Assembly: GCA_965200315.1 (NCBI GenBank)
Contig: OZ241362.1
Span: 5,280,001-5,344,000, forward strand
Source of the DNA: Candidatus Latescibacterota bacterium
Lineage (GTDB): Bacteria; Latescibacterota; UBA2968; UBA8231
Direction of reading: 5' to 3'
DNA: 64,000 bases
Below, in pieces: positions 1 to 64,000 of this stretch. A program made the translations under genes and the position numbers. The notes below the pieces were generated by a model. It saw only the letters and a program-made list of their open reading frames with translations, did no database searches and had not been told where the DNA came from. The first letter of the stretch is position 1. Each line of letters opens with the position of its first letter.

Positions 1-1
1 C

Positions 2-1462
2 GACTTCCCTAGGGCCTTTGAACTTGCCGTAAGCGATGGCCGCGACTATACCCAGCAAGGAGAGCCGCGCTATCAGGTCTTAAAACGCGTTGACTTGCAG
101 CCCGAGCCGAGGACGATAATCGACTTTCCAGTGCAGCTAATCCGCTTTATCAGACTGCGCATCCTGTCGCCCAATCCGTTTGAAATAGCGGAAATCCAAG
201 CCTTTGGCACAGGGTTCGTGCCCAAGGGCACTTACAATTCCAAGCTCATTGAATTGCCCACGGCAGCAATTCTCGGCACGCTCTCCATCAAAGCCACCAA
301 GTTGCGTCGCCAAGAGGACGGCGTCCTGCTGTCGACAGCGGCTGCCGCTGCGTCTATGGACCTGACCCTGCGCAACGGCACTGACGAGACCCCTCTGGTC
401 CATTTTGAAATCGTCGATCGCGAAACGGGTTCGGAGCAGCCCACGACCGCAGACGCCTATGCCAAGCTGGCGGAAGACTTTCGCGGTTCCATCCTCGACG
501 ATGCCGAAAACTGGACTTGGAAGAATCCGATCCGCATTGATTCGACCGGGACTTTTACCTATCCCCTCGAACTGCCCGGACCGAGGAAGTATTTTGATTT
601 CCAGCTCTTTTTTCGCGGCACTTCTACCGATCTCGTTCAGATAGAGAGCTTAGCCATTAGCTACTCTCTGCCGCTGGCCGACCGCGCCGTAGGCGAGGTG
701 GCTGTTTTAGCAGACCCATTTCCCCCAAGTGGTATAGTCGCGGTGCCAGCCGGTCGCGATACCCTTTTTACCTATGACATCCGGGCGGAATTTGGTAGCG
801 CCGCGCAGGTTGGGTTCGATGGTTTGCACATTGCGACCCAAACCGAACCGACGTTGCTCAAATTCGAGTTGGGGGAGCCACTCGTCGAGGTAGTGCCCGA
901 CAGCGTCCATGCGGATGCACAGGGGCTGATGCTGTACTTCCCATCGAATCGGGTCACGCCGAGTAACAACCAGCCGCTGCGCGTTACCTTTCGCACGGCT
1001 ATTCTGGTATATGCCACTGATTTGGTGAGCCACCTAATCGACTCTGGGGGGCGTTTGCCCCAGCCGGTCGCTGCCGGCGATGCTAGTCCGAATGTTGGCA
1101 CCAACACCAATCGGGTCTTTTTCTCCAACGCCGCAGGGGGTGGGATTTTATCCGCGATGCAGGTCGTGCCGGCGGTGTGTACGCCCAATGGGGATGGCGT
1201 CAATGAAGAGAGTCGCATTGTTTTCCAAGTCTTGCGTCTGGTGCAGGAGGTCGATTTTTCCATTGGGATCTACGATTTGGCTGGCCGCCGGGTGCGTCAG
1301 CTATTTTTCGACGCCTTGTCCGCCGGGGCCTATGAGCACACTTGGGATGGCCGCGATGCGACCGGTGAGTTGGTGCCTCCGGGGGCTTATATCGCACGCA
1401 TTGCGGCTGAGACCGAATCAGGGGAAGAGGTATTGGCTAGGACGCTCAGTGTGGTCTATTAA
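2..1462 (+). CDS. Exported discoidin-like/FlgD-Ig C-terminal domain protein (5' truncated by window edge)
   Basis: Frame is open from position 2 (DFPRAFELAVSDG...). Carries the family motifs RNGTDETP, GFDGL, TPNGDGVNE, IYDLAGRRVR, WDGRDATGELVPPGAY and terminal VVY, shared with 4 paralogs in the window. Confidence 0.85.
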   Translation, partial: DFPRAFELAVSDGRDYTQQGEPRYQVLKRVDLQPEPRTIIDFPVQLIRFIRLRILSPNPFEIAEIQAFGTGFVPKGTYNSKLIELPTAAILGTLSIKATKLRRQEDGVLLSTAAAAASMDLTLRNGTDETPLVHFEIVDRETGSEQPTTADAYAKLAEDFRGSILDDAENWTWKNPIRIDSTGTFTYPLELPGPRKYFDFQLFFRGTSTDLVQIESLAISYSLPLADRAVGEVAVLADPFPPSGIVAVPAGRDTLFTYDIRAEFGSAAQVGFDGLHIATQTEPTLLKFELGEPLVEVVPDSVHADAQGLMLYFPSNRVTPSNNQPLRVTFRTAILVYATDLVSHLIDSGGRLPQPVAAGDASPNVGTNTNRVFFSNAAGGGILSAMQVVPAVCTPNGDGVNEESRIVFQVLRLVQEVDFSIGIYDLAGRRVRQLFFDALSAGAYEHTWDGRDATGELVPPGAYIARIAAETESGEEVLARTLSVVY

Positions 1463-1555
1463 ATGCAACTCCCCTCACCGGCTAATGTGCCCTGTGTCCG
1501 CCGATGAATATATAGTAACACCTTTCCAAAGGAGCCGCGTTACGCGAGGGATTCT

Positions 1556-1693
1556 TTGACGTGTGGACTATTGGTCAATCTGACCAACGGCTTAGGTGGA
1601 TTCTCTCCTGCTTGGCAACCGGTATCCTCTTCTGAGACGGCTAAGAGCGTCGAAGCCCAGTCGTGGGGACGGATCAAATCGCCATCCCATTAA
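1556..1693 (+). pseudogene. 3' remnant of a TolB/PD40-like protein with SWGRIK tail
   Basis: Translates LTCGLLVNLTNGLGGFSPAWQPVSSSETAKSVEAQSWGRIKSPSH*. NLTN..SPAWxP resembles a PD40 repeat, and the tail matches TAVEDVSWGRIKS of 34857..35786. An in-frame stop at 1505-1507 limits the frame upstream. Confidence 0.6.
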
Positions 1694-1735
1694 TCGCGTC
1701 TCGTCCGTAGGGGCGGTGCAGAGCGCAAGCTGTCC

Positions 1736-1811
1736 CTACGCACCCTTCTGCAAATCCCACTTTATCGTCCGCAAGCGCAAAATCCAAGAGTAATCGCTAT
1801 CCAAATGCGCG
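1736..1811 (-). repeat. Decayed duplicate of the 3' end of the pcfJ-like gene (2504..2582)
   Basis: 1743-1785 aligns to 2511-2556 at 39 of 46 columns by hand. The minus strand reads QKGA-TAG here versus QKGT-TGA in the intact gene. Confidence 0.75.
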
Positions 1812-1987
1812 ATGCCCGACACTTCGAGCTGTAGCGCAATCGCAACACGGCTGTTTATCCCACACTACACCGCGTCGCCGAACAAAGAGCCATCGTTCAG
1901 AGTGCGGGATGATTTAAGTCGATTGGTCTGCATTTTGCATAGGACATATAGCCGATTATCTTTAACCCGATACCAAAGGATACTCAC

Positions 1988-2497
1988 ATGTCCACACCAC
2001 AACCCTCTGCCGAGCTGACTACCCGCGATGTTTTGCAGCAGATTGACCATCGCCTAAGTCTCATCGAGACGGATGTGCGCGAAAACAGTACCAAACTCGA
2101 GTCTAAGATCGACGATCTTGAAGCCAAGACCGAGTCTAAGATTGACGATCTTAAGGCTGAAATCGACGATCTTAAGGTCAAACTCGAGTCTAAGATTGAC
2201 AATCTTGAAGCCAAGACCGAGTCTAAGATTGACGATCTTGAAGCCAAGACCGAGTCTAAAATTGACGATCTTAAGGTCAAACTCGAGTCTAAGATTGACA
2301 ATCTTGAAGCCAAGACCGAGTCTAAGATTGACAATCTTGAAGCCAAAGTTGAAGGCAAACTCGACGGTCTCGATAACAAAATTGAAATCGCAACACGCGA
2401 AATACGCCGCGACTTCAACGGCAAATTTAACTTGGTTATCGGCTTGGTTATCACCACTTGGCTGTCGATGATGGGTACACTGTTCTTCAAATTGTAA
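1988..2497 (+). CDS. Bdr/DUF1640-like coiled-coil repeat protein with C-terminal TM anchor
   Basis: 11-aa repeats K(L/T)ESKID(D/N)LEA, hydrophobic C-terminus LVIGLVITTWLSMMGTLFF, and AAGGA RBS upstream. Confidence 0.85.
   Translation: MSTPQPSAELTTRDVLQQIDHRLSLIETDVRENSTKLESKIDDLEAKTESKIDDLKAEIDDLKVKLESKIDNLEAKTESKIDDLEAKTESKIDDLKVKLESKIDNLEAKTESKIDNLEAKVEGKLDGLDNKIEIATREIRRDFNGKFNLVIGLVITTWLSMMGTLFFKL
2093..2344 (+). repeat. Intragenic 33-bp tandem repeat (7 full units plus one 21-bp unit)
   Basis: Unit is approximately CGAGTCTAAGATTGAC(G/A)ATCTTGAAGCCAAGAC; 252 bp = 84 aa. Confidence 0.95.
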
Positions 2498-2503
2498 ATG
2501 TGC

Positions 2504-4060
2504 TCACGTGCCCTTCTGCACTAACCCCACCTTATCGCTCCACAAGCCCAAAATCCGTGCCGACTCGCGCAACAAATGCACGTATAGGGAACCAGCACGG
2601 CGTCTCTTTTCGAGCCGTTCCCGCTGATTGAGCACCATGTTGAACTTGCCGCGGGCTTGGGTGACGGCCCGTTGGCGGTTGGCGACAGCGACGGTGAGAA
2701 CGCGCTTTTCGAGGGCCTCTTCGGAGTCGGCGTTGAGCGCCCGCAGCGACCAGATCGAGGTGTCGCCCGCAAGGCACTGGTCGGTGTAAGAAAAGACGCA
2801 ATGGCCCATGATGCGGCCCTCGGCTTGGAGCTGCTGCGAGGTGCAGAGCTCGTAGATGGTCCAGACGAGGTTGCACTTGAGCGGCGCGTCGTATTCTTCG
2901 AGACGGAAATCAGCCAAACCCGTAGCCGCCCACGTCTTGAGCGGCACGTCTTCTGCTCCCGACAACGTCTCGTGCCATTGATCCACTTGGTGGAGTAGCT
3001 TGGCGGCGCTGCGGCCTTTCATGCAGAAGTTGGGCTGCGGCGGCGGTCCTGTGATTTGGGTGCTGTCGGGCTGTGTGATCTGCTGTGGCAGGTACTTCTG
3101 GTGACGGATGTAGTCGTAGAGCGGCAGGAAGTAGCTGCGGTGCAGCATGGGGTAGTTGTTGACGTAGAAGTGGACGACCGAAATCCAGAAGTCCTCGTTT
3201 TCCAATGAGTCGCCCAGCGGCGTGGCGGCTACGTACCAAGAGACGTGGGAATCGCCGCCGAGTGCCTCCACTTGGGCCATGCGCAACGCCTGAAGCAGGG
3301 TATGGTGTGGATGGTGCATCTGCATGAAGATATGCGCCATGCGCTTGGTGACCTTCATCGGCACACCTGCGGTACGCAGGTTTTGACCGCCGGCTACGTG
3401 CTTGAACCACTCCTGCTGTTGATAGGCTGCCTCCGTGTGCCCTTGGAGCCAAGCGGTGTCCATGGGCGCGGGGACTGTGTAGTGAGCCAGCAGGTGCCGC
3501 GCCAGCGATTGGAATTGCGGCCGCTCTTTGGCCGTGTCGGGCCGCCACTCCTCCACTGGACGCAGCCAGTCGCGGTGGTGTCGGGCAAGCTGCCCCAAGG
3601 CGGCGATATAGGTGTTGGCATGGTTGGCACCGAGGCGCTTGAGCACGGGCATGGGCCGCAACAAGTGGCCGTATTTTTCGACGTGCAGCACTAACCCCCC
3701 GAGAGCCCTTTGGGCGCTTGGATCGCTGGCCAGCGCACTGCGTTCGACGCGCAGCCGCGAGAGCAGGTCGTTGAGCTTTTCGTCTTCTAGCTCGCCGTTG
3801 AACAGCCGGTTGATCAGAGCGGCGCGGCGCGGGTCGTGCTCTTTGCTAACGGCTGGATCTATTGAGGGCTGCAACGAGGCAAAAAGCGCCCGCTCTGCGG
3901 CTCGCTCTTGTGGCGTCTTGTCCAGCGCTGTGCTCAGGCCGTGCCGGTAGCACCAGAGCTTGTAGGCGGCGATTGTGCCGACGCCGAGTGCGGCAAAGTG
4001 CGCGGCGAGGGCTTCGCCAACTTGGTTGGGGAACAGCAGGGTGTGTGTGGCGTTGGTCAT
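2504..4060 (-). CDS. PcfJ-like domain protein
   Basis: C-terminal ELCTSQQLQAEGRIMGHCVFSYTDQCLAGDTSIWSLR...QARGKFN matches the PcfJ-type EGxxMxHCV motif. Confidence 0.8.
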   Translation of the reverse strand: MTNATHTLLFPNQVGEALAAHFAALGVGTIAAYKLWCYRHGLSTALDKTPQERAAERALFASLQPSIDPAVSKEHDPRRAALINRLFNGELEDEKLNDLLSRLRVERSALASDPSAQRALGGLVLHVEKYGHLLRPMPVLKRLGANHANTYIAALGQLARHHRDWLRPVEEWRPDTAKERPQFQSLARHLLAHYTVPAPMDTAWLQGHTEAAYQQQEWFKHVAGGQNLRTAGVPMKVTKRMAHIFMQMHHPHHTLLQALRMAQVEALGGDSHVSWYVAATPLGDSLENEDFWISVVHFYVNNYPMLHRSYFLPLYDYIRHQKYLPQQITQPDSTQITGPPPQPNFCMKGRSAAKLLHQVDQWHETLSGAEDVPLKTWAATGLADFRLEEYDAPLKCNLVWTIYELCTSQQLQAEGRIMGHCVFSYTDQCLAGDTSIWSLRALNADSEEALEKRVLTVAVANRQRAVTQARGKFNMVLNQRERLEKRRRAGSLYVHLLRESARILGLWSDKVGLVQKGT

Positions 4061-4297
4061 GTCGTATTATCGCTATCTGTGTCGGCTATGAGGCAAATTT
4101 CAATTTTAGGGCAGAAGATCAACAATGCCAAGCGGTTCCTCTCGACCGCGGAGGGTTTATAACGCCGTTGTTCTGCTGTATATTCTGTCGCCTACATCTC
4201 AACATATAAGCCACTCACTTGCTGACTCACTTCGACCAAAGGGCTAGACAAGCAACCCTATCTAACATACGGGGATTGCAACCCAGAGTTTGGACGA

Positions 4298-6304
4298 ATG
4301 AAAATTACTTTTATTGCCGTTGCGGTGGTGTTGTTGAGCGGCATTGAGTCGCTACGGGCCGAGATCCACACCTTGGTCCTCGGACCGGGCGGGGTCCCAT
4401 GGAATGAACTAGGTGAGCGCGTCGTCGGCTTGGAGACAGTTCCGGTCAGTGGTGCCCTACAGCCCCTCGAACTCTTGCCGCAGCAGAATATCATCGCAGG
4501 CCCCCGCACGGACAGCGGTGAATACACCACGATTTTGGGCAGCACTTGGCAGCTAGGGAAGCAACCCAAAAGGGACGATTTTGAACTGGGGGTGACGCCT
4601 CGTTTCTGGACCAGTATTCTGCCTCTCTACCACACGGCACCCTTTCAGGTCATCGACGGAGATCGCGCTACGGTGACCAAGCTGCGCTGGTCTGTAGTGG
4701 GTGGGGGTCGCCGGGAAGATATATACACGTTTGACTTTGCGTTCCCCATTCCCATAAACCGCGTAGTACTCTATCCGCCAGCTACCGGACTGGACGAAGG
4801 CGGAGGCTTGAGAAAGCAGCGCTTCCCCCGGGCCTATGAAATATCGGGTGCCAGAGAACCGGTAGATTTTCTCCTGCTCAGCGAAGAAGACAGGCCTCAC
4901 ACCCTAGAGCAGGTACTGTCCCGCACCTTTGTCAACTCTGACCGCGTTATAGATGTCCGCTTCCCCGCGCAGACTCTGCGTTTTTTGCGCATTGCCTTCA
5001 ATCTGATCGCACAGGTGTACATGCTGAGCGAGATTGAGGTGTACGGCGAGGGTTTTGCGCCGGAGACTAGTTATCGCACAGCGGTTATCGACTTGGGGGC
5101 GCCGGTGAATTTCGGGCGCATTTTTTGGGAGTTTGAAAAGTTCCGCAAAACCTCGAGCGCACTCATTCCGGCCCCGGAGGCGCCGATCCGCTTGGTGTTG
5201 GAAACGCGCACTGGCCGGGACGATACCCCGAAGGCGTACTACATCATCAGCGACATAGGTACGGAACGGCAAGTAGAGGAAGCGGTTTACAATAAGGCGC
5301 TGGAGAAATCGCCCTTTGTCCAGGGCGATCGTCCCGGTGATAAATCGTCGATCAAGCTCGACGAGCAAAACTGGAGTTTCTGGTCAACGCCCTATGACCT
5401 TTCTGGCCAGTTACTCCGCTCGCCGGATGCACGGCGTTATATGCAGCTTCAGTTCAATATGGTAGCCGAGGATTTTCACACTTTCGGTCGTGTGAAATCC
5501 GTGGCGATTGAGTACTCGCCGCTCCTTGTGGAATCCCTCGTTGGCGAGGTAGGTTTGGCTGGGAGAGGAGACCGGGTGCCCGAAGCGCCGGCAGGTCAGG
5601 AGACAACATTTATCTACGCCGTCTCGGCTAGTTTTGGCACCGACGGTCAGCTAGGCTTTGATGCGATTAAACTCAATACTGTAGCTGAGGCTGAGTTCGC
5701 CAAGCTGGAGATTGGACAGCCGCTAGCGGCTGTAGTCCCCGACAGCGTCCGTTTCGCCGATGGGGTTTTAGCCGTGTATTTTCCCTCGCATAAAGTAGTG
5801 CGCGCCGATGGCGAGGAGCATCTGCGGCTGACCTTTCGCACGTCCTTGTTGGATTTTACTACCCACTTCCTCGGCGAGGTGTTGGAATTGACGGGAGAAA
5901 ACCTGCCCCAGTCGATTGAGCCTGGCGACGCGAGTGCGGAGCTCCATAGCGACGACGTCCGAGTCTTCGCCACGGGGACCTCCATAGAAGCGCTGTCCGA
6001 GATTGTGTTGGATTCGCCGTTCCTGACGCCCAACGGCGACCGCATCAACGACGAACTCGACATCGCGTTCACGTTACTCGGCGCGGAAGATACCGCCACT
6101 GAGATCGGAGTCTATACTCTTACAGGCCAGCGGGTCAGGGCCTTGGTACGCGGGAAATTCAACAAGGGTTTTTACACTAATCAATGGGATGGGCGCGACG
6201 ACCAAGGGACGCTGGTCCCTCCCGGCATCTACCTTTTGCACATAAAGGTAGATGCCGACAAGGAAACATCAGAACAATTTCGTTCGGTGTCGGTAGCATA
6301 TTGA
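4298..6304 (+). CDS. Exported FlgD-Ig C-terminal domain protein (paralog type A)
   Basis: Signal peptide, TRTGRDDTP, NWSFWS, TPNGDRINDE, WDGRDDQGTLVPPGIY, terminal VAY. Confidence 0.88.
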   Translation: MKITFIAVAVVLLSGIESLRAEIHTLVLGPGGVPWNELGERVVGLETVPVSGALQPLELLPQQNIIAGPRTDSGEYTTILGSTWQLGKQPKRDDFELGVTPRFWTSILPLYHTAPFQVIDGDRATVTKLRWSVVGGGRREDIYTFDFAFPIPINRVVLYPPATGLDEGGGLRKQRFPRAYEISGAREPVDFLLLSEEDRPHTLEQVLSRTFVNSDRVIDVRFPAQTLRFLRIAFNLIAQVYMLSEIEVYGEGFAPETSYRTAVIDLGAPVNFGRIFWEFEKFRKTSSALIPAPEAPIRLVLETRTGRDDTPKAYYIISDIGTERQVEEAVYNKALEKSPFVQGDRPGDKSSIKLDEQNWSFWSTPYDLSGQLLRSPDARRYMQLQFNMVAEDFHTFGRVKSVAIEYSPLLVESLVGEVGLAGRGDRVPEAPAGQETTFIYAVSASFGTDGQLGFDAIKLNTVAEAEFAKLEIGQPLAAVVPDSVRFADGVLAVYFPSHKVVRADGEEHLRLTFRTSLLDFTTHFLGEVLELTGENLPQSIEPGDASAELHSDDVRVFATGTSIEALSEIVLDSPFLTPNGDRINDELDIAFTLLGAEDTATEIGVYTLTGQRVRALVRGKFNKGFYTNQWDGRDDQGTLVPPGIYLLHIKVDADKETSEQFRSVSVAY

Positions 6305-6319
6305 GCATCCGAGGATAGC

Positions 6320-8647
6320 ATGTTGCAACGGGCATATTTGCTGACGCTGTTGGCGCTTTTACCCAGCGGGGAAACAGATGCCGGGACGCTGCTTATAAAC
6401 AGCCAAGACCAGTGGCGGCAATGGACTTTTCCACAAGGGGTGCTATCGCTAGCGGAAGATGGCAGCGTGGGACTGAGACATTTCCGACGCGATATAGATG
6501 CCGTCGCCGACGCGGCCGAATTCTTTCACCCAAATGCCAAGGGGAAAGAGGTACAGGGAGGAATCCGAGGTGCGGGCACCCACATCGACCAAGCGGCCCA
6601 TATTCTCGATGGCGCGGCTACTACTTGGTGGCAACCCAGCCAAGCGGCTCCGCTCGACGATTGGTGGGTCGAGATCGATTTAGGCCGCCTCGTCCAGGCT
6701 AAAAAGCTCCGGCTGACCTTTCCCGATATCGAGGGTGCGCGGCCGCTGCGCGAGTTTTCCGTTTTCGTCGCCGAGGGAACGCCTTTTCTCACCGGCCAAG
6801 ACGTTTTCCGCTACGACCGGGTGGGCGGCACGACCCAGCCCAGCCGGGAGACGGTGATAGAGTACGACCTTGGGACGCCGGAGTTGGGCAACGCTACTGG
6901 CGAGTATTTGGCGACTAGCGATACCCTAGAGTATATGTCCATTCAGTACGTGCGCGTCGTTGCTCACGCCAAGAGTCTGGATGCGGCACTGGCTGCGGTC
7001 GATGTCGAGGCCATAGGCGACAACATTGCCCCGGGGACTATCGAGCGGGGAGGCGTCATTCGGACTGGTCGCGACCCGCGCACTATCGCCAATATCATGG
7101 ATGGAACCGCAGCCACGTGGTGGTCCCTGACCTCGCGGGGCGACCTCGATTGGCGCGATAAAGGCGATTGGTTTGAGTGGGATCTGGGAGCCACCTTCTG
7201 GATTGATCAACTAACTATGGTGGAGCCGCCGCCGGGATTTGCCACACTGGGGGTGAATTCGTACCGGAATCAGTCCAGTTTTGAACTATTGACCTCGGAC
7301 GGCACGCCGATTCCCACCCAAGGGGGAGAGCGGCTTCAGAGTCCCGTTGATTACCAGTTGCTCAGCTTCGTCGATAACGAAACGCTGAGTAGCGCGGGCA
7401 TGAGAAACCGCAATTTTGATTTCCGCTTTCCCGCTCGCAAGGTGCGCTATCTGTTCTATCACCACGAATCTCCGGTCAATAGGTCCACCGTTTTCCATTT
7501 ATTCGAGATTTTCCTCTACGGCGCCGGTCATCCGGCCGAGGTGGTGATGACCGCGAATTTTATCGATCTGGAAGGAGCCAAAAGCCTGCGCCGGATGCGC
7601 TGGGAGGCGGAGACAACGGCCGAGACGCGCATAGAAATTCGTACGCGCACCGGTAATACGCTGGACGAAGAGATATTCTATTACGACAAAAATGGTCGCG
7701 AAGTTCCCAAAGGACGTTGGGACAAACTGCCGGCCAGCCAGAAATTGCCCGAAGTAAAAGTGGCGAAAGCCGGTGCCGACTGGAGTGCGTGGAGCTCGGC
7801 CTACAAGGAGTCAGGGGAAGTCTTCCGCTCGCCCACGCCGAGGAAGTTCGTCCAAATGGAGGTGCGTCTGCAGACCGAAGACCCCCAAGTGGCACCGACG
7901 CTGCGCGAGATTGCCCTCGATTTCGACGATCCGCTCATCGGCGGCGGGGTTTTCGCCCGCGTTTCTCCACGCGAAGTGGTCCTCGATTCGCTGACGGTTT
8001 TTACCTTCCGCCTTGGGGGTCGCACTAGACCGACTGATCGGGGTTTCAACCGCCTCGTGTTCGATTTGCCGAACTCCCTCGAAGGTGACGTGCAACTGCG
8101 GATAGGGGATCGCCGCGTTGAACCCTTGCAGGTGGAGTCCAGCGGCGATTCGGTCGTGATCGACTTACCCGAACAGGTCCGCGGGGACAGCATTGAAGTC
8201 AACTTGCCGTTGCGCCTGTTGGCCGATGCGGTTGCTTTCGACGCTTGGGTAAGCTCTACGACGCAGCCCGATGTTCGCCAAGGGATTCAGCCAGAAGCCC
8301 TAGGAGTTTTGACGGTGTTCGTACCCGAGATTGCCCAAGAGGAGCACCTCATCCGCGCATTGGAGGTGTCCTCGGCGATGGTCACACCCAACGGCGACGG
8401 CATCAACGACGGGCTGAAGCTACGCCTGTTAGTGGTAAAAACCACCGCCCAACCCGAGGTCGCCATTTACGATTTGAGTGGCTCATTAGTCGTTAGCACC
8501 GAACAGGTGGATCAAGCGCACTATGTGTGGAATGGTCGGGATGAGAGCGGTCTATTGTTGCCCCCCGGTATCTACATTCTGGACGCCAAGGTAGCGACCG
8601 ACACTGCAACGGAGCGGCGACAGCGTATCATCCATCTGGTCTATTAG
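6320..8647 (+). CDS. Exported tandem discoidin-like/FlgD-Ig protein (paralog type B)
   Basis: Signal peptide; two DGxxxTWW...(I/W)DLG discoidin-like units; TRTGN, WSAWS, TPNGDGIND, WNGRDESGLLLPPGIY; terminal LVY. Confidence 0.88.
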   Translation: MLQRAYLLTLLALLPSGETDAGTLLINSQDQWRQWTFPQGVLSLAEDGSVGLRHFRRDIDAVADAAEFFHPNAKGKEVQGGIRGAGTHIDQAAHILDGAATTWWQPSQAAPLDDWWVEIDLGRLVQAKKLRLTFPDIEGARPLREFSVFVAEGTPFLTGQDVFRYDRVGGTTQPSRETVIEYDLGTPELGNATGEYLATSDTLEYMSIQYVRVVAHAKSLDAALAAVDVEAIGDNIAPGTIERGGVIRTGRDPRTIANIMDGTAATWWSLTSRGDLDWRDKGDWFEWDLGATFWIDQLTMVEPPPGFATLGVNSYRNQSSFELLTSDGTPIPTQGGERLQSPVDYQLLSFVDNETLSSAGMRNRNFDFRFPARKVRYLFYHHESPVNRSTVFHLFEIFLYGAGHPAEVVMTANFIDLEGAKSLRRMRWEAETTAETRIEIRTRTGNTLDEEIFYYDKNGREVPKGRWDKLPASQKLPEVKVAKAGADWSAWSSAYKESGEVFRSPTPRKFVQMEVRLQTEDPQVAPTLREIALDFDDPLIGGGVFARVSPREVVLDSLTVFTFRLGGRTRPTDRGFNRLVFDLPNSLEGDVQLRIGDRRVEPLQVESSGDSVVIDLPEQVRGDSIEVNLPLRLLADAVAFDAWVSSTTQPDVRQGIQPEALGVLTVFVPEIAQEEHLIRALEVSSAMVTPNGDGINDGLKLRLLVVKTTAQPEVAIYDLSGSLVVSTEQVDQAHYVWNGRDESGLLLPPGIYILDAKVATDTATERRQRIIHLVY

Positions 8648-8700
8648 TCGGGCCGGGCGTCGCCTATGCAAAGCTGCTATCGATACGGGAAACCAGCGCG

Positions 8701-11337
8701 ATGAATAAAGCCATTTGGTCTTTTGTCTTTCTCGCCCTCTTGCCACTAAGACTCAAGGCCGACTTGCAGAGCGGGTTTTTCAATCCGTACAGAGCGACGG
8801 GAACACCTGTCGATTTTGAGTCGCTGAGTCCGGTGCTGCGAAAATGGTACGTACCTCAGACGCTGCTTTATCTTTATGGCTGGAAGACCTACGAGTACAC
8901 CAACTACGCCCGGGACAACTACCAGCGCTACGTCAATCTCTTCTTGGAAGGGGATCGCTATTACGACCTGTACGGTAACTATATTACCCGGGGTTGGCGC
9001 ATCTACGACTGGCGTCAGGAACACCCGCTCGATTTTGGCAGCAGCATCTTCAAAAATCCCCGCTTCAATAGTTGGTTCAACCGCGTCCTGATATCGTCGG
9101 CTTCCAAAGGACAATTCTACACCGCACTGACCGTCGGCGAACAGCTACGCACCACGCTTACGCCGCTGACCTTCTCGAAGCCGCTCTTCGACGGTATCCA
9201 GTGGGATATGCAGTCCGACAAATACGCCTTGACCCTTATTGCTTCGCGCATTGACAATCCGGCCGTTCAGCGTCTCGACAGCGAAATCTCCGAAGCGAGA
9301 GAGACGGTCTTCACCAATTTGTACGGCTTGCGCGGAGTTGCCCAAATCGGCGATTTCGCCACGTTGGGATTGACGTACGTCAATGCCAACCACGGCAACA
9401 GCCGCTTGAGCGTCGAGGAGAATTCCCTCAAGGGCGTCTTGGGGGGGCGCTTGAACGCGGAAAACGTCCGCCGCATCGTCGTCCGCCTCAGCGACGATTC
9501 GCCCGAAGACAACACCGGCGGTGCGCTGCTGTTCCGCGCGCGGATCTTCATCGACGACGTCGAGCACCCAGAAATAAAACCTTCGATTGACGGGGGGACG
9601 CGGCGTCAAGGCTTGCTCGAAGCCAACGGCGGCGATGTACTGACGCTCAGTTACGACATCGAACGCGATTTCGTCCCGGGCGTAAAGGACCAGATCGGCG
9701 ATTTCAAAGAGGCCCGCAAGATCGATATTGAGCTGGTGGTGGCCAATGATTTTCGCATAGAGATAACCTCTAATATGCAGACTAATTTCACCGGCGAGAC
9801 GGTCTTCTTGCCGGTCAAGCGGAGCAACGGCAACATCAGCGATGGTTCCAATCAACAGGTCGTCCGCTTCCAGTACGGCCTGCCGACAGCCAATGAAATC
9901 ATGGGTTTTACGTTTGAGGTTTCCGAGCTGGCCGGATTTAATCTCCGCTCCGAATTCAACGTCAATCGCCACCACCGCAAGTTTCCCAACCAGAACATCG
10001 TCAAGAGGCAGGCGCTAGCGTCTGATCGCGCCGAGGCTTTTTACGTTACGGCCTCGCGCTTGACCTATCCGTGGTTCGCCTATGGAGAGGCCTTCTCTAT
10101 GGATCCGAACTACGGGACCTCTATGGTCATTCCCGACCAGCGCGGTTTTATCGACTACGAGGATGAGCTCAACTTCACCTATGAATTTGTCGAGGACAAC
10201 GACGACCAAGATCGCTTTCCCGACTGGCGGCGGCGCGTTACCGGGGGCGGTTTTGTGCCGGGGCAGCAGACGACCCGCGCCGCGGATGTCGAGGTGTTTC
10301 CCGGCCTCGACGAGAACAACGACTTGGTCAATGACTTCAATCAGAACGACAATTTGCAGCCCGATTACGTCGAACCCTTTCTGCGCTACAATGTCGATCC
10401 GCCCGAATTCCTCTTCGGCACCGACATGAACAACAACACCGTCATAGACCGCCTCGAAAACGATACCGAACCCGATTATCCCTACAAGCGCGACCACCGT
10501 GGCTACAATTTCTACGTGGGCGCTGAAATGCAGCCCGGTTCTAAGGTCATGGTCGGGCATCTACGCGAGTGGTTGATCGGTAGTGCCCGGCGAAACCAGA
10601 CGAGCTATGGGCTTTTTACTTGGCAGGAAGACCTGCCCTTGCGCGGGTTTAAGTTTCGCTTCATGGAATTTTTGCGCTTTGCCCGCGACGATATTCCCGA
10701 TGCACTGATCCAGTGGGTACAGTCTCCCTTTTCGGCAGGAGGTCTGCAGGATGTGCCGGACCGCTTGATAGCCCAGCATACGATGATCAACACGTCGTAC
10801 CTCGACTTTGCCATTCATCGCCTGCGGCCGCTGAATGTGTCTGGTAAAGTCAAGTGGGACCATTATTTTCAGCGCGGAGATCAGGTGCGAGAAAATCGCG
10901 ACGAGAGTTTCTTGGGTGCCATCCTGAGAGCGGAGTACTTCTACGAGCCGTTCGCGGGCGTCACCATTTCGCCCAAATGGAAGCAACAGTACGCCCGCCG
11001 AGTCCCGACGGATCCCTTGGTGCTGCGGCGCAATGAGCTATCGGAGATTTTTTCTTTTATCGGGACATACGATCTCATCCCCGGCCAGCTCGTCTCGGAG
11101 TCGGGGATCGAATGGGAGGTCTTTAGGAACCTACAGCAAGAGCCCGATCCGCTGCCGCCGGCCTTTGTCGAGGATTTCACGACCCTGACCTTGGCCACTC
11201 AGTTCACCAACAGCTCCGAGTATCAGGGCTACGCACTGTCCACCAAGATCGGTGTGCGCTGGCAACGCCGGGCCTTGCAACAAGGCGATGAGACCAATTT
11301 CCTCACGTTTGTAACCATCTTCGCCGGATTGCGCTAA
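8701..11337 (+). CDS. Exported 878-aa hypothetical protein, probable outer-membrane protein with Ca-binding-like acidic repeats
   Basis: Signal peptide; DNDDQD, DENNDLVNDFNQNDN and DMNNNTVID motifs; amphipathic beta-strand-like C-terminal third ending FVTIFAGLR. Confidence 0.75.
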   Translation: MNKAIWSFVFLALLPLRLKADLQSGFFNPYRATGTPVDFESLSPVLRKWYVPQTLLYLYGWKTYEYTNYARDNYQRYVNLFLEGDRYYDLYGNYITRGWRIYDWRQEHPLDFGSSIFKNPRFNSWFNRVLISSASKGQFYTALTVGEQLRTTLTPLTFSKPLFDGIQWDMQSDKYALTLIASRIDNPAVQRLDSEISEARETVFTNLYGLRGVAQIGDFATLGLTYVNANHGNSRLSVEENSLKGVLGGRLNAENVRRIVVRLSDDSPEDNTGGALLFRARIFIDDVEHPEIKPSIDGGTRRQGLLEANGGDVLTLSYDIERDFVPGVKDQIGDFKEARKIDIELVVANDFRIEITSNMQTNFTGETVFLPVKRSNGNISDGSNQQVVRFQYGLPTANEIMGFTFEVSELAGFNLRSEFNVNRHHRKFPNQNIVKRQALASDRAEAFYVTASRLTYPWFAYGEAFSMDPNYGTSMVIPDQRGFIDYEDELNFTYEFVEDNDDQDRFPDWRRRVTGGGFVPGQQTTRAADVEVFPGLDENNDLVNDFNQNDNLQPDYVEPFLRYNVDPPEFLFGTDMNNNTVIDRLENDTEPDYPYKRDHRGYNFYVGAEMQPGSKVMVGHLREWLIGSARRNQTSYGLFTWQEDLPLRGFKFRFMEFLRFARDDIPDALIQWVQSPFSAGGLQDVPDRLIAQHTMINTSYLDFAIHRLRPLNVSGKVKWDHYFQRGDQVRENRDESFLGAILRAEYFYEPFAGVTISPKWKQQYARRVPTDPLVLRRNELSEIFSFIGTYDLIPGQLVSESGIEWEVFRNLQQEPDPLPPAFVEDFTTLTLATQFTNSSEYQGYALSTKIGVRWQRRALQQGDETNFLTFVTIFAGLR

Positions 11338-11344
11338 CAGAGCG

Positions 11345-12748
11345 ATGGGTAGTACCCGTCCATCTGTTCTCTTGGCGCTGGCGCTGGCCACGCTGGTCGC
11401 CTGCGAGCGTCCCCCCACGACCAAGCCCGACTACCAAATGTGGCTGGAGCGGCATCCGCAGGATAGCGAAGCCCATTGGCAACTGGCCGATCTGCTCTTG
11501 CAAGAGCGCGACTTGCAAGGGGCCGAGCATCACTACCGCACGGCCCTGAGCATCAAGCCGATGACTGTGGACGCTTGGGTCGGGCTGGGAAATATCTCCT
11601 GCAAACAGGGCCTATACGAGCAGGCCGAGCGCCACTTCCGCAACGCCCTCTCGCTGGACGATGAGCACGTGGGTGCCTTGTGCAGCTTGGCCAGTTTGTC
11701 CCTAGAACAAGAGGAATACGCCCATGGCCGCGATTTGTATCGGCAGGCGCTGGCTCTCGATCCAGACAATGCCGGGGCGTTCTACAATCTCGCTTTGGCT
11801 TATATCAAGCTCAAGGCTTACTACGAGGCGATTACAGCCCTGCGGCAGGCCACTCGCATTGATACGGGGTACAGTTTGGCATTTTACGCCCTCGGCCAGA
11901 TCTACGCCGAGCGTCTCGGCCAGTACCAAGAAGGTATCGCGGCGTTTAGGCGGGCAGTGGCACTGAGAGCAGACTGGCCTAGAGCGCAGATAGGTCTAGG
12001 CCACGCCCTGCTGAAGGCCGGCCAAGTAGATGCGGCCACAGCGGCTTTTGGCGAGGCCCTCGCGCTCGATCCGAGTGCGGCCCAAGCCCATGTAGGCTTG
12101 GGGTTGGCCGAGGAGCGACGGGGTGCCGAGACGCTCGCCGAGGCGCATTACCTGCGCGCCATCGCCTTGGATCCGGTGCGGGCGAGGACCTATTTTAAGC
12201 TCGGAACGCTCTACGTCAGACAGGGAAGAAAGGAGGAAGCCCGACAATACTTGGGCCGCTTTGAAGGGCTGGCACCTTATACCGACGAGTTGGCGCAACT
12301 CAGAGACCGACTGCGGCGAGAGCCGGATAACGCACTGGCCCATTACGCTTTGGCCGGGATTTACGCCAAACTGAATATGCCCTCCCTCGCAATCAGTGCC
12401 CTGAGAAGCTGTCTCGCCGTGCGGCCGGATTATGCGCCTGCCTACAACAATCTCGGCAACGCATATTTGCGCTTGGGAGATACCGGGGAAGCCATCGCGA
12501 TGTACGAAGTCGCCGTCCGCATTGACACGGCGTACGCGCTGGCCTACAACAATTTGGGGAGTGCCCAGCTACTCAAGGGTCAATCCCATCAGGCGCTGGC
12601 GTGCTACCAACGCGCACTGCGGATTCGCCCGGATTATGCCGATGCGTATTACGGGCTTGCTATGGCCTATAGAGAACAGGGGCGGCACGCCGAGGCCGGA
12701 GCGGCCATGGCCCGGTATGAACAAATTGTCGCGGCTGATGAGCCGTAA
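11345..12748 (+). CDS. TPR-repeat lipoprotein
   Basis: Lipobox-like LVAC and many TPRs (AYNNLGNAYLRLG, AFYNLALAY, ALxLDP). Confidence 0.9.
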   Translation: MGSTRPSVLLALALATLVACERPPTTKPDYQMWLERHPQDSEAHWQLADLLLQERDLQGAEHHYRTALSIKPMTVDAWVGLGNISCKQGLYEQAERHFRNALSLDDEHVGALCSLASLSLEQEEYAHGRDLYRQALALDPDNAGAFYNLALAYIKLKAYYEAITALRQATRIDTGYSLAFYALGQIYAERLGQYQEGIAAFRRAVALRADWPRAQIGLGHALLKAGQVDAATAAFGEALALDPSAAQAHVGLGLAEERRGAETLAEAHYLRAIALDPVRARTYFKLGTLYVRQGRKEEARQYLGRFEGLAPYTDELAQLRDRLRREPDNALAHYALAGIYAKLNMPSLAISALRSCLAVRPDYAPAYNNLGNAYLRLGDTGEAIAMYEVAVRIDTAYALAYNNLGSAQLLKGQSHQALACYQRALRIRPDYADAYYGLAMAYREQGRHAEAGAAMARYEQIVAADEP

Positions 12749-12764
12749 ATAGACGGTGCTCATT

Positions 12765-12793
12765 TTGCGTATGAAGGCTGGAATAACTATGCT
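12765..12793 (+). promoter_or_regulatory. Sigma70-like promoter of tRNA-Val
   Basis: TTGCGT-17 bp-TATGCT, ending 8 bp before the tRNA. Confidence 0.6.
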
Positions 12794-12801
12794 TAGAGGC
12801 C

Positions 12802-12878
12802 GGGCGGTTAGCTCAGTTGGTCAGAGCGCCTGCCTTACAAGCAGGATGTCCCCAGTTCGAGTCTGGGATCGCCCACCA
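12802..12878 (+). tRNA. tRNA-Val (anticodon UAC)
   Basis: GGGCGGT acceptor pairs with ATCGCCC; D arm GCTCAGTTGGTCAGAGC; anticodon arm CCTGC-CTTACAA-GCAGG; T loop TTCGAGT; encoded CCA. Confidence 0.97.
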
Positions 12879-12889
12879 CTCTAAAAGTA

Positions 12890-12922
12890 AAAGCCCCTGA
12901 GCAATCAGGGGCTTTATTTTTT
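12890..12922 (+). terminator. Rho-independent terminator
   Basis: AAAGCCCCTGA-GCAA-TCAGGGGCTTT followed by a T tract. Confidence 0.9.
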
Positions 12923-12965
12923 CTGGAGTTTTACCCAAGCTCTAACTTCTACAGGAGCTATACCC

Positions 12966-14538
12966 ATGCCCAATCGCCCCAATATCCTCTTTCTCCTCAG
13001 CGATGAACACAGTTTTCGCTTTCTCTCGGCTCGCCCTCCGGAGCGCGGCGGCGAACCCTGCCGCACGCCGACGCTTGATCGCCTCATCCAGCAGGGCGTC
13101 CACTTTGAAACCGCCTATTGCCAGATGCCCTTGTGTACGCCCAGCCGCATGTCGATGCTGTCCGGCCGACACCCGCACCGCTGCCCAGTCCTATGGCCTG
13201 ACACCCCTACCTTTGCTTCGCACCTAGGGCAGCATGGCTACGCCACGGCCGCCGTCGGCAAGATGCATCTGCAAGGCTCCCGTCAGTACGCCGGCTTCGG
13301 GGCCCGCCCCTACGGCGACTTTGGCGCGCCCTCGCCAGGCCATCAGAAAGACCCACTTTTTCTGCTTGGGGTCCAGGATCACATCTTCATGCCCTCCATC
13401 ATCGAGGATGCCGGTCTCAGCGATATCCCCGAATCCCTGCTTCAGGAGCAGTTTGTCGTGCGCGAGGCCACGGCGTGGCTGCGCGAACACCGCCACGCCC
13501 ATCCAGACCAGCCTTGGTTGATGTACACCTCGTTCGTCCATCCACACTTCCCGATGAACGCACCCCGCCGCTTTTTCGAGCGCTACTATCCCGAAGGAGT
13601 TACCCCACCGAAGGTGGGCCGCAACGGGGACGCCGAGGATCACCCCATGACCTTGGAGGCTCTCAGGTCGAATAGCGGCGAATCTCAGGGGCATCCCGCC
13701 GAAGAGATCTCCTCAGAGCAGACCCTGCGCGCGCGGGCGGCATACGCTGCCTGCGTAGACCAGTTGGACGAGATCATAGGGGATTTTTTAGCGGTCCTAG
13801 AGCGCGACGGGCTACTCGACAACACCGTCGTCATCTATACCTCGGACCACGGCGAATTAGCTGGAGAGCACGGCCTGTGGTGGAAACAGACCTGGCACGA
13901 AGCTTCTGTTCGGGTGCCGCTGATCGTCTCCCTGCCGGAGCACCGCAGAGGCCGGCTCTCGCCAGCTAAAATCGCCGCACCGGTGAGCCTCGCTGATATC
14001 TTTCCCCACGCTCTGTGGCCTGACCGACGCGCCCCTGCTCGACGATCTGGCCGGCATTGACCTAGCGCCTGTAGTGCGGGGCGATGCCGGCCCGGCTCTG
14101 GCAGCCCGCCCCGGCGTCGTCGTCGAGAACTTGAGCAAAGGATACCGCATGATCCGCTCGCCGCGCTACAAGTACATTGCCTTCCGCACCTACGAGGACT
14201 TGGCCTTCGATCTGCTCGACGATCCGAACGAGCAGCGCAATCTAGTAGGCCGCGCCGCAGGAGAGGCGGCCGCCGAACTGGAAAAGCTCAAGTCCGCGCT
14301 CTTCGATGGCTTTGATTTTGAGCAAGCCATTGAGGCGACTAGGCGGGAAAGTGCGCAATATCACAAGCAGTATCCGAGCCGGATAAAGCCCCGAACGTCT
14401 AACCAGATCATGCGTGGAGACGGGATGCTGGTCGAAGCGGACCAGCCGCTCTATTGTCCAGATGTGGTCAGCGAGGACCCGCGCCGCGACTTCAGTGACT
14501 GTCCGCAGCAGCGCCGAGCTTCCCGTCGCCGTCGATGA
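12966..14538 (+). pseudogene. Choline-sulfatase-like sulfatase, frameshifted (or sequencing indel)
   Basis: CTPSR, GKMH and SDHGE motifs. One extra C in CCCC at 14004-14007 breaks DIFPTLCGL; removing it joins ORFs 12966..14060 and 14074..14538. Confidence 0.85.
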
Positions 14539-14568
14539 ACTTGGCGATTGCAAAATAAAAAGTGCGTT

Positions 14569-16530
14569 TCAATAGACCACGGCGAGGCTGCGTTCTTGCG
14601 CCCATTGCCCGTGGTCGGTTTGGGCGCGCACTTGCACGACGTATATCCCGGGCGCGACGAGTTGGTCTTCTTCGTCGCGCCCGTTCCACATTGCTCGATG
14701 GCGGCCGCTGAGTTGGGTGCCAAAGGCTTGCCGCCACGTGGAGCGGCCGTCGAGCGCGTAAATTTCCAGCTCGACCTCGGCCGGGGCTAGCAAACGGAAC
14801 AAGGTGTAGTGGATGGTTACGCGGTCGTTGATGCCGTCGCCCTGCGGGGTGAACGCGGTCGGCTGCACTTCTATAGCGCCCAACACCTCATTCAATGCCC
14901 GGCCGCTGGCGACCATGCGGAGTTGATTCGTGCCCAAAGCGTCGCTGGCGTCGCCCCCTTCTACTTGCTGTGGCAGACTCTGTTCGGAGCGCGTGAATAC
15001 CTCGGCTTGCACCGTGCCCGAAGCCGTGTACATGACGGTCTCCAAGTGCAAGCGCAGCGTTTGCGCCCCTCCGTCGCGAACGGGTTCGGGCAGGTAGATC
15101 GCTAGGCCCTCGGGTTCGGCGACCACGCTGTCGGCTACTACTGGCTGTAGGGGATTGCCCATCGCCAAGCCGAGGAGGGTGCCCGCGCCGGGCAGGGTCA
15201 GGCGCACTGCGTCAAAACCGGCTTGTTCCGCTGCAAACTCAGCTCGCAGGTCGCAGACCAACTCGATCTTTTGGCCGACCGGCACTTCGGCGATATGGCC
15301 TGCGGGTTGTAGGTCGCTGACCGCGGCTACTTCGCCCACCACCCGCTTGGCCAGCAGCGGAGAGTACTCAATCGCCAGCGAATCCAAGCGCATAAAATCC
15401 CACAGCGTTTCGGTCTCCAAAGTCAGGCGTAGCTGTAGGTAGCGGCCGCTCGGTACGCGGGGCAGTTGGCCGGAACGGCGCAGCGGCGGCGACCAAAAGC
15501 TCCAGTTGTCCGCGTCGTCGATAATGGGGCCGCGCCAGCCTACGGCCGGGGGGTCCCAAGGCCAGATGCGCTGCTTGAGCCGTTCGTATGCGCTTTGCGT
15601 TACTTCCACGAGTTGGCCGATGTCGTCGTACCCGTGATAGCCAGTGGGCGTGGGGTCTAGGCCGGTCTTGATTTCTACTTGCGCGGCGGTGGGGGCGTCG
15701 GGCGCGGCTGCGAGTTGGTCTCCCTCGCGCCGCCACTTGCTCGCGCCAAAGCGTACGCGCCCGATGTTGACTGTTTGCTCTAGATCGATCACCTGCGATG
15801 TCCACACGGCCTGCGGCGGAAAGCCCCGGCCGGACACCTCTAGCTCGGCTAAGGCGAACTTGGTGTAGAACCGGCCATTGTCTGGGAAGAAATGGACGCG
15901 CAGAAAGCGCAGGTATTGCAGTGGGAACTCGATATGCACGACGGCCTCGGTGTTTAGATCGACGCTGGCTAGCAGGACGTCCAAAGGCCGGTAGTGGGCA
16001 CCTTCTTCCTGTGCTATGCCGACGGGGTCGAGGCTGGCGGAGAGTTCGTATTTTTTAAAGGCAAAGTTGGGGCGATAGGGCTCTTGGGTGAGCGCGTCGC
16101 GGCCCTCGGGCGGGTAGAAGGCAAAGCGATCCACTGGCGCGGGCACACCGAGGTCAATGGTGTAGAATTCGTTGGGGTCGTAGTAGTCGTGCGCCGAGAA
16201 GAAGGTCGCGAGGTCGCCATCGACAAAGTCGCGTGGCTCGGCGCGTGGGCGGAGGTAGTTGATGCCGCGCCAGATGCGGAGGTCGCCTAAGCGATACGTG
16301 GATTCTCCCGGGGAGCGCCAGCGATACCAAGGGCCTAATTGGGGGAGCAAGTTCTCGCCGGGTTTGAGCTCGTGCGGCTGGAGTACGGCCGGGTCGGTCG
16401 CGTCGTCCATCATCCGCAGTTGCCCGGTCCATGTCGCCCACGGCTCCGGGCCGCCGAGGCGAAACTCATCTACTGCCCATGACGCCGATAGACCGCTTAG
16501 CATGAATGCAAGAGCGAACGCATATCGCAT
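14569..16530 (-). CDS. Exported FlgD-Ig C-terminal domain protein (paralog type A)
   Basis: Signal peptide, KTGLDPTP, NWSFWS, TPQGDGIND, WNGRDEEDQLVAPGIY, terminal VVY. Confidence 0.88.
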   Translation of the reverse strand: MRYAFALAFMLSGLSASWAVDEFRLGGPEPWATWTGQLRMMDDATDPAVLQPHELKPGENLLPQLGPWYRWRSPGESTYRLGDLRIWRGINYLRPRAEPRDFVDGDLATFFSAHDYYDPNEFYTIDLGVPAPVDRFAFYPPEGRDALTQEPYRPNFAFKKYELSASLDPVGIAQEEGAHYRPLDVLLASVDLNTEAVVHIEFPLQYLRFLRVHFFPDNGRFYTKFALAELEVSGRGFPPQAVWTSQVIDLEQTVNIGRVRFGASKWRREGDQLAAAPDAPTAAQVEIKTGLDPTPTGYHGYDDIGQLVEVTQSAYERLKQRIWPWDPPAVGWRGPIIDDADNWSFWSPPLRRSGQLPRVPSGRYLQLRLTLETETLWDFMRLDSLAIEYSPLLAKRVVGEVAAVSDLQPAGHIAEVPVGQKIELVCDLRAEFAAEQAGFDAVRLTLPGAGTLLGLAMGNPLQPVVADSVVAEPEGLAIYLPEPVRDGGAQTLRLHLETVMYTASGTVQAEVFTRSEQSLPQQVEGGDASDALGTNQLRMVASGRALNEVLGAIEVQPTAFTPQGDGINDRVTIHYTLFRLLAPAEVELEIYALDGRSTWRQAFGTQLSGRHRAMWNGRDEEDQLVAPGIYVVQVRAQTDHGQWAQERSLAVVY

Positions 16531-16560
16531 GGGAACCTCTTTGGGAGATTTTTAGGAGCT

Positions 16561-16589
16561 TAGTGGCTAGTGGCCAACACTAACCACTA
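16561..16589. repeat. Inverted heptamer-repeat hairpin
   Basis: TAGTGGCTAGTG...CACTAACCACTA, 11 of 12 complementary. Uses the same CCACTAA unit as 41754-41795. Confidence 0.5.
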
Positions 16590-16659
16590 CCAGAACGGAG
16601 GTCCGGTGTCAATAGAGTGCGGGAAGAGCGCTATTAGATTTCCACGCGAGTGATTGACA

Positions 16660-17916
16660 CTAGCGCTCTGTTGCAGGAGGACGCGCTGGCCGCAGCCCGA
16701 AAAAAGCCGCCATGATCAGGCCGCTCGCAACCCGCGACGCGCAGGCCAGCCCAAAGGCGGCCCCGTAGCCATAGTCGAGGATGAGTATGCCGCCGAGGAG
16801 GCTGCCGAGGAAGTTCAGAAGCTGGAAGCCGCAGACGCGCAGGCCCTGGATCCGCGCCCAGTAGCGCCGGGGCAGCACTTGAGTGGAGAAGTGCTGGTCG
16901 GACGGGTTGTCAATGACTTCGCCGATGCGCACGAGCAGGAACATGGGCACGGCCAACGGCAAGCTGATAAAGGCCCCCATGACCCCGAGGGCACTGCCGC
17001 CCATAATGCGAGATGGAAGTATGGTCAGCGTCGGCCCGAAGCGGCGCACCAGCGTCGGCGCGGCGAAGGTCGCTGGTAGGCCGGCGAGCTGGCTGAGGAA
17101 AAAGATCGCGCCGATCGCAGCCGGACCGACCCCCAATTCGGCCTCGAAGAACACGTTGAAGAACGGATACGTCAGCCCCATGGAGAAGCCGCGCGTACCA
17201 CTCAAGGCGGTAATAGCGGCAAAGACGCGCCACGGCGAGGCCACTGGTTCGTCTTCGTCCGGCGACCGGGATGGTGCGGGTGCTCTTTCGCGGCGGGTTT
17301 GACCCGATGCGTACAACAGGGGCACGACGGCCGCGAGCGAACACGCCGCACCGAGGAGCAGCGCGTAGCGGAAGGGCGCAGGGGCCTCGGTGGAAAGCCC
17401 GAGAAAGTAGCCCATGATTCCGGGCATGAAGCCGCCGATTAGGCTCAAGAGCATGCGGACGATTATTTGCAGGGCCGACCAGATGGCGAGAGCTTCGGCG
17501 CGCCGCGCTGGGTGGGCGTTGTCCGAGAGGAAGGGCACGTGGTTGACCCAGACGAAGGCCATGGCCACGCCGCCGACAAACGAAAACGCCAGCAGTGCGC
17601 CCGACGACGTGGCCAAGCACAGGCCCAACTGGGAGATGGCCAGCAGCAGGCCCGAGGCTATCAAAAAAGGCCGGCGGCCGAGGCGGTCGCTCAGGATGCC
17701 GGTGGGCAGTGCCAACAGGCCGGTCGCCAGCGGTGCCATGCCGGCGACTTGGCCGATAAAGTCCTCTTGGTAGCTCAGGCGTAGGAGATAGAGGTTGTAC
17801 AGCAGGGAAAAGAGCGCCATGCCGGCGTTGATCGAGGTGCCAAAAGCGAAAAACAACCGAACATTGCGGTTGAATTCCCGCAGCCGAAAGCGGCTTAGGG
17901 CGTGGCCGACGGGCAT
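16660..17916 (-). CDS. MFS transporter
   Basis: About 12 hydrophobic segments and motif A GILSDRLGRR. Confidence 0.9.
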   Translation of the reverse strand: MPVGHALSRFRLREFNRNVRLFFAFGTSINAGMALFSLLYNLYLLRLSYQEDFIGQVAGMAPLATGLLALPTGILSDRLGRRPFLIASGLLLAISQLGLCLATSSGALLAFSFVGGVAMAFVWVNHVPFLSDNAHPARRAEALAIWSALQIIVRMLLSLIGGFMPGIMGYFLGLSTEAPAPFRYALLLGAACSLAAVVPLLYASGQTRRERAPAPSRSPDEDEPVASPWRVFAAITALSGTRGFSMGLTYPFFNVFFEAELGVGPAAIGAIFFLSQLAGLPATFAAPTLVRRFGPTLTILPSRIMGGSALGVMGAFISLPLAVPMFLLVRIGEVIDNPSDQHFSTQVLPRRYWARIQGLRVCGFQLLNFLGSLLGGILILDYGYGAAFGLACASRVASGLIMAAFFGLRPARPPATER

Positions 17917-18923
17917 CCGGCGTGGCGTCTTGCAAAGACCTCGACAGCCTTTTGCACGACGAGCTTTGCGGTGTGGACCCGCTCGGCAAAGGGCCGTTCC
18001 ATGCCGGTCTCAATGGTGAAGGCCAAGCCGTAGGTGTGCGCGGCAAAGTCGGCGAGGTTGAGGCCCTCGCCGCGCTGCTGGGGGTTGAGCCAGAAGACGC
18101 TGCGCGGCCCCTTGGTAAAAAAAGATCCGGGCAAATACTCGCTTGGGGCGAGGGCCACGCCAGAGGCCGCGACCGCAGCGATCATCTCGCTGGCGAGGGC
18201 CTCCTCCCACTGTTGGTCGCTGGGAGTGCGCTGGTGCCGCGCTGAAAACCAGAAGAAGTCGCCCCCGTGCTCGTGGAGGTCCAGCGTCAAGCCGGGCTGG
18301 ATGGCGGCCATCAGGTCGCGGGTGCAGCGCGGCTCGACGGGCCCCCAAGGGGTGTCGTGGAAGCGGTTGAGATGGAGGACTTCGCCAGCCGGGTCAATTA
18401 CTAGGGTGTAGGCGCGCTCGACGCCGGGGTTGTTGGCGGGGAAATAGAGCCGACGGCCCTTGAGTACTTCGACCCAGTCCCCGACTGGATGGTTGTACAG
18501 GTTGCTCGTCGCGTAGCCGTACTCGCCGATGAGGGCGACCACAATGTCGCCTTCTTCATAGAGGACTTCGCCGCGCTTTTTGAGCAAGGGCGCGACGTCG
18601 TCGAGGCCGCCGAGGGTTGGGGCTTCGTCTAGGCTCAGGCCGAGGGCGTAGGCGAGGCCGTTCATGCCGATGGGGTCGCGGCTGGGGATGGTGTAGAGCT
18701 GGTGCTCGGTGTCGATTTCGTCGATGAGGGCGTAGGCCGCGCTGACGCCAGCTTGTTCGGTGGCGTGGCTACCGGCACTGATGAAAATGGCCGGTGTTTT
18801 GTCGCCGCCGCTTTTGACCGCGACAATGGGTTGTCCGTCGGGTGCGCGGCCAAGGATTTGCAAAGTGTGGCCGTTGTCCTGAATGCAGGTGAGCAGGTCG
18901 GCGTAGCTATCGAATGGCTGCAT
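17895..18923 (-). CDS. M14-family zinc metallopeptidase/deacylase (succinylglutamate desuccinylase-like)
   Basis: GSHATE (HxxE), LNR, LDLHE and FTIET motifs. Start placed at MQPFDSY. Confidence 0.75.
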   Translation of the reverse strand: MQPFDSYADLLTCIQDNGHTLQILGRAPDGQPIVAVKSGGDKTPAIFISAGSHATEQAGVSAAYALIDEIDTEHQLYTIPSRDPIGMNGLAYALGLSLDEAPTLGGLDDVAPLLKKRGEVLYEEGDIVVALIGEYGYATSNLYNHPVGDWVEVLKGRRLYFPANNPGVERAYTLVIDPAGEVLHLNRFHDTPWGPVEPRCTRDLMAAIQPGLTLDLHEHGGDFFWFSARHQRTPSDQQWEEALASEMIAAVAASGVALAPSEYLPGSFFTKGPRSVFWLNPQQRGEGLNLADFAAHTYGLAFTIETGMERPFAERVHTAKLVVQKAVEVFARRHAGCPSATP

Positions 18924-18928
18924 GGCGT

Positions 18929-19936
18929 TTAGGCACATAAGGGATGCGCTATTTGCTCGCGACGGAAGGGGACGTCGATCTGCCCGTCTTGGTTGAGAGT
19001 GGCCATTCTGGCTCGCGCTTCTAGCCACAGCCGGTGCCACTCGGCCGGATCGCGCAACTCACTGCTCGGATCGCGGCGGCTGCGCGCGACAAACCCGGGG
19101 AAGGCGATGCGCCCGGTGGGCTGGTCGGTGGGATTGTAGCGCAGGTCAAAGCTCCAGCGGACCTCGTTGCTGACGTTGGGATAGGAGCCGTGGACGGTCT
19201 GCTTGTGGACGAAGATGACATCGCCGCGCTCGACCGGCAGGGGAATGGCCTGATCGGCGGCGAAGAGTTTTTCCGGGACTTGCGCGGCTCCGGCAAACTG
19301 GGGCGCGTTGTCCATGTAGTTGGGGCAGTGCGGCAAAAGGCCGCTTTTGTGCGAGCCGGGCACGACCATCAGCGGCCCCTTCTCGATGGGGGTGGCTTGC
19401 AGCGAGAACCACACCGTCAGCATCTGCGTGTCGTCCGCCTCCTCGGTTACGACGCCGTGGTCTTGGTGCCACTGGGTCGCGCCGAGGATGGGGTTGCCGT
19501 ATTGGTTTTTGGGCAGGTAGCACTCGGGTGGTTTTATGCGCACGTGCTGGACGGGATTGGAATAGATTTCCGGGCCAATCAGCGACTCGACGACGTCGAG
19601 CAGGTTCGGGTCCGTGAAGGCGCGGAAGACGGCCGGCCCGGCCCAAAAAGGCGTGTCGGGTTGGACGTTTTGAAAGGGCAGCGAGAAGTCGAAGTACTGG
19701 CTGTGGACGCGGCCGGTTTCAACGCAAATCTGGATGTAGCGGTCGCCAAACTCGAGCGCTTCGTAGCGCGAGGTGATTTCGCCTTGCGCGTAGAGCTGAT
19801 CGGCCAAGCTGTCGAGGACGGTGGCGTATTCGTCGATGACCGGATCGAGCGCGGTGACCGGATCGAGCACGCCTTGGACGACGACATAGCCTTCGCTAGC
19901 AAAGTGGTCGAGTTGGCGGGGGGTGAGCGCGGGCAT
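18929..19936 (-). CDS. Phytanoyl-CoA dioxygenase (PhyH) family Fe/2OG dioxygenase
   Basis: WHQD, VPGSH, HGSxPN and RWSFDLRY motifs. Start MPALTP follows a GGAGG RBS. Confidence 0.9.
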   Translation of the reverse strand: MPALTPRQLDHFASEGYVVVQGVLDPVTALDPVIDEYATVLDSLADQLYAQGEITSRYEALEFGDRYIQICVETGRVHSQYFDFSLPFQNVQPDTPFWAGPAVFRAFTDPNLLDVVESLIGPEIYSNPVQHVRIKPPECYLPKNQYGNPILGATQWHQDHGVVTEEADDTQMLTVWFSLQATPIEKGPLMVVPGSHKSGLLPHCPNYMDNAPQFAGAAQVPEKLFAADQAIPLPVERGDVIFVHKQTVHGSYPNVSNEVRWSFDLRYNPTDQPTGRIAFPGFVARSRRDPSSELRDPAEWHRLWLEARARMATLNQDGQIDVPFRREQIAHPLCA

Positions 19937-20113
19937 GGTTTTCCTCCGATGGGTGCGCTGTTGGTGGGCGACGCGTGTGTTTCTACAATAACAAGGGCAA
20001 TACTTAAGAGGCAAGCGCGGATTGGAGGAAGAAGTGCGATTCAATATACTATGATTCCGCGTCACTTGCGGTGGGTAACGCCAGCCGCGGCGACCGATGT
20101 CATAGAGGACACC

Positions 20114-22393
20114 ATGGCTTGCAAAGTATTTCTCCACGCCGCTATGCTCTGGCTAGCCGGTTCGCTAACCGCCGAACAACTCCGCTTTGACGCCGTTGAT
20201 GAGTGGCAGACGTGGCGCTTGCCGCTGGGGATTGTTGCACTCGACGACGCTGGAGTCATCCGCCCGGTCAAAATTCGCAAAAACCCCGATCCCGTACGCG
20301 ATGCCGCGGCCTTTGGCGGTGGGATTTACGCGGCTGGCTCCAATGCCCCAACTGCGGCGCGAGCCATTGACGGGGATCAGCTGACCGGCTGGAGTCCCAA
20401 CTTGACCGACGACTTAGACGATTGGTGGATCGAGATCGACTTGGGGCGAGCCGTGGCAGCGCGCAAAGTAGCGCTGACCTTTTTGGAGAGTGCGCCGCCG
20501 TGCGCACTGTTCGACGTGTTGCTTTCCACTGGGGAGCCAGCCATCGACGTGGTCGGCAATCCCATTGCAGGCAGCCTCGTGTACCGAGTGAAGGAACGCT
20601 TCAAGGAAAACCAGCGGCAGCAGGTTGCGCTGGAACTGGACCCGGTGCGCGATCCGTTTGTGCAATTTATCCGCGTCGAAATGCTCGACTGTGGAGCCGG
20701 GGCCGCGCTGGCCGAAGTAGAGGTCGAAGCCATCGGCGACAACCTCTCCTTGGATCTGGCCGCCAAAGGCGGAGACTTGGAAATCATCGTCGATATCGAC
20801 GGCTTTGGCGATGCTGCGTCGTTTGCCAACTCGCTGCCGCTGGCCGACGGCCGGTTTTCTCTGTGGACGGAAAACCGCCGCATCAACCGCCCGGTGGATG
20901 TGATTTCGCGCATGACCTTGGACTTGGGCGCGGTTTATTGGGTGGATTTGGTGCGCATCGTGGGGAATTTTTTGTCGCGGCCAGGGCAATTCCGCTTCAA
21001 CTTCGACCGCTACGAGGTGTTGACTGCGGATGGTTCGCTGGCGCCGGATGGTACGCGCATCTGGCATCGGCAATTCACCGGCCAGGCCACCCGGTCCAAC
21101 CGCCAACTCGGGATTGCCAATCACCACTTTGCGCCGATCAAGACGCGCTACGTGCGGATCGAATGGGTGTTTTGGGACGCGGCCTGCGCCGCCGCTTGCA
21201 CAGGCTGCGGCATTGTGCCGCCCTGTCAGTTTTGGGGTGGCACGCGCGAGTTACAGGTTTTTGGCGAGGGCTATCCGCAGCGGGTGCTGCTGGCCTCGCC
21301 TCTGATCGACCTCGGCGGCGATAAGCAGGTACACGCGATTCGCTGGCGAGCTGACGCGCCCGCTGGGACGCGGGTGGAGGTGCGCAGCCGCACGGGCAAT
21401 GACCTGCAAATGGACATCACCTATCACGACAAAAACGGCCGGGTTGTCACCGAGCGGAAGTACAACAAGCTCATTCCGTCCTTTAAGGGCCGGATCGACA
21501 CCGCGCTGTCGCCGGGGGCCAATTGGAGCCCGTGGAGCAAGCTGTACTTGCAGCCGGGCGAGCCGTTTGCGTCGCCTTCGCCGCGGCAATACGCCGAGTT
21601 GGATGTCGCCTTGGTATCCGAGCGGCCGGATGTGGGGGCGGCCTTAGGTTGGCTGGAGATCGAGTTCGGCGACCCAGTGGCGCAAGGAGTGGTGGGGGAG
21701 ATTTTCCCAGTCGAAGTGCAGCCTGGGGAGCGGACCGAGTTTGCCTATTACATTCGTCCTCAGCAGGTGGCAGGTCGCGGCTTTGCTCACTTGGAGGTGG
21801 AGAGTTCCGCGCCGATTGAGTTTGTCGAGGTGTTGGTGGAGGGCGAGGGGGTGGAGACGACGTCCACGCCGACGGAAGGGGGGGTGGCCATTGCCTTGGC
21901 CGCGCCGGTCAAGAGCCGCCAGCTAGTGGAATTGCGCTTTGCCGCAACCGTGTTTGTCGATGCCACGCGCTTTGATGCCTTTATCGCCCAAGGCCCGGCC
22001 GACGCGCTGCTGCGGCAGCGGGTGGATGTGGGCGACGCGTACTCAGAAGTTGTCAGCAGCACCAATGCCGTGCGCTTGCCCGTGGGAGCGCGGCTGTTGG
22101 CCAACGTGGCCATGGGGCCGCTGGCGTTGACGCCCAACGGCGACGGAGTCAACGACGCGCTGCGGGTGGAATTCGACTTGGTCAATGTCTTGGCCGCGCG
22201 GCGGATCGGCCTGCGGATTTTCGACTTGGCGGGGCGGTTGGTGTGGGTGCGGGAAGAGGAGGGCCGGGCTGGTGGTCGGGCTTGGGTATGGGATGGCCGG
22301 GGGGTCGCGCCCGGGCTGTACATGGCGGAATTGCGCGTCGAGGGCGATGAGAGAAGCTACAGCAAGCGGCGCGTGGTCGCCGTCGTTTATTAG
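20114..22393 (+). CDS. Exported tandem discoidin-like/FlgD-Ig protein (paralog type B)
   Basis: Start MACKVF after GAGGA; colinear with 6320..8647 (WWIEIDLGR, RSRTGN, WSPWS, TPNGDGVND, VVY). Confidence 0.87.
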   Translation: MACKVFLHAAMLWLAGSLTAEQLRFDAVDEWQTWRLPLGIVALDDAGVIRPVKIRKNPDPVRDAAAFGGGIYAAGSNAPTAARAIDGDQLTGWSPNLTDDLDDWWIEIDLGRAVAARKVALTFLESAPPCALFDVLLSTGEPAIDVVGNPIAGSLVYRVKERFKENQRQQVALELDPVRDPFVQFIRVEMLDCGAGAALAEVEVEAIGDNLSLDLAAKGGDLEIIVDIDGFGDAASFANSLPLADGRFSLWTENRRINRPVDVISRMTLDLGAVYWVDLVRIVGNFLSRPGQFRFNFDRYEVLTADGSLAPDGTRIWHRQFTGQATRSNRQLGIANHHFAPIKTRYVRIEWVFWDAACAAACTGCGIVPPCQFWGGTRELQVFGEGYPQRVLLASPLIDLGGDKQVHAIRWRADAPAGTRVEVRSRTGNDLQMDITYHDKNGRVVTERKYNKLIPSFKGRIDTALSPGANWSPWSKLYLQPGEPFASPSPRQYAELDVALVSERPDVGAALGWLEIEFGDPVAQGVVGEIFPVEVQPGERTEFAYYIRPQQVAGRGFAHLEVESSAPIEFVEVLVEGEGVETTSTPTEGGVAIALAAPVKSRQLVELRFAATVFVDATRFDAFIAQGPADALLRQRVDVGDAYSEVVSSTNAVRLPVGARLLANVAMGPLALTPNGDGVNDALRVEFDLVNVLAARRIGLRIFDLAGRLVWVREEEGRAGGRAWVWDGRGVAPGLYMAELRVEGDERSYSKRRVVAVVY

Positions 22394-22438
22394 ATTACCA
22401 ATCGCGCTCACTTTGAATATTTTAGAAAAGGAGGAACC

Positions 22439-23101
22439 ATGAGACTGATCCTCGTAGGTTGCGAATACGCCGGTAAGACGACCTTGGCCAACGCCATCGT
22501 CGGTTGGCTCGAGCGCACCTTTGGCTCGTCGCGCACCTTTCACGACCACTTCAGCCTGCCGTGCAACGAGTTCCCCGTAGAGGAGCAGGAGCAACTGCTG
22601 GCCCTCAGCCCGCGACTGAAGGAGATGTTCCAGCGCTACATGATGAACTACCACTTCCACGCCGCCTTCTACAGCGACCCGGACCACAACTTGGTGGGCT
22701 TCCACCTTGAAGAGGCCGTGTACGCGCCCTTGTACTACGGCTACGGGGGCCGCGGCGAGTACGCCGACCGCGCCGCCTTGGCGCGTACCTTCGACGAAGA
22801 GATCATGCAGTACGCGCCCGACACGGTGCTCGTGCTGCTGAGTGCGCGGCCCGAAGTCATTGCCCAGCGCATGCGCGAGCAGCCTCACGAGCGGCCGGTG
22901 GTGCAGGAAGAGGACATCGAGCACGTGTTGCAGCGCTTTGAGGAGGAATACCGCGACTCGCTCATCCGCAAGAAATTCGCCCTCGACACGTCCGACGCCA
23001 CGGTAGAGCAGACCTTGGCTGAGTTCGCAGGAGAAATCAAAAAGCACCTGAGCGAAGCCGACCGCTTGCGCCTGTTGGCCCACCAGAACTGGCCGAGTTA
23101 G
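22439..23101 (+). CDS. P-loop nucleotide-kinase-like protein (thymidylate kinase-like)
   Basis: N-terminal GCEYAGKTT, NMP-kinase-like size, AGGAGG RBS. Confidence 0.7.
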   Translation: MRLILVGCEYAGKTTLANAIVGWLERTFGSSRTFHDHFSLPCNEFPVEEQEQLLALSPRLKEMFQRYMMNYHFHAAFYSDPDHNLVGFHLEEAVYAPLYYGYGGRGEYADRAALARTFDEEIMQYAPDTVLVLLSARPEVIAQRMREQPHERPVVQEEDIEHVLQRFEEEYRDSLIRKKFALDTSDATVEQTLAEFAGEIKKHLSEADRLRLLAHQNWPS

Positions 23102-23104
23102 ACC

Positions 23105-24577
23105 ATGCCGCAGCCCTTTCTCGATTGGTATGGCGTATGGGCTGGCCAAGCTGGCATTGCAGGCGGCCAAGCTTGGGTGCAAGACCCGCCGGTGGGCGTC
23201 CGCTTAGCCGTGCAGGAGGCGCGCAAATCCCCGGTCTTCATCGCGCCGGAGCACCCTTGGGAAATGGGTGGCCTGACGCCGCAAGCGGTGCTTTGCGATG
23301 ATGGTGTGCTGAAGATGTGGTACATCGCCCGCGGCGCTGGGGACGACCAACCTCCCTTCATTGCGTATGCCGAGAGCGCGGACGGCTTTTGTTGGGAAAG
23401 ACCGGCCTTGTATTTGCAAGAGTACGACGGCAGCACGGCCAACAACCTGCTCTTCCGCTTCGGCGACTTTGGGCTGCAATCCGTGTTTGTGGATCCCGTG
23501 GCTCCGCCGGAGGCTCGTTACAAGGCCATGGCGCGCGATTCTATCACCTATCACGAAGGTGTGCCGGTGCCCGCCATGACGCGGGAGCGCAAGTGGGCCA
23601 TTCGCCGCGCTATGGCAGAGGCCGGCTACACGCCAGAGCAGCGGGCCGCCGCGCTGTATTTCGTCGGTTTGCTCAAAGGTGCGGTGTCGCCCGACGGCAA
23701 GCAGTGGGCCTTCTTGGAGGAGCCGCTTTTGAACGTGGGCCGCACGGGGCTCGACAGCCACAACATCGCCGCGTACGACGCCGAAGCGGGTCAATACGTG
23801 GCCTATTTGCGCGGCCATCAGCATCGCCGCCGCATCGTGCGCCGCACCGAGGGTGCGGAGTTCGGGAACTGGTCCCCGCCGCGCCCGGTATTCGCTACGG
23901 ATCCGCAAGACCCCATAGACGACGACGTGTACGCGGCGGGTTATTGCCGCTATCCCCACGGCGGTTTTCACCTGATGTTCCCAGCCATGTACCACCGCTG
24001 GACAGCCACGGTAGATGTGCAATTGGCGACTAGCCGCGACGGCTTGCTGTGGAGCCGACCCGAGCGCAAGCCCATCATCTCCCCCGAGCCGGAAGGGTAC
24101 GGCATGATGTTTGCCTTCCCGGAATTGGTCTCACTCGACTCGGAGACGTGGGGCGCGATGTTCTTTGGGCAGTACGACTTGCACGACTGGGGAGAGCGGT
24201 ATGATCCAGGCCGCCTTGGGGAATGGCGTTGGGCTACTTGGCAGCAGGATCGGCTGGTGGCTCTCGAAGCGCCGGTGGAGGGGCGCGTAACACTAGTTGA
24301 ACGCGCGTGCGTCGGCCGCGAGCTGATGCTCAATTTTCAGACGCAAAAAGAAGGCGGCTGGATCAAGGCCGAGCTGGTCGAGCCGCCCTCTTCGCCGGCC
24401 GCGCCGGTGCGGGCCATAGCGGGCTTTGGGTTAGCGGAGGCGGATGTGCTGGCCGGCGACGAGTTGGCTGGGGTGGCGACGTGGCGGGGCAGCAGCGATT
24501 TGTCGGCCTTGCGCGGTAGGCAGGTGGCCGTGCGCCTGCATCTGGCGCGGGCGAAGGTGTTTGCGGTGGGGATGTGA
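23105..24577 (+). CDS. Glycoside-hydrolase-like five-bladed beta-propeller protein
   Basis: YAESADGFCWERP, SPDGKQW, LATSRDGLLWSR and C-terminal LSALRGRQV, typical of GH32/43/130-like propellers. Confidence 0.6.
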   Translation: MPQPFLDWYGVWAGQAGIAGGQAWVQDPPVGVRLAVQEARKSPVFIAPEHPWEMGGLTPQAVLCDDGVLKMWYIARGAGDDQPPFIAYAESADGFCWERPALYLQEYDGSTANNLLFRFGDFGLQSVFVDPVAPPEARYKAMARDSITYHEGVPVPAMTRERKWAIRRAMAEAGYTPEQRAAALYFVGLLKGAVSPDGKQWAFLEEPLLNVGRTGLDSHNIAAYDAEAGQYVAYLRGHQHRRRIVRRTEGAEFGNWSPPRPVFATDPQDPIDDDVYAAGYCRYPHGGFHLMFPAMYHRWTATVDVQLATSRDGLLWSRPERKPIISPEPEGYGMMFAFPELVSLDSETWGAMFFGQYDLHDWGERYDPGRLGEWRWATWQQDRLVALEAPVEGRVTLVERACVGRELMLNFQTQKEGGWIKAELVEPPSSPAAPVRAIAGFGLAEADVLAGDELAGVATWRGSSDLSALRGRQVAVRLHLARAKVFAVGM

Positions 24578-24630
24578 GGGGATGGACGCCAATCCGACCT
24601 CGGGCGAGAGATTTGCGCCTTTGCCATTTT

Positions 24631-24652
24631 TGTATATCCTTATTGTATATCC
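24631..24652 (+). promoter_or_regulatory. Putative vapBC operator (two TGTATATCC boxes)
   Basis: TGTATATCC at 24631-24639 and 24644-24652 in the AT-rich region directly upstream of vapB. Confidence 0.5.
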
Positions 24653-24677
24653 AATTAAATTAAAGCGAGGTCATAGT

Positions 24678-24914
24678 ATGGCGACGGCCCACACGAAAGT
24701 TTTTATGAGCAACAAGAGCCAAGCGGTGCGGCTGCCTAAGGCCGTTGAACTGCCGGAATCAGTGCGCGAGGTCGATATCGTCGCGATAGGGTCAAAGCGC
24801 GTTATCACACCTGCTGGCGAGAGTTGGGATGAGTGGTTCAACGGCCCCGGTGTTTCAGATGATTTCATGTCGGTAAGGGAACAGCCGGCCGATGCACGGC
24901 GGGAAAAACTGTGA
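24678..24914 (+). CDS. vapB: VapB antitoxin (AbrB/SpoVT fold)
   Basis: TKVFMSNKSQAVRLPKAV...ITP...SWDEWF...SDDFM. Confidence 0.93.
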   Translation: MATAHTKVFMSNKSQAVRLPKAVELPESVREVDIVAIGSKRVITPAGESWDEWFNGPGVSDDFMSVREQPADARREKL

Positions 24915-25315
24915 TGCTCAGGTATCTGTTAGATACCAATGTGGTAATTTATGCCATCAAGAACCGCCCCCAATCGCTGCGGCAAAAATTCAATCGGTCG
25001 CAAGGTCAGATGGCGATTTCTTCCGTAACTTGGGGCGAACTTGTCTATGGCGTTGAACGCTCCGCCCAGCCCGAGCGCAATTTGGCGGATATTGAATCGC
25101 TGGGCACTAGGCTTGAGATCATGCCGTTTGACCAAGTTGCAGCCAGCCATTTTGGTCGAATCCGTGCAGAACTGTATCGCATTGGTGCTCCGATTGGCCC
25201 CTATGATATGATGATCGCGGGTCAGGCGCGTGCGTCCGGGCTGGTTTTGGTGAGCAATAATGTAAAAGAGTTTGAAAAAGTTCCGGGGCTCATGCTGGAA
25301 AACTGGGTTCACTGA
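24914..25315 (+). CDS. vapC: VapC PIN-domain RNase toxin
   Basis: YLLDTN, SSVTWGELVYG, IGPYDMMIAGQA, LVSNNVKEF; TGATG overlap with vapB. Confidence 0.95.
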   Translation: MLRYLLDTNVVIYAIKNRPQSLRQKFNRSQGQMAISSVTWGELVYGVERSAQPERNLADIESLGTRLEIMPFDQVAASHFGRIRAELYRIGAPIGPYDMMIAGQARASGLVLVSNNVKEFEKVPGLMLENWVH

Positions 25316-25351
25316 TTCGTCCAGCAAATCACCGCTTGCTATGGGATAAGT

Positions 25352-27451
25352 ATGTCGCAACTCGAACACATTGAAGCTATTGAAAGACGGCTCTGGAGCG
25401 CGGCAGATACTCTGCGTGCCAACTCTAGCCATGCCAGCAACGAATACTTCCTGCCGGTAATGGGACTGGTTTTCCTGCGCCACGCCTACAGCCGCTATTT
25501 GGCAGTAAAGGACGACATAGAAGCCAACTTACCTACTCGCGGTGGCGTGAAACGGGTGCTGATCAAGGAGGATTTCTCCCAGCAGAGCGCTATCTTCCTC
25601 CGGCCCGGGGCCCAGTTCGACTATCTTGTCGCCTTACCCGACGGCGCGGACCGGGCCGGAGCGATCATCGCGGCTATGGAGTCTATTGAGAACGACTACG
25701 ACAGCCTGCGCGGCGTCCTGCCCAAGAGCGAATATCGGGAATTGGACAGTGCTGTACTCGGCCAGCTCCTGCGCACGCTCAATCCGGACGAGTTGAAGCA
25801 GGTCTCCGGCGATGTATTCGGTCGCATCTACGAGTACTTCCTGACGCAGTTCGCCGATCAGAAGGCTCACGATGGCGGGGAATTCTTCACGCCTGTGTCG
25901 CTGGTGTCGCTGATTGCCCATGTGCTCGATCCGCAGCGCGGCACTGTGTTGGACCCGGCGTGTGGCTCCGGTGGTATGTTCGTGCAGAGCGCCCGCACTG
26001 TGGAGGAGCACGGCCAGAGCCCCACTGAGCGGCTCACTTTTCGCGGCTTGGAGAAAAACGCCACCACCATCCACCTCGCCAAGATGAACCTCGCCGTCCA
26101 CGGCCTTGAAGGCGACATTCAGCAGGCCATCACGTACTACGAGGATCCGCACGAACTGGTGGGGCAGGCCGACTATGTCATAGCCAATCCTCCCTTCAAT
26201 GTGGACGAGATTGACGCCGACAAGGTGAAGGTTGATCCGCGCTTGCCGTTTGGCCTACCTGGTGTCAACAAGCAGGGCAAGGTCAGCAACGGCAACTACG
26301 TCTGGATTAGCTACTTCTACAGCTATCTGAAAGAGCGGGGGCGGGCTGGCTTTGTGATGTCGTCGCAGGCGTCTAGTGCTGGTCGCGGCGAGGCGCAGGT
26401 GCGGCGGAAGCTGGTGGAGAGTGGTGATGTGGATGCGATGATCGCCATCCGCAGCAACTTCTTCTATACCCGCACCGTGCCGTGTGAGTTATGGTTTTTT
26501 AACCGTGCCAAGCCGGAGGCGCACCGTGACAAGGTGCTGATGATCGACGCGCGCAATGTGTATCGCCAAGTGACGCGCAAGATCTGCGACTTTAGCTCCG
26601 AACAGCAGCAGAATTTGCTGGCTATCGTCTGGCTCTATCGGGGCGAGAGCGAGCGTTTTGTCGATCTGGTGTCGAGCTACTGCGACCGCGTTCTCGACGA
26701 GGGGAAGGGGGCCTTCAGCGCCGAGAGTGAACGGGGCCTGCCGAATTTTCTAGCCTCGCTCAACAGCTTGCGGGATGCGCTGGTTCCTTTTCTCGATACG
26801 CTTGGTGCAGAAGATGCCCATGCCGAGGCGTCCGAGAAATTGACGGACGCCCTGCGCGACTTTGAGGCTGATGGGGACGCTTTCCAAAAGGCGGTTGTCG
26901 CGCAGGGGGAGGCTTGGGCTGGGCAGGAAATTGATAGCGGCACGATGAAAACAAGGGTTGACGGCCTTGCTTCGCTGGCCGAGAGCAGCCGCGATCTTGC
27001 CGGACAGGCCGAACACCTGTACAAGCTGGCTGCTCGTCTCATCGAGATTTGCGAGGAGGAGTGTGATGCCAAGTCCAGCGTCTTCTATGACGCCCGTGGT
27101 GTCACCCGCGCCCGCAGAGATGCCGACGAGGCTCGCCAGCGAGCTGTTGAGCAACTCAAGCAGGTGCGCTACTTCTATCAGCAGGCCCACTGGCTCACCG
27201 AGCGCTTTCCAGACGCTGAGCTGCGCAATGTGGAGGGGCTAGTTAAGCTGGTGGATTGCGCTGAGATTGAGGCCAACGACTGGAGCTTGACTCCGGGCCG
27301 CTATGTGGGGGTCGCGCCCGAGGACGAGGACGAGGATTTCGACTTCAGGGAGGCCCTGCGCGAAATTCACGAGGAACTGGATGAGCTGAACGCAGAGGCG
27401 GCGACGCTGGCGGCGACCATTAAGAAGAACTTCGAGGCGTTGGAGATATGA
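25352..27451 (+). CDS. hsdM: Type I R-M methyltransferase subunit (m6A)
   Basis: LWSAADTLRAN, GEFFTP, DPACGSGGMF, NPPF and WSLTPGRYVG motifs. Confidence 0.95.
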   Translation: MSQLEHIEAIERRLWSAADTLRANSSHASNEYFLPVMGLVFLRHAYSRYLAVKDDIEANLPTRGGVKRVLIKEDFSQQSAIFLRPGAQFDYLVALPDGADRAGAIIAAMESIENDYDSLRGVLPKSEYRELDSAVLGQLLRTLNPDELKQVSGDVFGRIYEYFLTQFADQKAHDGGEFFTPVSLVSLIAHVLDPQRGTVLDPACGSGGMFVQSARTVEEHGQSPTERLTFRGLEKNATTIHLAKMNLAVHGLEGDIQQAITYYEDPHELVGQADYVIANPPFNVDEIDADKVKVDPRLPFGLPGVNKQGKVSNGNYVWISYFYSYLKERGRAGFVMSSQASSAGRGEAQVRRKLVESGDVDAMIAIRSNFFYTRTVPCELWFFNRAKPEAHRDKVLMIDARNVYRQVTRKICDFSSEQQQNLLAIVWLYRGESERFVDLVSSYCDRVLDEGKGAFSAESERGLPNFLASLNSLRDALVPFLDTLGAEDAHAEASEKLTDALRDFEADGDAFQKAVVAQGEAWAGQEIDSGTMKTRVDGLASLAESSRDLAGQAEHLYKLAARLIEICEEECDAKSSVFYDARGVTRARRDADEARQRAVEQLKQVRYFYQQAHWLTERFPDAELRNVEGLVKLVDCAEIEANDWSLTPGRYVGVAPEDEDEDFDFREALREIHEELDELNAEAATLAATIKKNFEALEI

Positions 27452-27455
27452 GGAG

Positions 27456-27980
27456 ATGGACGCCGACCGGAAAATCATTATCATCGCCGGACCCAATGGC
27501 GCGGGAAAAACAACGTTCGCACAGGAGCATTTGCCACACGAAGCCGAATGTCCCGCCTTTGTCAACGCCGACCTGATCGCAGCGGGCCTGTCCCCCTTTC
27601 AGCCGGACGCCGCTCTTTTTCGCACCGGCCGGCTGATGTTGGAGGAAATCAAAAGTCATGTGCAGCAGCGAAGAAGTTTTGCCTTTGAAACTACCTTGTC
27701 TGGTATCGGCTATGCCAGAATGATCCCGCACTGGCGCAGCGACGGTTATACGGTCAAGCTGATATTTCTGGCACTGGCAACGCCGGAAGAAGCGATCAAA
27801 CGAGTTGAATTGCGCGTAAAGCAAGGCGGCCACCATGTTCCGCCGGATGTTATTAGCCGCCGCTTTGCGAGTGGGTTAAAGAATTTTCAGAATATGTACC
27901 GCCACATCGTCGATTATTGGCAGTGGTTCGACAATAGTGGCCGTATCCCCATATTGATTGATGAAGGAGAGAATCCATGA
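27456..27980 (+). CDS. Zeta-toxin-like P-loop kinase/ATPase
   Basis: AGPNGAGKTT, FVNADLIAAGLSPF, FAFETTLSG and RVKQGGH motifs. Confidence 0.85.
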   Translation: MDADRKIIIIAGPNGAGKTTFAQEHLPHEAECPAFVNADLIAAGLSPFQPDAALFRTGRLMLEEIKSHVQQRRSFAFETTLSGIGYARMIPHWRSDGYTVKLIFLALATPEEAIKRVELRVKQGGHHVPPDVISRRFASGLKNFQNMYRHIVDYWQWFDNSGRIPILIDEGENP

Positions 27981-28171
27981 AAGAGCCAAAGCAACCGATC
28001 CCCGTCTCTAAGCTTGACGATCCCGATATGCAGGCTGTCGCCAGTGCGTTATACCGGGCTTCTAGACGTGCTCATCTGATCGCGCATCAGACCGGGACTG
28101 GTGTTATCGTGATGCGCGATGGTGAGGTGGTGGAGATCGAGCCGGATCCGGAAATGTACGAGGGGCTGTGA
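27977..28171 (+). CDS. Small protein coupled to the zeta-like kinase (putative partner)
   Basis: ATGA overlap and AGGAG RBS; 64 aa ending ...RRAHLIAHQTGTGVIVMRDGEVV. Confidence 0.7.
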   Translation: MKEPKQPIPVSKLDDPDMQAVASALYRASRRAHLIAHQTGTGVIVMRDGEVVEIEPDPEMYEGL

Positions 28172-28214
28172 AATGGATATACTCGCGTTGTTTTCTCAAT
28201 AAGGGGTTGATACT

Positions 28215-29387
28215 ATGAAAAACGCGCCTTTGATGTCCCTTGCAGAGATTTCCGAGTCAGTCCAATACGGATACACAGCCTCGGCATCCGACACAGAGGT
28301 AGGACCAAAGTTTCTGCGTATCACCGACATAGTGCCACCTCAGATCGACTGGTATAAGGTCCCTTATTGTGAGATCGATGAAGTAAATCTCAACAAATTT
28401 TCTCTTGTACCTGGAGACATTGTTATAGCTCGTACTGGAGCAACAGTAGGACATGCCAAGCTAATTCGGAGCAATGAAACATCTGTGTTTGCATCATATC
28501 TTGTAAGAATTCGAGTTGACCGTGATAAAGCAGATCCTGGTTATGTTGGCCGGATTGTCGAATCAGATACATACAAAAAATTTGTTCTTTCTCATGTAGG
28601 AGGCGCGGCCCAGCCAAACGCAAACGCAAGAGTGCTTTCGTCCTTTATGCTACCGATTCCCCCAAAATCTGCACAGACCCACATCGCCTCCATCCTTTCT
28701 GTCTACGACGACCTGATTGAGAACAATCGGCGGCGGATTCAGTTGCTGGAGCAGGCGGCGCGGCTGCTCTACAAGGAGTGGTTTGTCCACCTCCGCTTCC
28801 CCGGCCATGAGCACGTTAAGATCAAGGATGGTGTGCCGGAGGGATGGGAGAAGAAGCCGCTGAGTGAGGTTGCTCTGCTAAATTATGGGAGGTCTCTCAA
28901 GAAGGATGATAGGCTTCCCGGTAGCGTTCCGGTCTATGGATCAAGCGGCATTGTAGGAACTCACAATCAGGCTACGGTCAATGGCCCAACGATAATTATT
29001 GGACGCAAAGGTAACGTTGGTAGTGTTTACTGGTCATCGGAAGACTGCGTCCCGATAGATACAGTGTATTACGTCCAGAGCGAAAGCTGTTCTTTACGTC
29101 TGTATTATGCACTGAGGACTTTGCCATTTATTAGCACAGACGTTGCGGTCCCCGGATTGAACCGCGATTTTGCTCACAGCCGCCTGATCTTGACGCCATC
29201 ATCGTCGTACCATCGCCTTTTCGAGAACACGGTCGGCCCTTTCCATCAGCAAATCGCCATCTTACGTCGGCAAAATGCCAAGCTCGAAAGAGCACTCGAC
29301 CTACTCCTACCACGACTGATGAGTGGGGAGGTTTGGGGCAAAAAGCTGTGTCCGGCCAGCTCAACAAGGTTATCCGCGCCTTGCTGA
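28215..29387 (+). CDS. hsdS: Type I R-M specificity subunit
   Basis: Two TRDs, central ILSVYDDLIENNRRRIQLLEQAA..LYKEWF and PEGW, C-terminal LLLPRLMSGE. Confidence 0.93.
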   Translation: MKNAPLMSLAEISESVQYGYTASASDTEVGPKFLRITDIVPPQIDWYKVPYCEIDEVNLNKFSLVPGDIVIARTGATVGHAKLIRSNETSVFASYLVRIRVDRDKADPGYVGRIVESDTYKKFVLSHVGGAAQPNANARVLSSFMLPIPPKSAQTHIASILSVYDDLIENNRRRIQLLEQAARLLYKEWFVHLRFPGHEHVKIKDGVPEGWEKKPLSEVALLNYGRSLKKDDRLPGSVPVYGSSGIVGTHNQATVNGPTIIIGRKGNVGSVYWSSEDCVPIDTVYYVQSESCSLRLYYALRTLPFISTDVAVPGLNRDFAHSRLILTPSSSYHRLFENTVGPFHQQIAILRRQNAKLERALDLLLPRLMSGEVWGKKLCPASSTRLSAPC

Positions 29388-29500
29388 GCGATGGAGCTAT
29401 CGAATACACGATTCCAGAAAAGCCGAATAGTCGTCTTCAGCAGTATCGGTTGACAGACAAGGGCCAAGCGTTGCGAGATCGCTTGACGCAGACCCAATAA
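29333..29500 (+). pseudogene. C-terminal wHTH remnant of a Fic/RecG-like regulator gene
   Basis: Alternate frame reads LGQKAVSGQLNKVIRALLSDGAIEYTIPEKPNSRLQQYRLTDKG...*. The TIPxKPxSRxQxYRLT motif is characteristic of Fic-like C-terminal wHTH domains. Confidence 0.75.
29452..29479 (+). repeat. 28-bp direct repeat, left copy
   Basis: GACAGACAAGGGCCAAGCGTTGCGAGAT, 27 of 28 identical to 31437-31464. Confidence 0.9.
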
Positions 29501-29568
29501 ACCAATGCTTACGCGCTTGGTGAATTGGAAAACGGCAGTCTAAGGCTTGACGTCGAGGCTTTGATACT

Positions 29569-30459
29569 ATGGCAGACCCGTATCGCATCGTTGAAGTGAA
29601 ACCGGAATGGGTTATTGATTGGGAAGATATGGGAACCAAGACAAAGTTCTGGTATCGTGACCCTGATGACGATGCAAACTGGCTCTTCAAGTATCCCCGG
29701 CCAAATACAGGGGAACACTGGGCGGAGAAAATTGCCGCAGAAGTTGCGTCTGTACTCGGAATCAGACACGCGAAGGTGGAATTGGCACAGTTTGAAGGTG
29801 ATTATGGTTCGGTAACAGAATCGTTTGCTCGTAGCGGTAGAGCACTATACCATGGCAACCAAATGCTGAAATGGATCGTTAGCGGCTACGAGCCTAAGAG
29901 AAGATTCCGCCAATCACAGCATACACTGGCGAATATATTTGAAGGAATGGACCGTGTTTTTATTAGACCTGAAGCCGCGATTCGAGCAAAAAGCACCATT
30001 GCAAGCTATATAGTTTTGGACTCTTTGATTGGCAACACGGATCGTCATCATGAGAACTGGGGATTGCTTTTCCGACGCGAGGGTGATGGTAAGAAGGGTT
30101 TTGTGGCACCGTCTTTCGATCACGCATCTTCGCTAGGACGAGAACTACCCGACGAACGCCGCGATAGATTCTTAAAGGGAAATGGCGTAGGTGGTTATGC
30201 GGAAAAAGGACGCGGTGCGATTTATTGGTCTGAAGAAGAGCGGCGGGCCCCCAGTCCTCTGGAACTGGTACGGCGGGCGGTCCGCGATTATTCAGATTTT
30301 TTCCGTCCAGTACTCCTGAAACTCGCAGAGATAGACGAGAGCATTTTTTCTAAGATCGTCAGGAGAATCCCCCCTGATTGGATGACTTCTTCGGCGCGTG
30401 AATTCGCGGTTAAACTATTATGCTATAATTATAGACAGTTAAAGGAGATTTTTCGATGA
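29569..30459 (+). CDS. HipA-like Ser/Thr kinase (core kinase only)
   Basis: GTKTKFW, WLFKYPR, EKIAAE, IGNTDRHHENWG and APSFDHASSLG motifs. Confidence 0.88.
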   Translation: MADPYRIVEVKPEWVIDWEDMGTKTKFWYRDPDDDANWLFKYPRPNTGEHWAEKIAAEVASVLGIRHAKVELAQFEGDYGSVTESFARSGRALYHGNQMLKWIVSGYEPKRRFRQSQHTLANIFEGMDRVFIRPEAAIRAKSTIASYIVLDSLIGNTDRHHENWGLLFRREGDGKKGFVAPSFDHASSLGRELPDERRDRFLKGNGVGGYAEKGRGAIYWSEEERRAPSPLELVRRAVRDYSDFFRPVLLKLAEIDESIFSKIVRRIPPDWMTSSAREFAVKLLCYNYRQLKEIFR

Positions 30460-31247
30460 GCATGAAAACCTTGTTTTTAGCATGGCAGGACAAAAGAACG
30501 GAAGGCCGACCATGGTTTCCAGTGGGTAGGCTGGATATCGTCGAGCCGGAGCTTTATCGCTTCCGCTACATCGTCGGTGCGCAACTAGCTGGGTATATTC
30601 CATTCATTGATTTCCCCGAGTTATATGGAGATTACCGTTCCTCAGAGTTATTCCCGTTGTTCAGGAATCGCGTCATTGCACAGGGAAGGCCGGACCGCAT
30701 GGACTACCTGAGCAATCTCGATCTCCCAGAGGATGCGACTCCTTTCGAGATTCTATCGGTTAATGGTGGCACTCGCGTCACGGACGCCTACGAAGTATTC
30801 CCGAAGCTCGAAAAGGACTCCGACGGCTATTTCACCTGTCGATTCTTCCTGCACAGTTGGCGACGTGCAAGTAAAGAGGCCCAAGAGCGGATTGACTATC
30901 TGAAGCCAGAAGAGGAGCTATACGTAACCCTCGAATTGACCAATCCAGCAACCAAACTGGCAGTCCAAATCCAGACGACGGACTACTATATGATCGGCTG
31001 GACACCGCGCTATCTCGTAAACGATCTGGCCATGGCGATGACTGAAGGTCCCAATGACTACACCGCGCAAGTAGTGCGTGTTAATCCTATGCCGGCACCG
31101 TCAAGCCAGCGCGTTTTGATTGAAATGCGTGGCCGCTGGAATAAGCACAAGCCGATGAGCGGCAAGGAGTTCCAGCCTTTAGTATCCTCCCACATCGCGG
31201 TTGATCCAAATGTCGATGATCCAAGACATTATCAAGTTGCTTTGTAA
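30456..31247 (+). CDS. HipS-like/HIRAN domain protein
   Basis: LAWQD..WFPVGRL and LFPLFRNRV...RPD (HipS-like); FFLH...LELTNP...IGWTPRYL (HIRAN-like); ATGA overlap with the kinase. Confidence 0.78.
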   Translation: MSMKTLFLAWQDKRTEGRPWFPVGRLDIVEPELYRFRYIVGAQLAGYIPFIDFPELYGDYRSSELFPLFRNRVIAQGRPDRMDYLSNLDLPEDATPFEILSVNGGTRVTDAYEVFPKLEKDSDGYFTCRFFLHSWRRASKEAQERIDYLKPEEELYVTLELTNPATKLAVQIQTTDYYMIGWTPRYLVNDLAMAMTEGPNDYTAQVVRVNPMPAPSSQRVLIEMRGRWNKHKPMSGKEFQPLVSSHIAVDPNVDDPRHYQVAL

Positions 31248-31325
31248 TTCATAGATCGTCTCGGATAGCGATTGACACCTCGGTGTGGATTGAGCATAAG
31301 GCATGCGTGTCCGACAACCCTACAT

Positions 31326-31400
31326 GTTACCGCACAAGTCACCGCACAAGTTACACCCAAAGTTACGGCCAGAGTTACGGTCAGAGTCACGGCCAGAGTC
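31326..31400 (+). repeat. 12-bp tandem repeat (6 units)
   Basis: GTTACCGCACAA GTCACCGCACAA GTTACACCCAAA GTTACGGCCAGA GTTACGGTCAGA GTCACGGCCAGA, encoding VTAQVTAQVTPKVTARVTVRVTAR. Confidence 0.85.
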
Positions 31401-31436
31401 GTGTGCTTATTCAGTCGTTAAAAGGCTCATGACGAA

Positions 31437-31464
31437 GACAGACAAGGACCAAGCGTTGCGAGAT
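31437..31464 (+). repeat. 28-bp direct repeat, right copy
   Basis: GACAGACAAGGACCAAGCGTTGCGAGAT. Confidence 0.9.
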
Positions 31465-31480
31465 TCTTGACCCACACCCT

Positions 31481-34400
31481 ATGCCCCCCGCGCCCTACAC
31501 CGAAGACACCCTCGTCCAGCAGACCACCGCCGATTACTTAAAGCAACCGCTCGGCTGGGAATCCATCTACGCCCATAACGCCGAGGACTTCGGCCCGAAT
31601 AGCCTGCTGGGCCGCGCCTCCGACCGCGAAGTAGTGCTGACTCGCTATCTGTTCGCCGCGCTGCGCTCGCTAAATCCGGATCTGCCGGCCGCCGCTTATG
31701 ACGACGCCGTCCGGCAGATTACCGCTACCGTCGCTTCGCAGACCCTCGTCGCCGCCAACCGCGAGCAGTACGACCTGCTGCGTGACGGTGTGCTGGTCAC
31801 CTTCCACAACGCCAAGGGCGATCGGATGCGGCAGCGGCTGAAGGTCTTTGACTTCGAGACGCCAGAGAACAACCACTTCCTCTGCGTACGCGAACTGTGG
31901 GTGCGCGGCGATCTCTATCGTCGGCGAGCCGACATCGTGGGTTTCGTCAACGGTTTGCCCTTGTTGTTCGTCGAGTGCAAGAACATCCACCGCAATCTCA
32001 AGGCCGCTTTCGAGCAAAACTTCTCGGATTACAAGACCACTATCCCTCATCTCTTCCACCACAACGCGATAGTGATGTTCGGCAATGGCGAACAGGCCAA
32101 GATCGGCTCCATCACCAGCCGATGGGAGCACTTTCACGAGTGGAAGCGGCTGGTGGAAGAGGAGCCGGGCGTCGTGGATATGGAGACGCTGCTCAAGGGC
32201 GTCTGCGACAAGAGCAACTTCATGGATCTCGTGGAGAACTTCATCCTCTTCGACGAGTCGTTCGGCGAAACGAGGAAAATCCTTGCCCGCAACCACCAGT
32301 TTTTGGGCGTGAACCGCGCCATTGATGCCGTGCGCAAGCGCAAAGCGCGAGATGGCAAACTCGGCGTCTTCTGGCACACGCAGGGCGCGGGCAAGAGCTA
32401 CTCCATGGTGATGTTTACCCGCAAGGTACACCGCAAGCTAGGCGGCAATTTCACTTTTCTGGTGCTGACCGACCGCGACGACCTCGACAGCCAAATCTAC
32501 AAGACCTTTGCCGGCTGCGACGTGGTGAATCACGACCGCGACCCCTGCCGAGCGTCTGACGGACGACATCTAAGCCAGCTCTTGGCCGAGCACAAGGCAT
32601 ACGTCTTTTCGCTGATCCAGAAGTTCAACGAGAACCCCAGCGTGGCGTACACTCAGCGCGACGACATCATCGTCATCACCGACGAAGCGCACCGTACGCA
32701 GTACGGCACGCTAGCAATCAACATGCGCAAAGCCCTGCCCAACGCCAGCTATATCGGCTTCACCGGTACGCCGCTGTTCAAGGACGACGAACTCACGCGG
32801 CGGGTCTTTGGCGAGTACGTCTCCACCTACGACTTCCAGCGCGCCGTAGAAGACGAGGCCACTGTACCGCTTTACTACGACGCCCGCGGCGACAAACTGA
32901 ACGTGGCCGTCGGCGACCTGAACGAGCGCATCGCCGCGAGGTTAGAGGAATTTGAAATCGACGATATCGACGTGCAGCAGCGCTTGGAGCAGGCACTGGC
33001 TCAAGACTACCACGTCATCACCGCTGACCAGCGACTTGATCAGATTGCGCGGGATTTTGTGCGGCATTATTCGACCGCTTGGGAGACCGGCAAGGCTATG
33101 TTGGTCTGCATCGACAAGATCACCTGTGTGCGGATGCACCGGCTGATTGAGTTCTATTGGAACGAGTACGCCAATGAACTGGAAGCGGGGCTTGTGCGAA
33201 CGAAGGACGAACAGACCGAAAAGCAGATCGCGTGGATGCGCGAGACGCGCATGGCCGTTGTGGTGAGCGAGGAACAGGGCGAGGTGGAGAAGTTTGACAA
33301 GTGGGACTTGGACATTATACCGCACCGCCGACTCATCAAGGAGGGCATGGAACTACCCGCGTCCATACGCGACAAGCCAGCGTTCCGCAACAAGCAGCGG
33401 ATGGATTTGGACGATGCCTTCAAGGAGCCAGAGCATCCGTTCCGCATCGCCATTGTCTGCGCCATGTGGCTGACCGGCTTTGACGTGCCTTGCCTCTCCA
33501 CGCTCTACCTCGACAAACCGCTCAAGGCGCACACCCTGATGCAGGCCATTGCCCGCGCCAACCGAGTAAACGAGGGCAAGAACAACGGGCTGCTTGTGGA
33601 TTACTGCGGCATCCTCAAGCACCTACGCCAAGCACTGGCGACATTTGCCGGTGCGGAACCGAGCGGTGAAGGCCACGCAAGTGACCCCGCCAAGCCGGAA
33701 GAGGACCTACTTGCCGATTTGGCCGAGGTGATTGCGTTGGTGCGCGATTTTCTCGCTAAGGGCGGTGCGCCGCTCGACAACGTCATCGTCCAAACTGGCT
33801 TCGCGCGCAACGCCGCTATTGTCTCTTGTAAGGAGGTAGCCAACGAGAACGACGAGACCCGCCAGCGCTTTGGGGTGATGTGCCGCGAGGTGTTCAGGAA
33901 GTTCAAGGCGTGCATCAACTCCCCCGGCGTCAACGACCACCGCACGGACCGGGACGCCATTGATATCATTTATAAGAGTCTGCAACGGGACCGGGAGCAG
34001 GCCGACATCAGCGACATCCTCCGTGCGCTGCACGAGGTGGCGAGTGAAGCGGTCTTGGTGCAGCCGAGTACGGCGACTGAGCAGCCTCTCTACGACATCA
34101 GCCGCATTGACTTCGAGCGGCTCAAGCAGGAGTTCAAGCGCAGGACTGTTCATCAGCGCACCGACGTGCAGCGACTCAAGAGTTCCGTGGAGGAGAAGCT
34201 CCAGCGCATGTTGGAAAGGAACCCGCTGCGCACGGATTTCCAGCGGTGCTACGAGGATATCGTCGCGGCCTACAACCGCGAGAAGGATCGGCCTACCATT
34301 GAACAGACTTTTGAGGAGTTGCTCGACTTGGTTCAGGAAATGGATCAGGAGGAAAGCCGGGCGGCCCGCGAGGGTTTGGACGAAGAATCGCTGGCAATCT

Positions 34401-34702
34401 TCGACCTGTTGAGGAAACCGAACCTGAGCGCACCGGAGCGCGAGCGGATTAAGCAAGTGGCGGTCGAACTTCTGAAAACGCTGAAGGTCGGGAAGCTCCG
34501 CGTGAATCAATGGCGTGACAAGGAGGCGACCCGAGATGCCGTCCGTGTTGCGATTCACGATTTCCTCTGGAGCGACGAGACCGGCTTGCCGTCAGACGAC
34601 TACTCGGAAACCGAAGTTGGAACCAAGGCGAAAGACGTATTCCGGCACGTGTTCCGCGTCTATCCAACAGTACCGTCGCCGTATTGCGAAAACGCGGCGT
34701 GA
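31481..34702 (+). CDS. hsdR: Type I R-M restriction subunit
   Basis: RADIVGFVNGLPL..VECK nuclease motif; HTQGAGKS, DEAHR, GFTGTP, MWLTGFD and QAIARANR helicase motifs. Confidence 0.95.
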   Translation: MPPAPYTEDTLVQQTTADYLKQPLGWESIYAHNAEDFGPNSLLGRASDREVVLTRYLFAALRSLNPDLPAAAYDDAVRQITATVASQTLVAANREQYDLLRDGVLVTFHNAKGDRMRQRLKVFDFETPENNHFLCVRELWVRGDLYRRRADIVGFVNGLPLLFVECKNIHRNLKAAFEQNFSDYKTTIPHLFHHNAIVMFGNGEQAKIGSITSRWEHFHEWKRLVEEEPGVVDMETLLKGVCDKSNFMDLVENFILFDESFGETRKILARNHQFLGVNRAIDAVRKRKARDGKLGVFWHTQGAGKSYSMVMFTRKVHRKLGGNFTFLVLTDRDDLDSQIYKTFAGCDVVNHDRDPCRASDGRHLSQLLAEHKAYVFSLIQKFNENPSVAYTQRDDIIVITDEAHRTQYGTLAINMRKALPNASYIGFTGTPLFKDDELTRRVFGEYVSTYDFQRAVEDEATVPLYYDARGDKLNVAVGDLNERIAARLEEFEIDDIDVQQRLEQALAQDYHVITADQRLDQIARDFVRHYSTAWETGKAMLVCIDKITCVRMHRLIEFYWNEYANELEAGLVRTKDEQTEKQIAWMRETRMAVVVSEEQGEVEKFDKWDLDIIPHRRLIKEGMELPASIRDKPAFRNKQRMDLDDAFKEPEHPFRIAIVCAMWLTGFDVPCLSTLYLDKPLKAHTLMQAIARANRVNEGKNNGLLVDYCGILKHLRQALATFAGAEPSGEGHASDPAKPEEDLLADLAEVIALVRDFLAKGGAPLDNVIVQTGFARNAAIVSCKEVANENDETRQRFGVMCREVFRKFKACINSPGVNDHRTDRDAIDIIYKSLQRDREQADISDILRALHEVASEAVLVQPSTATEQPLYDISRIDFERLKQEFKRRTVHQRTDVQRLKSSVEEKLQRMLERNPLRTDFQRCYEDIVAAYNREKDRPTIEQTFEELLDLVQEMDQEESRAAREGLDEESLAIFDLLRKPNLSAPERERIKQVAVELLKTLKVGKLRVNQWRDKEATRDAVRVAIHDFLWSDETGLPSDDYSETEVGTKAKDVFRHVFRVYPTVPSPYCENAA

Positions 34703-34856
34703 AGTAACGGGGGCTTGAGCAATTTCTGTGGTTGTCCGATCTACGGGGCTGTATATTACCATCGTTTCCATTGTGCGCCGAGAAAGGAGGGACTTTAACA
34801 AGGGCGTACGGCATGCTTTTTGTCGAGCTGTTTCACTCTAAAACGAGGAAAATTAC

Positions 34857-35786
34857 ATGAGAACGCATGCACAGATGATTTTAGGAGGAGCCTTAGTGTT
34901 CCTCGTCAACGCGATTGCTTGGGGGCATGTGGGGACCGAGTATTTTTATCCGCAGGTGCCCGCCCCAGCTTCTATGGTCATGGATGGCAATGACGACGAC
35001 TGGGGCTGGCTCGACCAAGAGGAATTTGCCATCACCACGGATCAGATGTTTGGCCAGCAGGGCGAAGAGATTGCGCGCGAGGATTTCAACGCGGCCTTCT
35101 GGATGGCGTGGAGTGCGCCGCCGGACAATCGGTTCTACTTCTATGCTGTGGTGGCCGACGACACGCTCAAGATGCTCGAATCCGATCAGAAGCGCTGGTG
35201 GTCGGATGATATCATCCAGATCACGTTTGATGCCGATCACTCGGGCGGCGACTTCTTAGGCGAAAACTTGGACCACGTGTTTAATGGCCAGCGCTACCAT
35301 CTCCGCATCAATCCGGGGCCGGGTCAGCCGGTTGCTTACAACAGCCAGCTCGAATACATCGACCTGCCAGAGATCGGCTGGAGTTCGGATATATACAACG
35401 GCGAGCCAACGCCTTGGTTTGAAGTGGGCTGGACCCTGCTGCCGTCGGGGGCCGGGCACGGATCGACCAATGTCACGTGGACCATGGAGTTCCGCTGCGC
35501 TCTGTGGGATACCTATGCAACGACGCCCGAGGAGAGCGTGCGCCACGTGTTTGAGGAAGATCAGGTAATACACGTCGGCCCCAAGTTCAACGACCGCGAG
35601 CCAGTGGCCTCGGATGAAGCATCGCCGTTCCGGCACAATGTGCTGGTCTTGGGAGCGGCCGCCGCGCAAGATCAAAAGGGCGATCAGATGCTCGATTGGA
35701 TCGGCTTAGGGACCGACGAGCCGACGGCCGTGGAAGACGTCTCGTGGGGGCGGATTAAGAGCCATTTGCAAGGCCAGTTGGATTGA
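34857..35786 (+). CDS. Exported CBM9/DOMON-like sugar-binding protein with SWGRIK tail
   Basis: Signal peptide; DGNDDDW, AW..NRFYFY..V.DD, D.IQI.FDAD; C-terminal TAVEDVSWGRIKS. Confidence 0.7.
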   Translation: MRTHAQMILGGALVFLVNAIAWGHVGTEYFYPQVPAPASMVMDGNDDDWGWLDQEEFAITTDQMFGQQGEEIAREDFNAAFWMAWSAPPDNRFYFYAVVADDTLKMLESDQKRWWSDDIIQITFDADHSGGDFLGENLDHVFNGQRYHLRINPGPGQPVAYNSQLEYIDLPEIGWSSDIYNGEPTPWFEVGWTLLPSGAGHGSTNVTWTMEFRCALWDTYATTPEESVRHVFEEDQVIHVGPKFNDREPVASDEASPFRHNVLVLGAAAAQDQKGDQMLDWIGLGTDEPTAVEDVSWGRIKSHLQGQLD

Positions 35787-35814
35787 AGTGTGAAAACTGT
35801 AACCTGTTAACACG

Positions 35815-35850
35815 AGCGGTGTCGGAAGGAACATGCCGACACCGCTTTGC
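35815..35850 (+). terminator. Stem-loop terminator
   Basis: AGCGGTGTCGG-10 nt-CCGACACCGCT followed by TTGC. Confidence 0.65.
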
Positions 35851-35898
35851 TGTTTGGCACTCCTTTAGGACTCGCTGCAAGGGCCGTGGTGCGTTCTA

Positions 35899-37530
35899 AT
35901 GAACATTTCCGCGCTCGATAGTGCGATCATTGTAGCCTACCTGCTCGTGGTCGTCGCCATAGCGGTTGTGACGAGCCGCCGCGTCCGCAGCACGAGCGAC
36001 TTTTTCCTCGCTGGACGCAGTATGCGCTGGCCCTTTGTCGGCGCATCCATGTTTGCCACCAATATTTCCGCCGAGCAGTTCGTCGGCCAAGCGGGCTTGG
36101 CCTTTGTCGTCGGCTTGGCGGTGGCCAATTACCAACTGGCCGGGGTGTTGGCCTTCGTGGCAATGGGAGCGGTTTTCCTGCCCATATACATGCGGCTGGG
36201 TCTCTATACCACGCCGGAGTTTTTGGAGCGGCGCTACGGGCCGGAGAGCCGCCGCTTCTTTTCTTTAATCACCTTGGTGAGTATCACCTTTGCCGGCATC
36301 CCCGGCTCCCTGTACGCCGGTGGGCGCGTGATGGAGGTGCTGTTCGGGTTTGAGTCGATTGTGCCGGGGGTGCTGATCTTGGCGCTGGCGGCCGGCCCAT
36401 ACGCTATGGCGGGCGGTTTGCGCACCGTCATCTTGACGGATTTTATCCAGTGCTTACTACTGGTTGTCGGGGGCGTGGCCATGCTTTGGATGGGCTTGGG
36501 CTATCTGGGGGGCTGGGGCGTCTTTGAGACGCGGATGCAGGAGCTACAAGGGGCGGGCGATTGGGACATGATGGCGCTGATACAGCCGCTTGACCATCCC
36601 AACGTACCTTGGACGGGTGTGGTGTTGGGTCTGACGATACATGCCTTGGCCTTTGGGGCGACTAGCCACGTCATGGTGCAGCGCGCCTTGGCCGCCCGCA
36701 GCGTCCACGAGGCGCGGATGGGTGGACTGCTCGCTGGGCTATTGAAGGTGGTGGCGGTCTTTATCATTCTGATTCCCGGGCTGATGGGCTACGTCATGGC
36801 GCAGGGGGCGCAGCCGCTGATCGAAGTCGCCAGCCCGGATCAGCTCTATCCGGCGATGGTGCAAACCCTGCTGCCGGTCGGCTTGGTGGGCTTGGTCTTG
36901 GCCGGGTTGATCGCGGCGTTGATGAGTTCGCTAGACTCGGAAATCTGCGCGGCCTCGGGCCTGTTTGCCATGGATTGGTATCAGCCCTATCGGCCCGCGG
37001 CGACTCAGCGACGCTTGGTATGGGCGGGGCGCATCCTAGCAGCTGTTGTAGTTGTCATCGGGGTGTTCTGGGCGATTGTGGTCATTCCGCAGTTCCGCTT
37101 TCTCTACGAATATCTGGCCAAGTTTGCCTCTTACATACCAGGTACTATTGTGGCGTGTTTCCTGTGGGGCATGGTGTCGAAGCGGCCTACGCGCAAAGGG
37201 GCTTTTGCGACCCTGATCGCTGGTTCCATCTTTGGCATTTTCCTGTGGCTGGTCAACGACTCGGCGGTGCTCAACCGGCTGGTCTGCGGAGAAGAGGGCT
37301 TGGGGCTGGCCTTCTTGGAAATGCACTTCCTACACGCGGCCTTCGTCATTTTTGCCGTGGCGAGTGTGCTGCTTTTCGGTTTTAGCTTTGCGTTTGGCGA
37401 TGAGGAACCGGTGCTCTTGGAACAAGGCGACGAGACCCTGATGCCGACCCGGAAACAGGATCGGGTCTATTGGCTGACAGCGGTGGGATTGCTGTTGGTG
37501 TACGGCGCGGTGTATTGGTGTTTCTTTTAG
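35899..37530 (+). CDS. Sodium:solute symporter (SSS/SLC5 family)
   Basis: FFLAGRSM, SMFATNISAEQFVG, QRALAA and LIAALMSSLDS motifs; many TM segments. Confidence 0.93.
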   Translation: MNISALDSAIIVAYLLVVVAIAVVTSRRVRSTSDFFLAGRSMRWPFVGASMFATNISAEQFVGQAGLAFVVGLAVANYQLAGVLAFVAMGAVFLPIYMRLGLYTTPEFLERRYGPESRRFFSLITLVSITFAGIPGSLYAGGRVMEVLFGFESIVPGVLILALAAGPYAMAGGLRTVILTDFIQCLLLVVGGVAMLWMGLGYLGGWGVFETRMQELQGAGDWDMMALIQPLDHPNVPWTGVVLGLTIHALAFGATSHVMVQRALAARSVHEARMGGLLAGLLKVVAVFIILIPGLMGYVMAQGAQPLIEVASPDQLYPAMVQTLLPVGLVGLVLAGLIAALMSSLDSEICAASGLFAMDWYQPYRPAATQRRLVWAGRILAAVVVVIGVFWAIVVIPQFRFLYEYLAKFASYIPGTIVACFLWGMVSKRPTRKGAFATLIAGSIFGIFLWLVNDSAVLNRLVCGEEGLGLAFLEMHFLHAAFVIFAVASVLLFGFSFAFGDEEPVLLEQGDETLMPTRKQDRVYWLTAVGLLLVYGAVYWCFF

Positions 37531-37623
37531 GATAGTGCCCCAAGCAGCCATGCTGGTGCTGGTGGAGCTAATTAAAATGGCAGCCCCACCGGCAGGATAT
37601 GCAAACAATTCTACAAAATCAGT

Positions 37624-37872
37624 CTAACCCACGAGCAGGGCCCATTCGGGATGGTGGATCTGCGAGCCAAAGGAATAGCGTGCAAAGCCCCGGTTGGCTT
37701 GCTCCAGCGGAATGGCGGCGGTCTGCTCGGCAACGACGCGGTATGCACCTTGCTTGAGACAGGCAAATTGTTCGGTCGTCAGCGCGTCGGGGACAACGGC
37801 AAAGCCGTCGCGGTGAAAGAGGGCCGCGGCGCGGTCAATGGCGTCCGGTGCAATCGGTTCGAGGGTGAGCAT
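37624..37872 (-). pseudogene. 5' fragment of a PhyH-family dioxygenase
   Basis: FHRDGFAVVPDALT is a PhyH-type N-terminus; the ORF stops after 82 aa, before the HxD motif. GGAGG RBS present. Confidence 0.65.
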
Positions 37873-38025
37873 AGGGCCTCCGAGGTTGTGAGGTGCAGGT
37901 AAATCTACGCTAAGGTAGGGTTGCCGTCGTTTGAACGCTGGCCGGCTGAGTTGGACCCCTACAAGAGGTGCCCCGACCGGTTCCGCAAAGATGCGTAACG
38001 TCAGTATTCACAAAAGGAGCAATCT

Positions 38026-39078
38026 ATGGAAAATCGTCCGCAAGTACTCATCGCCTGCAGCGAGCGGGTGCGCCATGGCTACCTGCCGCCAGAGGAGCTA
38101 ATGCGCCTAGAGCAGGTTGCCGATTGGGCGTGGTTTGCCTGCGAGGGCGGCAACATTTACCAGGCCAGCGAAGACGCCGAGGCCATCGCGCAGTTGGCCG
38201 AGGAAATGGACTCTGTAGATGCACTCGTCGTCTGCCACGGTGCGCCGAGGGTTAATGCGGCGGTCTTGGCAGCCGCCCCCCGGCTGCGCTTCATCGGCGA
38301 ACTGGAAGGCGACCGCTTTGCCACGCGCATCGATTTAGAGGCGGCGTGGGCGCGGGGCATCCGCACCGTGGATACGACCAATGGCTCGTCCTATCCGGTG
38401 GCCGAGTGGGCCTTGGCGCTGACGCTGATTGCCATGCGCAATGCCGGTGCGCTCTTCCGCCGCATCCTCGCTAGGAATACCCAAGACCGCTCCACCATTG
38501 AGCCGATGGCCGGGATGCTCACCGGCAAGCGGGTGGGCCTAATCGGCGGTGGCTACATGGGGCGGCGGCTGATGAAGCTGTTGCGGCCCTTTGAGGTCGA
38601 GCTGTGGGTCCACGATCCATATCTGTCTCAGGAGTTGTCCGAGGCGTTGGGCTTTTTGCTAACGTCGCTGGACAACGTGATGTCGCAGTGCGATGCGATT
38701 GTCTGCGTCGCGCCGCTGACGCCGCAGACCGAAGGCATGATTGGCCAGCGCGAGTTGGAGCTCATTCCGCCGGGAGCAGTTTTGGTGAACGTGTCGCGCG
38801 GGCCGATCTTCGACTCTGCGGCCCTGATCGAGCGCCTCAAGCGCGGCGACATTGCCGCCGGCTTTGATGTCTTCGACCCGGAGCCGATCCCGGCCGACAG
38901 CGAGATTATCGACCTGCCCAACGTGTTTTTGACCCCGCACTTTTCCGGGCGCGTGGGCGACGAATACCCGCATTTCTTCCGCCTCATGGTCGATGAATTG
39001 GAGCGATTTTTCGCTGGCCACGAGACCTATTTTGACCTGACGCCGCGCTCGCGGGCCAACCGCGGGGGACGCCCGTGA
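38026..39078 (+). CDS. D-isomer-specific 2-hydroxyacid dehydrogenase
   Basis: GLIGGGYMG, NVSRG, DVFDPEP and TPH motifs. Confidence 0.9.
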   Translation: MENRPQVLIACSERVRHGYLPPEELMRLEQVADWAWFACEGGNIYQASEDAEAIAQLAEEMDSVDALVVCHGAPRVNAAVLAAAPRLRFIGELEGDRFATRIDLEAAWARGIRTVDTTNGSSYPVAEWALALTLIAMRNAGALFRRILARNTQDRSTIEPMAGMLTGKRVGLIGGGYMGRRLMKLLRPFEVELWVHDPYLSQELSEALGFLLTSLDNVMSQCDAIVCVAPLTPQTEGMIGQRELELIPPGAVLVNVSRGPIFDSAALIERLKRGDIAAGFDVFDPEPIPADSEIIDLPNVFLTPHFSGRVGDEYPHFFRLMVDELERFFAGHETYFDLTPRSRANRGGRP

Positions 39079-39102
39079 CACGCTGCTGTTGCCTGTGCGA
39101 GG

Positions 39103-41451
39103 TCAGCGCAGCGGTAGGGAAGGCGCGAATTTCAGGCCGCCACCGTAGCCGGTTGCGCCCCGCGCTATGCGATCCATAGCCAGATACGCGTGCAACTTCC
39201 CGCTGTAGCCTAGGGAGATGCCGCTGCCCAAGCGGAACTGCCACGCCGTGCTGTCGGGTTCCCGCAAGTCCAGCGCGAAGCCCGGCCGGCGCACATAGGT
39301 GGCGGTCTGGAACGTGCTGCGGAATACAGAGGCGCCTAACCAGCCCAGCTTCAACGCCACGCCGCGCTGCTGGAAGCGGCGCACGCCAAGCACTTGGGAT
39401 ATGGCCGCCCGCGTTTCGCCAGTCCCCAACAGCACCGCCAAGGTCAAGGCGCGGCCGCCCAGCGCGAAGTGCTTGCCGCCTGCTACGCGCCAGCCGGCGG
39501 CGGTGTGCAGGGCATGGTGTGCGAACAAGTCTAGGTTTGCAAAACCGCTCGTGCCGCGCCAGCCCAAGCGCAAGGACCCTATCCGGTCGCGTTCGACGTA
39601 GAACAGGGCGTTTGTCGGGCGCGCCGCCGCGCGTGGCCACACAGGCGCGTTGGCAAACGAGAGGAGACCGCGATTGAGGGACGCTTGGGTTTGCGCGAGC
39701 GGCGGCGAGAAGGTGCTCGCCGGAGCGTCGGCAAGCGTGCCGACGAATGGGATTGGCGCGTCGATCGCGCCTTCTACGACCATCCTCAGTGTGCCCGCGC
39801 CCTGCGTGGCCACGCGGATGCCGATGCGGCTGGCGCGGATCGTGCCGCTATGGAAAATACTCACGTCGCCGCCCTCGCTGCTGGCGTCGATGCCGATGCC
39901 GTTGTCGCCCCCGGCCACGATGTCGCCAGAATTGCGGACCTCGACATGGCCGACTCGGTAGATTCTGTGGGCGCACAGCGAGTCCGGCAGCGTACCATCG
40001 GCTAGGGTCGGACAGCTTGGTGCAGGCACCATGGCGCCGAGCGCACTGGCTAGGATTCCCACCGCGGCCGGGCCTTGCACGTTGATGGTGCCTGCGTTGC
40101 TCGCTGCGATGCTGCCGCTGCGGTGATGGATGGCGTGGATGCCGTGCGCTTCCTCGCTGTCGGCGTGGATGCGGCCGGTATTGGCCGCATAGATGGCGTC
40201 GTGGTGTGAAGTATCGGGATACCAAGGGACTTGTTCCATGTCTTTCGGAGCATGCCTGCGGGCGAGGAAGAATCCTTCCGCCCAAATCCCGTGGCCCCAT
40301 CTGCTTCCGGCGACTGTGAGGTCGCCTTCGTTGATGGCGAATATCCGGCCCGCCTGCGTATTGAACGTTTGGATCCCGAAAGCTCTGCGCCCACCCCTCG
40401 CCGCAATCGTGCCGTATTCGTAGTTGCGTGCGTACACGTCTCCCGGGACGCGCTTCGCCTCGTTGGGGACGATCTCGTGCAGGGCGTCGTGACAGCGGTT
40501 GCCGGGCAAAGGCCACGGCGCACAATTGTCGGCGTGTAGGCCCATGGCAGTGTTCCCTTGCACGGTAATCTGGCCGAAGTTGTACCCTTGCGCGTGGCCC
40601 CACAAGCTCTGCGCCGATATGCCACGCGCCTCAGCGCCGGAGAGGTCAATGCGTCCGTAGTTGATCATGCGCGTGAGCTGACTGCCGCCGGTCTCGGCCT
40701 TGAGTCCATCGGTCCGGCCGTTGAAGTCGCCGGTGGCAATGAGTTGGCCGGCCGGCATGTTGATCGCCTCGACAAAATGCGTGGGGTCGTGGGGTGCCGC
40801 GCCCTTGTTGATGCTGGCTACCACGAGGCGAATGTCCGGCCGGCCGCGCGACTCGTCGGCAAATCCCGTGACTTGGATGGTGCCGTAGTTGACGATCCGA
40901 ATGTTGCCAGACCCGTTGTGCGACACCGCGCGAATCCCGCGCCCGCTGCCGTGGACCTCGAGATGGCCGCGATTGACGGCCACCAGATCACCGGCGTTGC
41001 CCCCGGTAATGAAGCCGACCGCCCACGCGCTCTGGACGCGCACCACGGCGTTTTTGCCAATCAGAATCGAGTGGCCGCCGCTGGCAGCGGCGCGGTTTAC
41101 GATCTCGATGCCGTGATGTCGCTCGGGCAGCGTCGCCGTGCCATGGAAAGACAGATGGGTGTCGTTGTGTACGCCGGGATTGACGGTTTGCAGATGGTCG
41201 CCGTCAATGAAATGGGTCGCCGGCGTTAGTGGGTCGTGATTGGTAGCTGGGGCCGGTCGGAACGCCGGGTCAGGTTCTGGCAACGGCTGCGATGATGCCG
41301 TTGCGTCTTCTGCTGGACAGGCCGCGTCTTGTGGCACCATATCGCCCGTCGGGCTCACAGGTTCCGGTGGATCGTCGGCCTTTGCATCGCCTAGACCAAA
41401 CCAAAAAGCCGCCGTCGCCGCAATCAAAGACTTCCTTTTGTTAGCTAACAT
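39103..41451 (-). CDS. Exported beta-helical repeat protein (autotransporter/adhesin-like)
   Basis: Signal peptide MLANKRK..AKA, Pro-rich linker, repeated NxGxI...G...GIxA rungs, amphipathic C-terminus. Confidence 0.65.
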   Translation of the reverse strand: MLANKRKSLIAATAAFWFGLGDAKADDPPEPVSPTGDMVPQDAACPAEDATASSQPLPEPDPAFRPAPATNHDPLTPATHFIDGDHLQTVNPGVHNDTHLSFHGTATLPERHHGIEIVNRAAASGGHSILIGKNAVVRVQSAWAVGFITGGNAGDLVAVNRGHLEVHGSGRGIRAVSHNGSGNIRIVNYGTIQVTGFADESRGRPDIRLVVASINKGAAPHDPTHFVEAINMPAGQLIATGDFNGRTDGLKAETGGSQLTRMINYGRIDLSGAEARGISAQSLWGHAQGYNFGQITVQGNTAMGLHADNCAPWPLPGNRCHDALHEIVPNEAKRVPGDVYARNYEYGTIAARGGRRAFGIQTFNTQAGRIFAINEGDLTVAGSRWGHGIWAEGFFLARRHAPKDMEQVPWYPDTSHHDAIYAANTGRIHADSEEAHGIHAIHHRSGSIAASNAGTINVQGPAAVGILASALGAMVPAPSCPTLADGTLPDSLCAHRIYRVGHVEVRNSGDIVAGGDNGIGIDASSEGGDVSIFHSGTIRASRIGIRVATQGAGTLRMVVEGAIDAPIPFVGTLADAPASTFSPPLAQTQASLNRGLLSFANAPVWPRAAARPTNALFYVERDRIGSLRLGWRGTSGFANLDLFAHHALHTAAGWRVAGGKHFALGGRALTLAVLLGTGETRAAISQVLGVRRFQQRGVALKLGWLGASVFRSTFQTATYVRRPGFALDLREPDSTAWQFRLGSGISLGYSGKLHAYLAMDRIARGATGYGGGLKFAPSLPLR

Positions 41452-41753
41452 TTCGTGCCTCGTGGATGGGTGGTTCGTCGCTTCGAGCACGTGCGAAGGG
41501 CCTTCAGAGCTGGTCAGACAGAGCAGGGTCGCCAGCGACGATTGGGTTTAGCCCATAAACCTCAAGCGTTCATTTAAGGTAATTGTTGCGCTTGGTACTG
41601 CAGTTGAGAAGTTAAGCAAATGTCCGGTGCTCGAATGGGCAGGAGCCGGAATTTTGTTTTTTATTTGTGAGTGTGTTGCGTACCTTGTCTCGATTTAAGA
41701 GAGCCTAACCAAACGTGCGGTTGGGCTGGCCGCCTCCGTCGGATGCCTGCGGG

Positions 41754-41795
41754 CCACTGACCACTAACCACTAACCGCTGACGACTGACGACTAA
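41754..41795 (+). repeat. Heptamer tandem repeat (6 units)
   Basis: CCACTGA CCACTAA CCACTAA CCGCTGA CGACTGA CGACTAA, ending 3 bp before the sulfatase ATG. Confidence 0.85.
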
Positions 41796-41798
41796 CAA

Positions 41799-43229
41799 AT
41801 GAATCGTCCCAACCTACTCTACATCTTCACCGATCAGCAGCGCGTGGATACGCTGCGCTGCTATGGCAACGAGCAGATCGAGACTCCGACCCTCGACGCG
41901 CTGGCCGCGGATGGCTTTGTCTTTGAAAACGCCTATGTGAGCCAGCCGGTGTGCAGCCCGGCGCGGGCCACCATGCTGACCGGGCTGTGGCCGCACACCG
42001 CTGGCGTGCCGGCGTGTAATGTGCCGCTGCGCGCCGAGGTGCCGACGTTTGCCGAGATGCTGCCGCCGGAATATCAGACGGCCTTTATGGGCAAATGGCA
42101 CTTGGGGGATGAGATTTTTCCCCAGCACGGGTTTGCAACGTGGGTCGGCAGCGAAGACTCGTATCGGCGTTGCTATTCCGCGACGGAGCGGCTGGACGTG
42201 CTCAGCCCGTATCACCACTTCTTGGTCGAGCAGGGGTTTGCGCCCGACGCGGACAATCTCGGCCAGCGCGTGTTCTCGCGCCACGCCGAGGCCTCCATGC
42301 CGGAAGAGTACACCAAGGCGGCGTTTTTGGGCGATCGGGCCGCGGAGTACATCCGCCAGAGCGGCGACGCGCCGTTTGCGCTGTGCGTCAGCTATCTGGA
42401 GCCGCATCCGCCGCACACTGGGCCGCTCAACGAGTACTACGACCCAGAGCTCCTGCCGACTGGGCCGAGCTTTCGGCAGCCTCCGCCGGACGACGTGCCC
42501 TTAATCGTGCGGCTGATGGCGGCCTTTTATTCGGCTTCGGAAAACTACGGGTTGGACTTGCAGACCGAGGCTGGCTGGCGCGGGCTGATGGCTCGCTATT
42601 GGGGCAATGTGACGCTGGTGGATCGCTCGGTAGCCCAGATCCTCCAGGCTTTGGACGAGAGTGGCAAGGCCGACGATACCATTGTGATTTTCACGTCGGA
42701 TCACGGCGAGCTCATGGGCGATCACGGGATTTTGGGCAAGACCCTGATGTACGAGGAGTCGATTAAGGTGCCGTTGCTGCTAAGCGCACCTATGTTGGAT
42801 GCGCAGCCAAGGAGAATCGGCGGCCAGTTCAGTCACATCGACTTGGTGCCCACGCTACTCGACTTGCTGGGGTTGGAAATACCGGACCATTTGCAGGGGC
42901 AGAGCCGGGTGCCAGTGCTGTGCGGCCGCGATGATTTGGCGGCCAACGACGTGTTTGTCGAGTGGAGCGGAGCCGACGGGCATCCGCCGGCCTCGATCGG
43001 CGAGGCCGAACCGAACCGCAGCTTGGTGCATCCCTTCCGCACCATTGTCGCAGCCGATGGTTGGAAGCTCAACCTGTACGGCAAGGGCCAAGGCGAGCTA
43101 TACGATCTGAACGCGGACCCTCACGAGCTGGAAAATCTATACCACCGGCCCGAGCAGCGGGCGCGGATCGGCGAACTGAGTGCGCGGATTCGCGCTTGGC
43201 AGGCGCAGACCGGCGACGAGGAAGACTGA
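41799..43229 (+). CDS. Sulfatase (Cys-type formylglycine)
   Basis: PNLLYIFTDQ, CSPARATMLTG, GKWHLG and SDHGE motifs. Confidence 0.93.
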   Translation: MNRPNLLYIFTDQQRVDTLRCYGNEQIETPTLDALAADGFVFENAYVSQPVCSPARATMLTGLWPHTAGVPACNVPLRAEVPTFAEMLPPEYQTAFMGKWHLGDEIFPQHGFATWVGSEDSYRRCYSATERLDVLSPYHHFLVEQGFAPDADNLGQRVFSRHAEASMPEEYTKAAFLGDRAAEYIRQSGDAPFALCVSYLEPHPPHTGPLNEYYDPELLPTGPSFRQPPPDDVPLIVRLMAAFYSASENYGLDLQTEAGWRGLMARYWGNVTLVDRSVAQILQALDESGKADDTIVIFTSDHGELMGDHGILGKTLMYEESIKVPLLLSAPMLDAQPRRIGGQFSHIDLVPTLLDLLGLEIPDHLQGQSRVPVLCGRDDLAANDVFVEWSGADGHPPASIGEAEPNRSLVHPFRTIVAADGWKLNLYGKGQGELYDLNADPHELENLYHRPEQRARIGELSARIRAWQAQTGDEED

Positions 43230-43250
43230 GGGAAAGGGGTTTGAAGCTAG

Positions 43251-43499
43251 CTACAGCCGGCGTACAAACTCTTTAACACGTCTTTGAACGCTTCCAGACA
43301 TCCTCCATCTCCGTGGCCAATCCGCGGCAGAGCTCTCAGCGCAATTGGAAGCCGTATATATTTCTGAAGAGATAGCGGAAGCGCAGATAAGGTCGCAGTG
43401 CGCCTGTCCCCGCGCTTGTTGTGCGGCTCGAGCGAGCGCTTCTCGCTCTTGGCTCAGACGCTTTTGCCAAGCCGCGATGTACGACCTGTAGGCATCCAT
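43251..43499 (-). pseudogene. Collapsed MNT-HEPN toxin-antitoxin remnant
   Basis: MNT-like N-terminus (YIAAWQKRL..AQQAR..A) abuts, in another frame (43389-43273), YLRFRYLFRNIYGFQLR*ELC, a degenerate HEPN RHxxRxxY motif. Confidence 0.65.
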
Positions 43500-43544
43500 A
43501 AACGGAAGAGGTAACTAGAAGCTACGGCACACACGGGGACGCTG

Positions 43545-44618
43545 CTAGCGAAAAAGCGCCCCTTCTAGTGCCTCTGCGTAGGTTTGCGAACGACCGGAGT
43601 GGTCGCCGCCGAGCCAGCGGTAGGCCCTCGGATAGAGCGCGAGCGAGCGGTCGGCGAGCGGCAGGTCGAGCGGCACATTGCCCCACAGTGCCGAGTACTT
43701 GGCGGCAATGGCCACTTCGAGCGATTGGCGCAGGTCGTGGCCGGAGATGTACAGCTCACCGCCGTTTTCTAAGACATCTAAAAACGACAGCACCGAAGTG
43801 CCCATGTAGGAGAAGCGAGGGTATTCGAGCGGGGTGTAGGGGCGGTCGGTTTTTATACGGGCACCCTGCGCGTCGCGGCCTTGGAAAATTTCGGGCGGCC
43901 CCCAGTCCCAGCGCACGAGCGCGTCGGCGGTCCACACATCCACGCCGCGGTTGGGCGTTGGTTGGCCAAAGACCGGGCAGGCGAGGCCGTTGCTGAGTAA
44001 AAATTGCCCGTTGATAATCAGGCCCTCGTCGTCGTCGCGCCCGAGGGCTTCCTGCGGCGTCCCCCAAGCGGTGACTTGGGTGATCTCGGCTTGGGTGAAG
44101 AGCCGCAGCACGGCGATGTGCTGGCAGCCCCCGCCGGAAATCTCACCACCCCAACCGTGGACACTGGCCCCGCGCAATGGGCCGTACTGGCCGGCGCGTA
44201 GCCAACCGGCCGCTTCTTGCACCTCGCCCATGGCCCTTTGCAGGTTGCCGCCGGCAAAGACCACGCCGCGCGCTTGGCATTCCTCGATCATGGCATCGAC
44301 ATCCGACAGGCGAGCCTCAATGGGCTTGTCGGTGGAGACGCCCTTGACGCCCGCTTGAGCGGCGGCGATGACGGCCTCCTTGATGTACTGGCCGGGCAGC
44401 ACGACTGCGGCAATATCGGGCACCACGTGGCGGAAGAGGTCCTGTGCGTCTTGGTAAAGGGCGCGGACGCCGAAGCGTTCGCCGACGGCTTGGCGGCGCT
44501 CGGGATTGTATTCGGCAATGGCGACTAGCTCGGTGTTGGGCAGGGTTTGATAGACTTCGGCGTAGTGCTGGCCGAGGCGGCCGCAGCCGATGATGGCGAC
44601 CGTGTGTTTTTCGTCCAT
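43545..44618 (-). CDS. Gfo/Idh/MocA oxidoreductase
   Basis: IIGCGRLG Rossmann motif, DKP (EKP-like), GGGCQH. Confidence 0.88.
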   Translation of the reverse strand: MDEKHTVAIIGCGRLGQHYAEVYQTLPNTELVAIAEYNPERRQAVGERFGVRALYQDAQDLFRHVVPDIAAVVLPGQYIKEAVIAAAQAGVKGVSTDKPIEARLSDVDAMIEECQARGVVFAGGNLQRAMGEVQEAAGWLRAGQYGPLRGASVHGWGGEISGGGCQHIAVLRLFTQAEITQVTAWGTPQEALGRDDDEGLIINGQFLLSNGLACPVFGQPTPNRGVDVWTADALVRWDWGPPEIFQGRDAQGARIKTDRPYTPLEYPRFSYMGTSVLSFLDVLENGGELYISGHDLRQSLEVAIAAKYSALWGNVPLDLPLADRSLALYPRAYRWLGGDHSGRSQTYAEALEGALFR

Positions 44619-44648
44619 GAGGGAACTCCTTTAGGCTTCGACCTCAGC

Positions 44649-46343
44649 TCAGCCGAAGGTTGGTGCGCCCGCGCGGTACGTTGCTGCGACCCAAGCGGCG
44701 CTTTGGGCGACAGGTGATAGATATACCTCGGCGATGGTGCCTTGGAAGCGGGCGCTACCCCCGGCGATGTGGCCGATGGTCACGGGGATGGCCGTTTGTT
44801 GCAACGGGCGGCCACAAGCGGAGCGCGAAGCTGCGAGTGCGCCGTCGATGTAGAGCTGGATGCAGGTGCCGTCGTACACTCCGGCGAGGTGATGGACGCC
44901 GGGTGCGAGGGTTTGGTGTGCGGCAATGCTGACTGCGCCGCCGGTGGTGTTGACGATAAAGCTGGGGCCGGGCACGGCCGCGCAAAGCCCGCCGTTGTGT
45001 CCTACGTCCGAGTAGCGCAGGGAGAACGCACCGTCTGCCCCGAGGGTGTCGTAGCGCAGGACGCGGCCGTGGGCGTGGCTGCCGTCGCGGTCGCCGCGCC
45101 AGGGAGCCGTGTAGAAGTAGCGGCCATCGAATGCGCCGGCGTTGTACGCGGTCGTGTGCAGGCCGTCGGTATAGCTGGCGTCGTGCGTATCCCAAGCGGC
45201 TGGGTCGTCGAATGGTGCGGCCGTGTCGTAGCGCAGCCAAGAGCCGTGAAAGACGCTCTCTCCGGGCGCGGCGGCGCGGGTGAAGGGCACGTAGTATAGG
45301 TAGCGTCCGTCGAAGAAACCGCCGTCAAAGCCGCTGTTCTCCACGGGAACATAGGTGTCCCAGCTTTGCGGGTCGTCAAACGGCGCGGCCGTGTCGTAGC
45401 GCAGCATGGTGCTGTTGCCGTAAGAGCAAAAATAGATGTGCCGCCCGTCGAACACGGCACCGACGTTTAGCTGCATCCCCAAGGGGCGGGCGTCGTATAG
45501 GTCCCAGCTTTGCGGGTCGGCGAAATCCCCGGCGACTGCGTAGCGGAGGACGTGGCCGCTGCTGAGCGGCGCGAAGTAGATGTGCCGCCCGTCGAATGCG
45601 GCACCGTCGAAACAGGCCGCCTCTCGGTGGAGTTGTTGGGCGTTGAAGACGGCGTAGCTCGTGGGGTCCTTCAGGAGCGCACGGGTGTCGTAGCGAAGGA
45701 TGTGGCCGCTGTGCTCGTCATCCAAACCGCCCGTTGATGCGCGGGTGTAGCCCGGGCAGCAGTAGAGGTAGCACCCGTCAAAGGCGAGGCCCTGTCCCGA
45801 GTGGGGGAGCTGGGCGTCGTGAGCAGCCCAAGCGGCAGGGTCTTTGAAGTCGGCTTGGGTGTCGTAGCGCAAGAGCCGCGAGTGGTGGACGATGCCGTCG
45901 TCGCGGGGGTTGAAGTACGCGTAGCGGCCGTCAAAGGCTCCTCCGTAGAAGCCCGCGGTGTGCAGGCCGTCGGTATAGCTGGCGTCGTAGGCGGCCCAAG
46001 CGGCGGGGTCTTTGAAGTCGGCTTGGGTGTCGAGGCGGAGGACGCGGCCGTGGACGGACGTGCGCTCATTCCGGTCGCGGATGGGGCAGAAGTATGTGTA
46101 GCGGCCATCGAATACCGAGCCGAAGTAGCCTTGGGTCACCAAGCCGTCGGTGTGGCCGGCGTCGTAGGCGGAGAAGGCGTCGAATGCAGCGCGGGGCTGC
46201 CACTGCGAGACGAGCGGCTGCATGGCTTCGGCGCGGGTGGAGGGGCTTTCGACCCAAGCGGCGACCGTCAGGGCCTTGCCGAGGGAGCAGTCGAGCGCGA
46301 AGGGGGTGTTGGAGCGGCTGCGGTATTCGGGGGTTGCGGACAT
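44649..46343 (-). CDS. LamG-like jelly-roll with inserted 7x FDGRY beta-propeller
   Basis: N-terminal LTVAAWV and C-terminal HHLAGVYDG..LYIDG..FQGTIAEV (LamG halves) flank seven FDG(R/C)(Y/H)xY repeats. Confidence 0.75.
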   Translation of the reverse strand: MSATPEYRSRSNTPFALDCSLGKALTVAAWVESPSTRAEAMQPLVSQWQPRAAFDAFSAYDAGHTDGLVTQGYFGSVFDGRYTYFCPIRDRNERTSVHGRVLRLDTQADFKDPAAWAAYDASYTDGLHTAGFYGGAFDGRYAYFNPRDDGIVHHSRLLRYDTQADFKDPAAWAAHDAQLPHSGQGLAFDGCYLYCCPGYTRASTGGLDDEHSGHILRYDTRALLKDPTSYAVFNAQQLHREAACFDGAAFDGRHIYFAPLSSGHVLRYAVAGDFADPQSWDLYDARPLGMQLNVGAVFDGRHIYFCSYGNSTMLRYDTAAPFDDPQSWDTYVPVENSGFDGGFFDGRYLYYVPFTRAAAPGESVFHGSWLRYDTAAPFDDPAAWDTHDASYTDGLHTTAYNAGAFDGRYFYTAPWRGDRDGSHAHGRVLRYDTLGADGAFSLRYSDVGHNGGLCAAVPGPSFIVNTTGGAVSIAAHQTLAPGVHHLAGVYDGTCIQLYIDGALAASRSACGRPLQQTAIPVTIGHIAGGSARFQGTIAEVYLSPVAQSAAWVAATYRAGAPTFG

Positions 46344-46354
46344 GGCTTTGTATT

Positions 46355-47446
46355 CTAAGGGAAAACGTGGCGTTCCACCAAGTAGCGCTCGATGCCATCG
46401 CGGTCGAGGGTGTAGCCCAAACCCGGTCGGTCGGAGACTAGGAAGCTGCCTTCTGCGAGGACGAATTCCTCGTTGACCAAGGAGTGCTCCCAGGCGATGG
46501 GGCCGACCATGTCGTAGGGCTGGGTCAAATGGGGCATGCAGGCGGCCACGTGCAGGCCCATAGCGGCACCTGGACCATAGGCCACGGTCTGCGACCAGCC
46601 GCCCAGCCCCAGCGCGTGCGCTAGCTGCGAGCGGTGCAAGGTTTCAAAGTGGCTGGCGCCGCCGACAATGACGTAGTCGAGGGCCTCGGCCTGAAAGCGG
46701 CGCAACAGATCGGCCGCGTCGCCGACGTGGTCGCCAATGGGCAGGTGGATCGTGTGGCGCAGGCGACGCCACTCGGAAAACGTGCCGCCGCGAGTGCCTT
46801 TGGCAATGGGGCTTTCGAGCGAGTCGAGGCGATGGCCCTGTAGGCGGCGGGCCAGCTCTTGGGCCACCCAGACTTCCTCTAAGCGCCAGCGAATATCCGG
46901 GCGCACCACCATGTCGGGGACCACGCGGTGGATGGCCTCGATCCGGTCGGTGATGTAGCGGATGCACTCTTCGGGGGTTTTCTCGCGGCTGGTGATGCAC
47001 TTCATCTTGTAGGCGCGGAAGCCCTGCTCCCAGCCCCATTGCGCGTCCTCGGCGGTGTGTTCGGGCGTTTTGTACCCGGTGCATTGGGTCACTGGGATGC
47101 GGTCGCGCAACCGCCCGCCCAATAGTTGCCAGATAGGTACGCCCAAGGCTTGGCCGCGCAAGTCGAGCACGGCCTGCTCAAAAGCGCCTTGCAGGGGGCC
47201 GTTGCCCTGCGCCAAGTTGACTTGGAGGACGTCCTGCCCCAGCCAAGTAGCAAACTGCTGGCGCATGGTGTCCAAGGCGGTAAAACGCCCGATTAGCGTC
47301 AGGCCGGTCAAGCCCTGATCGGTCTCGACTTCGGCGACGCCGTGCTCGGTGCGCTGGTGCAGGGGTTGGCCGTACACATCGTCCGACCACCACCAGTGGC
47401 GCTCGGGCACGTTGACGATGTGGAGAATGATGCGGGTAATTTTCAC
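46355..47446 (-). CDS. Mandelate racemase/muconate lactonizing enzyme family
   Basis: VETDQGLTG, LDLRGQALGVPIWQLLGG, YKMK, ESP and PGLG motifs. Confidence 0.88.
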   Translation of the reverse strand: MKITRIILHIVNVPERHWWWSDDVYGQPLHQRTEHGVAEVETDQGLTGLTLIGRFTALDTMRQQFATWLGQDVLQVNLAQGNGPLQGAFEQAVLDLRGQALGVPIWQLLGGRLRDRIPVTQCTGYKTPEHTAEDAQWGWEQGFRAYKMKCITSREKTPEECIRYITDRIEAIHRVVPDMVVRPDIRWRLEEVWVAQELARRLQGHRLDSLESPIAKGTRGGTFSEWRRLRHTIHLPIGDHVGDAADLLRRFQAEALDYVIVGGASHFETLHRSQLAHALGLGGWSQTVAYGPGAAMGLHVAACMPHLTQPYDMVGPIAWEHSLVNEEFVLAEGSFLVSDRPGLGYTLDRDGIERYLVERHVFP

Positions 47447-47457
47447 GGGGGCCTCCT

Positions 47458-48714
47458 CTAGGTCCAGATGGGCCAGTCGCGTTCTTGGAGCTTGCGCCAG
47501 AGTTTATCGAAGTCCGCGCTGCCGTCGTCTTCGCGCTCGGTGAGGCGGACGCCGGGGGCGAAGGCTTCGTCAACGCCTTGTTTCATAAGGCGCTCGGCTT
47601 GGCGCAGGTTGCGGTAGTAGTGTTTGAGGCCGCCGGGCAGGGTTACGACTGAGAGGTGGCGCGGCCATTGCGGCGCGGGCACGTCGCGGTAGCGGGCGAT
47701 CGCGTCCTCGTCTAGTTCGACCCCTAAACCCGGGCCGGTGGGCACCTGCATAAAGCCGCGCTGGACTTGATGCGGCTCGACGATTAGGTCGTCTGCGTAC
47801 GTGTGATGGGCGGTTACGCCCGGCAGGGTGGCCGTGTGCATGACCGCGCCGAGGTGGCAGGCGAAGGCCGCGGTCATGCCGGTGCCGACGTATTGCAAGA
47901 GGATCGGGGTATTGGCCGCGGCAAAGGCCCAAGAAGCGGCCAGCGCGTTGCGGATGGTCTCGTGGCTGCAAAGAGCGCCGTCAAAATGGCCAGCGCGCAG
48001 CCCGAGCCAGGGGCCGGAAGGCTGGCGCGAAGGGCCGTCGAAGATGGTGCTGACGCCGTGCAGGTAGAAGGGAATGCGGATTTCTTGGTGCAGACGCCGC
48101 CAGCCCTCGATGTCATAGGCGAAGATCGGCTCTTCGACTCCTTTGACTATGGGAATCTGCTCCAACTGGCGCAGGATGGGCAAAGCTCTTTCGACGTTGA
48201 CGAGTGAGCCGTTGAAGTCGAATTCAATGCGGAAGTCGGGCGGGGCGGCCTCCTGCATGGCTTGGGCTTGCTCGACCACGTCGTAGAAGGCGCGGGCTTT
48301 GCATTTTAGCCCGCGATAGCCGCGGGCGGCGGCTTCTTGCACCTCGGCGGCCGAGTCCTCGGGCGACATGCTGGGCATCCACCAACCCATGCTCACCCAC
48401 TCCCGCACCTGTTGGCCCATTAGCTTCCAAGCCGGCAGCCCGAGGTGTTTGCCCATCAGGTCGTAACAGGCCATGTCGAGGTTGAAGCGCCCGGTGCCCA
48501 TGACATGATCGAAGGGGTTGGTGCCGAGGTAGGCGTTGAGCAGGCTCTGCTCAAAGGGCGGGCCGGGGTTTTCGCCCAAGCCCACCAAGCCGGTATCGGT
48601 GTGGAATTTGTACACGGTCACCGCTTCGCTCATGCCGAAGTGGTAGAAGGCCTTGCGGATGCGATCCTCGTAGGGAAGGCGTAGGGGGATGACTTCGATG
48701 GCGGTGATTTTCAC
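47458..48714 (-). CDS. Mandelate racemase/muconate lactonizing enzyme family
   Basis: TDTGLVGLGE, YDLMGKHLGLP, LKCK, DFN, EEP and GPGLGVELD motifs. Confidence 0.9.
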   Translation of the reverse strand: MKITAIEVIPLRLPYEDRIRKAFYHFGMSEAVTVYKFHTDTGLVGLGENPGPPFEQSLLNAYLGTNPFDHVMGTGRFNLDMACYDLMGKHLGLPAWKLMGQQVREWVSMGWWMPSMSPEDSAAEVQEAAARGYRGLKCKARAFYDVVEQAQAMQEAAPPDFRIEFDFNGSLVNVERALPILRQLEQIPIVKGVEEPIFAYDIEGWRRLHQEIRIPFYLHGVSTIFDGPSRQPSGPWLGLRAGHFDGALCSHETIRNALAASWAFAAANTPILLQYVGTGMTAAFACHLGAVMHTATLPGVTAHHTYADDLIVEPHQVQRGFMQVPTGPGLGVELDEDAIARYRDVPAPQWPRHLSVVTLPGGLKHYYRNLRQAERLMKQGVDEAFAPGVRLTEREDDGSADFDKLWRKLQERDWPIWT

Positions 48715-48946
48715 GGCGTGGCTCCTGTCTGCGACGGGACGCTTTGGGTGCTATTTCGGCCTCCGGTGAAAGTTGGGGGAAGGTACGATTCCTTGACTTC
48801 GTACGCAAAAAATCGATGATAAAGGTGGAGGGATTGAAAGGGGCCTAGCCACGATCAAAACTCAAAGCCGTGGGGTATGTGCTAGATTCCCTAAAACGAG
48901 AACTGCGAGCGTTGTCGATGCTGTTGGCGTACCTGAGGAGTAGATA

Positions 48947-50899
48947 GTGCGAAAAGTTTGTCTCATGCTTTTGTGTTGGACGACCGCTACGTGGAGCGCC
49001 GAGGCTCCGTTTAGTCGGGGCGTCAACCTGACCAATTGGCTGCAAGCGCCGAGTGTGCAGAACGTGCATTTTGCCAAGTTTGGCCGGGCCGACTTCGCGC
49101 AGATTCAACAGCTCGGCTGCGACGTGGTGCGCCTGCCGATCAACCTGCACGCCATGACCAGCGGCCCGCCGGACTACCGCATCGATCCCTTGCTCTACGT
49201 CTTTCTCGATCCGATCGCGGATTGGACCGATGAGTTAGGGCTGCATCTGATTTTGGACAACCACTCGTTTGATCCGGCGGAAAGTACAGCACCGGATATT
49301 GGCGATGTGTTGGTGCCGGTGTGGACCCAGCTCGCCGCGCACTTTGCCGCGCATCCGGCCCCGCTCTACTACGAGATCCTCAACGAGCCGCACGGCATTA
49401 GCGACGCGGCTTGGAATGCGATCCAACAGCGAGTGATTGACGCGATTCGGCAGGTGGATCAGCAGCACGCGATCGTGGTTGGCCCGGCCAATTGGAACAG
49501 CTTCCGCAACCTGAACCGGATGCCGGTCTTTGCCGACGACAACCTCGTGTACACGTTTCACTTCTACGAGCCGTTCGTCTTTACCCACCAAGGCGCTAGC
49601 TGGACTAATCCTTCCTTGGTGCCGTTGAGCGGTGTGCCCTTTCCCTATGAGCGGGCGCGCCTGCCGTCGTTGCCTTCGTTATTGCAGGGCACGTGGGTCG
49701 GCACTGCACTGGGCAACTACAGCCGAGAGGGCACCATCGCGCAGGTGCGCCTGCTGATTGACGAGGCGGCGGCCTTTCAGAAGGATCGCGGCGTACCGCT
49801 GTTTTGCGGCGAGTTTGGGGTGTACAGCCCCAACAGCGACCCCAGAGACCGCGTCTTGTGGTACGGGGTGGTGCGGCAGCACTTGGAGGAGCGGGGCATC
49901 GCGTGGACGATTTGGGACTATCGCGGCGGGTTTGGGCTTTTTGAGCGCGGGTCGGACGAGTTGTTCGAGTTTGACCTGAACGTGCCGCTGCTGGAGGCGT
50001 TGGGGCTGAACGCGCCGCCGCAGCGGGATTTTGTGGCCGAGCCAGACCAGCAGGGGTTTGCGCTCTACGAAGATTTTATCGGCCCGCATATAGTCGAGTC
50101 CAACCACCTCAGTGCAGGCACGGCCGATTACTACGACGAGGCGGTGCCTGCGGTGGGCCGCTACTGTATGCGCTGGACCGGAGTGCCGCTCTACGGGTTC
50201 ATTGGCTTTGATTTCAAGCCCTTCAAAGACCTGTCCGCATTGGCTGCGGCGGGCTATGCGGTCGAGTTCAAGGTGCGGGGAGATACGCCGGGGGCGTCGT
50301 TTGACATTCGCTTGGTCGATACGGACACGGACGACCCGGACGACCGCCCTTGGCGCGTGCGCTACACCATTGACGAGCAAGTGGTGCCGTGGGATGGCGC
50401 GTGGCACGCGGTCCGCATTCCCTTGCGCGACTTTGCCGAGCACGGGGCTTGGGAGAATGAGTGGTTTGAGCCGATCGGCGCGTTCGATTGGCAGGCGGTC
50501 GATCGCTTCGACATCGTGGCTGAGCACCACGCCTTAGACGGAATCCAGTTCTGGTTCGACGAACTACGGATTGTAGGCCCGGTGCTGACGGCTGTGCTCG
50601 ACGAGGCCGCGTCTCAGCCAGCCGTATTGGCATTGGCCGCGAATTATCCCAACCCGTTCAATGCGACGACCGCGATCCGCTACGCGCTGCCGGTTGCCGG
50701 GCCGGTGCTCATCGATGTGTACAACATGGCCGGTCAGCGCGTGCGGACTTTAGTCGATAGGGTCAGCGCAGCCGGATGGCACACCGCGCAGTGGGACGGC
50801 ATTGACGAGCAGGGCCGGGCCGCAGCCAGCGGCATCTATGTATATAGGATGATTGCGGCCGGAACGATACAGGCGGGGAAGATGACGTTGGTGCGCTGA
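48947..50899 (+). CDS. GH5 endoglycanase with CBM-like domain and FlgD/T9SS-like tail
   Basis: Signal peptide; RGVNL, ILDNH, EILNEP (acid/base), HFYEP, CGEFG (nucleophile); NYPNPFN..WDG..SGIY tail. Confidence 0.92.
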   Translation: MRKVCLMLLCWTTATWSAEAPFSRGVNLTNWLQAPSVQNVHFAKFGRADFAQIQQLGCDVVRLPINLHAMTSGPPDYRIDPLLYVFLDPIADWTDELGLHLILDNHSFDPAESTAPDIGDVLVPVWTQLAAHFAAHPAPLYYEILNEPHGISDAAWNAIQQRVIDAIRQVDQQHAIVVGPANWNSFRNLNRMPVFADDNLVYTFHFYEPFVFTHQGASWTNPSLVPLSGVPFPYERARLPSLPSLLQGTWVGTALGNYSREGTIAQVRLLIDEAAAFQKDRGVPLFCGEFGVYSPNSDPRDRVLWYGVVRQHLEERGIAWTIWDYRGGFGLFERGSDELFEFDLNVPLLEALGLNAPPQRDFVAEPDQQGFALYEDFIGPHIVESNHLSAGTADYYDEAVPAVGRYCMRWTGVPLYGFIGFDFKPFKDLSALAAAGYAVEFKVRGDTPGASFDIRLVDTDTDDPDDRPWRVRYTIDEQVVPWDGAWHAVRIPLRDFAEHGAWENEWFEPIGAFDWQAVDRFDIVAEHHALDGIQFWFDELRIVGPVLTAVLDEAASQPAVLALAANYPNPFNATTAIRYALPVAGPVLIDVYNMAGQRVRTLVDRVSAAGWHTAQWDGIDEQGRAAASGIYVYRMIAAGTIQAGKMTLVR

Positions 50900-50991
50900 A
50901 GCTAGCGATTCTGGCCCGCGTTTTGCTTTTGCTTATTGAAAGGGTGCCCGATGGCGAGTAAATTGAACCTAGTAAGTAGGAGATGACAGGT

Positions 50992-51378
50992 ATGGCAGAA
51001 CGTTCTCCCCTCGACTATGGCGACCGCATTGGTCGCCTAGAAGGCATTATTGAGCAAATCAACGACCGCCTCAGCAACTTAGAGCACCGCTTAGGCAGTG
51101 TGAAGAGCAATTTAGAGGGTCGTATCAGCAGTGTAGAGAGCAACTTAGAGGGTCGTATCAGCAGCGTGGAGAGCAACTTAGGGGGTCGTATCAGCAGTGT
51201 AGAGAGCAATTTAGAGGGTCGTATCAGCAGCGTGGAGAGCAACTTAGGGGGGCGCATAGACCGCTTAGAGAACAGCCACCGGCGGGACTTTCGCTGGCTA
51301 ATTGGAGCGATGATAGGTATGTGGGCGACGATGATGGGCTTGCTGTTGACAGTGACCGTTAAGGTTTTTGCGGGCTAG
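50992..51378 (+). CDS. Bdr/DUF1640-like coiled-coil repeat protein with C-terminal TM anchor
   Basis: Five SVESNL(E/G)GRIS repeats and C-terminus RRDFRWLIGAMIGMWATMMGLLL. Alternative start at 50983. Confidence 0.85.
   Translation: MAERSPLDYGDRIGRLEGIIEQINDRLSNLEHRLGSVKSNLEGRISSVESNLEGRISSVESNLGGRISSVESNLEGRISSVESNLGGRIDRLENSHRRDFRWLIGAMIGMWATMMGLLLTVTVKVFAG
51097..51261 (+). repeat. Intragenic 33-bp tandem repeat (5 units)
   Basis: AG(T/C)GT(A/G)GAGAGCAA(C/T)TTAG(A/G)GGGTCGTATCAGC. Confidence 0.95.
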
Positions 51379-51470
51379 CCGGATTTGTTACCTCCCCGGG
51401 GCAAGCGTTACCTGAGCTCCACAAAATCAAGTCAGGTCGCTGACGTAGTTCTCGACTCCTATTCAGCACG

Positions 51471-52922
51471 TCAGGCATCGTTGCGCTCTTCAAGCCAGTA
51501 GGCGTACAGCCTCGCTTGGTGCAGGTAGAACTTTAGGCGCACTGGTTTTTCAAATACCAGATCGTGCGAGTGCTTCCACTCGTATTTACCCCGTAGGCTG
51601 TCGCCGGTGAAGGGCGGCGGCTCCTCGCCGGGCACCCAAAAGCCGGGGAGGGGCCGGCCGGTCTCGGCGTCTTGGATCTCGGCGTAGATTTCGCCCCAGC
51701 GGGCATCGGCGTTGAGGTAGAGGTCTTGGCCGCGCCAGTGGAAGGGCCGGGTGACGAGGGTGGCGATTGCGTCGCCATCGATGGAGACGAAGCGGTCGGT
51801 CGGCAGCTTGGCCAGGCAAAGCGCACCCGGGTCGGCGAAGTGGCACTCTTCTACCCCGAGCCGGAACAGCTCCTTGCAGCGATTGAAGTGCTGGTACATT
51901 TCCACGCTGCCCGGCATGCGGAGGGCGTTGTAGTAAATCCAAATCTCACCGTCTTCGCGCACTAGCGGGGCACCGGCCATGAGGAGCTGGCTGGTGCCGT
52001 AGTTTTCCCCGTCCCAAGGTTCGATGCCGATAAAGGGCGTGCGGTCAGCCACGCGATCCCAAGTGTGCAGATCGCGCGAGACGGCCATTTCGATCTGGTT
52101 GATGCGGGTGAAGTTGGTGGCTGGCGGCGGGATGGCGCCGATGGGATTGAAAACGGTGGGGAAGCCGATGTACAGCCCCTGATAGGGCATGACGGCCATG
52201 TTGTAGATTTCGGCGTGGTAGTCTTGGTCATCGACGATTGGCGGGGTGATGTACGCGGGGTCGTCAATGAGGGTGCGGACGCGCTGGCGGCAGTTTTCCC
52301 AGTCGGTTTCGTCGGCGTGGAAGATGAGCCCGGGCGCGGTGAAGTGGTCGAAGTCGCGGCTGGTCGCTAGCCAGACCGAGCGGCCCCACTCGGTGGGTTG
52401 CTTGACTGTGGCGAGAAATTGCTCTGTGTGGGGGTCGTATGCGAACTGGGATTCGTCTTGGCTGGGGATGAAGGAGCTGGGGAGCGGGGTCCAAGCAAAG
52501 CCGTCCGGCGAGGTCGCGCCGCCGCGGCCGTCGGGTGCGTTGAACAGGGCCTTGTAACGGCGGTTCGGGTCGGAGTCGCGCTCGTCGCGGACGATGTGGT
52601 ACAGGCCCGGGCCGTTGGGGTCGCAGGCGATGTTGTTGTCTTTGCTGCCATTCCACTCGTATAGCCCCAAGGAGGGGTGTTCCCAGTGCTCGCCGTCGCG
52701 GGAGATGGCCAAGCGGGCTTGCGGTCCGTTGTACCACCATTCGTAGCGCGCCTCGTCCGGGTTCCACAAAGGTGCGCTGCGGCTCTGGATGCCGCCGGTG
52801 ATGAGAGGGCCGCACCGTTTGGGCGGATGCAGGGTGCGGGTAGTGCCTTGCTCGGAGACTAAGGCGCGGCTGTCGAGGAAGAGCTGGCGGTGCTTTTTGG
52901 GGTCGATGAGGTCGGTGGACAT
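51471..52922 (-). CDS. Glycoside-hydrolase-like beta-propeller protein
   Basis: ISRDGEHWEHP, TSPDGFAW, ATSRDF and VSRDLHTW motifs; similar to 23105..24577. Confidence 0.6.
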   Translation of the reverse strand: MSTDLIDPKKHRQLFLDSRALVSEQGTTRTLHPPKRCGPLITGGIQSRSAPLWNPDEARYEWWYNGPQARLAISRDGEHWEHPSLGLYEWNGSKDNNIACDPNGPGLYHIVRDERDSDPNRRYKALFNAPDGRGGATSPDGFAWTPLPSSFIPSQDESQFAYDPHTEQFLATVKQPTEWGRSVWLATSRDFDHFTAPGLIFHADETDWENCRQRVRTLIDDPAYITPPIVDDQDYHAEIYNMAVMPYQGLYIGFPTVFNPIGAIPPPATNFTRINQIEMAVSRDLHTWDRVADRTPFIGIEPWDGENYGTSQLLMAGAPLVREDGEIWIYYNALRMPGSVEMYQHFNRCKELFRLGVEECHFADPGALCLAKLPTDRFVSIDGDAIATLVTRPFHWRGQDLYLNADARWGEIYAEIQDAETGRPLPGFWVPGEEPPPFTGDSLRGKYEWKHSHDLVFEKPVRLKFYLHQARLYAYWLEERNDA

Positions 52923-52931
52923 GGTTATCAC

Positions 52932-53933
52932 TCATAGCGCAAAGGGTGGAATGCGGAGGAATGCGCCCCCTTGCCGGGCGGACTCTTGGGCCAACAGACA
53001 CGCTTGGGCGGTGGCGAACACCGAGCGGGTGGGGATGAAGAGGTCGGTGCCGCGTTCAATGGCGTCGATGAGGTTGGCGACAAACGCGCCGCTTTGGTCT
53101 GGGGGCAGGTCGGGGGTGTACGGGCCGCGCTCGTTGGTGGCGATGAGCAGGTGGTCGTCGGCATAGGCGCGCAGGTGGGCCGAGCCAGCCGTGCCCATGA
53201 CGATGAAGCGGGTGTCGCCAAACGAGGGCGCGGCTTGGGGCGTGAGCCAGTCGGCGGTGAGGGTTGCCAATGAGCCGTCGGATAGCGCGAAGGAAGCCTG
53301 CACGTGGTCGTCTAAGCGCGGCTCATCCGCGAACCGCTTGCAGGTGGCGAGGGCGTGGACGCCGACGCATTCGGCCCCGGTGAGCCAGCGGATTTGATCG
53401 ACGCCGTGGCAAGCGAGGTCGTGGAACGCGCCCGTGTACTGATTCGGGTCGAAATACCAAGCTGGGGCTGTGGCGCGGCGGATCTTGTGCGGGTGGGTGG
53501 AGATGAGGCTGGCGATGGTCCCGAGCGCGCCGTCGAGGATGGCTTGGCGCAGGGCGATAAACGGCGGATAGCTGCGCGAGGTGAACCACATGGATACGTG
53601 GATTGCGCTGGCGGCTACAGCGCGGCGCATGCGCTCCCAGTCGTCGAGTGTGCGGCACAGGGGTTTGTCGAGCAGCAGGTGAATGCCCGCGCCGGCGCAG
53701 GTTTCTACGAGTGCGGTTTTTTCGTGGTGGATCAAGCCTTCGAGGATGAGCTCGGGCCGGGCGCGGTCGATCAGGTCTTCCAAGGTGGCAAAGCGGGGGA
53801 TGGATGAATAGCGCTCGCAGAGCGCGTTGTCGTCTTCAACTAAGCCGACGATCTGGCCGTTCGCCGCCTGTAAGGCGGATTGGATCATGCCGCCGATGTG
53901 GCCGTAGTGGACGCCCATGATGCCGATGCGCAT
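52932..53933 (-). CDS. Gfo/Idh/MocA oxidoreductase
   Basis: IGIMG..H, HLLLDKP and GAFHDLACHGVD motifs. Confidence 0.88.
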   Translation of the reverse strand: MRIGIMGVHYGHIGGMIQSALQAANGQIVGLVEDDNALCERYSSIPRFATLEDLIDRARPELILEGLIHHEKTALVETCAGAGIHLLLDKPLCRTLDDWERMRRAVAASAIHVSMWFTSRSYPPFIALRQAILDGALGTIASLISTHPHKIRRATAPAWYFDPNQYTGAFHDLACHGVDQIRWLTGAECVGVHALATCKRFADEPRLDDHVQASFALSDGSLATLTADWLTPQAAPSFGDTRFIVMGTAGSAHLRAYADDHLLIATNERGPYTPDLPPDQSGAFVANLIDAIERGTDLFIPTRSVFATAQACLLAQESARQGGAFLRIPPFAL

Positions 53934-54034
53934 GATGAATTCTCCGGGTGAGGTGTACGCGGGAAAATAAGACGCGGCGGATTCATGCGCTACGGCTGCT
54001 TACGTATATTCAGGCACCAGAAAGGAGCCGAACC

Positions 54035-54250
54035 ATGTCTGATTGGCTTACTACGAGATTGCCGAATGTTCCACCGTTTGCTCCGCCTCTGCCCGGTTTA
54101 GCCAGCTTCCAGTGGTGGGCCGTACTGCCGCGCCGTCGACATCGCACCAGTAGATGGCACGATCACGCTGGGATGTATCTCAAGGCTGCATACTTGGCGG
54201 CGGGGAATGAGCGCGACAATCTGTTTTGGGGGAGGATTCACAAGGAGTAG
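54035..54250 (+). other. Short ORF or gene remnant of unknown type
   Basis: Strong AAAGGAG RBS before ATG; 71 aa; no recognised family. Confidence 0.3.
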
Positions 54251-54405
54251 GGATTGCTTCTCAAAGGGCAGCATGTAGCGACTCTGATAAGTGGCCCTCG
54301 GACGTCTAGCCGGCACGTGCTGCACGTGCTGCATTGGGATGGCAGACCTCCCATGCCTAACGGCCAGTGAGTTACTGTCGTGTACTTAGGCTCGAAAAAT
54401 TTTTC

Positions 54406-54433
54406 TTGACACGTTATTTTTATGGCGTACTGT
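54406..54433 (+). promoter_or_regulatory. Sigma70-like promoter upstream of the dynamin operon
   Basis: TTGACA-16 bp-TACTGT preceded by an A/T tract (UP-like). Confidence 0.45.
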
Positions 54434-54602
54434 AAGCGGTGCTTTTGCGGCATGTTCTGTGTCGCCGGTTTGGAGAACAAACGAGAACATGGTTGAGCAT
54501 TCCATATCAGAAAGAGGTCTTGCTGCGATGACCGGGCTCTATCAGGGGCTTGGAGTCGCCGCCTCTTCAATGTTGCATAAATTGTTAAAAAACAACATCT
54601 TA

Positions 54603-54616
54603 CCCCCCCCCCCCCC
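54603..54616 (+). repeat. C14 homopolymer tract
   Basis: 14 consecutive C, about 200 bp upstream of the first dynamin gene. Confidence 0.9.
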
Positions 54617-54816
54617 GATTTTTCTGGATCACTAAGCACTAACATTCTCTACTCTCAGCACGGGCCGACGGATCGCGTTAGGACACTGCGATTCGTGCTG
54701 GCCTTCGTCCGTACGGCCGTCGCCGTAGTCCGCCATGGGAGCAAAGCGGGTAGAGCAGTGAGAAAATCAAGAGGTTCGGCCATCAGTTCTAACTTGCACA
54801 AAGGAGGATACGGAAC

Positions 54817-56484
54817 GTGAAGACGGAACAACGAGACTCAACGGCATTGAGGACACTTCGCGAGGTTGCCTCGCGGTGGGACTTGGAAATATTGGCTGAT
54901 GATCTCCAGCAGATTACGAGCGATGACGCGGTGCAGATAGGCTTTTTGGGGGACTTCAGTAGCGGCAAGAGTACGCTGATCAACGAGCTGGTAGGCGTGG
55001 AGGATCTCATGCCAGCGCAACTCGAGCCTTGCACAGCACGGGCCGGACAGGTGATATCGACCCCTTCTCTTGAAGAGCCAGAGTATTTTCGCGTGGACGA
55101 CGAGGATGAGCAGACTGCAATCAGTCGACCTGATTTTGATGATCTCGCCCGCGGGCATACGCCGGGACGGCCGCTTGTGCGCCTCCCATCCCACTCCGGG
55201 TTTCCAGCAGGATTCGTATTCCTCGACACTCCGGGACTATCGACGCTCATTGAAGAGCACACGGAGGTCACATTGGGAGAGCTACCCTTCGTAGATGCCG
55301 CTGTGATCTGTATGGATATCCGCAAGGGTGGGCTAACGAGTACCGTCACCGACTTTCTCACTTCTCCCGGCGTCCGCCATCTGCAGCATCGCTTTCTCAT
55401 CGCGCTCACATTTGCCGACCAGCTTCCAGATTCTGAACGTGCGGTGGTAGCCGAGAAGACTGCTGACACGCTGGCTCAGACCATCGGCTGCGCGAAATCA
55501 GAAGCCGAGGGCCGCATTGTAGTCGTAAGCGCCGGGCCAGAGGCAGTCGCGCGCGACGTCAGTGCTTTACGCACCGCCATCCACGAGGTGTTCGAGAAGC
55601 GCAAGGCGTTTCTCACGGATGAACGACAACACCGCGCCAGCGTTCGCCTAGTGCCGCGTGCAATCACACTGCTGGAGCATATGCGCGATGGCCTGCTGGA
55701 ATCGAAAGAAAATTTTGCGGCGCGCAAGACAGAGGCGGATGAGCAACGGACGAGGCTGGACCAAGAGCTACGCAAGCAACGGCAACGCTTCGATAAGTCT
55801 CGCGCTGAGCTCCACCGGGATGTGAGTGCAATATGCGACCACTATCAGCCTCTGTTTGCCGCTGCGTCGAACGATCTTGCTATAGAACAGGTCAGCGGCG
55901 AGTTCTCCTCGGCACTCGCAACAAAGGTTAGCGATCATTTTGCGAGCTTGGGACAACAATGGGATAACCATGTTGGGGGGATTGACGCGGAGATCCAACG
56001 CTTGCTGAGGGACATCAACAAAATTGTGAACTTGGGGGCTACCATCGCTACAGGAGCTCTGGCTGTCGCGATAAATCCCGCCACCGGTTTGGCAGCAAGT
56101 GCCGCGGAGATGACAGGTGGAGCGGTGCTGCGCGCCGGAGCCGCCGAAGGGTTCAAGAGAATTGGAACAGGATTACTTGCCACCTTGCATGCTATTAATC
56201 CGATCAACATCGTTAGTGACTTTGTTGGGGAGTGGTGGAAAAATAAGCGCATCGCCGAGCCAATGGATCATATTCGCATGAAGTTTTCGGCGCAAGCGGC
56301 ACGAGAGATCGAGACATACTTTGAGTCCGAAATATTTCAGCCCCTAGAGCGCGAGCATAAAGAAGTACAGAGCGTACTTTCTCAGATTGAATCCGAGCGC
56401 CGAACCGATATCACCGATCGCAATGCCAAGGTGTCGCGTATCGACGCCGATAGCGCTCGGCTCCGAAAGGTTAGTCAGCCATGA
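54817..56484 (+). CDS. Bacterial dynamin-like GTPase 1
   Basis: G1 GDFSSGKS, G2 PCTA, G3 DTPG, G4-like TFAD; coiled-coil stalk; Gly/Ala-rich hydrophobic paddle (LGATIATGALAVAI); GGAGG RBS. Confidence 0.88.
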   Translation: MKTEQRDSTALRTLREVASRWDLEILADDLQQITSDDAVQIGFLGDFSSGKSTLINELVGVEDLMPAQLEPCTARAGQVISTPSLEEPEYFRVDDEDEQTAISRPDFDDLARGHTPGRPLVRLPSHSGFPAGFVFLDTPGLSTLIEEHTEVTLGELPFVDAAVICMDIRKGGLTSTVTDFLTSPGVRHLQHRFLIALTFADQLPDSERAVVAEKTADTLAQTIGCAKSEAEGRIVVVSAGPEAVARDVSALRTAIHEVFEKRKAFLTDERQHRASVRLVPRAITLLEHMRDGLLESKENFAARKTEADEQRTRLDQELRKQRQRFDKSRAELHRDVSAICDHYQPLFAAASNDLAIEQVSGEFSSALATKVSDHFASLGQQWDNHVGGIDAEIQRLLRDINKIVNLGATIATGALAVAINPATGLAASAAEMTGGAVLRAGAAEGFKRIGTGLLATLHAINPINIVSDFVGEWWKNKRIAEPMDHIRMKFSAQAAREIETYFESEIFQPLEREHKEVQSVLSQIESERRTDITDRNAKVSRIDADSARLRKVSQP

Positions 56485-58391
56485 GACGCGGTCTTAAAAT
56501 TTTACACACGGTGAAGAAGAAAGTGGAAGCTGCTACCAAGAAGGTTACAGCAAAGGCACACATTGAGGCACTATCACCTCCCCTACAGGAAGCCACCCCT
56601 AAAACAGCTCTCAACGCAACCATTGAATCTCTCCTCGCCTTGCGATCCGTTCGAGACCAGTCTGCCGATGCTGGGCTTGATCTATCGACCGACATCGCGC
56701 AGAAGTTGACTTCCCTAGAGGAGGGCTTGATCGACCACCTCGCCGAGCAACGCGAGCATCAAGACGGTATCGGTCTGTTGACCGTATCGGTGGTCGGCGA
56801 CTTCAACTCGGGTAAATCGACTTTCATCAATGCGCTGCTGGGAATGGATGTGTGCCCGGTAGGCGACGAGCCAACGACCGCATCCATAACGCACTTCGTC
56901 CATGGCGACCAAGAACGTATTGAGCGGAAATTGGAGGACGGAACATATATCCCGCTGGACAAGTCGGAATATCGCACATTGGCTCAGCATAAGAAAGAGG
57001 GCGACAGCGGGCCGTACGCCTTTCGCATTGCAGTAAATTCCCCGGTTCTCGATCATATTCGACTTGTCGATACGCCCGGGTTTAATGCCCCGCCCCCAAA
57101 TACGAATGATACCAAGGTGACCGAAGAGGCTGTCACGGAATCTGACGTGCTGTTTGTGCTCATGGATGCCAATAAGGGCAACCCATCGGATACGCTGTTG
57201 GATCAGTTGGATCGGCTGTCGCAAGATTCGACTAACGAGTCTCGTCAACCCGCATTTCTCTTGCTCAACAAGGCTGAAGGACTGCCGCCATCGCAACGTA
57301 GAGAAGTAACGCGTTTCTGCAAGGAGCGGCACGGCGATCTATTTCGCGATGTCGTGCCTGTTTCTGCGTTGCAGTTGATTGAAGCCAAAGACGAGGAACC
57401 ACTTGATGCGCTGGACATCGCAATGCAGCACATGCGATCTGCTTACAAGGCGCGAGTTCCATTTCAAAAAAATATCTCGGCTGAACTGATTGTACAGGAT
57501 TACAGGATCGATATCAGCGGCAACGTGTACGATGTGCCCGCCTCATCGGATTTTGAACTGGCATCCCGCGAACAACTTGCCGAGATGGTGAAGGACGTGG
57601 CAGCAGAACGACACGTCTTGCTTGAACAGCAGTTTCAGCGCAACACCTTGCAATTGCGGGAAGACTGGCAAACGACGCTTTCTGATTTGGAGCAAGCACT
57701 GGAAAGTGCGCTAAGTGAGTCTTCCGGCGGAAGTGATGATGGTGATGTAACCAAACATAAGGAGACGGTACTTGAAGCTATCGAAGAAGCGAAGCGGAAT
57801 ACGATCAATCTTGTCAATGAGATTTTTCAGGGGCTATCTGAGGAAATAGTTGTCAAAAGCAATCGAACTGAAGAGGGCTTTTTTTCGGATACTGAATATT
57901 ATCAAAATCATGTTTACTTAGACAAAGCACCTGACGTAGTGGATAATCACGATAATTGGCGTCGTATATCTGGCATATATCAAGGGCTACTTTCATACTT
58001 AAAAAAGTCTCTTGACATCAACTTAGACTTCACACCCCAAGAAATTGCTGAGTACCTGAAGGAAGAATTTCTTGAGCGAATTCGCGGCACAGTTAAAGCA
58101 GTAGAGCAAGTTTTTCAGGAAGATGATGAATCGGATAAAAGAGGGAATTTTTGGCAGTACGAATATTATGACGAATTTGGAAGAAACGAGCACTTTAACC
58201 GTATGATCTCACATTTTGAGTCGCATGGCGACGACAATCTCAGTGTTTCGATCATTCAAAAGGTGATAGATTATCTGCGGGAAGCCGTCATTAGCACTGC
58301 TGGAAGAAATCAATCACAGGTTGCGGAACGAGCTGAAGAATTGAGGAGACTCCAACAGCGAATCAATGAGATGAAGGAGCATACGCTATGA
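56481..58391 (+). CDS. Bacterial dynamin-like GTPase 2
   Basis: G1 GDFNSGKS, G2 PTTA, G3 DTPG, G4-like NKAE; acidic helical C-terminal half; ATGA overlap. Confidence 0.88.
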   Translation: MRRGLKILHTVKKKVEAATKKVTAKAHIEALSPPLQEATPKTALNATIESLLALRSVRDQSADAGLDLSTDIAQKLTSLEEGLIDHLAEQREHQDGIGLLTVSVVGDFNSGKSTFINALLGMDVCPVGDEPTTASITHFVHGDQERIERKLEDGTYIPLDKSEYRTLAQHKKEGDSGPYAFRIAVNSPVLDHIRLVDTPGFNAPPPNTNDTKVTEEAVTESDVLFVLMDANKGNPSDTLLDQLDRLSQDSTNESRQPAFLLLNKAEGLPPSQRREVTRFCKERHGDLFRDVVPVSALQLIEAKDEEPLDALDIAMQHMRSAYKARVPFQKNISAELIVQDYRIDISGNVYDVPASSDFELASREQLAEMVKDVAAERHVLLEQQFQRNTLQLREDWQTTLSDLEQALESALSESSGGSDDGDVTKHKETVLEAIEEAKRNTINLVNEIFQGLSEEIVVKSNRTEEGFFSDTEYYQNHVYLDKAPDVVDNHDNWRRISGIYQGLLSYLKKSLDINLDFTPQEIAEYLKEEFLERIRGTVKAVEQVFQEDDESDKRGNFWQYEYYDEFGRNEHFNRMISHFESHGDDNLSVSIIQKVIDYLREAVISTAGRNQSQVAERAEELRRLQQRINEMKEHTL

Positions 58392-60373
58392 AGGATTTTC
58401 AAGATTACCAAACGCGCCAAGCTACTCTCTGTGAGTGGTACGACCGCGTTATTGAGAACAATACACTGCTACAGGCAGACGTGGAGGCACTTCAAGAGGC
58501 AAAAGCCAACCTGCAAGACGGTCGCTTTGTTGTAGCGGTCTGCGGCGAGATGAACAGCGGGAAATCGACCCTGCTCAACGCTCTGCTTTTCTCGGAGGAG
58601 GTGCTGCCGAGTCACGTTACGACCATGACGGCCAAGATCGCACTCATGGGAGGGGACGAGACTGAGCGCATTGAGGCCACGCTGTACACACCTGACGAGT
58701 TTCGCCAGGTGGTGGAAGCCAGCAAGCCGGATGAACGCTCCGCACAGGAACTAGCTGAGGCGCGGAAGACTGCTCGGGCGGAGGGGCTCAAGGAGTCTGA
58801 CCTGCTCACCACCCCGGCACAGGTCAAGGCCGAGGAGGGTCTCGATAAGCTCGTTCAGTTTGCGGCGGTATGCAGCCGCGGAGGCATATATAGTGCGTAT
58901 GTCAACTGGGTACAGTTGTGGGCGGATCGCCCGTGGCTCCATCAAGTGACAGTCGCCGATACTCCCGGAACCAATGATCCGAACCCGGAGCGCGACAAAA
59001 TCACCCGCGAGTGGATCCAGCGTGCCGATGCTGTGGTGTACGTCACTTTTGCTGGGCAAGCGGGCATGACCGGTTCAGATGTGAAATTTATCGACGAGCA
59101 CTTGGCACATATCAGTCCCCAGCGGCGCATCATCGCGGTGAACAAATGCGACGAGCAGCTCGACAAAGAGCCCATTCGGAGCCACATTCAGAATATCCGG
59201 GACAGCGGCGACTTGAGGATGAAGTCTCTGTTCGGAGATGACGACCAGATCGTACTCGTCAGTGGCCTCGGTGCGCTTATTTCCGCCATGCAGGAAGCCG
59301 GTCGTCCCCTGTCCGAGGATTTGAAATGGCATGAACGGAAACTATCTGATAGGGGCTATTTGGATCCAGAGCAGCACGGTATCGAGCAACTCCGCAGTGT
59401 CATTGAACGACGAATCATCGTCACCAAAGGCGATGGTATTATCGAGGCGCATCAAAGGCGCTTGGACAGCGTCTTTGAAAGTGCCGATGCGGGTATCTCC
59501 CAAGACATGGCGTTATTGACGGCTAATCTCAATGCTGTCAACGCATCGAAGGAAGAGCGCCGCGAAGAAGCTGAGCGGATAAAAGAAAATATCGCTTCGA
59601 TAGATTCAGTGGTCAGGAACGCGAAGGGTACGTTTGCAAAGGATCTTGACGAAGCACAAGGTCCTCTGCAAGAAAGCATTAGTGAAACGGTTCGTAAGGT
59701 CTCGCAAGGGATCGTCGCCGACCTTAGCGATGTGACAAATATCGACAATATGGCAAATCAAGCGGTATGGAGCATCGAGAGCAATCTGTATAGGGAGCGT
59801 AATGTTCTCGCGAAAGCTATCAGAGATATTGTGAGTAAAATCGAAGGTACGCTCAATCAGGCCGAGAATGAACTCTCCGATAAATTTTTGTCAAGCGGAT
59901 TAACGGTTGACGAAGGGCCACAGTATCACTTACTGCCGGTCTCGTCTCATACCATTTGCAAGGAAGCAGAAGCGGAACTGATCAACAAGCTTGACCGCGA
60001 GACTCTGGGGAACGCTGTGAGCGACGCAACTACTTTTTGGCAGTGGCTTTTTGATACAAAGAAAGGCAGAAGTGCTGCTATTCAGCGGTTGGAAGCTGAA
60101 CTTGGAAAGCGCCTGAAAAAGACTCTTAAGGGACTCTCTGAAGAGACTAGCCGAGAGTTGCAGAAGCACGGAGAAGAGGCTCTTCAGACAATGCAAAAGA
60201 GGGGTCGGCGCAATCTCGAAGAGCGGCATAAGCTATTAAAAGAGTTGGAGAAAGAGATCTCGTCCGATGAGAACAAGCGGCAAGAGATTGACGAGCAGCT
60301 TGTGGAATTAGATCGGCGAAAACTGCAAGTGGACGAACTTAAAGCTGAATATGACCTAGCGAGGAGTATCTAA
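58388..60373 (+). CDS. Bacterial dynamin-like GTPase 3
   Basis: G1 GEMNSGKS, G2 TMTA, G3 DTPG, G4 NKCD; long coiled coils; FWQWLF amphipathic tip; ATGA overlap. Confidence 0.9.
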   Translation: MKDFQDYQTRQATLCEWYDRVIENNTLLQADVEALQEAKANLQDGRFVVAVCGEMNSGKSTLLNALLFSEEVLPSHVTTMTAKIALMGGDETERIEATLYTPDEFRQVVEASKPDERSAQELAEARKTARAEGLKESDLLTTPAQVKAEEGLDKLVQFAAVCSRGGIYSAYVNWVQLWADRPWLHQVTVADTPGTNDPNPERDKITREWIQRADAVVYVTFAGQAGMTGSDVKFIDEHLAHISPQRRIIAVNKCDEQLDKEPIRSHIQNIRDSGDLRMKSLFGDDDQIVLVSGLGALISAMQEAGRPLSEDLKWHERKLSDRGYLDPEQHGIEQLRSVIERRIIVTKGDGIIEAHQRRLDSVFESADAGISQDMALLTANLNAVNASKEERREEAERIKENIASIDSVVRNAKGTFAKDLDEAQGPLQESISETVRKVSQGIVADLSDVTNIDNMANQAVWSIESNLYRERNVLAKAIRDIVSKIEGTLNQAENELSDKFLSSGLTVDEGPQYHLLPVSSHTICKEAEAELINKLDRETLGNAVSDATTFWQWLFDTKKGRSAAIQRLEAELGKRLKKTLKGLSEETSRELQKHGEEALQTMQKRGRRNLEERHKLLKELEKEISSDENKRQEIDEQLVELDRRKLQVDELKAEYDLARSI

Positions 60374-60862
60374 ATGGATAAGATGAACACTGTGATTTTG
60401 GTCGCCGGTACTGCGATCATTGTAGGCAGTACTGTTATATGGTATAGGCATCGCCGTCCCATAAGTCCTTCATCCCCTCCATCCCCTTCATCCCCTCCAT
60501 CCCCTCCATCCCAAGAGCAATGCTCCTTCGTCCAACAACGGATGGAGACCTACCGCGATGAGATGCTCCGCTACGAGCTTGGCCTCGAATACCATCGTCG
60601 TGGGGCATCGCGGGCTGTTTTGCAGAAGTTGCTCGGCGGTGGCGAGGAAGTACTGGCCATGCCGATTCTGTATCTCAATTCCGACGAATGGCGATGGGAG
60701 CAACAACAGCTCCAAGAAGCGGTGGAAGCTGCGCTTGGCGAGCTCGGTCTTTCTGTTCCCCCGGATATTCGCGAGCCGACCACCCAAGCAGCACGCGCCT
60801 GCGAGCAATGGGCCGCTACCCGAGCCAAACGGCTATTCGACGAAGAACTAGGCAGCGATTAA
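60374..60862 (+). CDS. N-terminally membrane-anchored protein with Pro/Ser linker
   Basis: TM VILVAGTAIIVGSTVIWY then RHRR and a (PSS/PPS)x5 linker; ATG directly follows the TAA of GTPase 3. Confidence 0.75.
   Translation: MDKMNTVILVAGTAIIVGSTVIWYRHRRPISPSSPPSPSSPPSPPSQEQCSFVQQRMETYRDEMLRYELGLEYHRRGASRAVLQKLLGGGEEVLAMPILYLNSDEWRWEQQQLQEAVEAALGELGLSVPPDIREPTTQAARACEQWAATRAKRLFDEELGSD
60467..60511 (+). repeat. 9-bp tandem repeat (5 units)
   Basis: CCT(T/C)CATCC x5. Confidence 0.9.
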
Positions 60863-61027
60863 ACGGTTCGCCATCTTGTACACGGAAGATACCTGAAGAT
60901 ACGGCGATCGTCCTATAAGCTCCCCTTTTGATCCACAACAAGGGGTGATCATTGTGCCAGCAGAATTGTGGGGGCCGAGCGGCAGTGCTGTCTTTCGCTT
61001 AGCACTCGGCACCGGGGCAAACGCGGC

Positions 61028-62791
61028 CTATCCCGACAACTTCCGCACGTACACATAATACGGCGCGATGGTCCGCTCGGCGAGGTCGTGAAACGAGGCG
61101 TAGAGCCGGTCCGGGCCAGCGGCGAGGTCCAGTTCAAAACAAGCACTGGCTGCGGCCGGATCGATTTCTTGCTGAAAATTTTGCCCGCCGATGGTTAGCT
61201 GGCCCCAGCCCAAGGCGAGGGCGACCCCACCCTCGTAAGCTGGCGCATTTTTCGCTTGGATGCCGGGGCGATACCAGCCGCTGTCGTCGCCTTCAATCCC
61301 CGCAGTAAGCGCATAGCCGGTTTCCTCGGGCCAGCGCCGCAGCTCAATCTGGTAGCGGCCCGCCTCTTTGACATCGACGGCCCAAAAACCACTCGTTATT
61401 TGCCCGGCGCGGACTTGACGCTGATTCCAGACGGCGCTGCACGCCTCATTGCGGATGTCGTGGGTGGTGAGTTTGGCAGGCCGGTCGTCCCCGCCCAAGG
61501 CAATCGGCTCGTCGCGGTCGAATTGCTCGGAGATGAGCTCCCACCAGTCATCATACTCAGCGCGCAGGTCGGCGACGACGACGGGATGTGCGTCGGCGAT
61601 GTCTTGTCGCTGGCCGGGATCTGTGCCGAGGTCGTAGAGCGCGCGGCCGTCGATGAGCCGCCACTTGCCTTTCATCACCGAGCTCTTGCGCCATTTGACC
61701 GGATGGGCCACGCGCTGGGTGTCGCAGACGTTGATGCGGTCGGACAAAGCTGAATCGTCTGCGCCTTGCAGCAGCGGCACTAGGCTCTGGCCGTGGAAGG
61801 TGCGGCCGGTTGGGACTTCGACTCCGCACAAGTCGAGCAGGGTCGGCATGAAATCCACGTAGCAGGTCAGCGCGTCGATGTCGCGGCCGCCAGCGATGTG
61901 CCCGTTGGGATAGCGGATGAGGAAGGGGACGCGGTGGCCACCTTCGTACGGGGAGCCTTTTTTGCCGCGCATGCCGGCGTTGTAGCTGCCCGGCCCTTCG
62001 CGGGGGAACTGATCGGCGTCTAGCTCGACGCCGGTGGCTGTGCCGTTGTCGGTCATAAAGATGAGGATGGTGTTGTCGGCGATACCCAACTCGTCGAGCG
62101 TGGCCTGCAAGCGGCCGAAGTTTTCGTCGATGTTGGTAATCATGCCGTAGAAGCGGGCGCGTTCTTCGTGTGGGGTGGTATTGCGGTATGGCGCGACGTA
62201 GTGCGGCTTTACGTTGAGCGGCCCGTGCGGCGCGTTGGTGGCGATGTAACAGAAGAAGGGCCGGTCGGCGTTTTCTGCGATAAAGCGCTGGCCCTCGCGG
62301 AAGAACACGTCCGTGCAATAGCCCTCATACGGAGTAGGGACGCCGTTTTTGAAGTAGGTGTCGTCAAAGTAGTCGTTGCCCCAAGGGTCGCCCGTGTTGC
62401 CGATGCCGCCGCCAGCGTGGTACACAGATTCGGCAAAGCCGCGCTCGTGCGGCCGGTAGGGCGGGCTGTCGCCGAGGTGCCACTTGCCGAAGTGCCCGGT
62501 GCGATAGCCCGCGCCAGTGAGCGCGTCCGCGAGAGTCCATTCGTCGGCGCGCAACAGCGAGCGGCCGCCAATAGTGTGCCAGACGCCGGCACTGTTGCAG
62601 TAGTGGCCGGTGAGCAGGCCGGCGCGGGTGGGGGCGCAGGTGGAGCCGACGTGGTAGTCGGTGAAGCGCACGGCATCTTGGTGGAAGCGGTCGAGGCAAG
62701 GCGTGTGGATCGCGCTGTTGCCGTGGCAGCCCAAGTCGCCGTAGCCTTGGTCGTCGGTGAGGACGAAGACGATGTTGGGGCGCGGGGCCAT
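61028..62791 (-). CDS. Arylsulfatase
   Basis: PNIVFVLTDDQGYGD, CAPTRAGLLTG, GKWHLG, DNG and YEGGHRVP motifs. Start at MAPRP. Confidence 0.93.
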   Translation of the reverse strand: MAPRPNIVFVLTDDQGYGDLGCHGNSAIHTPCLDRFHQDAVRFTDYHVGSTCAPTRAGLLTGHYCNSAGVWHTIGGRSLLRADEWTLADALTGAGYRTGHFGKWHLGDSPPYRPHERGFAESVYHAGGGIGNTGDPWGNDYFDDTYFKNGVPTPYEGYCTDVFFREGQRFIAENADRPFFCYIATNAPHGPLNVKPHYVAPYRNTTPHEERARFYGMITNIDENFGRLQATLDELGIADNTILIFMTDNGTATGVELDADQFPREGPGSYNAGMRGKKGSPYEGGHRVPFLIRYPNGHIAGGRDIDALTCYVDFMPTLLDLCGVEVPTGRTFHGQSLVPLLQGADDSALSDRINVCDTQRVAHPVKWRKSSVMKGKWRLIDGRALYDLGTDPGQRQDIADAHPVVVADLRAEYDDWWELISEQFDRDEPIALGGDDRPAKLTTHDIRNEACSAVWNQRQVRAGQITSGFWAVDVKEAGRYQIELRRWPEETGYALTAGIEGDDSGWYRPGIQAKNAPAYEGGVALALGWGQLTIGGQNFQQEIDPAAASACFELDLAAGPDRLYASFHDLAERTIAPYYVYVRKLSG

Positions 62792-62792
62792 G

Positions 62793-63533
62793 CTATTGCC
62801 CCTGTTCGGTACGCCAGGCTTCGTATTCGGCGCGGGCTTCTTCACTGAGCGGGTAGTATTTGCGCAGGTGCCCGCCCTCGGCCAGCTTCATGCGGCTGAA
62901 GTCCTCCCACTCGGCGTGGGCTTGGGCCTTTTCGGTCAGTTCGGGGGCGAGTTGGGCCGGGACGACGGTCGCACCGTCGTCGTCGGCGACGATGATGTCG
63001 CCGGGCATGACGAGGGTGTCGCCGCAGGCAATGGGCACGTTGACTGCGAAGGGGAAGATGTTGGTTTGGGTGTGGAAGTTGGGGGTGGTGCCGCGCAGCC
63101 ACAGCCCGAGGTCGAGGTCTTCGAGCACCTTGGGAAAGTCGCGGATGCAGCCGTCGATAACCGCGCCGATGCCGCCGTGCCCCATGAAGAAGGTGAGCAT
63201 CATCTCGCCGAAGACGCCGCTGTGCAGGTCGCCGCGCGCATCGACGACGATGATGTCGCCGGGTTGGGTGTGGTACAGGGCGTGGCGGTGAAGTTGCTTT
63301 TCCGGGTCGGCGTATTCGTCAACCGAGTATTGGTCTTCGCGCTTGGGCATAAACTGCAAGGTCAGGGCCGGGCCGACGACGTGCTTGCCCGGGGTGCGGG
63401 CGACCGGGCCTTGGATGTGGGGGTCGCGGATGCCGAGGCGGGCGAGCTCTCCGGCTGCGGTTGCGCTGGAGATGGGGGCGAGGGCATGGAGGAGGTCTTT
63501 GGAGGGGCGTTGGATGTCGTTGGTTGCGACCAT
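62793..63533 (-). CDS. RraA/HMG-aldolase family protein
   Basis: GPALTL, DARG..GVFGEMM, DGCIRD and PGDIIVADDDG motifs. Confidence 0.88.
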   Translation of the reverse strand: MVATNDIQRPSKDLLHALAPISSATAAGELARLGIRDPHIQGPVARTPGKHVVGPALTLQFMPKREDQYSVDEYADPEKQLHRHALYHTQPGDIIVVDARGDLHSGVFGEMMLTFFMGHGGIGAVIDGCIRDFPKVLEDLDLGLWLRGTTPNFHTQTNIFPFAVNVPIACGDTLVMPGDIIVADDDGATVVPAQLAPELTEKAQAHAEWEDFSRMKLAEGGHLRKYYPLSEEARAEYEAWRTEQGQ

Positions 63534-63689
63534 GGGGTCTCCTGTCGTTAAGTTACGGGTGATTTGTTTAAGCTAAGAACGAGGTGTTGGCAGGGCCAAT
63601 GCCGAATGAGTAGCAGGGGTTTAAGAGGTGGCCTCTATTGTACATCTGGCAGAGTGAGCGGTCGGGGACGAACCAAGAGGAGATGACCT

Positions 63690-64000
63690 ATGTTGACCCG
63701 CCTGAAAGTCTCTAACTTCAAGAATTTGGCGGATGTGGATTTGTACCTCGGTCCGTTTACCTGTGTGGTGGGGCCGAATGGGTGGGCAAGTCGAACCTGT
63801 TCGACGCGATTCGGTGTCTGAGCGCACTGGCCAACCACACGCTCATGAAGCCGCCGTGCGCGACCTTTTCCACCGCGTAGGAGACCACTATGCCGAGCGC
63901 ATGACTTTTGAGGCCGAAATGATCGTGCCGCGCCGGGCCATCGACGACCTCGGGCAGGAGGCCGAGGCTAGGCTTCCTAGCCTTGGCCTTATTAGAGATC
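63690..64000 (+). pseudogene. AAA_21/SMC-like ABC ATPase, frameshifted, runs off the window end
   Basis: MLTRLKVSNFKN..GPFTCVVGPNG-/-VGKSNLFDAI. Single-G losses near 63781 (inside the Walker A) and near 63848. Confidence 0.75.

Follow-up and report, generated by a model that had tools for sequence, protein, structure and literature searches.

The genome of a sponge-associated bacterium of Candidatus Latescibacterota carries, within a stretch of 64,000 nucleotides that was analysed as a whole (contig OZ241362.1, positions 5,280,001 to 5,344,000; referred to here as the window), three genes for dynamin-like proteins (DLPs) followed by a gene for a small membrane protein. The question raised by this locus is whether the four genes belong to a known DLP system, in particular Eleos/LeoABC, or form a system of their own, and what such a system would do. 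The original prediction described three consecutive DLPs of 555, 636 and 661 aa joined by ATGA overlaps, and the positions, strand and junctions of the open reading frames all agree with it. The features of the cassette are as follows:

54603..54616, + strand: poly-C tract of 14 nt, 214 nt upstream of the W1 start
54774..54816, + strand: conserved 5' leader at the left border of the duplicated unit, carrying the Shine-Dalgarno sequence AAGGAGG
54817..56484, + strand: W1 (DLP-1), 555 aa, GTG start, dynamin-like GTPase
56481..58391, + strand: W2 (DLP-2), 636 aa, paddle-less, of the Campylobacter DLP2 type
58388..60373, + strand: W3 (DLP-3), 661 aa, canonical G1-G4 motifs
60374..60862, + strand: W4, 162 aa, single-pass membrane protein

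ATGA overlaps occur at the W1/W2 and W2/W3 junctions, while W3 and W4 abut as TAA-ATG. The strong Shine-Dalgarno sequence lies 7 nt 5' of the W1 GTG, and the final ~40 nt of the leader are near-identical between the two cassette copies of this genome. A search of 53500-61200 against Rfam gave no family at E≤1. The poly-C tract may be a length-variable (phase-variable) element of the promoter region; only three poly-C/G runs of at least 12 nt occur in the whole 5.36-Mb genome, and a 13-C run is found at -189 in L021, a cassette that occupies this genomic site in a different genome, with no such run in the other five upstream regions examined. The DNA contig of run X3 terminates at 54616. In three metatranscriptome runs from one study every bin of the cassette was covered, contigs spanned the W2/W3 and W3/W4 junctions, and the upstream intergenic bin was nearly empty, with the DNA run being flat. 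As assembled contigs from a single study, with DNA carry-over possible, these data hint that the cassette is transcribed.

The block had been described as richer in AT than its surroundings, and this holds, with a G+C of 0.526 against 0.599 for the remaining window. A similar deficit of ~8-10 points was measured in all six other loci, and W2 is the lowest-G+C gene of the cassette at every locus measured. Because the deficit recurs in all of these loci, those of Spirochaetia hosts included, it probably reflects, in part, the amino-acid composition of the stalks rather than foreign origin alone. The flanking genes are catabolic and unrelated to the block, as was also foreseen, encoding a GH5 cellulase, a GFO/IDH/MocA oxidoreductase, a sulfatase and an RraA-like aldolase.

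All three GTPases proved to be full-length DLPs with intact dynamin G domains, W2 by its fold (Foldseek) and W1 and W3 by near full-length profile alignments. Dynamin_N matched W1, W2 and W3 at 39.5, 80.6 and 69.9 bits, respectively (E = 7.8e-10, 1.7e-22 and 3.4e-19; Pfam gathering cut-off 27), and each has a P-loop (GDFSSGKS, GDFNSGKS and GEMNSGKS) and the DTPG motif. W2 has NKAE as its G4 motif and W3 has NKCD, and the G4 of W1 (T-F-A-D) is degenerate. The three proteins are anciently diverged from one another. W1, with homologues in about 100 clusters, is the only one of them with hydrophobic windows; these form a conserved Ala/Gly-rich hairpin (about residues 400-446), a putative membrane paddle judging from its sequence, and in the W1 family alignment (A7) the P-loop, DTPG, P421, G435 and N461 are invariant. 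The predicted model of W2 (pLDDT 80.6) has 5owv_C as its best Foldseek match (5.9e-14), with IniA third and BDLP and mitofusins also matched, and phmmer likewise found 5owv_C (5e-12). W3 matched 5owv_A, the Campylobacter DLP1, by phmmer (3e-12; W3 residues 35-454 to 151-559); it carries a long charged C-terminal coiled coil, and no hydrophobic paddle, TM-like window or N-terminal assembly domain was found in it.

The closest solved relatives are therefore DLP1/DLP2 of Campylobacter jejuni (PDB 5OWV/5OXF; Liu, Noel & Low, 2018), W2 resembling DLP2 and W3 resembling DLP1, and both sets are heterotypic with one subunit lacking a paddle. The Campylobacter pair is reported to tether membranes as a 2:2 tetramer, and the 119-aa N-terminal assembly domain of DLP1 to be essential for its binding to DLP2 (PMC6104087). 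In contrast, W3 lacks this domain (the alignment starts at chain residue 151, with the P-loop at residue 53 of W3), and the cassette, in which the DLP2-like gene precedes the DLP1-like gene, adds a third DLP and an anchor. The mycobacterial iniBAC operon (IniA/IniC) also combines several DLPs with a non-DLP partner gene, and IniA (6j72) is the closest solved structure to W1 by sequence, albeit weakly (E 1.2e-3). However, iniBAC has two DLPs, similarity to the cassette is confined to the G domain, and no search that was run related IniB to W4. The fused double DLP DynA of Bacillus subtilis, which has a role in phage tolerance and is reported to delay lysis by phage through tethering or sealing membranes, is a possible model, but it is a single polypeptide encoded by a housekeeping gene, and the NCBIfam DynA model gave 15-35 bits on the cassette proteins against a cut-off of 1600.

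The abutting protein of 162 aa has the N-terminal TM helix and Pro/Ser linker that had been expected of it. In W4, one hydrophobic helix (~residues 4-25) is followed by YRHRR, by the linker, which is encoded by 9-nt tandem repeats (60467-60511), and by a conserved C-terminal helical domain of ~115 aa that is predicted to be cytoplasmic; the Arg-rich stop-transfer signal predicts an N-out/C-in topology, and a TM helix followed by Arg/Lys is present in all family members inspected. No match to W4 was obtained in Pfam, NCBIfam, PADLOC or PHROG, and its predicted model (pLDDT 90.8) matched no fold (Foldseek best E 0.5; VIA best Z 5.1). Its relatives comprise 34 close clusters, and a search of 1.84 billion proteins gave 48 representative clusters at E≤1e-3. 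In its own genome the domain is confined to the two cassettes. W4 is thus a family that no library searched names. The sequences already show a division of labour, the hydrophobic hairpin being found only in W1 and the TM helix in W4.

Eleos (formerly 'Dynamins'; LeoBC and LeoA; Millman et al., 2022) and LeoABC of ETEC (Michie et al., 2014) are likewise multi-DLP operons with intact P-loops, and Eleos resembles the cassette in its accessory distribution and in having some defence-type neighbours. The two-gene Eleos is reported to depend on both P-loops and to confer protection from jumbo phages (bioRxiv 10.1101/2022.05.11.491447). The cassette might be a divergent Eleos that has gained a further DLP and a separate anchor, in which case its mode of action would be precisely that of Eleos; the best PADLOC match is indeed LeoA for W1 (60.6 bits, 3.8e-17, residues 131-540, model positions 103-548 of 559) and LeoBC for W3 (55 bits, 1.9e-15, full length, model positions 64-567 of 601). 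PADLOC's default thresholds are presumably permissive, and an automatic run might label the W1 and W3 pair Eleos. However, two genuine Eleos pairs of the same genome scored 364 and 253 bits with the LeoA model and 323 and 247 bits with the LeoBC model, 4-7 times above the cassette, where W1 reached 37-61 bits (LeoA) and W3 51-55 bits (LeoBC). The same models also match in control genomes (14/14 at E≤1e-3, 10/14 at E≤1e-6) as well as other, unrelated DLPs encoded in this genome (B1, C1 and D1, at 1e-9 to 1e-14), the NCBIfam LeoA/HP0731 model gave 20.4 bits against a cut-off of 325, and the LeoA structure 4AUR was not among the PDB sequence matches of W1-W3 at E≤0.01. True Eleos proteins align with one another from end to end (E 1e-27 to 1e-31), but their similarity to W1-W3 lies within the G domain only (≤135 aa). 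The organization differs too: the gene order is reversed, with the LeoA-like gene first, the GTPase subunits lack a TM helix, three DLPs and a separate anchor gene stand where Eleos has two DLPs (or one split), and the W4 family is absent from the descriptions of Eleos consulted. A divergent Eleos is in our view highly improbable; as had been anticipated, the cassette does not score as a standard Eleos/LeoABC, and it stands as a distinct system that does not belong to that family.

The order of three DLPs and a membrane protein was predicted to recur elsewhere, and it does. A second cassette in the same genome (C1:1434719-1441225) is identical gene for gene at 78, 63, 74 and 77% aa, and blastn of the two copies delimits, at 83% identity, a duplicated unit from 54774 to 60860, running exactly from the leader to the W4 stop. 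Among eight loci in named genomes, five contain the entire W1-W2-W3-W4 order (Latescibacterota and Spirochaetia MAGs), two are cut by contig ends and retain W3-W4 (one being a Poribacteria contig), and one is decayed. Two metagenome cassettes, L042 and L049, encode orthologues of DLP1-DLP2-DLP3 in the same order (23-40% identity) and then a protein of 154 or 174 aa with an N-terminal TM helix, that of L042 aligning with the anchor profile (hhalign 69.5%, E 4e-5, 111 columns). The accompanying generalization that bacterial DLPs usually occur as pairs needs qualifying, as 13 triples and one quadruple were present among the 36 DLP arrays found in 37 metagenome loci, which had been gathered with a motif from the second DLP as seed. 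The genome studied here has at least 15 DLP genes, namely the two cassettes, a third triple unrelated to them, two Eleos pairs and two singles.

The proposal that the block was acquired horizontally is borne out by its sporadic distribution, by comparison of its chromosomal site and by the borders of the duplicated unit, which mark an accessory, laterally moving unit. W4 was found in 3/24 congeners and in 5/167 other genomes of the phylum, a W2 orthologue in 0/176 and 1/301 genomes of two other lineages sampled, and host labels of the cassette cover three phyla, a fourth, Gemmatimonadota, being named by a source. The cassette was not found in the plasmids, phages and viral contigs searched. 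It occupies a variable hot-spot: at the same site it is absent from all five complete congeners, being directly replaced by a Type IIG R-M gene in one, with a weak PIN-domain gene, only an unknown ORF, or nothing at the site in one congener each, and a DDE transposase elsewhere within the interval in one of the five. The cassette genes evolve faster than their neighbours (dN/dS 0.26-0.76, where the flanking genes of the same genome pairs gave 0.09-0.20), which is also compatible with relaxed constraint.

Whether this implies a role in defence, as had been suggested, was addressed through neighbouring genes. PADLOC was given flank ORFs without a clear metabolic Pfam match; defence-type neighbours were HEC-01A/B near L017 and L021, which count once because they share one syntenic context, PDC-S15 and HEC-03B in L022, and a WYL regulator in L020. 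L042 is accompanied by a ThsB-type TIR-like protein, an NYN nuclease and an IS66 transposase, with no PADLOC match at E≤1e-15. Among the ORFs passed, there was no match near this window's copy, the second copy, L015, L019 or L049, and only 3/12 distant triple loci had one. The link to defence is therefore no more than suggestive, with PADLOC genes near some copies and none near that of the window.

Several copies lie among catabolic genes with no defence gene near, and in L022 genes for PspA/IM30 and a YbjN-like protein occur ~1.7 kb downstream of the last gene of the cassette, on the opposite strand. Together with the large number of DLP genes in this genome, this would suit an accessory machine for membrane remodelling or repair with no conflict role, serving vesicles, tethering or envelope repair in a sponge-associated lineage with expanded DLP families; the known DLPs LeoABC, IniA/C and DynA have been linked with vesicles, fission and membrane repair (PMC4159319 and further abstracts). 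DLP expansion for lineage-specific membrane biology is a live alternative. A purely physiological machine of this type seems rather unlikely to us, however, as the cassette is very sporadic even inside one genus while spread across phyla, sits in a hot-spot where sister genomes have R-M and toxin-like genes, and shows a higher rate of evolution than the flanking genes, features that conflict systems display more typically than physiological ones.

A further possibility concerns W2. A helix-turn-helix domain at the N-terminus is annotated in 26 of 120 W2 homologues among the matches listed, and was verified in 7/7 tested; the fused domains are HTH_23/28/29, and weak Terminase_5 (gpP-like) matches fall on the same stretch. 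Since the corresponding tail of W2 here (residues 1-39) is Lys-rich and disordered, W2 might bind chromosomal or plasmid DNA that the DLPs position at the membrane in a CrfC-like, partition or uptake system. Against such DNA handling, which we think very unlikely, the W2 of this window has neither the helix-turn-helix nor a relic of one, the tree of W2 shows several losses (at least 6-8 changes, to which start-codon calling adds noise), the CrfC model gave 16-26 bits against a cut-off of 1146, and no conserved replication, partition or conjugation genes adjoin the cassette. The fused domain could also be a mere autoregulator.

We therefore favour, tentatively and at slightly less than even confidence, an accessory conflict or stress system against phage or invading DNA, in which the four products would form a GTP-driven hetero-oligomer of the inner membrane. 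W1-W4 would assemble at its cytoplasmic face, where W1 would put its own hydrophobic paddle into the membrane and the paddle-less W2 would act as bridging subunit. The changeable N-terminal module of W2 (Lys-rich tail or helix-turn-helix) may bind an anionic partner, either DNA or acidic lipid, the DNA-binding step being extrapolated from relatives because the helix-turn-helix is absent here without relic. W3, also paddle-less, would be tethered to the membrane by W4 through its cytoplasmic domain, the W4 gene being translationally coupled to that of W3. Upon attack by phage or invading DNA, the complex would remodel, tether or reseal the membrane in a manner functionally akin to DynA and Eleos. 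The cassette may thus represent a new membrane-based machine for defence or repair.

An open reading frame (ORF) listing of the window confirmed four plus-strand genes between 54817 and 60862 (the cassette), which encode three dynamin-like proteins (DLPs), named W1, W2 and W3, and a small single-pass membrane protein, W4 (the anchor):

54817–56484, plus strand: W1, DLP of 555 aa, GTG start
56481–58391, plus strand: W2, DLP of 636 aa
58388–60373, plus strand: W3, DLP of 661 aa
60374–60862, plus strand: W4, anchor of 162 aa

The ATGA overlaps claimed for this operon are present at the W1/W2 and W2/W3 junctions, W4 directly abuts W3 as had been described (TAA followed at once by ATG), and AAGGAGG lies 7 nt ahead of the GTG of W1. 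A dynamin-type G domain had been predicted in all three larger proteins, and Pfam Dynamin_N matched each of them above its gathering score of 27 bits (W1, 39.5; W2, 80.6; W3, 69.9 bits). The P-loops are intact (GDFSSGKS in W1, GDFNSGKS in W2 and GEMNSGKS in W3), with GxxxxGKS and DTPG found in all three, and as G4 motif W3 has the canonical NKCD, W2 the near-canonical NKAE and W1 T-F-A-D. The AT-richness and catabolic surroundings put forward in the original prediction were likewise found, with a G+C content of 0.526 in the cassette vs 0.599 in the rest of the window and flanking genes for a GH5 cellulase, a GFO/IDH/MocA oxidoreductase, a sulfatase and an RraA-like protein. Adjoining the GFO/IDH/MocA gene is an ORF of 486 aa (51471–52931, minus strand) with no Pfam or PADLOC match, and near it is encoded a 131-aa coiled-coil protein (50983–51378, plus strand), whose matches are of the low-complexity and repeat type only.

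W1, W2 and W3 are complete DLPs of three different kinds. Their mutual identity is only 23–26% and is confined to the G domain. The helical trunks of W1 and W3 are indicated by profile-based, near-whole alignments to the LeoA and LeoBC profiles, respectively, and the helical neck and trunk of W2 by full-length alignment of its model to 5owv_C, 6j72, 2j69 and mitofusins. This AlphaFold model (pLDDT 80.6) shows a disordered Lys-rich tail (residues 1–39), a neck of two helices, the G domain and long hairpins of helices, and a Foldseek search returned Campylobacter DLP2 (5owv_C, 5.9e-14), IniA, BDLP, DLP1 and mitofusins; matches of W2 to known profiles are confined to its G domain. W1 is the only DLP of the three to have a hydrophobic Ala/Gly-rich hairpin (residues ~400–446), which is kept along with the P-loop and DTPG in a family alignment of 18 sequences reaching down to 22% identity, distant members of which have a canonical TKxD as G4. 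No hydrophobic paddle or tip was found in W2 or W3 by sequence scan. W3 (residues 35–454) aligns with residues 151–559 of Campylobacter DLP1 (5owv_A, 3e-12). In that protein a 119-aa N-terminal assembly domain clasps helix 1 of DLP2 (accessible text of PMC6104087), whereas W3 is without it, having ~45 residues before its P-loop and an alignment to 5owv_A that begins only at chain residue 151.

The anchor W4 consists of one transmembrane (TM) helix, the basic stretch YRHRR, a Pro/Ser linker and a helical domain predicted with a pLDDT of 90.8. By the positive-inside rule a basic stretch after a TM helix places the following domain on the cytoplasmic side, and judging from its sequence the helical domain of W4 is predicted to be cytoplasmic, like the signal-less DLPs. 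No relatives of W4 were detected in Pfam, NCBIfam, PADLOC, PHROGs or PDB sequences (0 profile matches at E ≤ 1). For the domain, the best Foldseek match in the PDB had an E of 0.5, the best Z of a wide VIA-align search was 5.1, which is noise level for helical models, and the ESM Atlas gave no usable match; such absence of fold matches is no proof that the fold is new. An exhaustive profile search of 1.84 billion proteins recovered only 48 representative clusters of the anchor family (E ≤ 1e-3), with no anchor–DLP fusion among them. Complex prediction of W3 with W4 residues 44–162 gave 0.16 and 0.00 vs a mark of 0.32, values which count neither way on binding. The Pro/Ser linker is encoded by four to five 9-nt tandem repeats (60467–60511), and in a metatranscriptome contig of sequencing run X5 a deletion at 60471 removes 9 nt in frame, which means that linker length varies within the population.

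The closest described system is Eleos/LeoABC, and the cassette does not score as a standard member of it when set against the true pairs of its own genome. Two genuine Eleos-type pairs are carried there (on contig C1), which made an internal calibration of the Eleos models possible:

C1:178750–182777, plus strand: Eleos-type pair, longer LeoBC-like gene first, LeoA-like gene second
C1:2832642–2836552, minus strand: Eleos-type pair, longer LeoBC-like gene first, LeoA-like gene second

With the PADLOC LeoA model (PDLC03839) the LeoA genes of these pairs score 364 and 253 bits, and W1, aligned over nearly the whole profile, just 60.6 (hmmscan) or 36.6 bits (six-frame search). With the LeoBC model (PDLC03841) the true partners score 323 and 247 bits and W3 55 or 50.7 bits in separate searches. 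Control genomes also gave matches to the Eleos models, 14 of 14 at E ≤ 1e-3 and 10 of 14 at E ≤ 1e-6 (the latter for PDLC03841), and unrelated DLPs of the source genome match them at 1e-9 to 1e-14. The PADLOC default thresholds are presumably permissive, so that an automatic run might tag W1 and W3 as Eleos. In NCBIfam NF041922 (LeoA/HP0731; cut-off 325 bits) W1 scores 20.4 bits, but the true LeoA genes also fall below the cut-off, at 40 bits, and the PADLOC calibration is therefore the informative one. True Eleos proteins match each other over 512–669 residues (E 1e-27 to 1e-31), whereas their matches to W1–W3 cover at most 135 residues and the G domain only. LeoA (4AUR) was absent from the PDB sequence matches of W1, W2 and W3 at E ≤ 0.01. 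Eleos is described, in the accessible text of the sources, as a two-gene operon with LeoBC followed by LeoA, or as leoC-leoB-leoA with one DLP split (PMC4159319; bioRxiv 10.1101/2022.05.11.491447); the cassette differs in having three unsplit DLPs and an anchor, with the LeoA-like gene first. Given the low LeoA and LeoBC scores, the G-domain-only similarity to the true pairs and the different gene content and order, identity with Eleos was rejected.

The cassette proteins are also far from two other DLP families, scoring 15–35 bits with NCBIfam NF052648 for the fused double DLP DynA (cut-off 1600) and 16–26 bits with NF007368 for CrfC (cut-off 1146). Bacterial dynamins have been described as acting alone, in pairs or as fused pairs. 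According to the accessible text of PMC6104087, pairing is the rule for most bacterial DLPs, and some cyanobacteria have up to 8 DLPs. A search with a W2 G-domain pattern, taken from an alignment of W2 homologues bearing a helix-turn-helix, fetched 37 metagenome loci (L042–L078) with distant DLPs only. This sample is biased towards W2, and of its 36 DLP arrays 13 are triples and 1 is a quadruple. At one of these loci (L059) an IetA-like ATPase directly follows the array, and at another (L052) a Type IIG restriction-modification gene lies 3 kb off. The source genome has at least 15 DLP genes in total. These include a third, unrelated triple of 738, 786 and 796 aa (C1:3051383–3060942, plus strand), followed by three genes without known family (316, 214 and 338 aa), the 338-aa gene that closes the array having a strongly hydrophobic N-terminus; the array has no anchor-family domain and a weak LeoBC match in its first DLP only. 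Single DLP genes were seen at C1:4375349 (G+C 0.36) and C1:4314652.

Conservation of the gene order had been proposed as a check on the unit, and the order is indeed kept elsewhere, namely in a second copy in the same genome (copy A), entire (W1-W2-W3-W4) in five of eight named-genome loci, and in the distant DLP triples of loci L042 and L049. Copy A (C1:1434719–1441225) has the same layout, its proteins of 568, 672, 660 and 163 aa being 78, 63, 74 and 77% identical to W1, W2, W3 and W4, respectively. The unit common to both copies in blastn extends from 43 nt upstream of W1 through the W4 stop codon. On either side of copy A are relics, 180–200 nt long, of the 5′ end of the GFO/IDH/MocA gene and of the sulfatase gene, so that it derives from a cassette at the sulfatase-adjacent site. 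The Lys-rich N-terminal extension of its second DLP survives as a relic, read in another frame, in a 307-nt gap between its first and second DLP genes (C1:1439212–1439518), and a 14-residue tandem duplication near an N-terminus was also observed in this copy.

The eight named-genome loci, found with the anchor alignment, belong to five Candidatus Latescibacterota, one Candidatus Poribacteria and two Spirochaetia metagenome-assembled genomes (MAGs), and in two of the eight, cut by contig ends, W3-W4 is kept. A decayed copy, L019 (G171:C11, ~5400–10450), has neither W1 nor residues 1–166 of W2; a Myb-like gene and an AAA_25 gene lie upstream of it and an rve-family integrase/transposase downstream. 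L042 and L049 each have one orthologue of W1, W2 and W3, ordered as in the window and 23–40% identical (for W3 and its L042 orthologue, 29% over 628 aa, E 7e-78), directly followed by a protein of 154 or 174 aa that carries a TM helix at its N-terminus and a basic stop-transfer sequence. For the small protein of L042 the alignment to the anchor profile extends over the entire soluble domain (hhalign 69.5%, E 4e-5, 111 columns), and for that of L049 over the first helix only. Conservation of the order at 23–40% identity indicates that the layout is old and that W1–W3 are ancient paralogues, not recent duplicates. The cassette is kept across a range from 80% to about 25% identity.

The N-terminal head of W2 is its most changeable part. 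Among the matches listed, 26 of 120 W2 homologues have an HTH_23/28/29 domain at residues ~30–76, before the G domain, and the helix-turn-helix was confirmed in all seven of those tested. Examples are P0194, P0211, P0224, P0235, P0241 and P0252, and weak Terminase_5-like matches also occur; in two other W2 relatives (P0301 and P0302) the G domain is followed by a phosphopantetheine-binding (ACP-like) domain. On a 95-row W2 tree the long N-terminus is found in 20 of the 27 rows of one clade and in 4 of the 24 rows of W2's own clade, requiring at least 6–8 changes, a count to which start-codon calling adds noise. In P0205, one of the four long forms in W2's clade, the extension is Lys-rich and lacks a helix-turn-helix domain. 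No helix-turn-helix relic was found in W2 of the window, which has the Lys-rich tail instead.

In three metatranscriptomic runs, all from one study, 84–91% of the sampled words were present. The metatranscriptome contigs cover every cassette bin with a word-depth above that of the flanks and span the W2/W3 and W3/W4 junctions, the upstream intergenic bin is nearly empty, and a DNA run is flat. As these contigs are assembled and come from one study, this is a hint of expression only. No riboswitch (crcB motif) or other RNA element was found within 53500–61200 (0 Rfam matches at E ≤ 1, permissive filters), and sigma-70 promoter and terminator scans did not rise above shuffles. A poly-C tract of 14 nt (54603–54616) lies at −214 of the operon, and the L021 copy has 13 C at −189. 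Poly-C/G-type runs of at least 12 nt number only three in the whole genome, and short-read contigs break at this tract, which may be a phase-variable element.

The distribution of the cassette is sparse. The anchor was found in 3 of 24 congeners and in none of 16 genomes from other genera in the same class; across the phylum, 5 of 167 other genomes have it, all belonging to one family. An orthologue of W2 (E ≤ 1e-40) was found in none of 176 genomes of the phylum of the Poribacteria MAG, whose own contig is too short to hold W2, and in 1 of 301 genomes of the Spirochaetia class sample, that one being a genome from which a cassette locus had itself come. In all five complete cassette-less congeners the GFO/IDH/MocA and sulfatase orthologues (88–93% identical) lie 2.8–8.0 kb apart, and a DUF7133/GSDH gene is found in this interval in four of them; it is missing in the source genome (window 53934–54816). 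The sulfatase-adjacent slot, defined as the position of the cassette in L017 and L021, and its interval (L030–L034) were occupied as follows:

G009: slot empty
G010: slot empty; DDE transposase between the DUF7133/GSDH and GFO/IDH/MocA genes
G011: slot with a weak PIN-domain gene
G001: slot with a Type IIG restriction-methylase fragment and ORFs without known family
G005: no DUF7133/GSDH gene in the interval, only a 294-aa ORF without known family

The GFO/IDH/MocA–sulfatase interval is thus a variable hot-spot in the genus. The four cassette genes have dN/dS values of 0.26–0.76, compared with 0.09–0.20 for the sulfatase, RraA, GFO and DUF7133 genes in the same genome pairs and at similar dS. 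The low G+C of the cassette, with the same internal pattern, recurs in hosts of 59% and 67% G+C, the latter Spirochaetia. As the deficit is found in every host it is at best weak evidence for foreign origin, and its use as clean proof of such origin was rejected. No matches were found for W1 among plasmids (E ≤ 1e-10), for W4 among phages or for the anchor alignment among IMG/VR viral contigs, and PHROGs gave one weak P-loop match to the cassette. Neither direct nor inverted flanking repeats hinting at a transposon were seen around it.

The defence neighbourhood of the cassette copies is mixed. For Eleos/LeoABC, frequent co-localisation with known defence systems has been reported (60%). PADLOC candidates lie near three (L017, L021 and L022) of the eight close copies (window, copy A, L015, L017 and L019–L022), a small and partly non-independent count, since L017 and L021 represent one context, that covers part of the flank ORFs. 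At L017 and L021 a HEC-01A/B pair lies three genes downstream; no such pair follows the RraA gene in the source genome. At L022, PDC-S15 is directly downstream with a HEC-03B/NsnB-like ATPase nearby, and between the two, on the other strand, is a PspA/IM30 gene. Only a WYL regulator is near L020, and among the ORFs scanned there is no defence-type neighbour for the window copy, copy A, L015, L019 or L049. Downstream of the distant L042 are an NYN nuclease, a ThsB-type TIR-like protein (Pfam) and an IS66 transposase, and 3 of 12 distant triple loci have PADLOC matches. Directly upstream of the cassette in L015 are four consecutive ORFs without Pfam families (L015:97–3849, G+C 0.48), one with a weak ZorA/MotA-like PADLOC match (2e-6).

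Of the roles considered, we take as the likeliest, though no more than quite possible, that the cassette is an accessory system for conflict or stress, which would tether or reseal the membrane under attack by phage or mobile elements. The main rival is a membrane-remodelling role outside conflict, which we consider rather doubtful; the copies without any defence-type neighbour sit easily with it, and the HEC-01, PDC-S15 and HEC-03B/NsnB-like neighbours sit more easily with the conflict reading. The sequence establishes four translationally coupled genes, three complete DLPs whose nucleotide-binding motifs are intact, a conserved hydrophobic hairpin in one of these, and a single-pass membrane protein inherited along with them. 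W1–W4 would form a heteromeric, GTP-driven assembly at the cytoplasmic face of the membrane, in which W1 would bind the membrane through its putative paddle, W3 would be held there by W4, and W2 would bridge W1 and W3 as DLP2 does in Campylobacter, its variable head perhaps contacting DNA or an anionic surface. A fuller version of the conflict reading, and as a whole an unlikely one, is a new class of anti-phage or anti-plasmid system in which one subunit senses invading DNA at the inner membrane (through the helix-turn-helix in many lineages, or here the polybasic tail). It would set off a GTP-driven process in which the other two DLPs remodel or seal the membrane, one inserting its paddle and the other held by the adaptor, this being a dedicated protein with a previously unseen fold.

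Neither an operon of three DLPs and a dedicated anchor nor a helix-turn-helix-fused DLP was found described in the accessible full-text literature searched, and in the sponge-symbiont literature searched the word 'dynamin' has 0 occurrences. The cassette is not categorically new, since its parts are DLPs and it probably follows a logic similar to that of Eleos and DynA. As far as could be searched, three points would be new to the field, namely the helix-turn-helix–dynamin fusions, an anchor domain that matches no named family, and triple DLP arrays that are apparently common in environmental bacteria (13 of 36, in a biased sample). What emerges is a compact four-part system with a division of labour legible in its sequence, comprising a putative paddle DLP, a probable bridging DLP whose head appears to be swappable (DNA-binding or basic), a paddle-less DLP and a private anchor, with the two true Eleos pairs of the same genome as its natural 'controls'. 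If the defence reading is true, dynamin-based immunity would extend beyond Eleos and DynA, and the cassette would help in finding out how systems of this sort detect infection.
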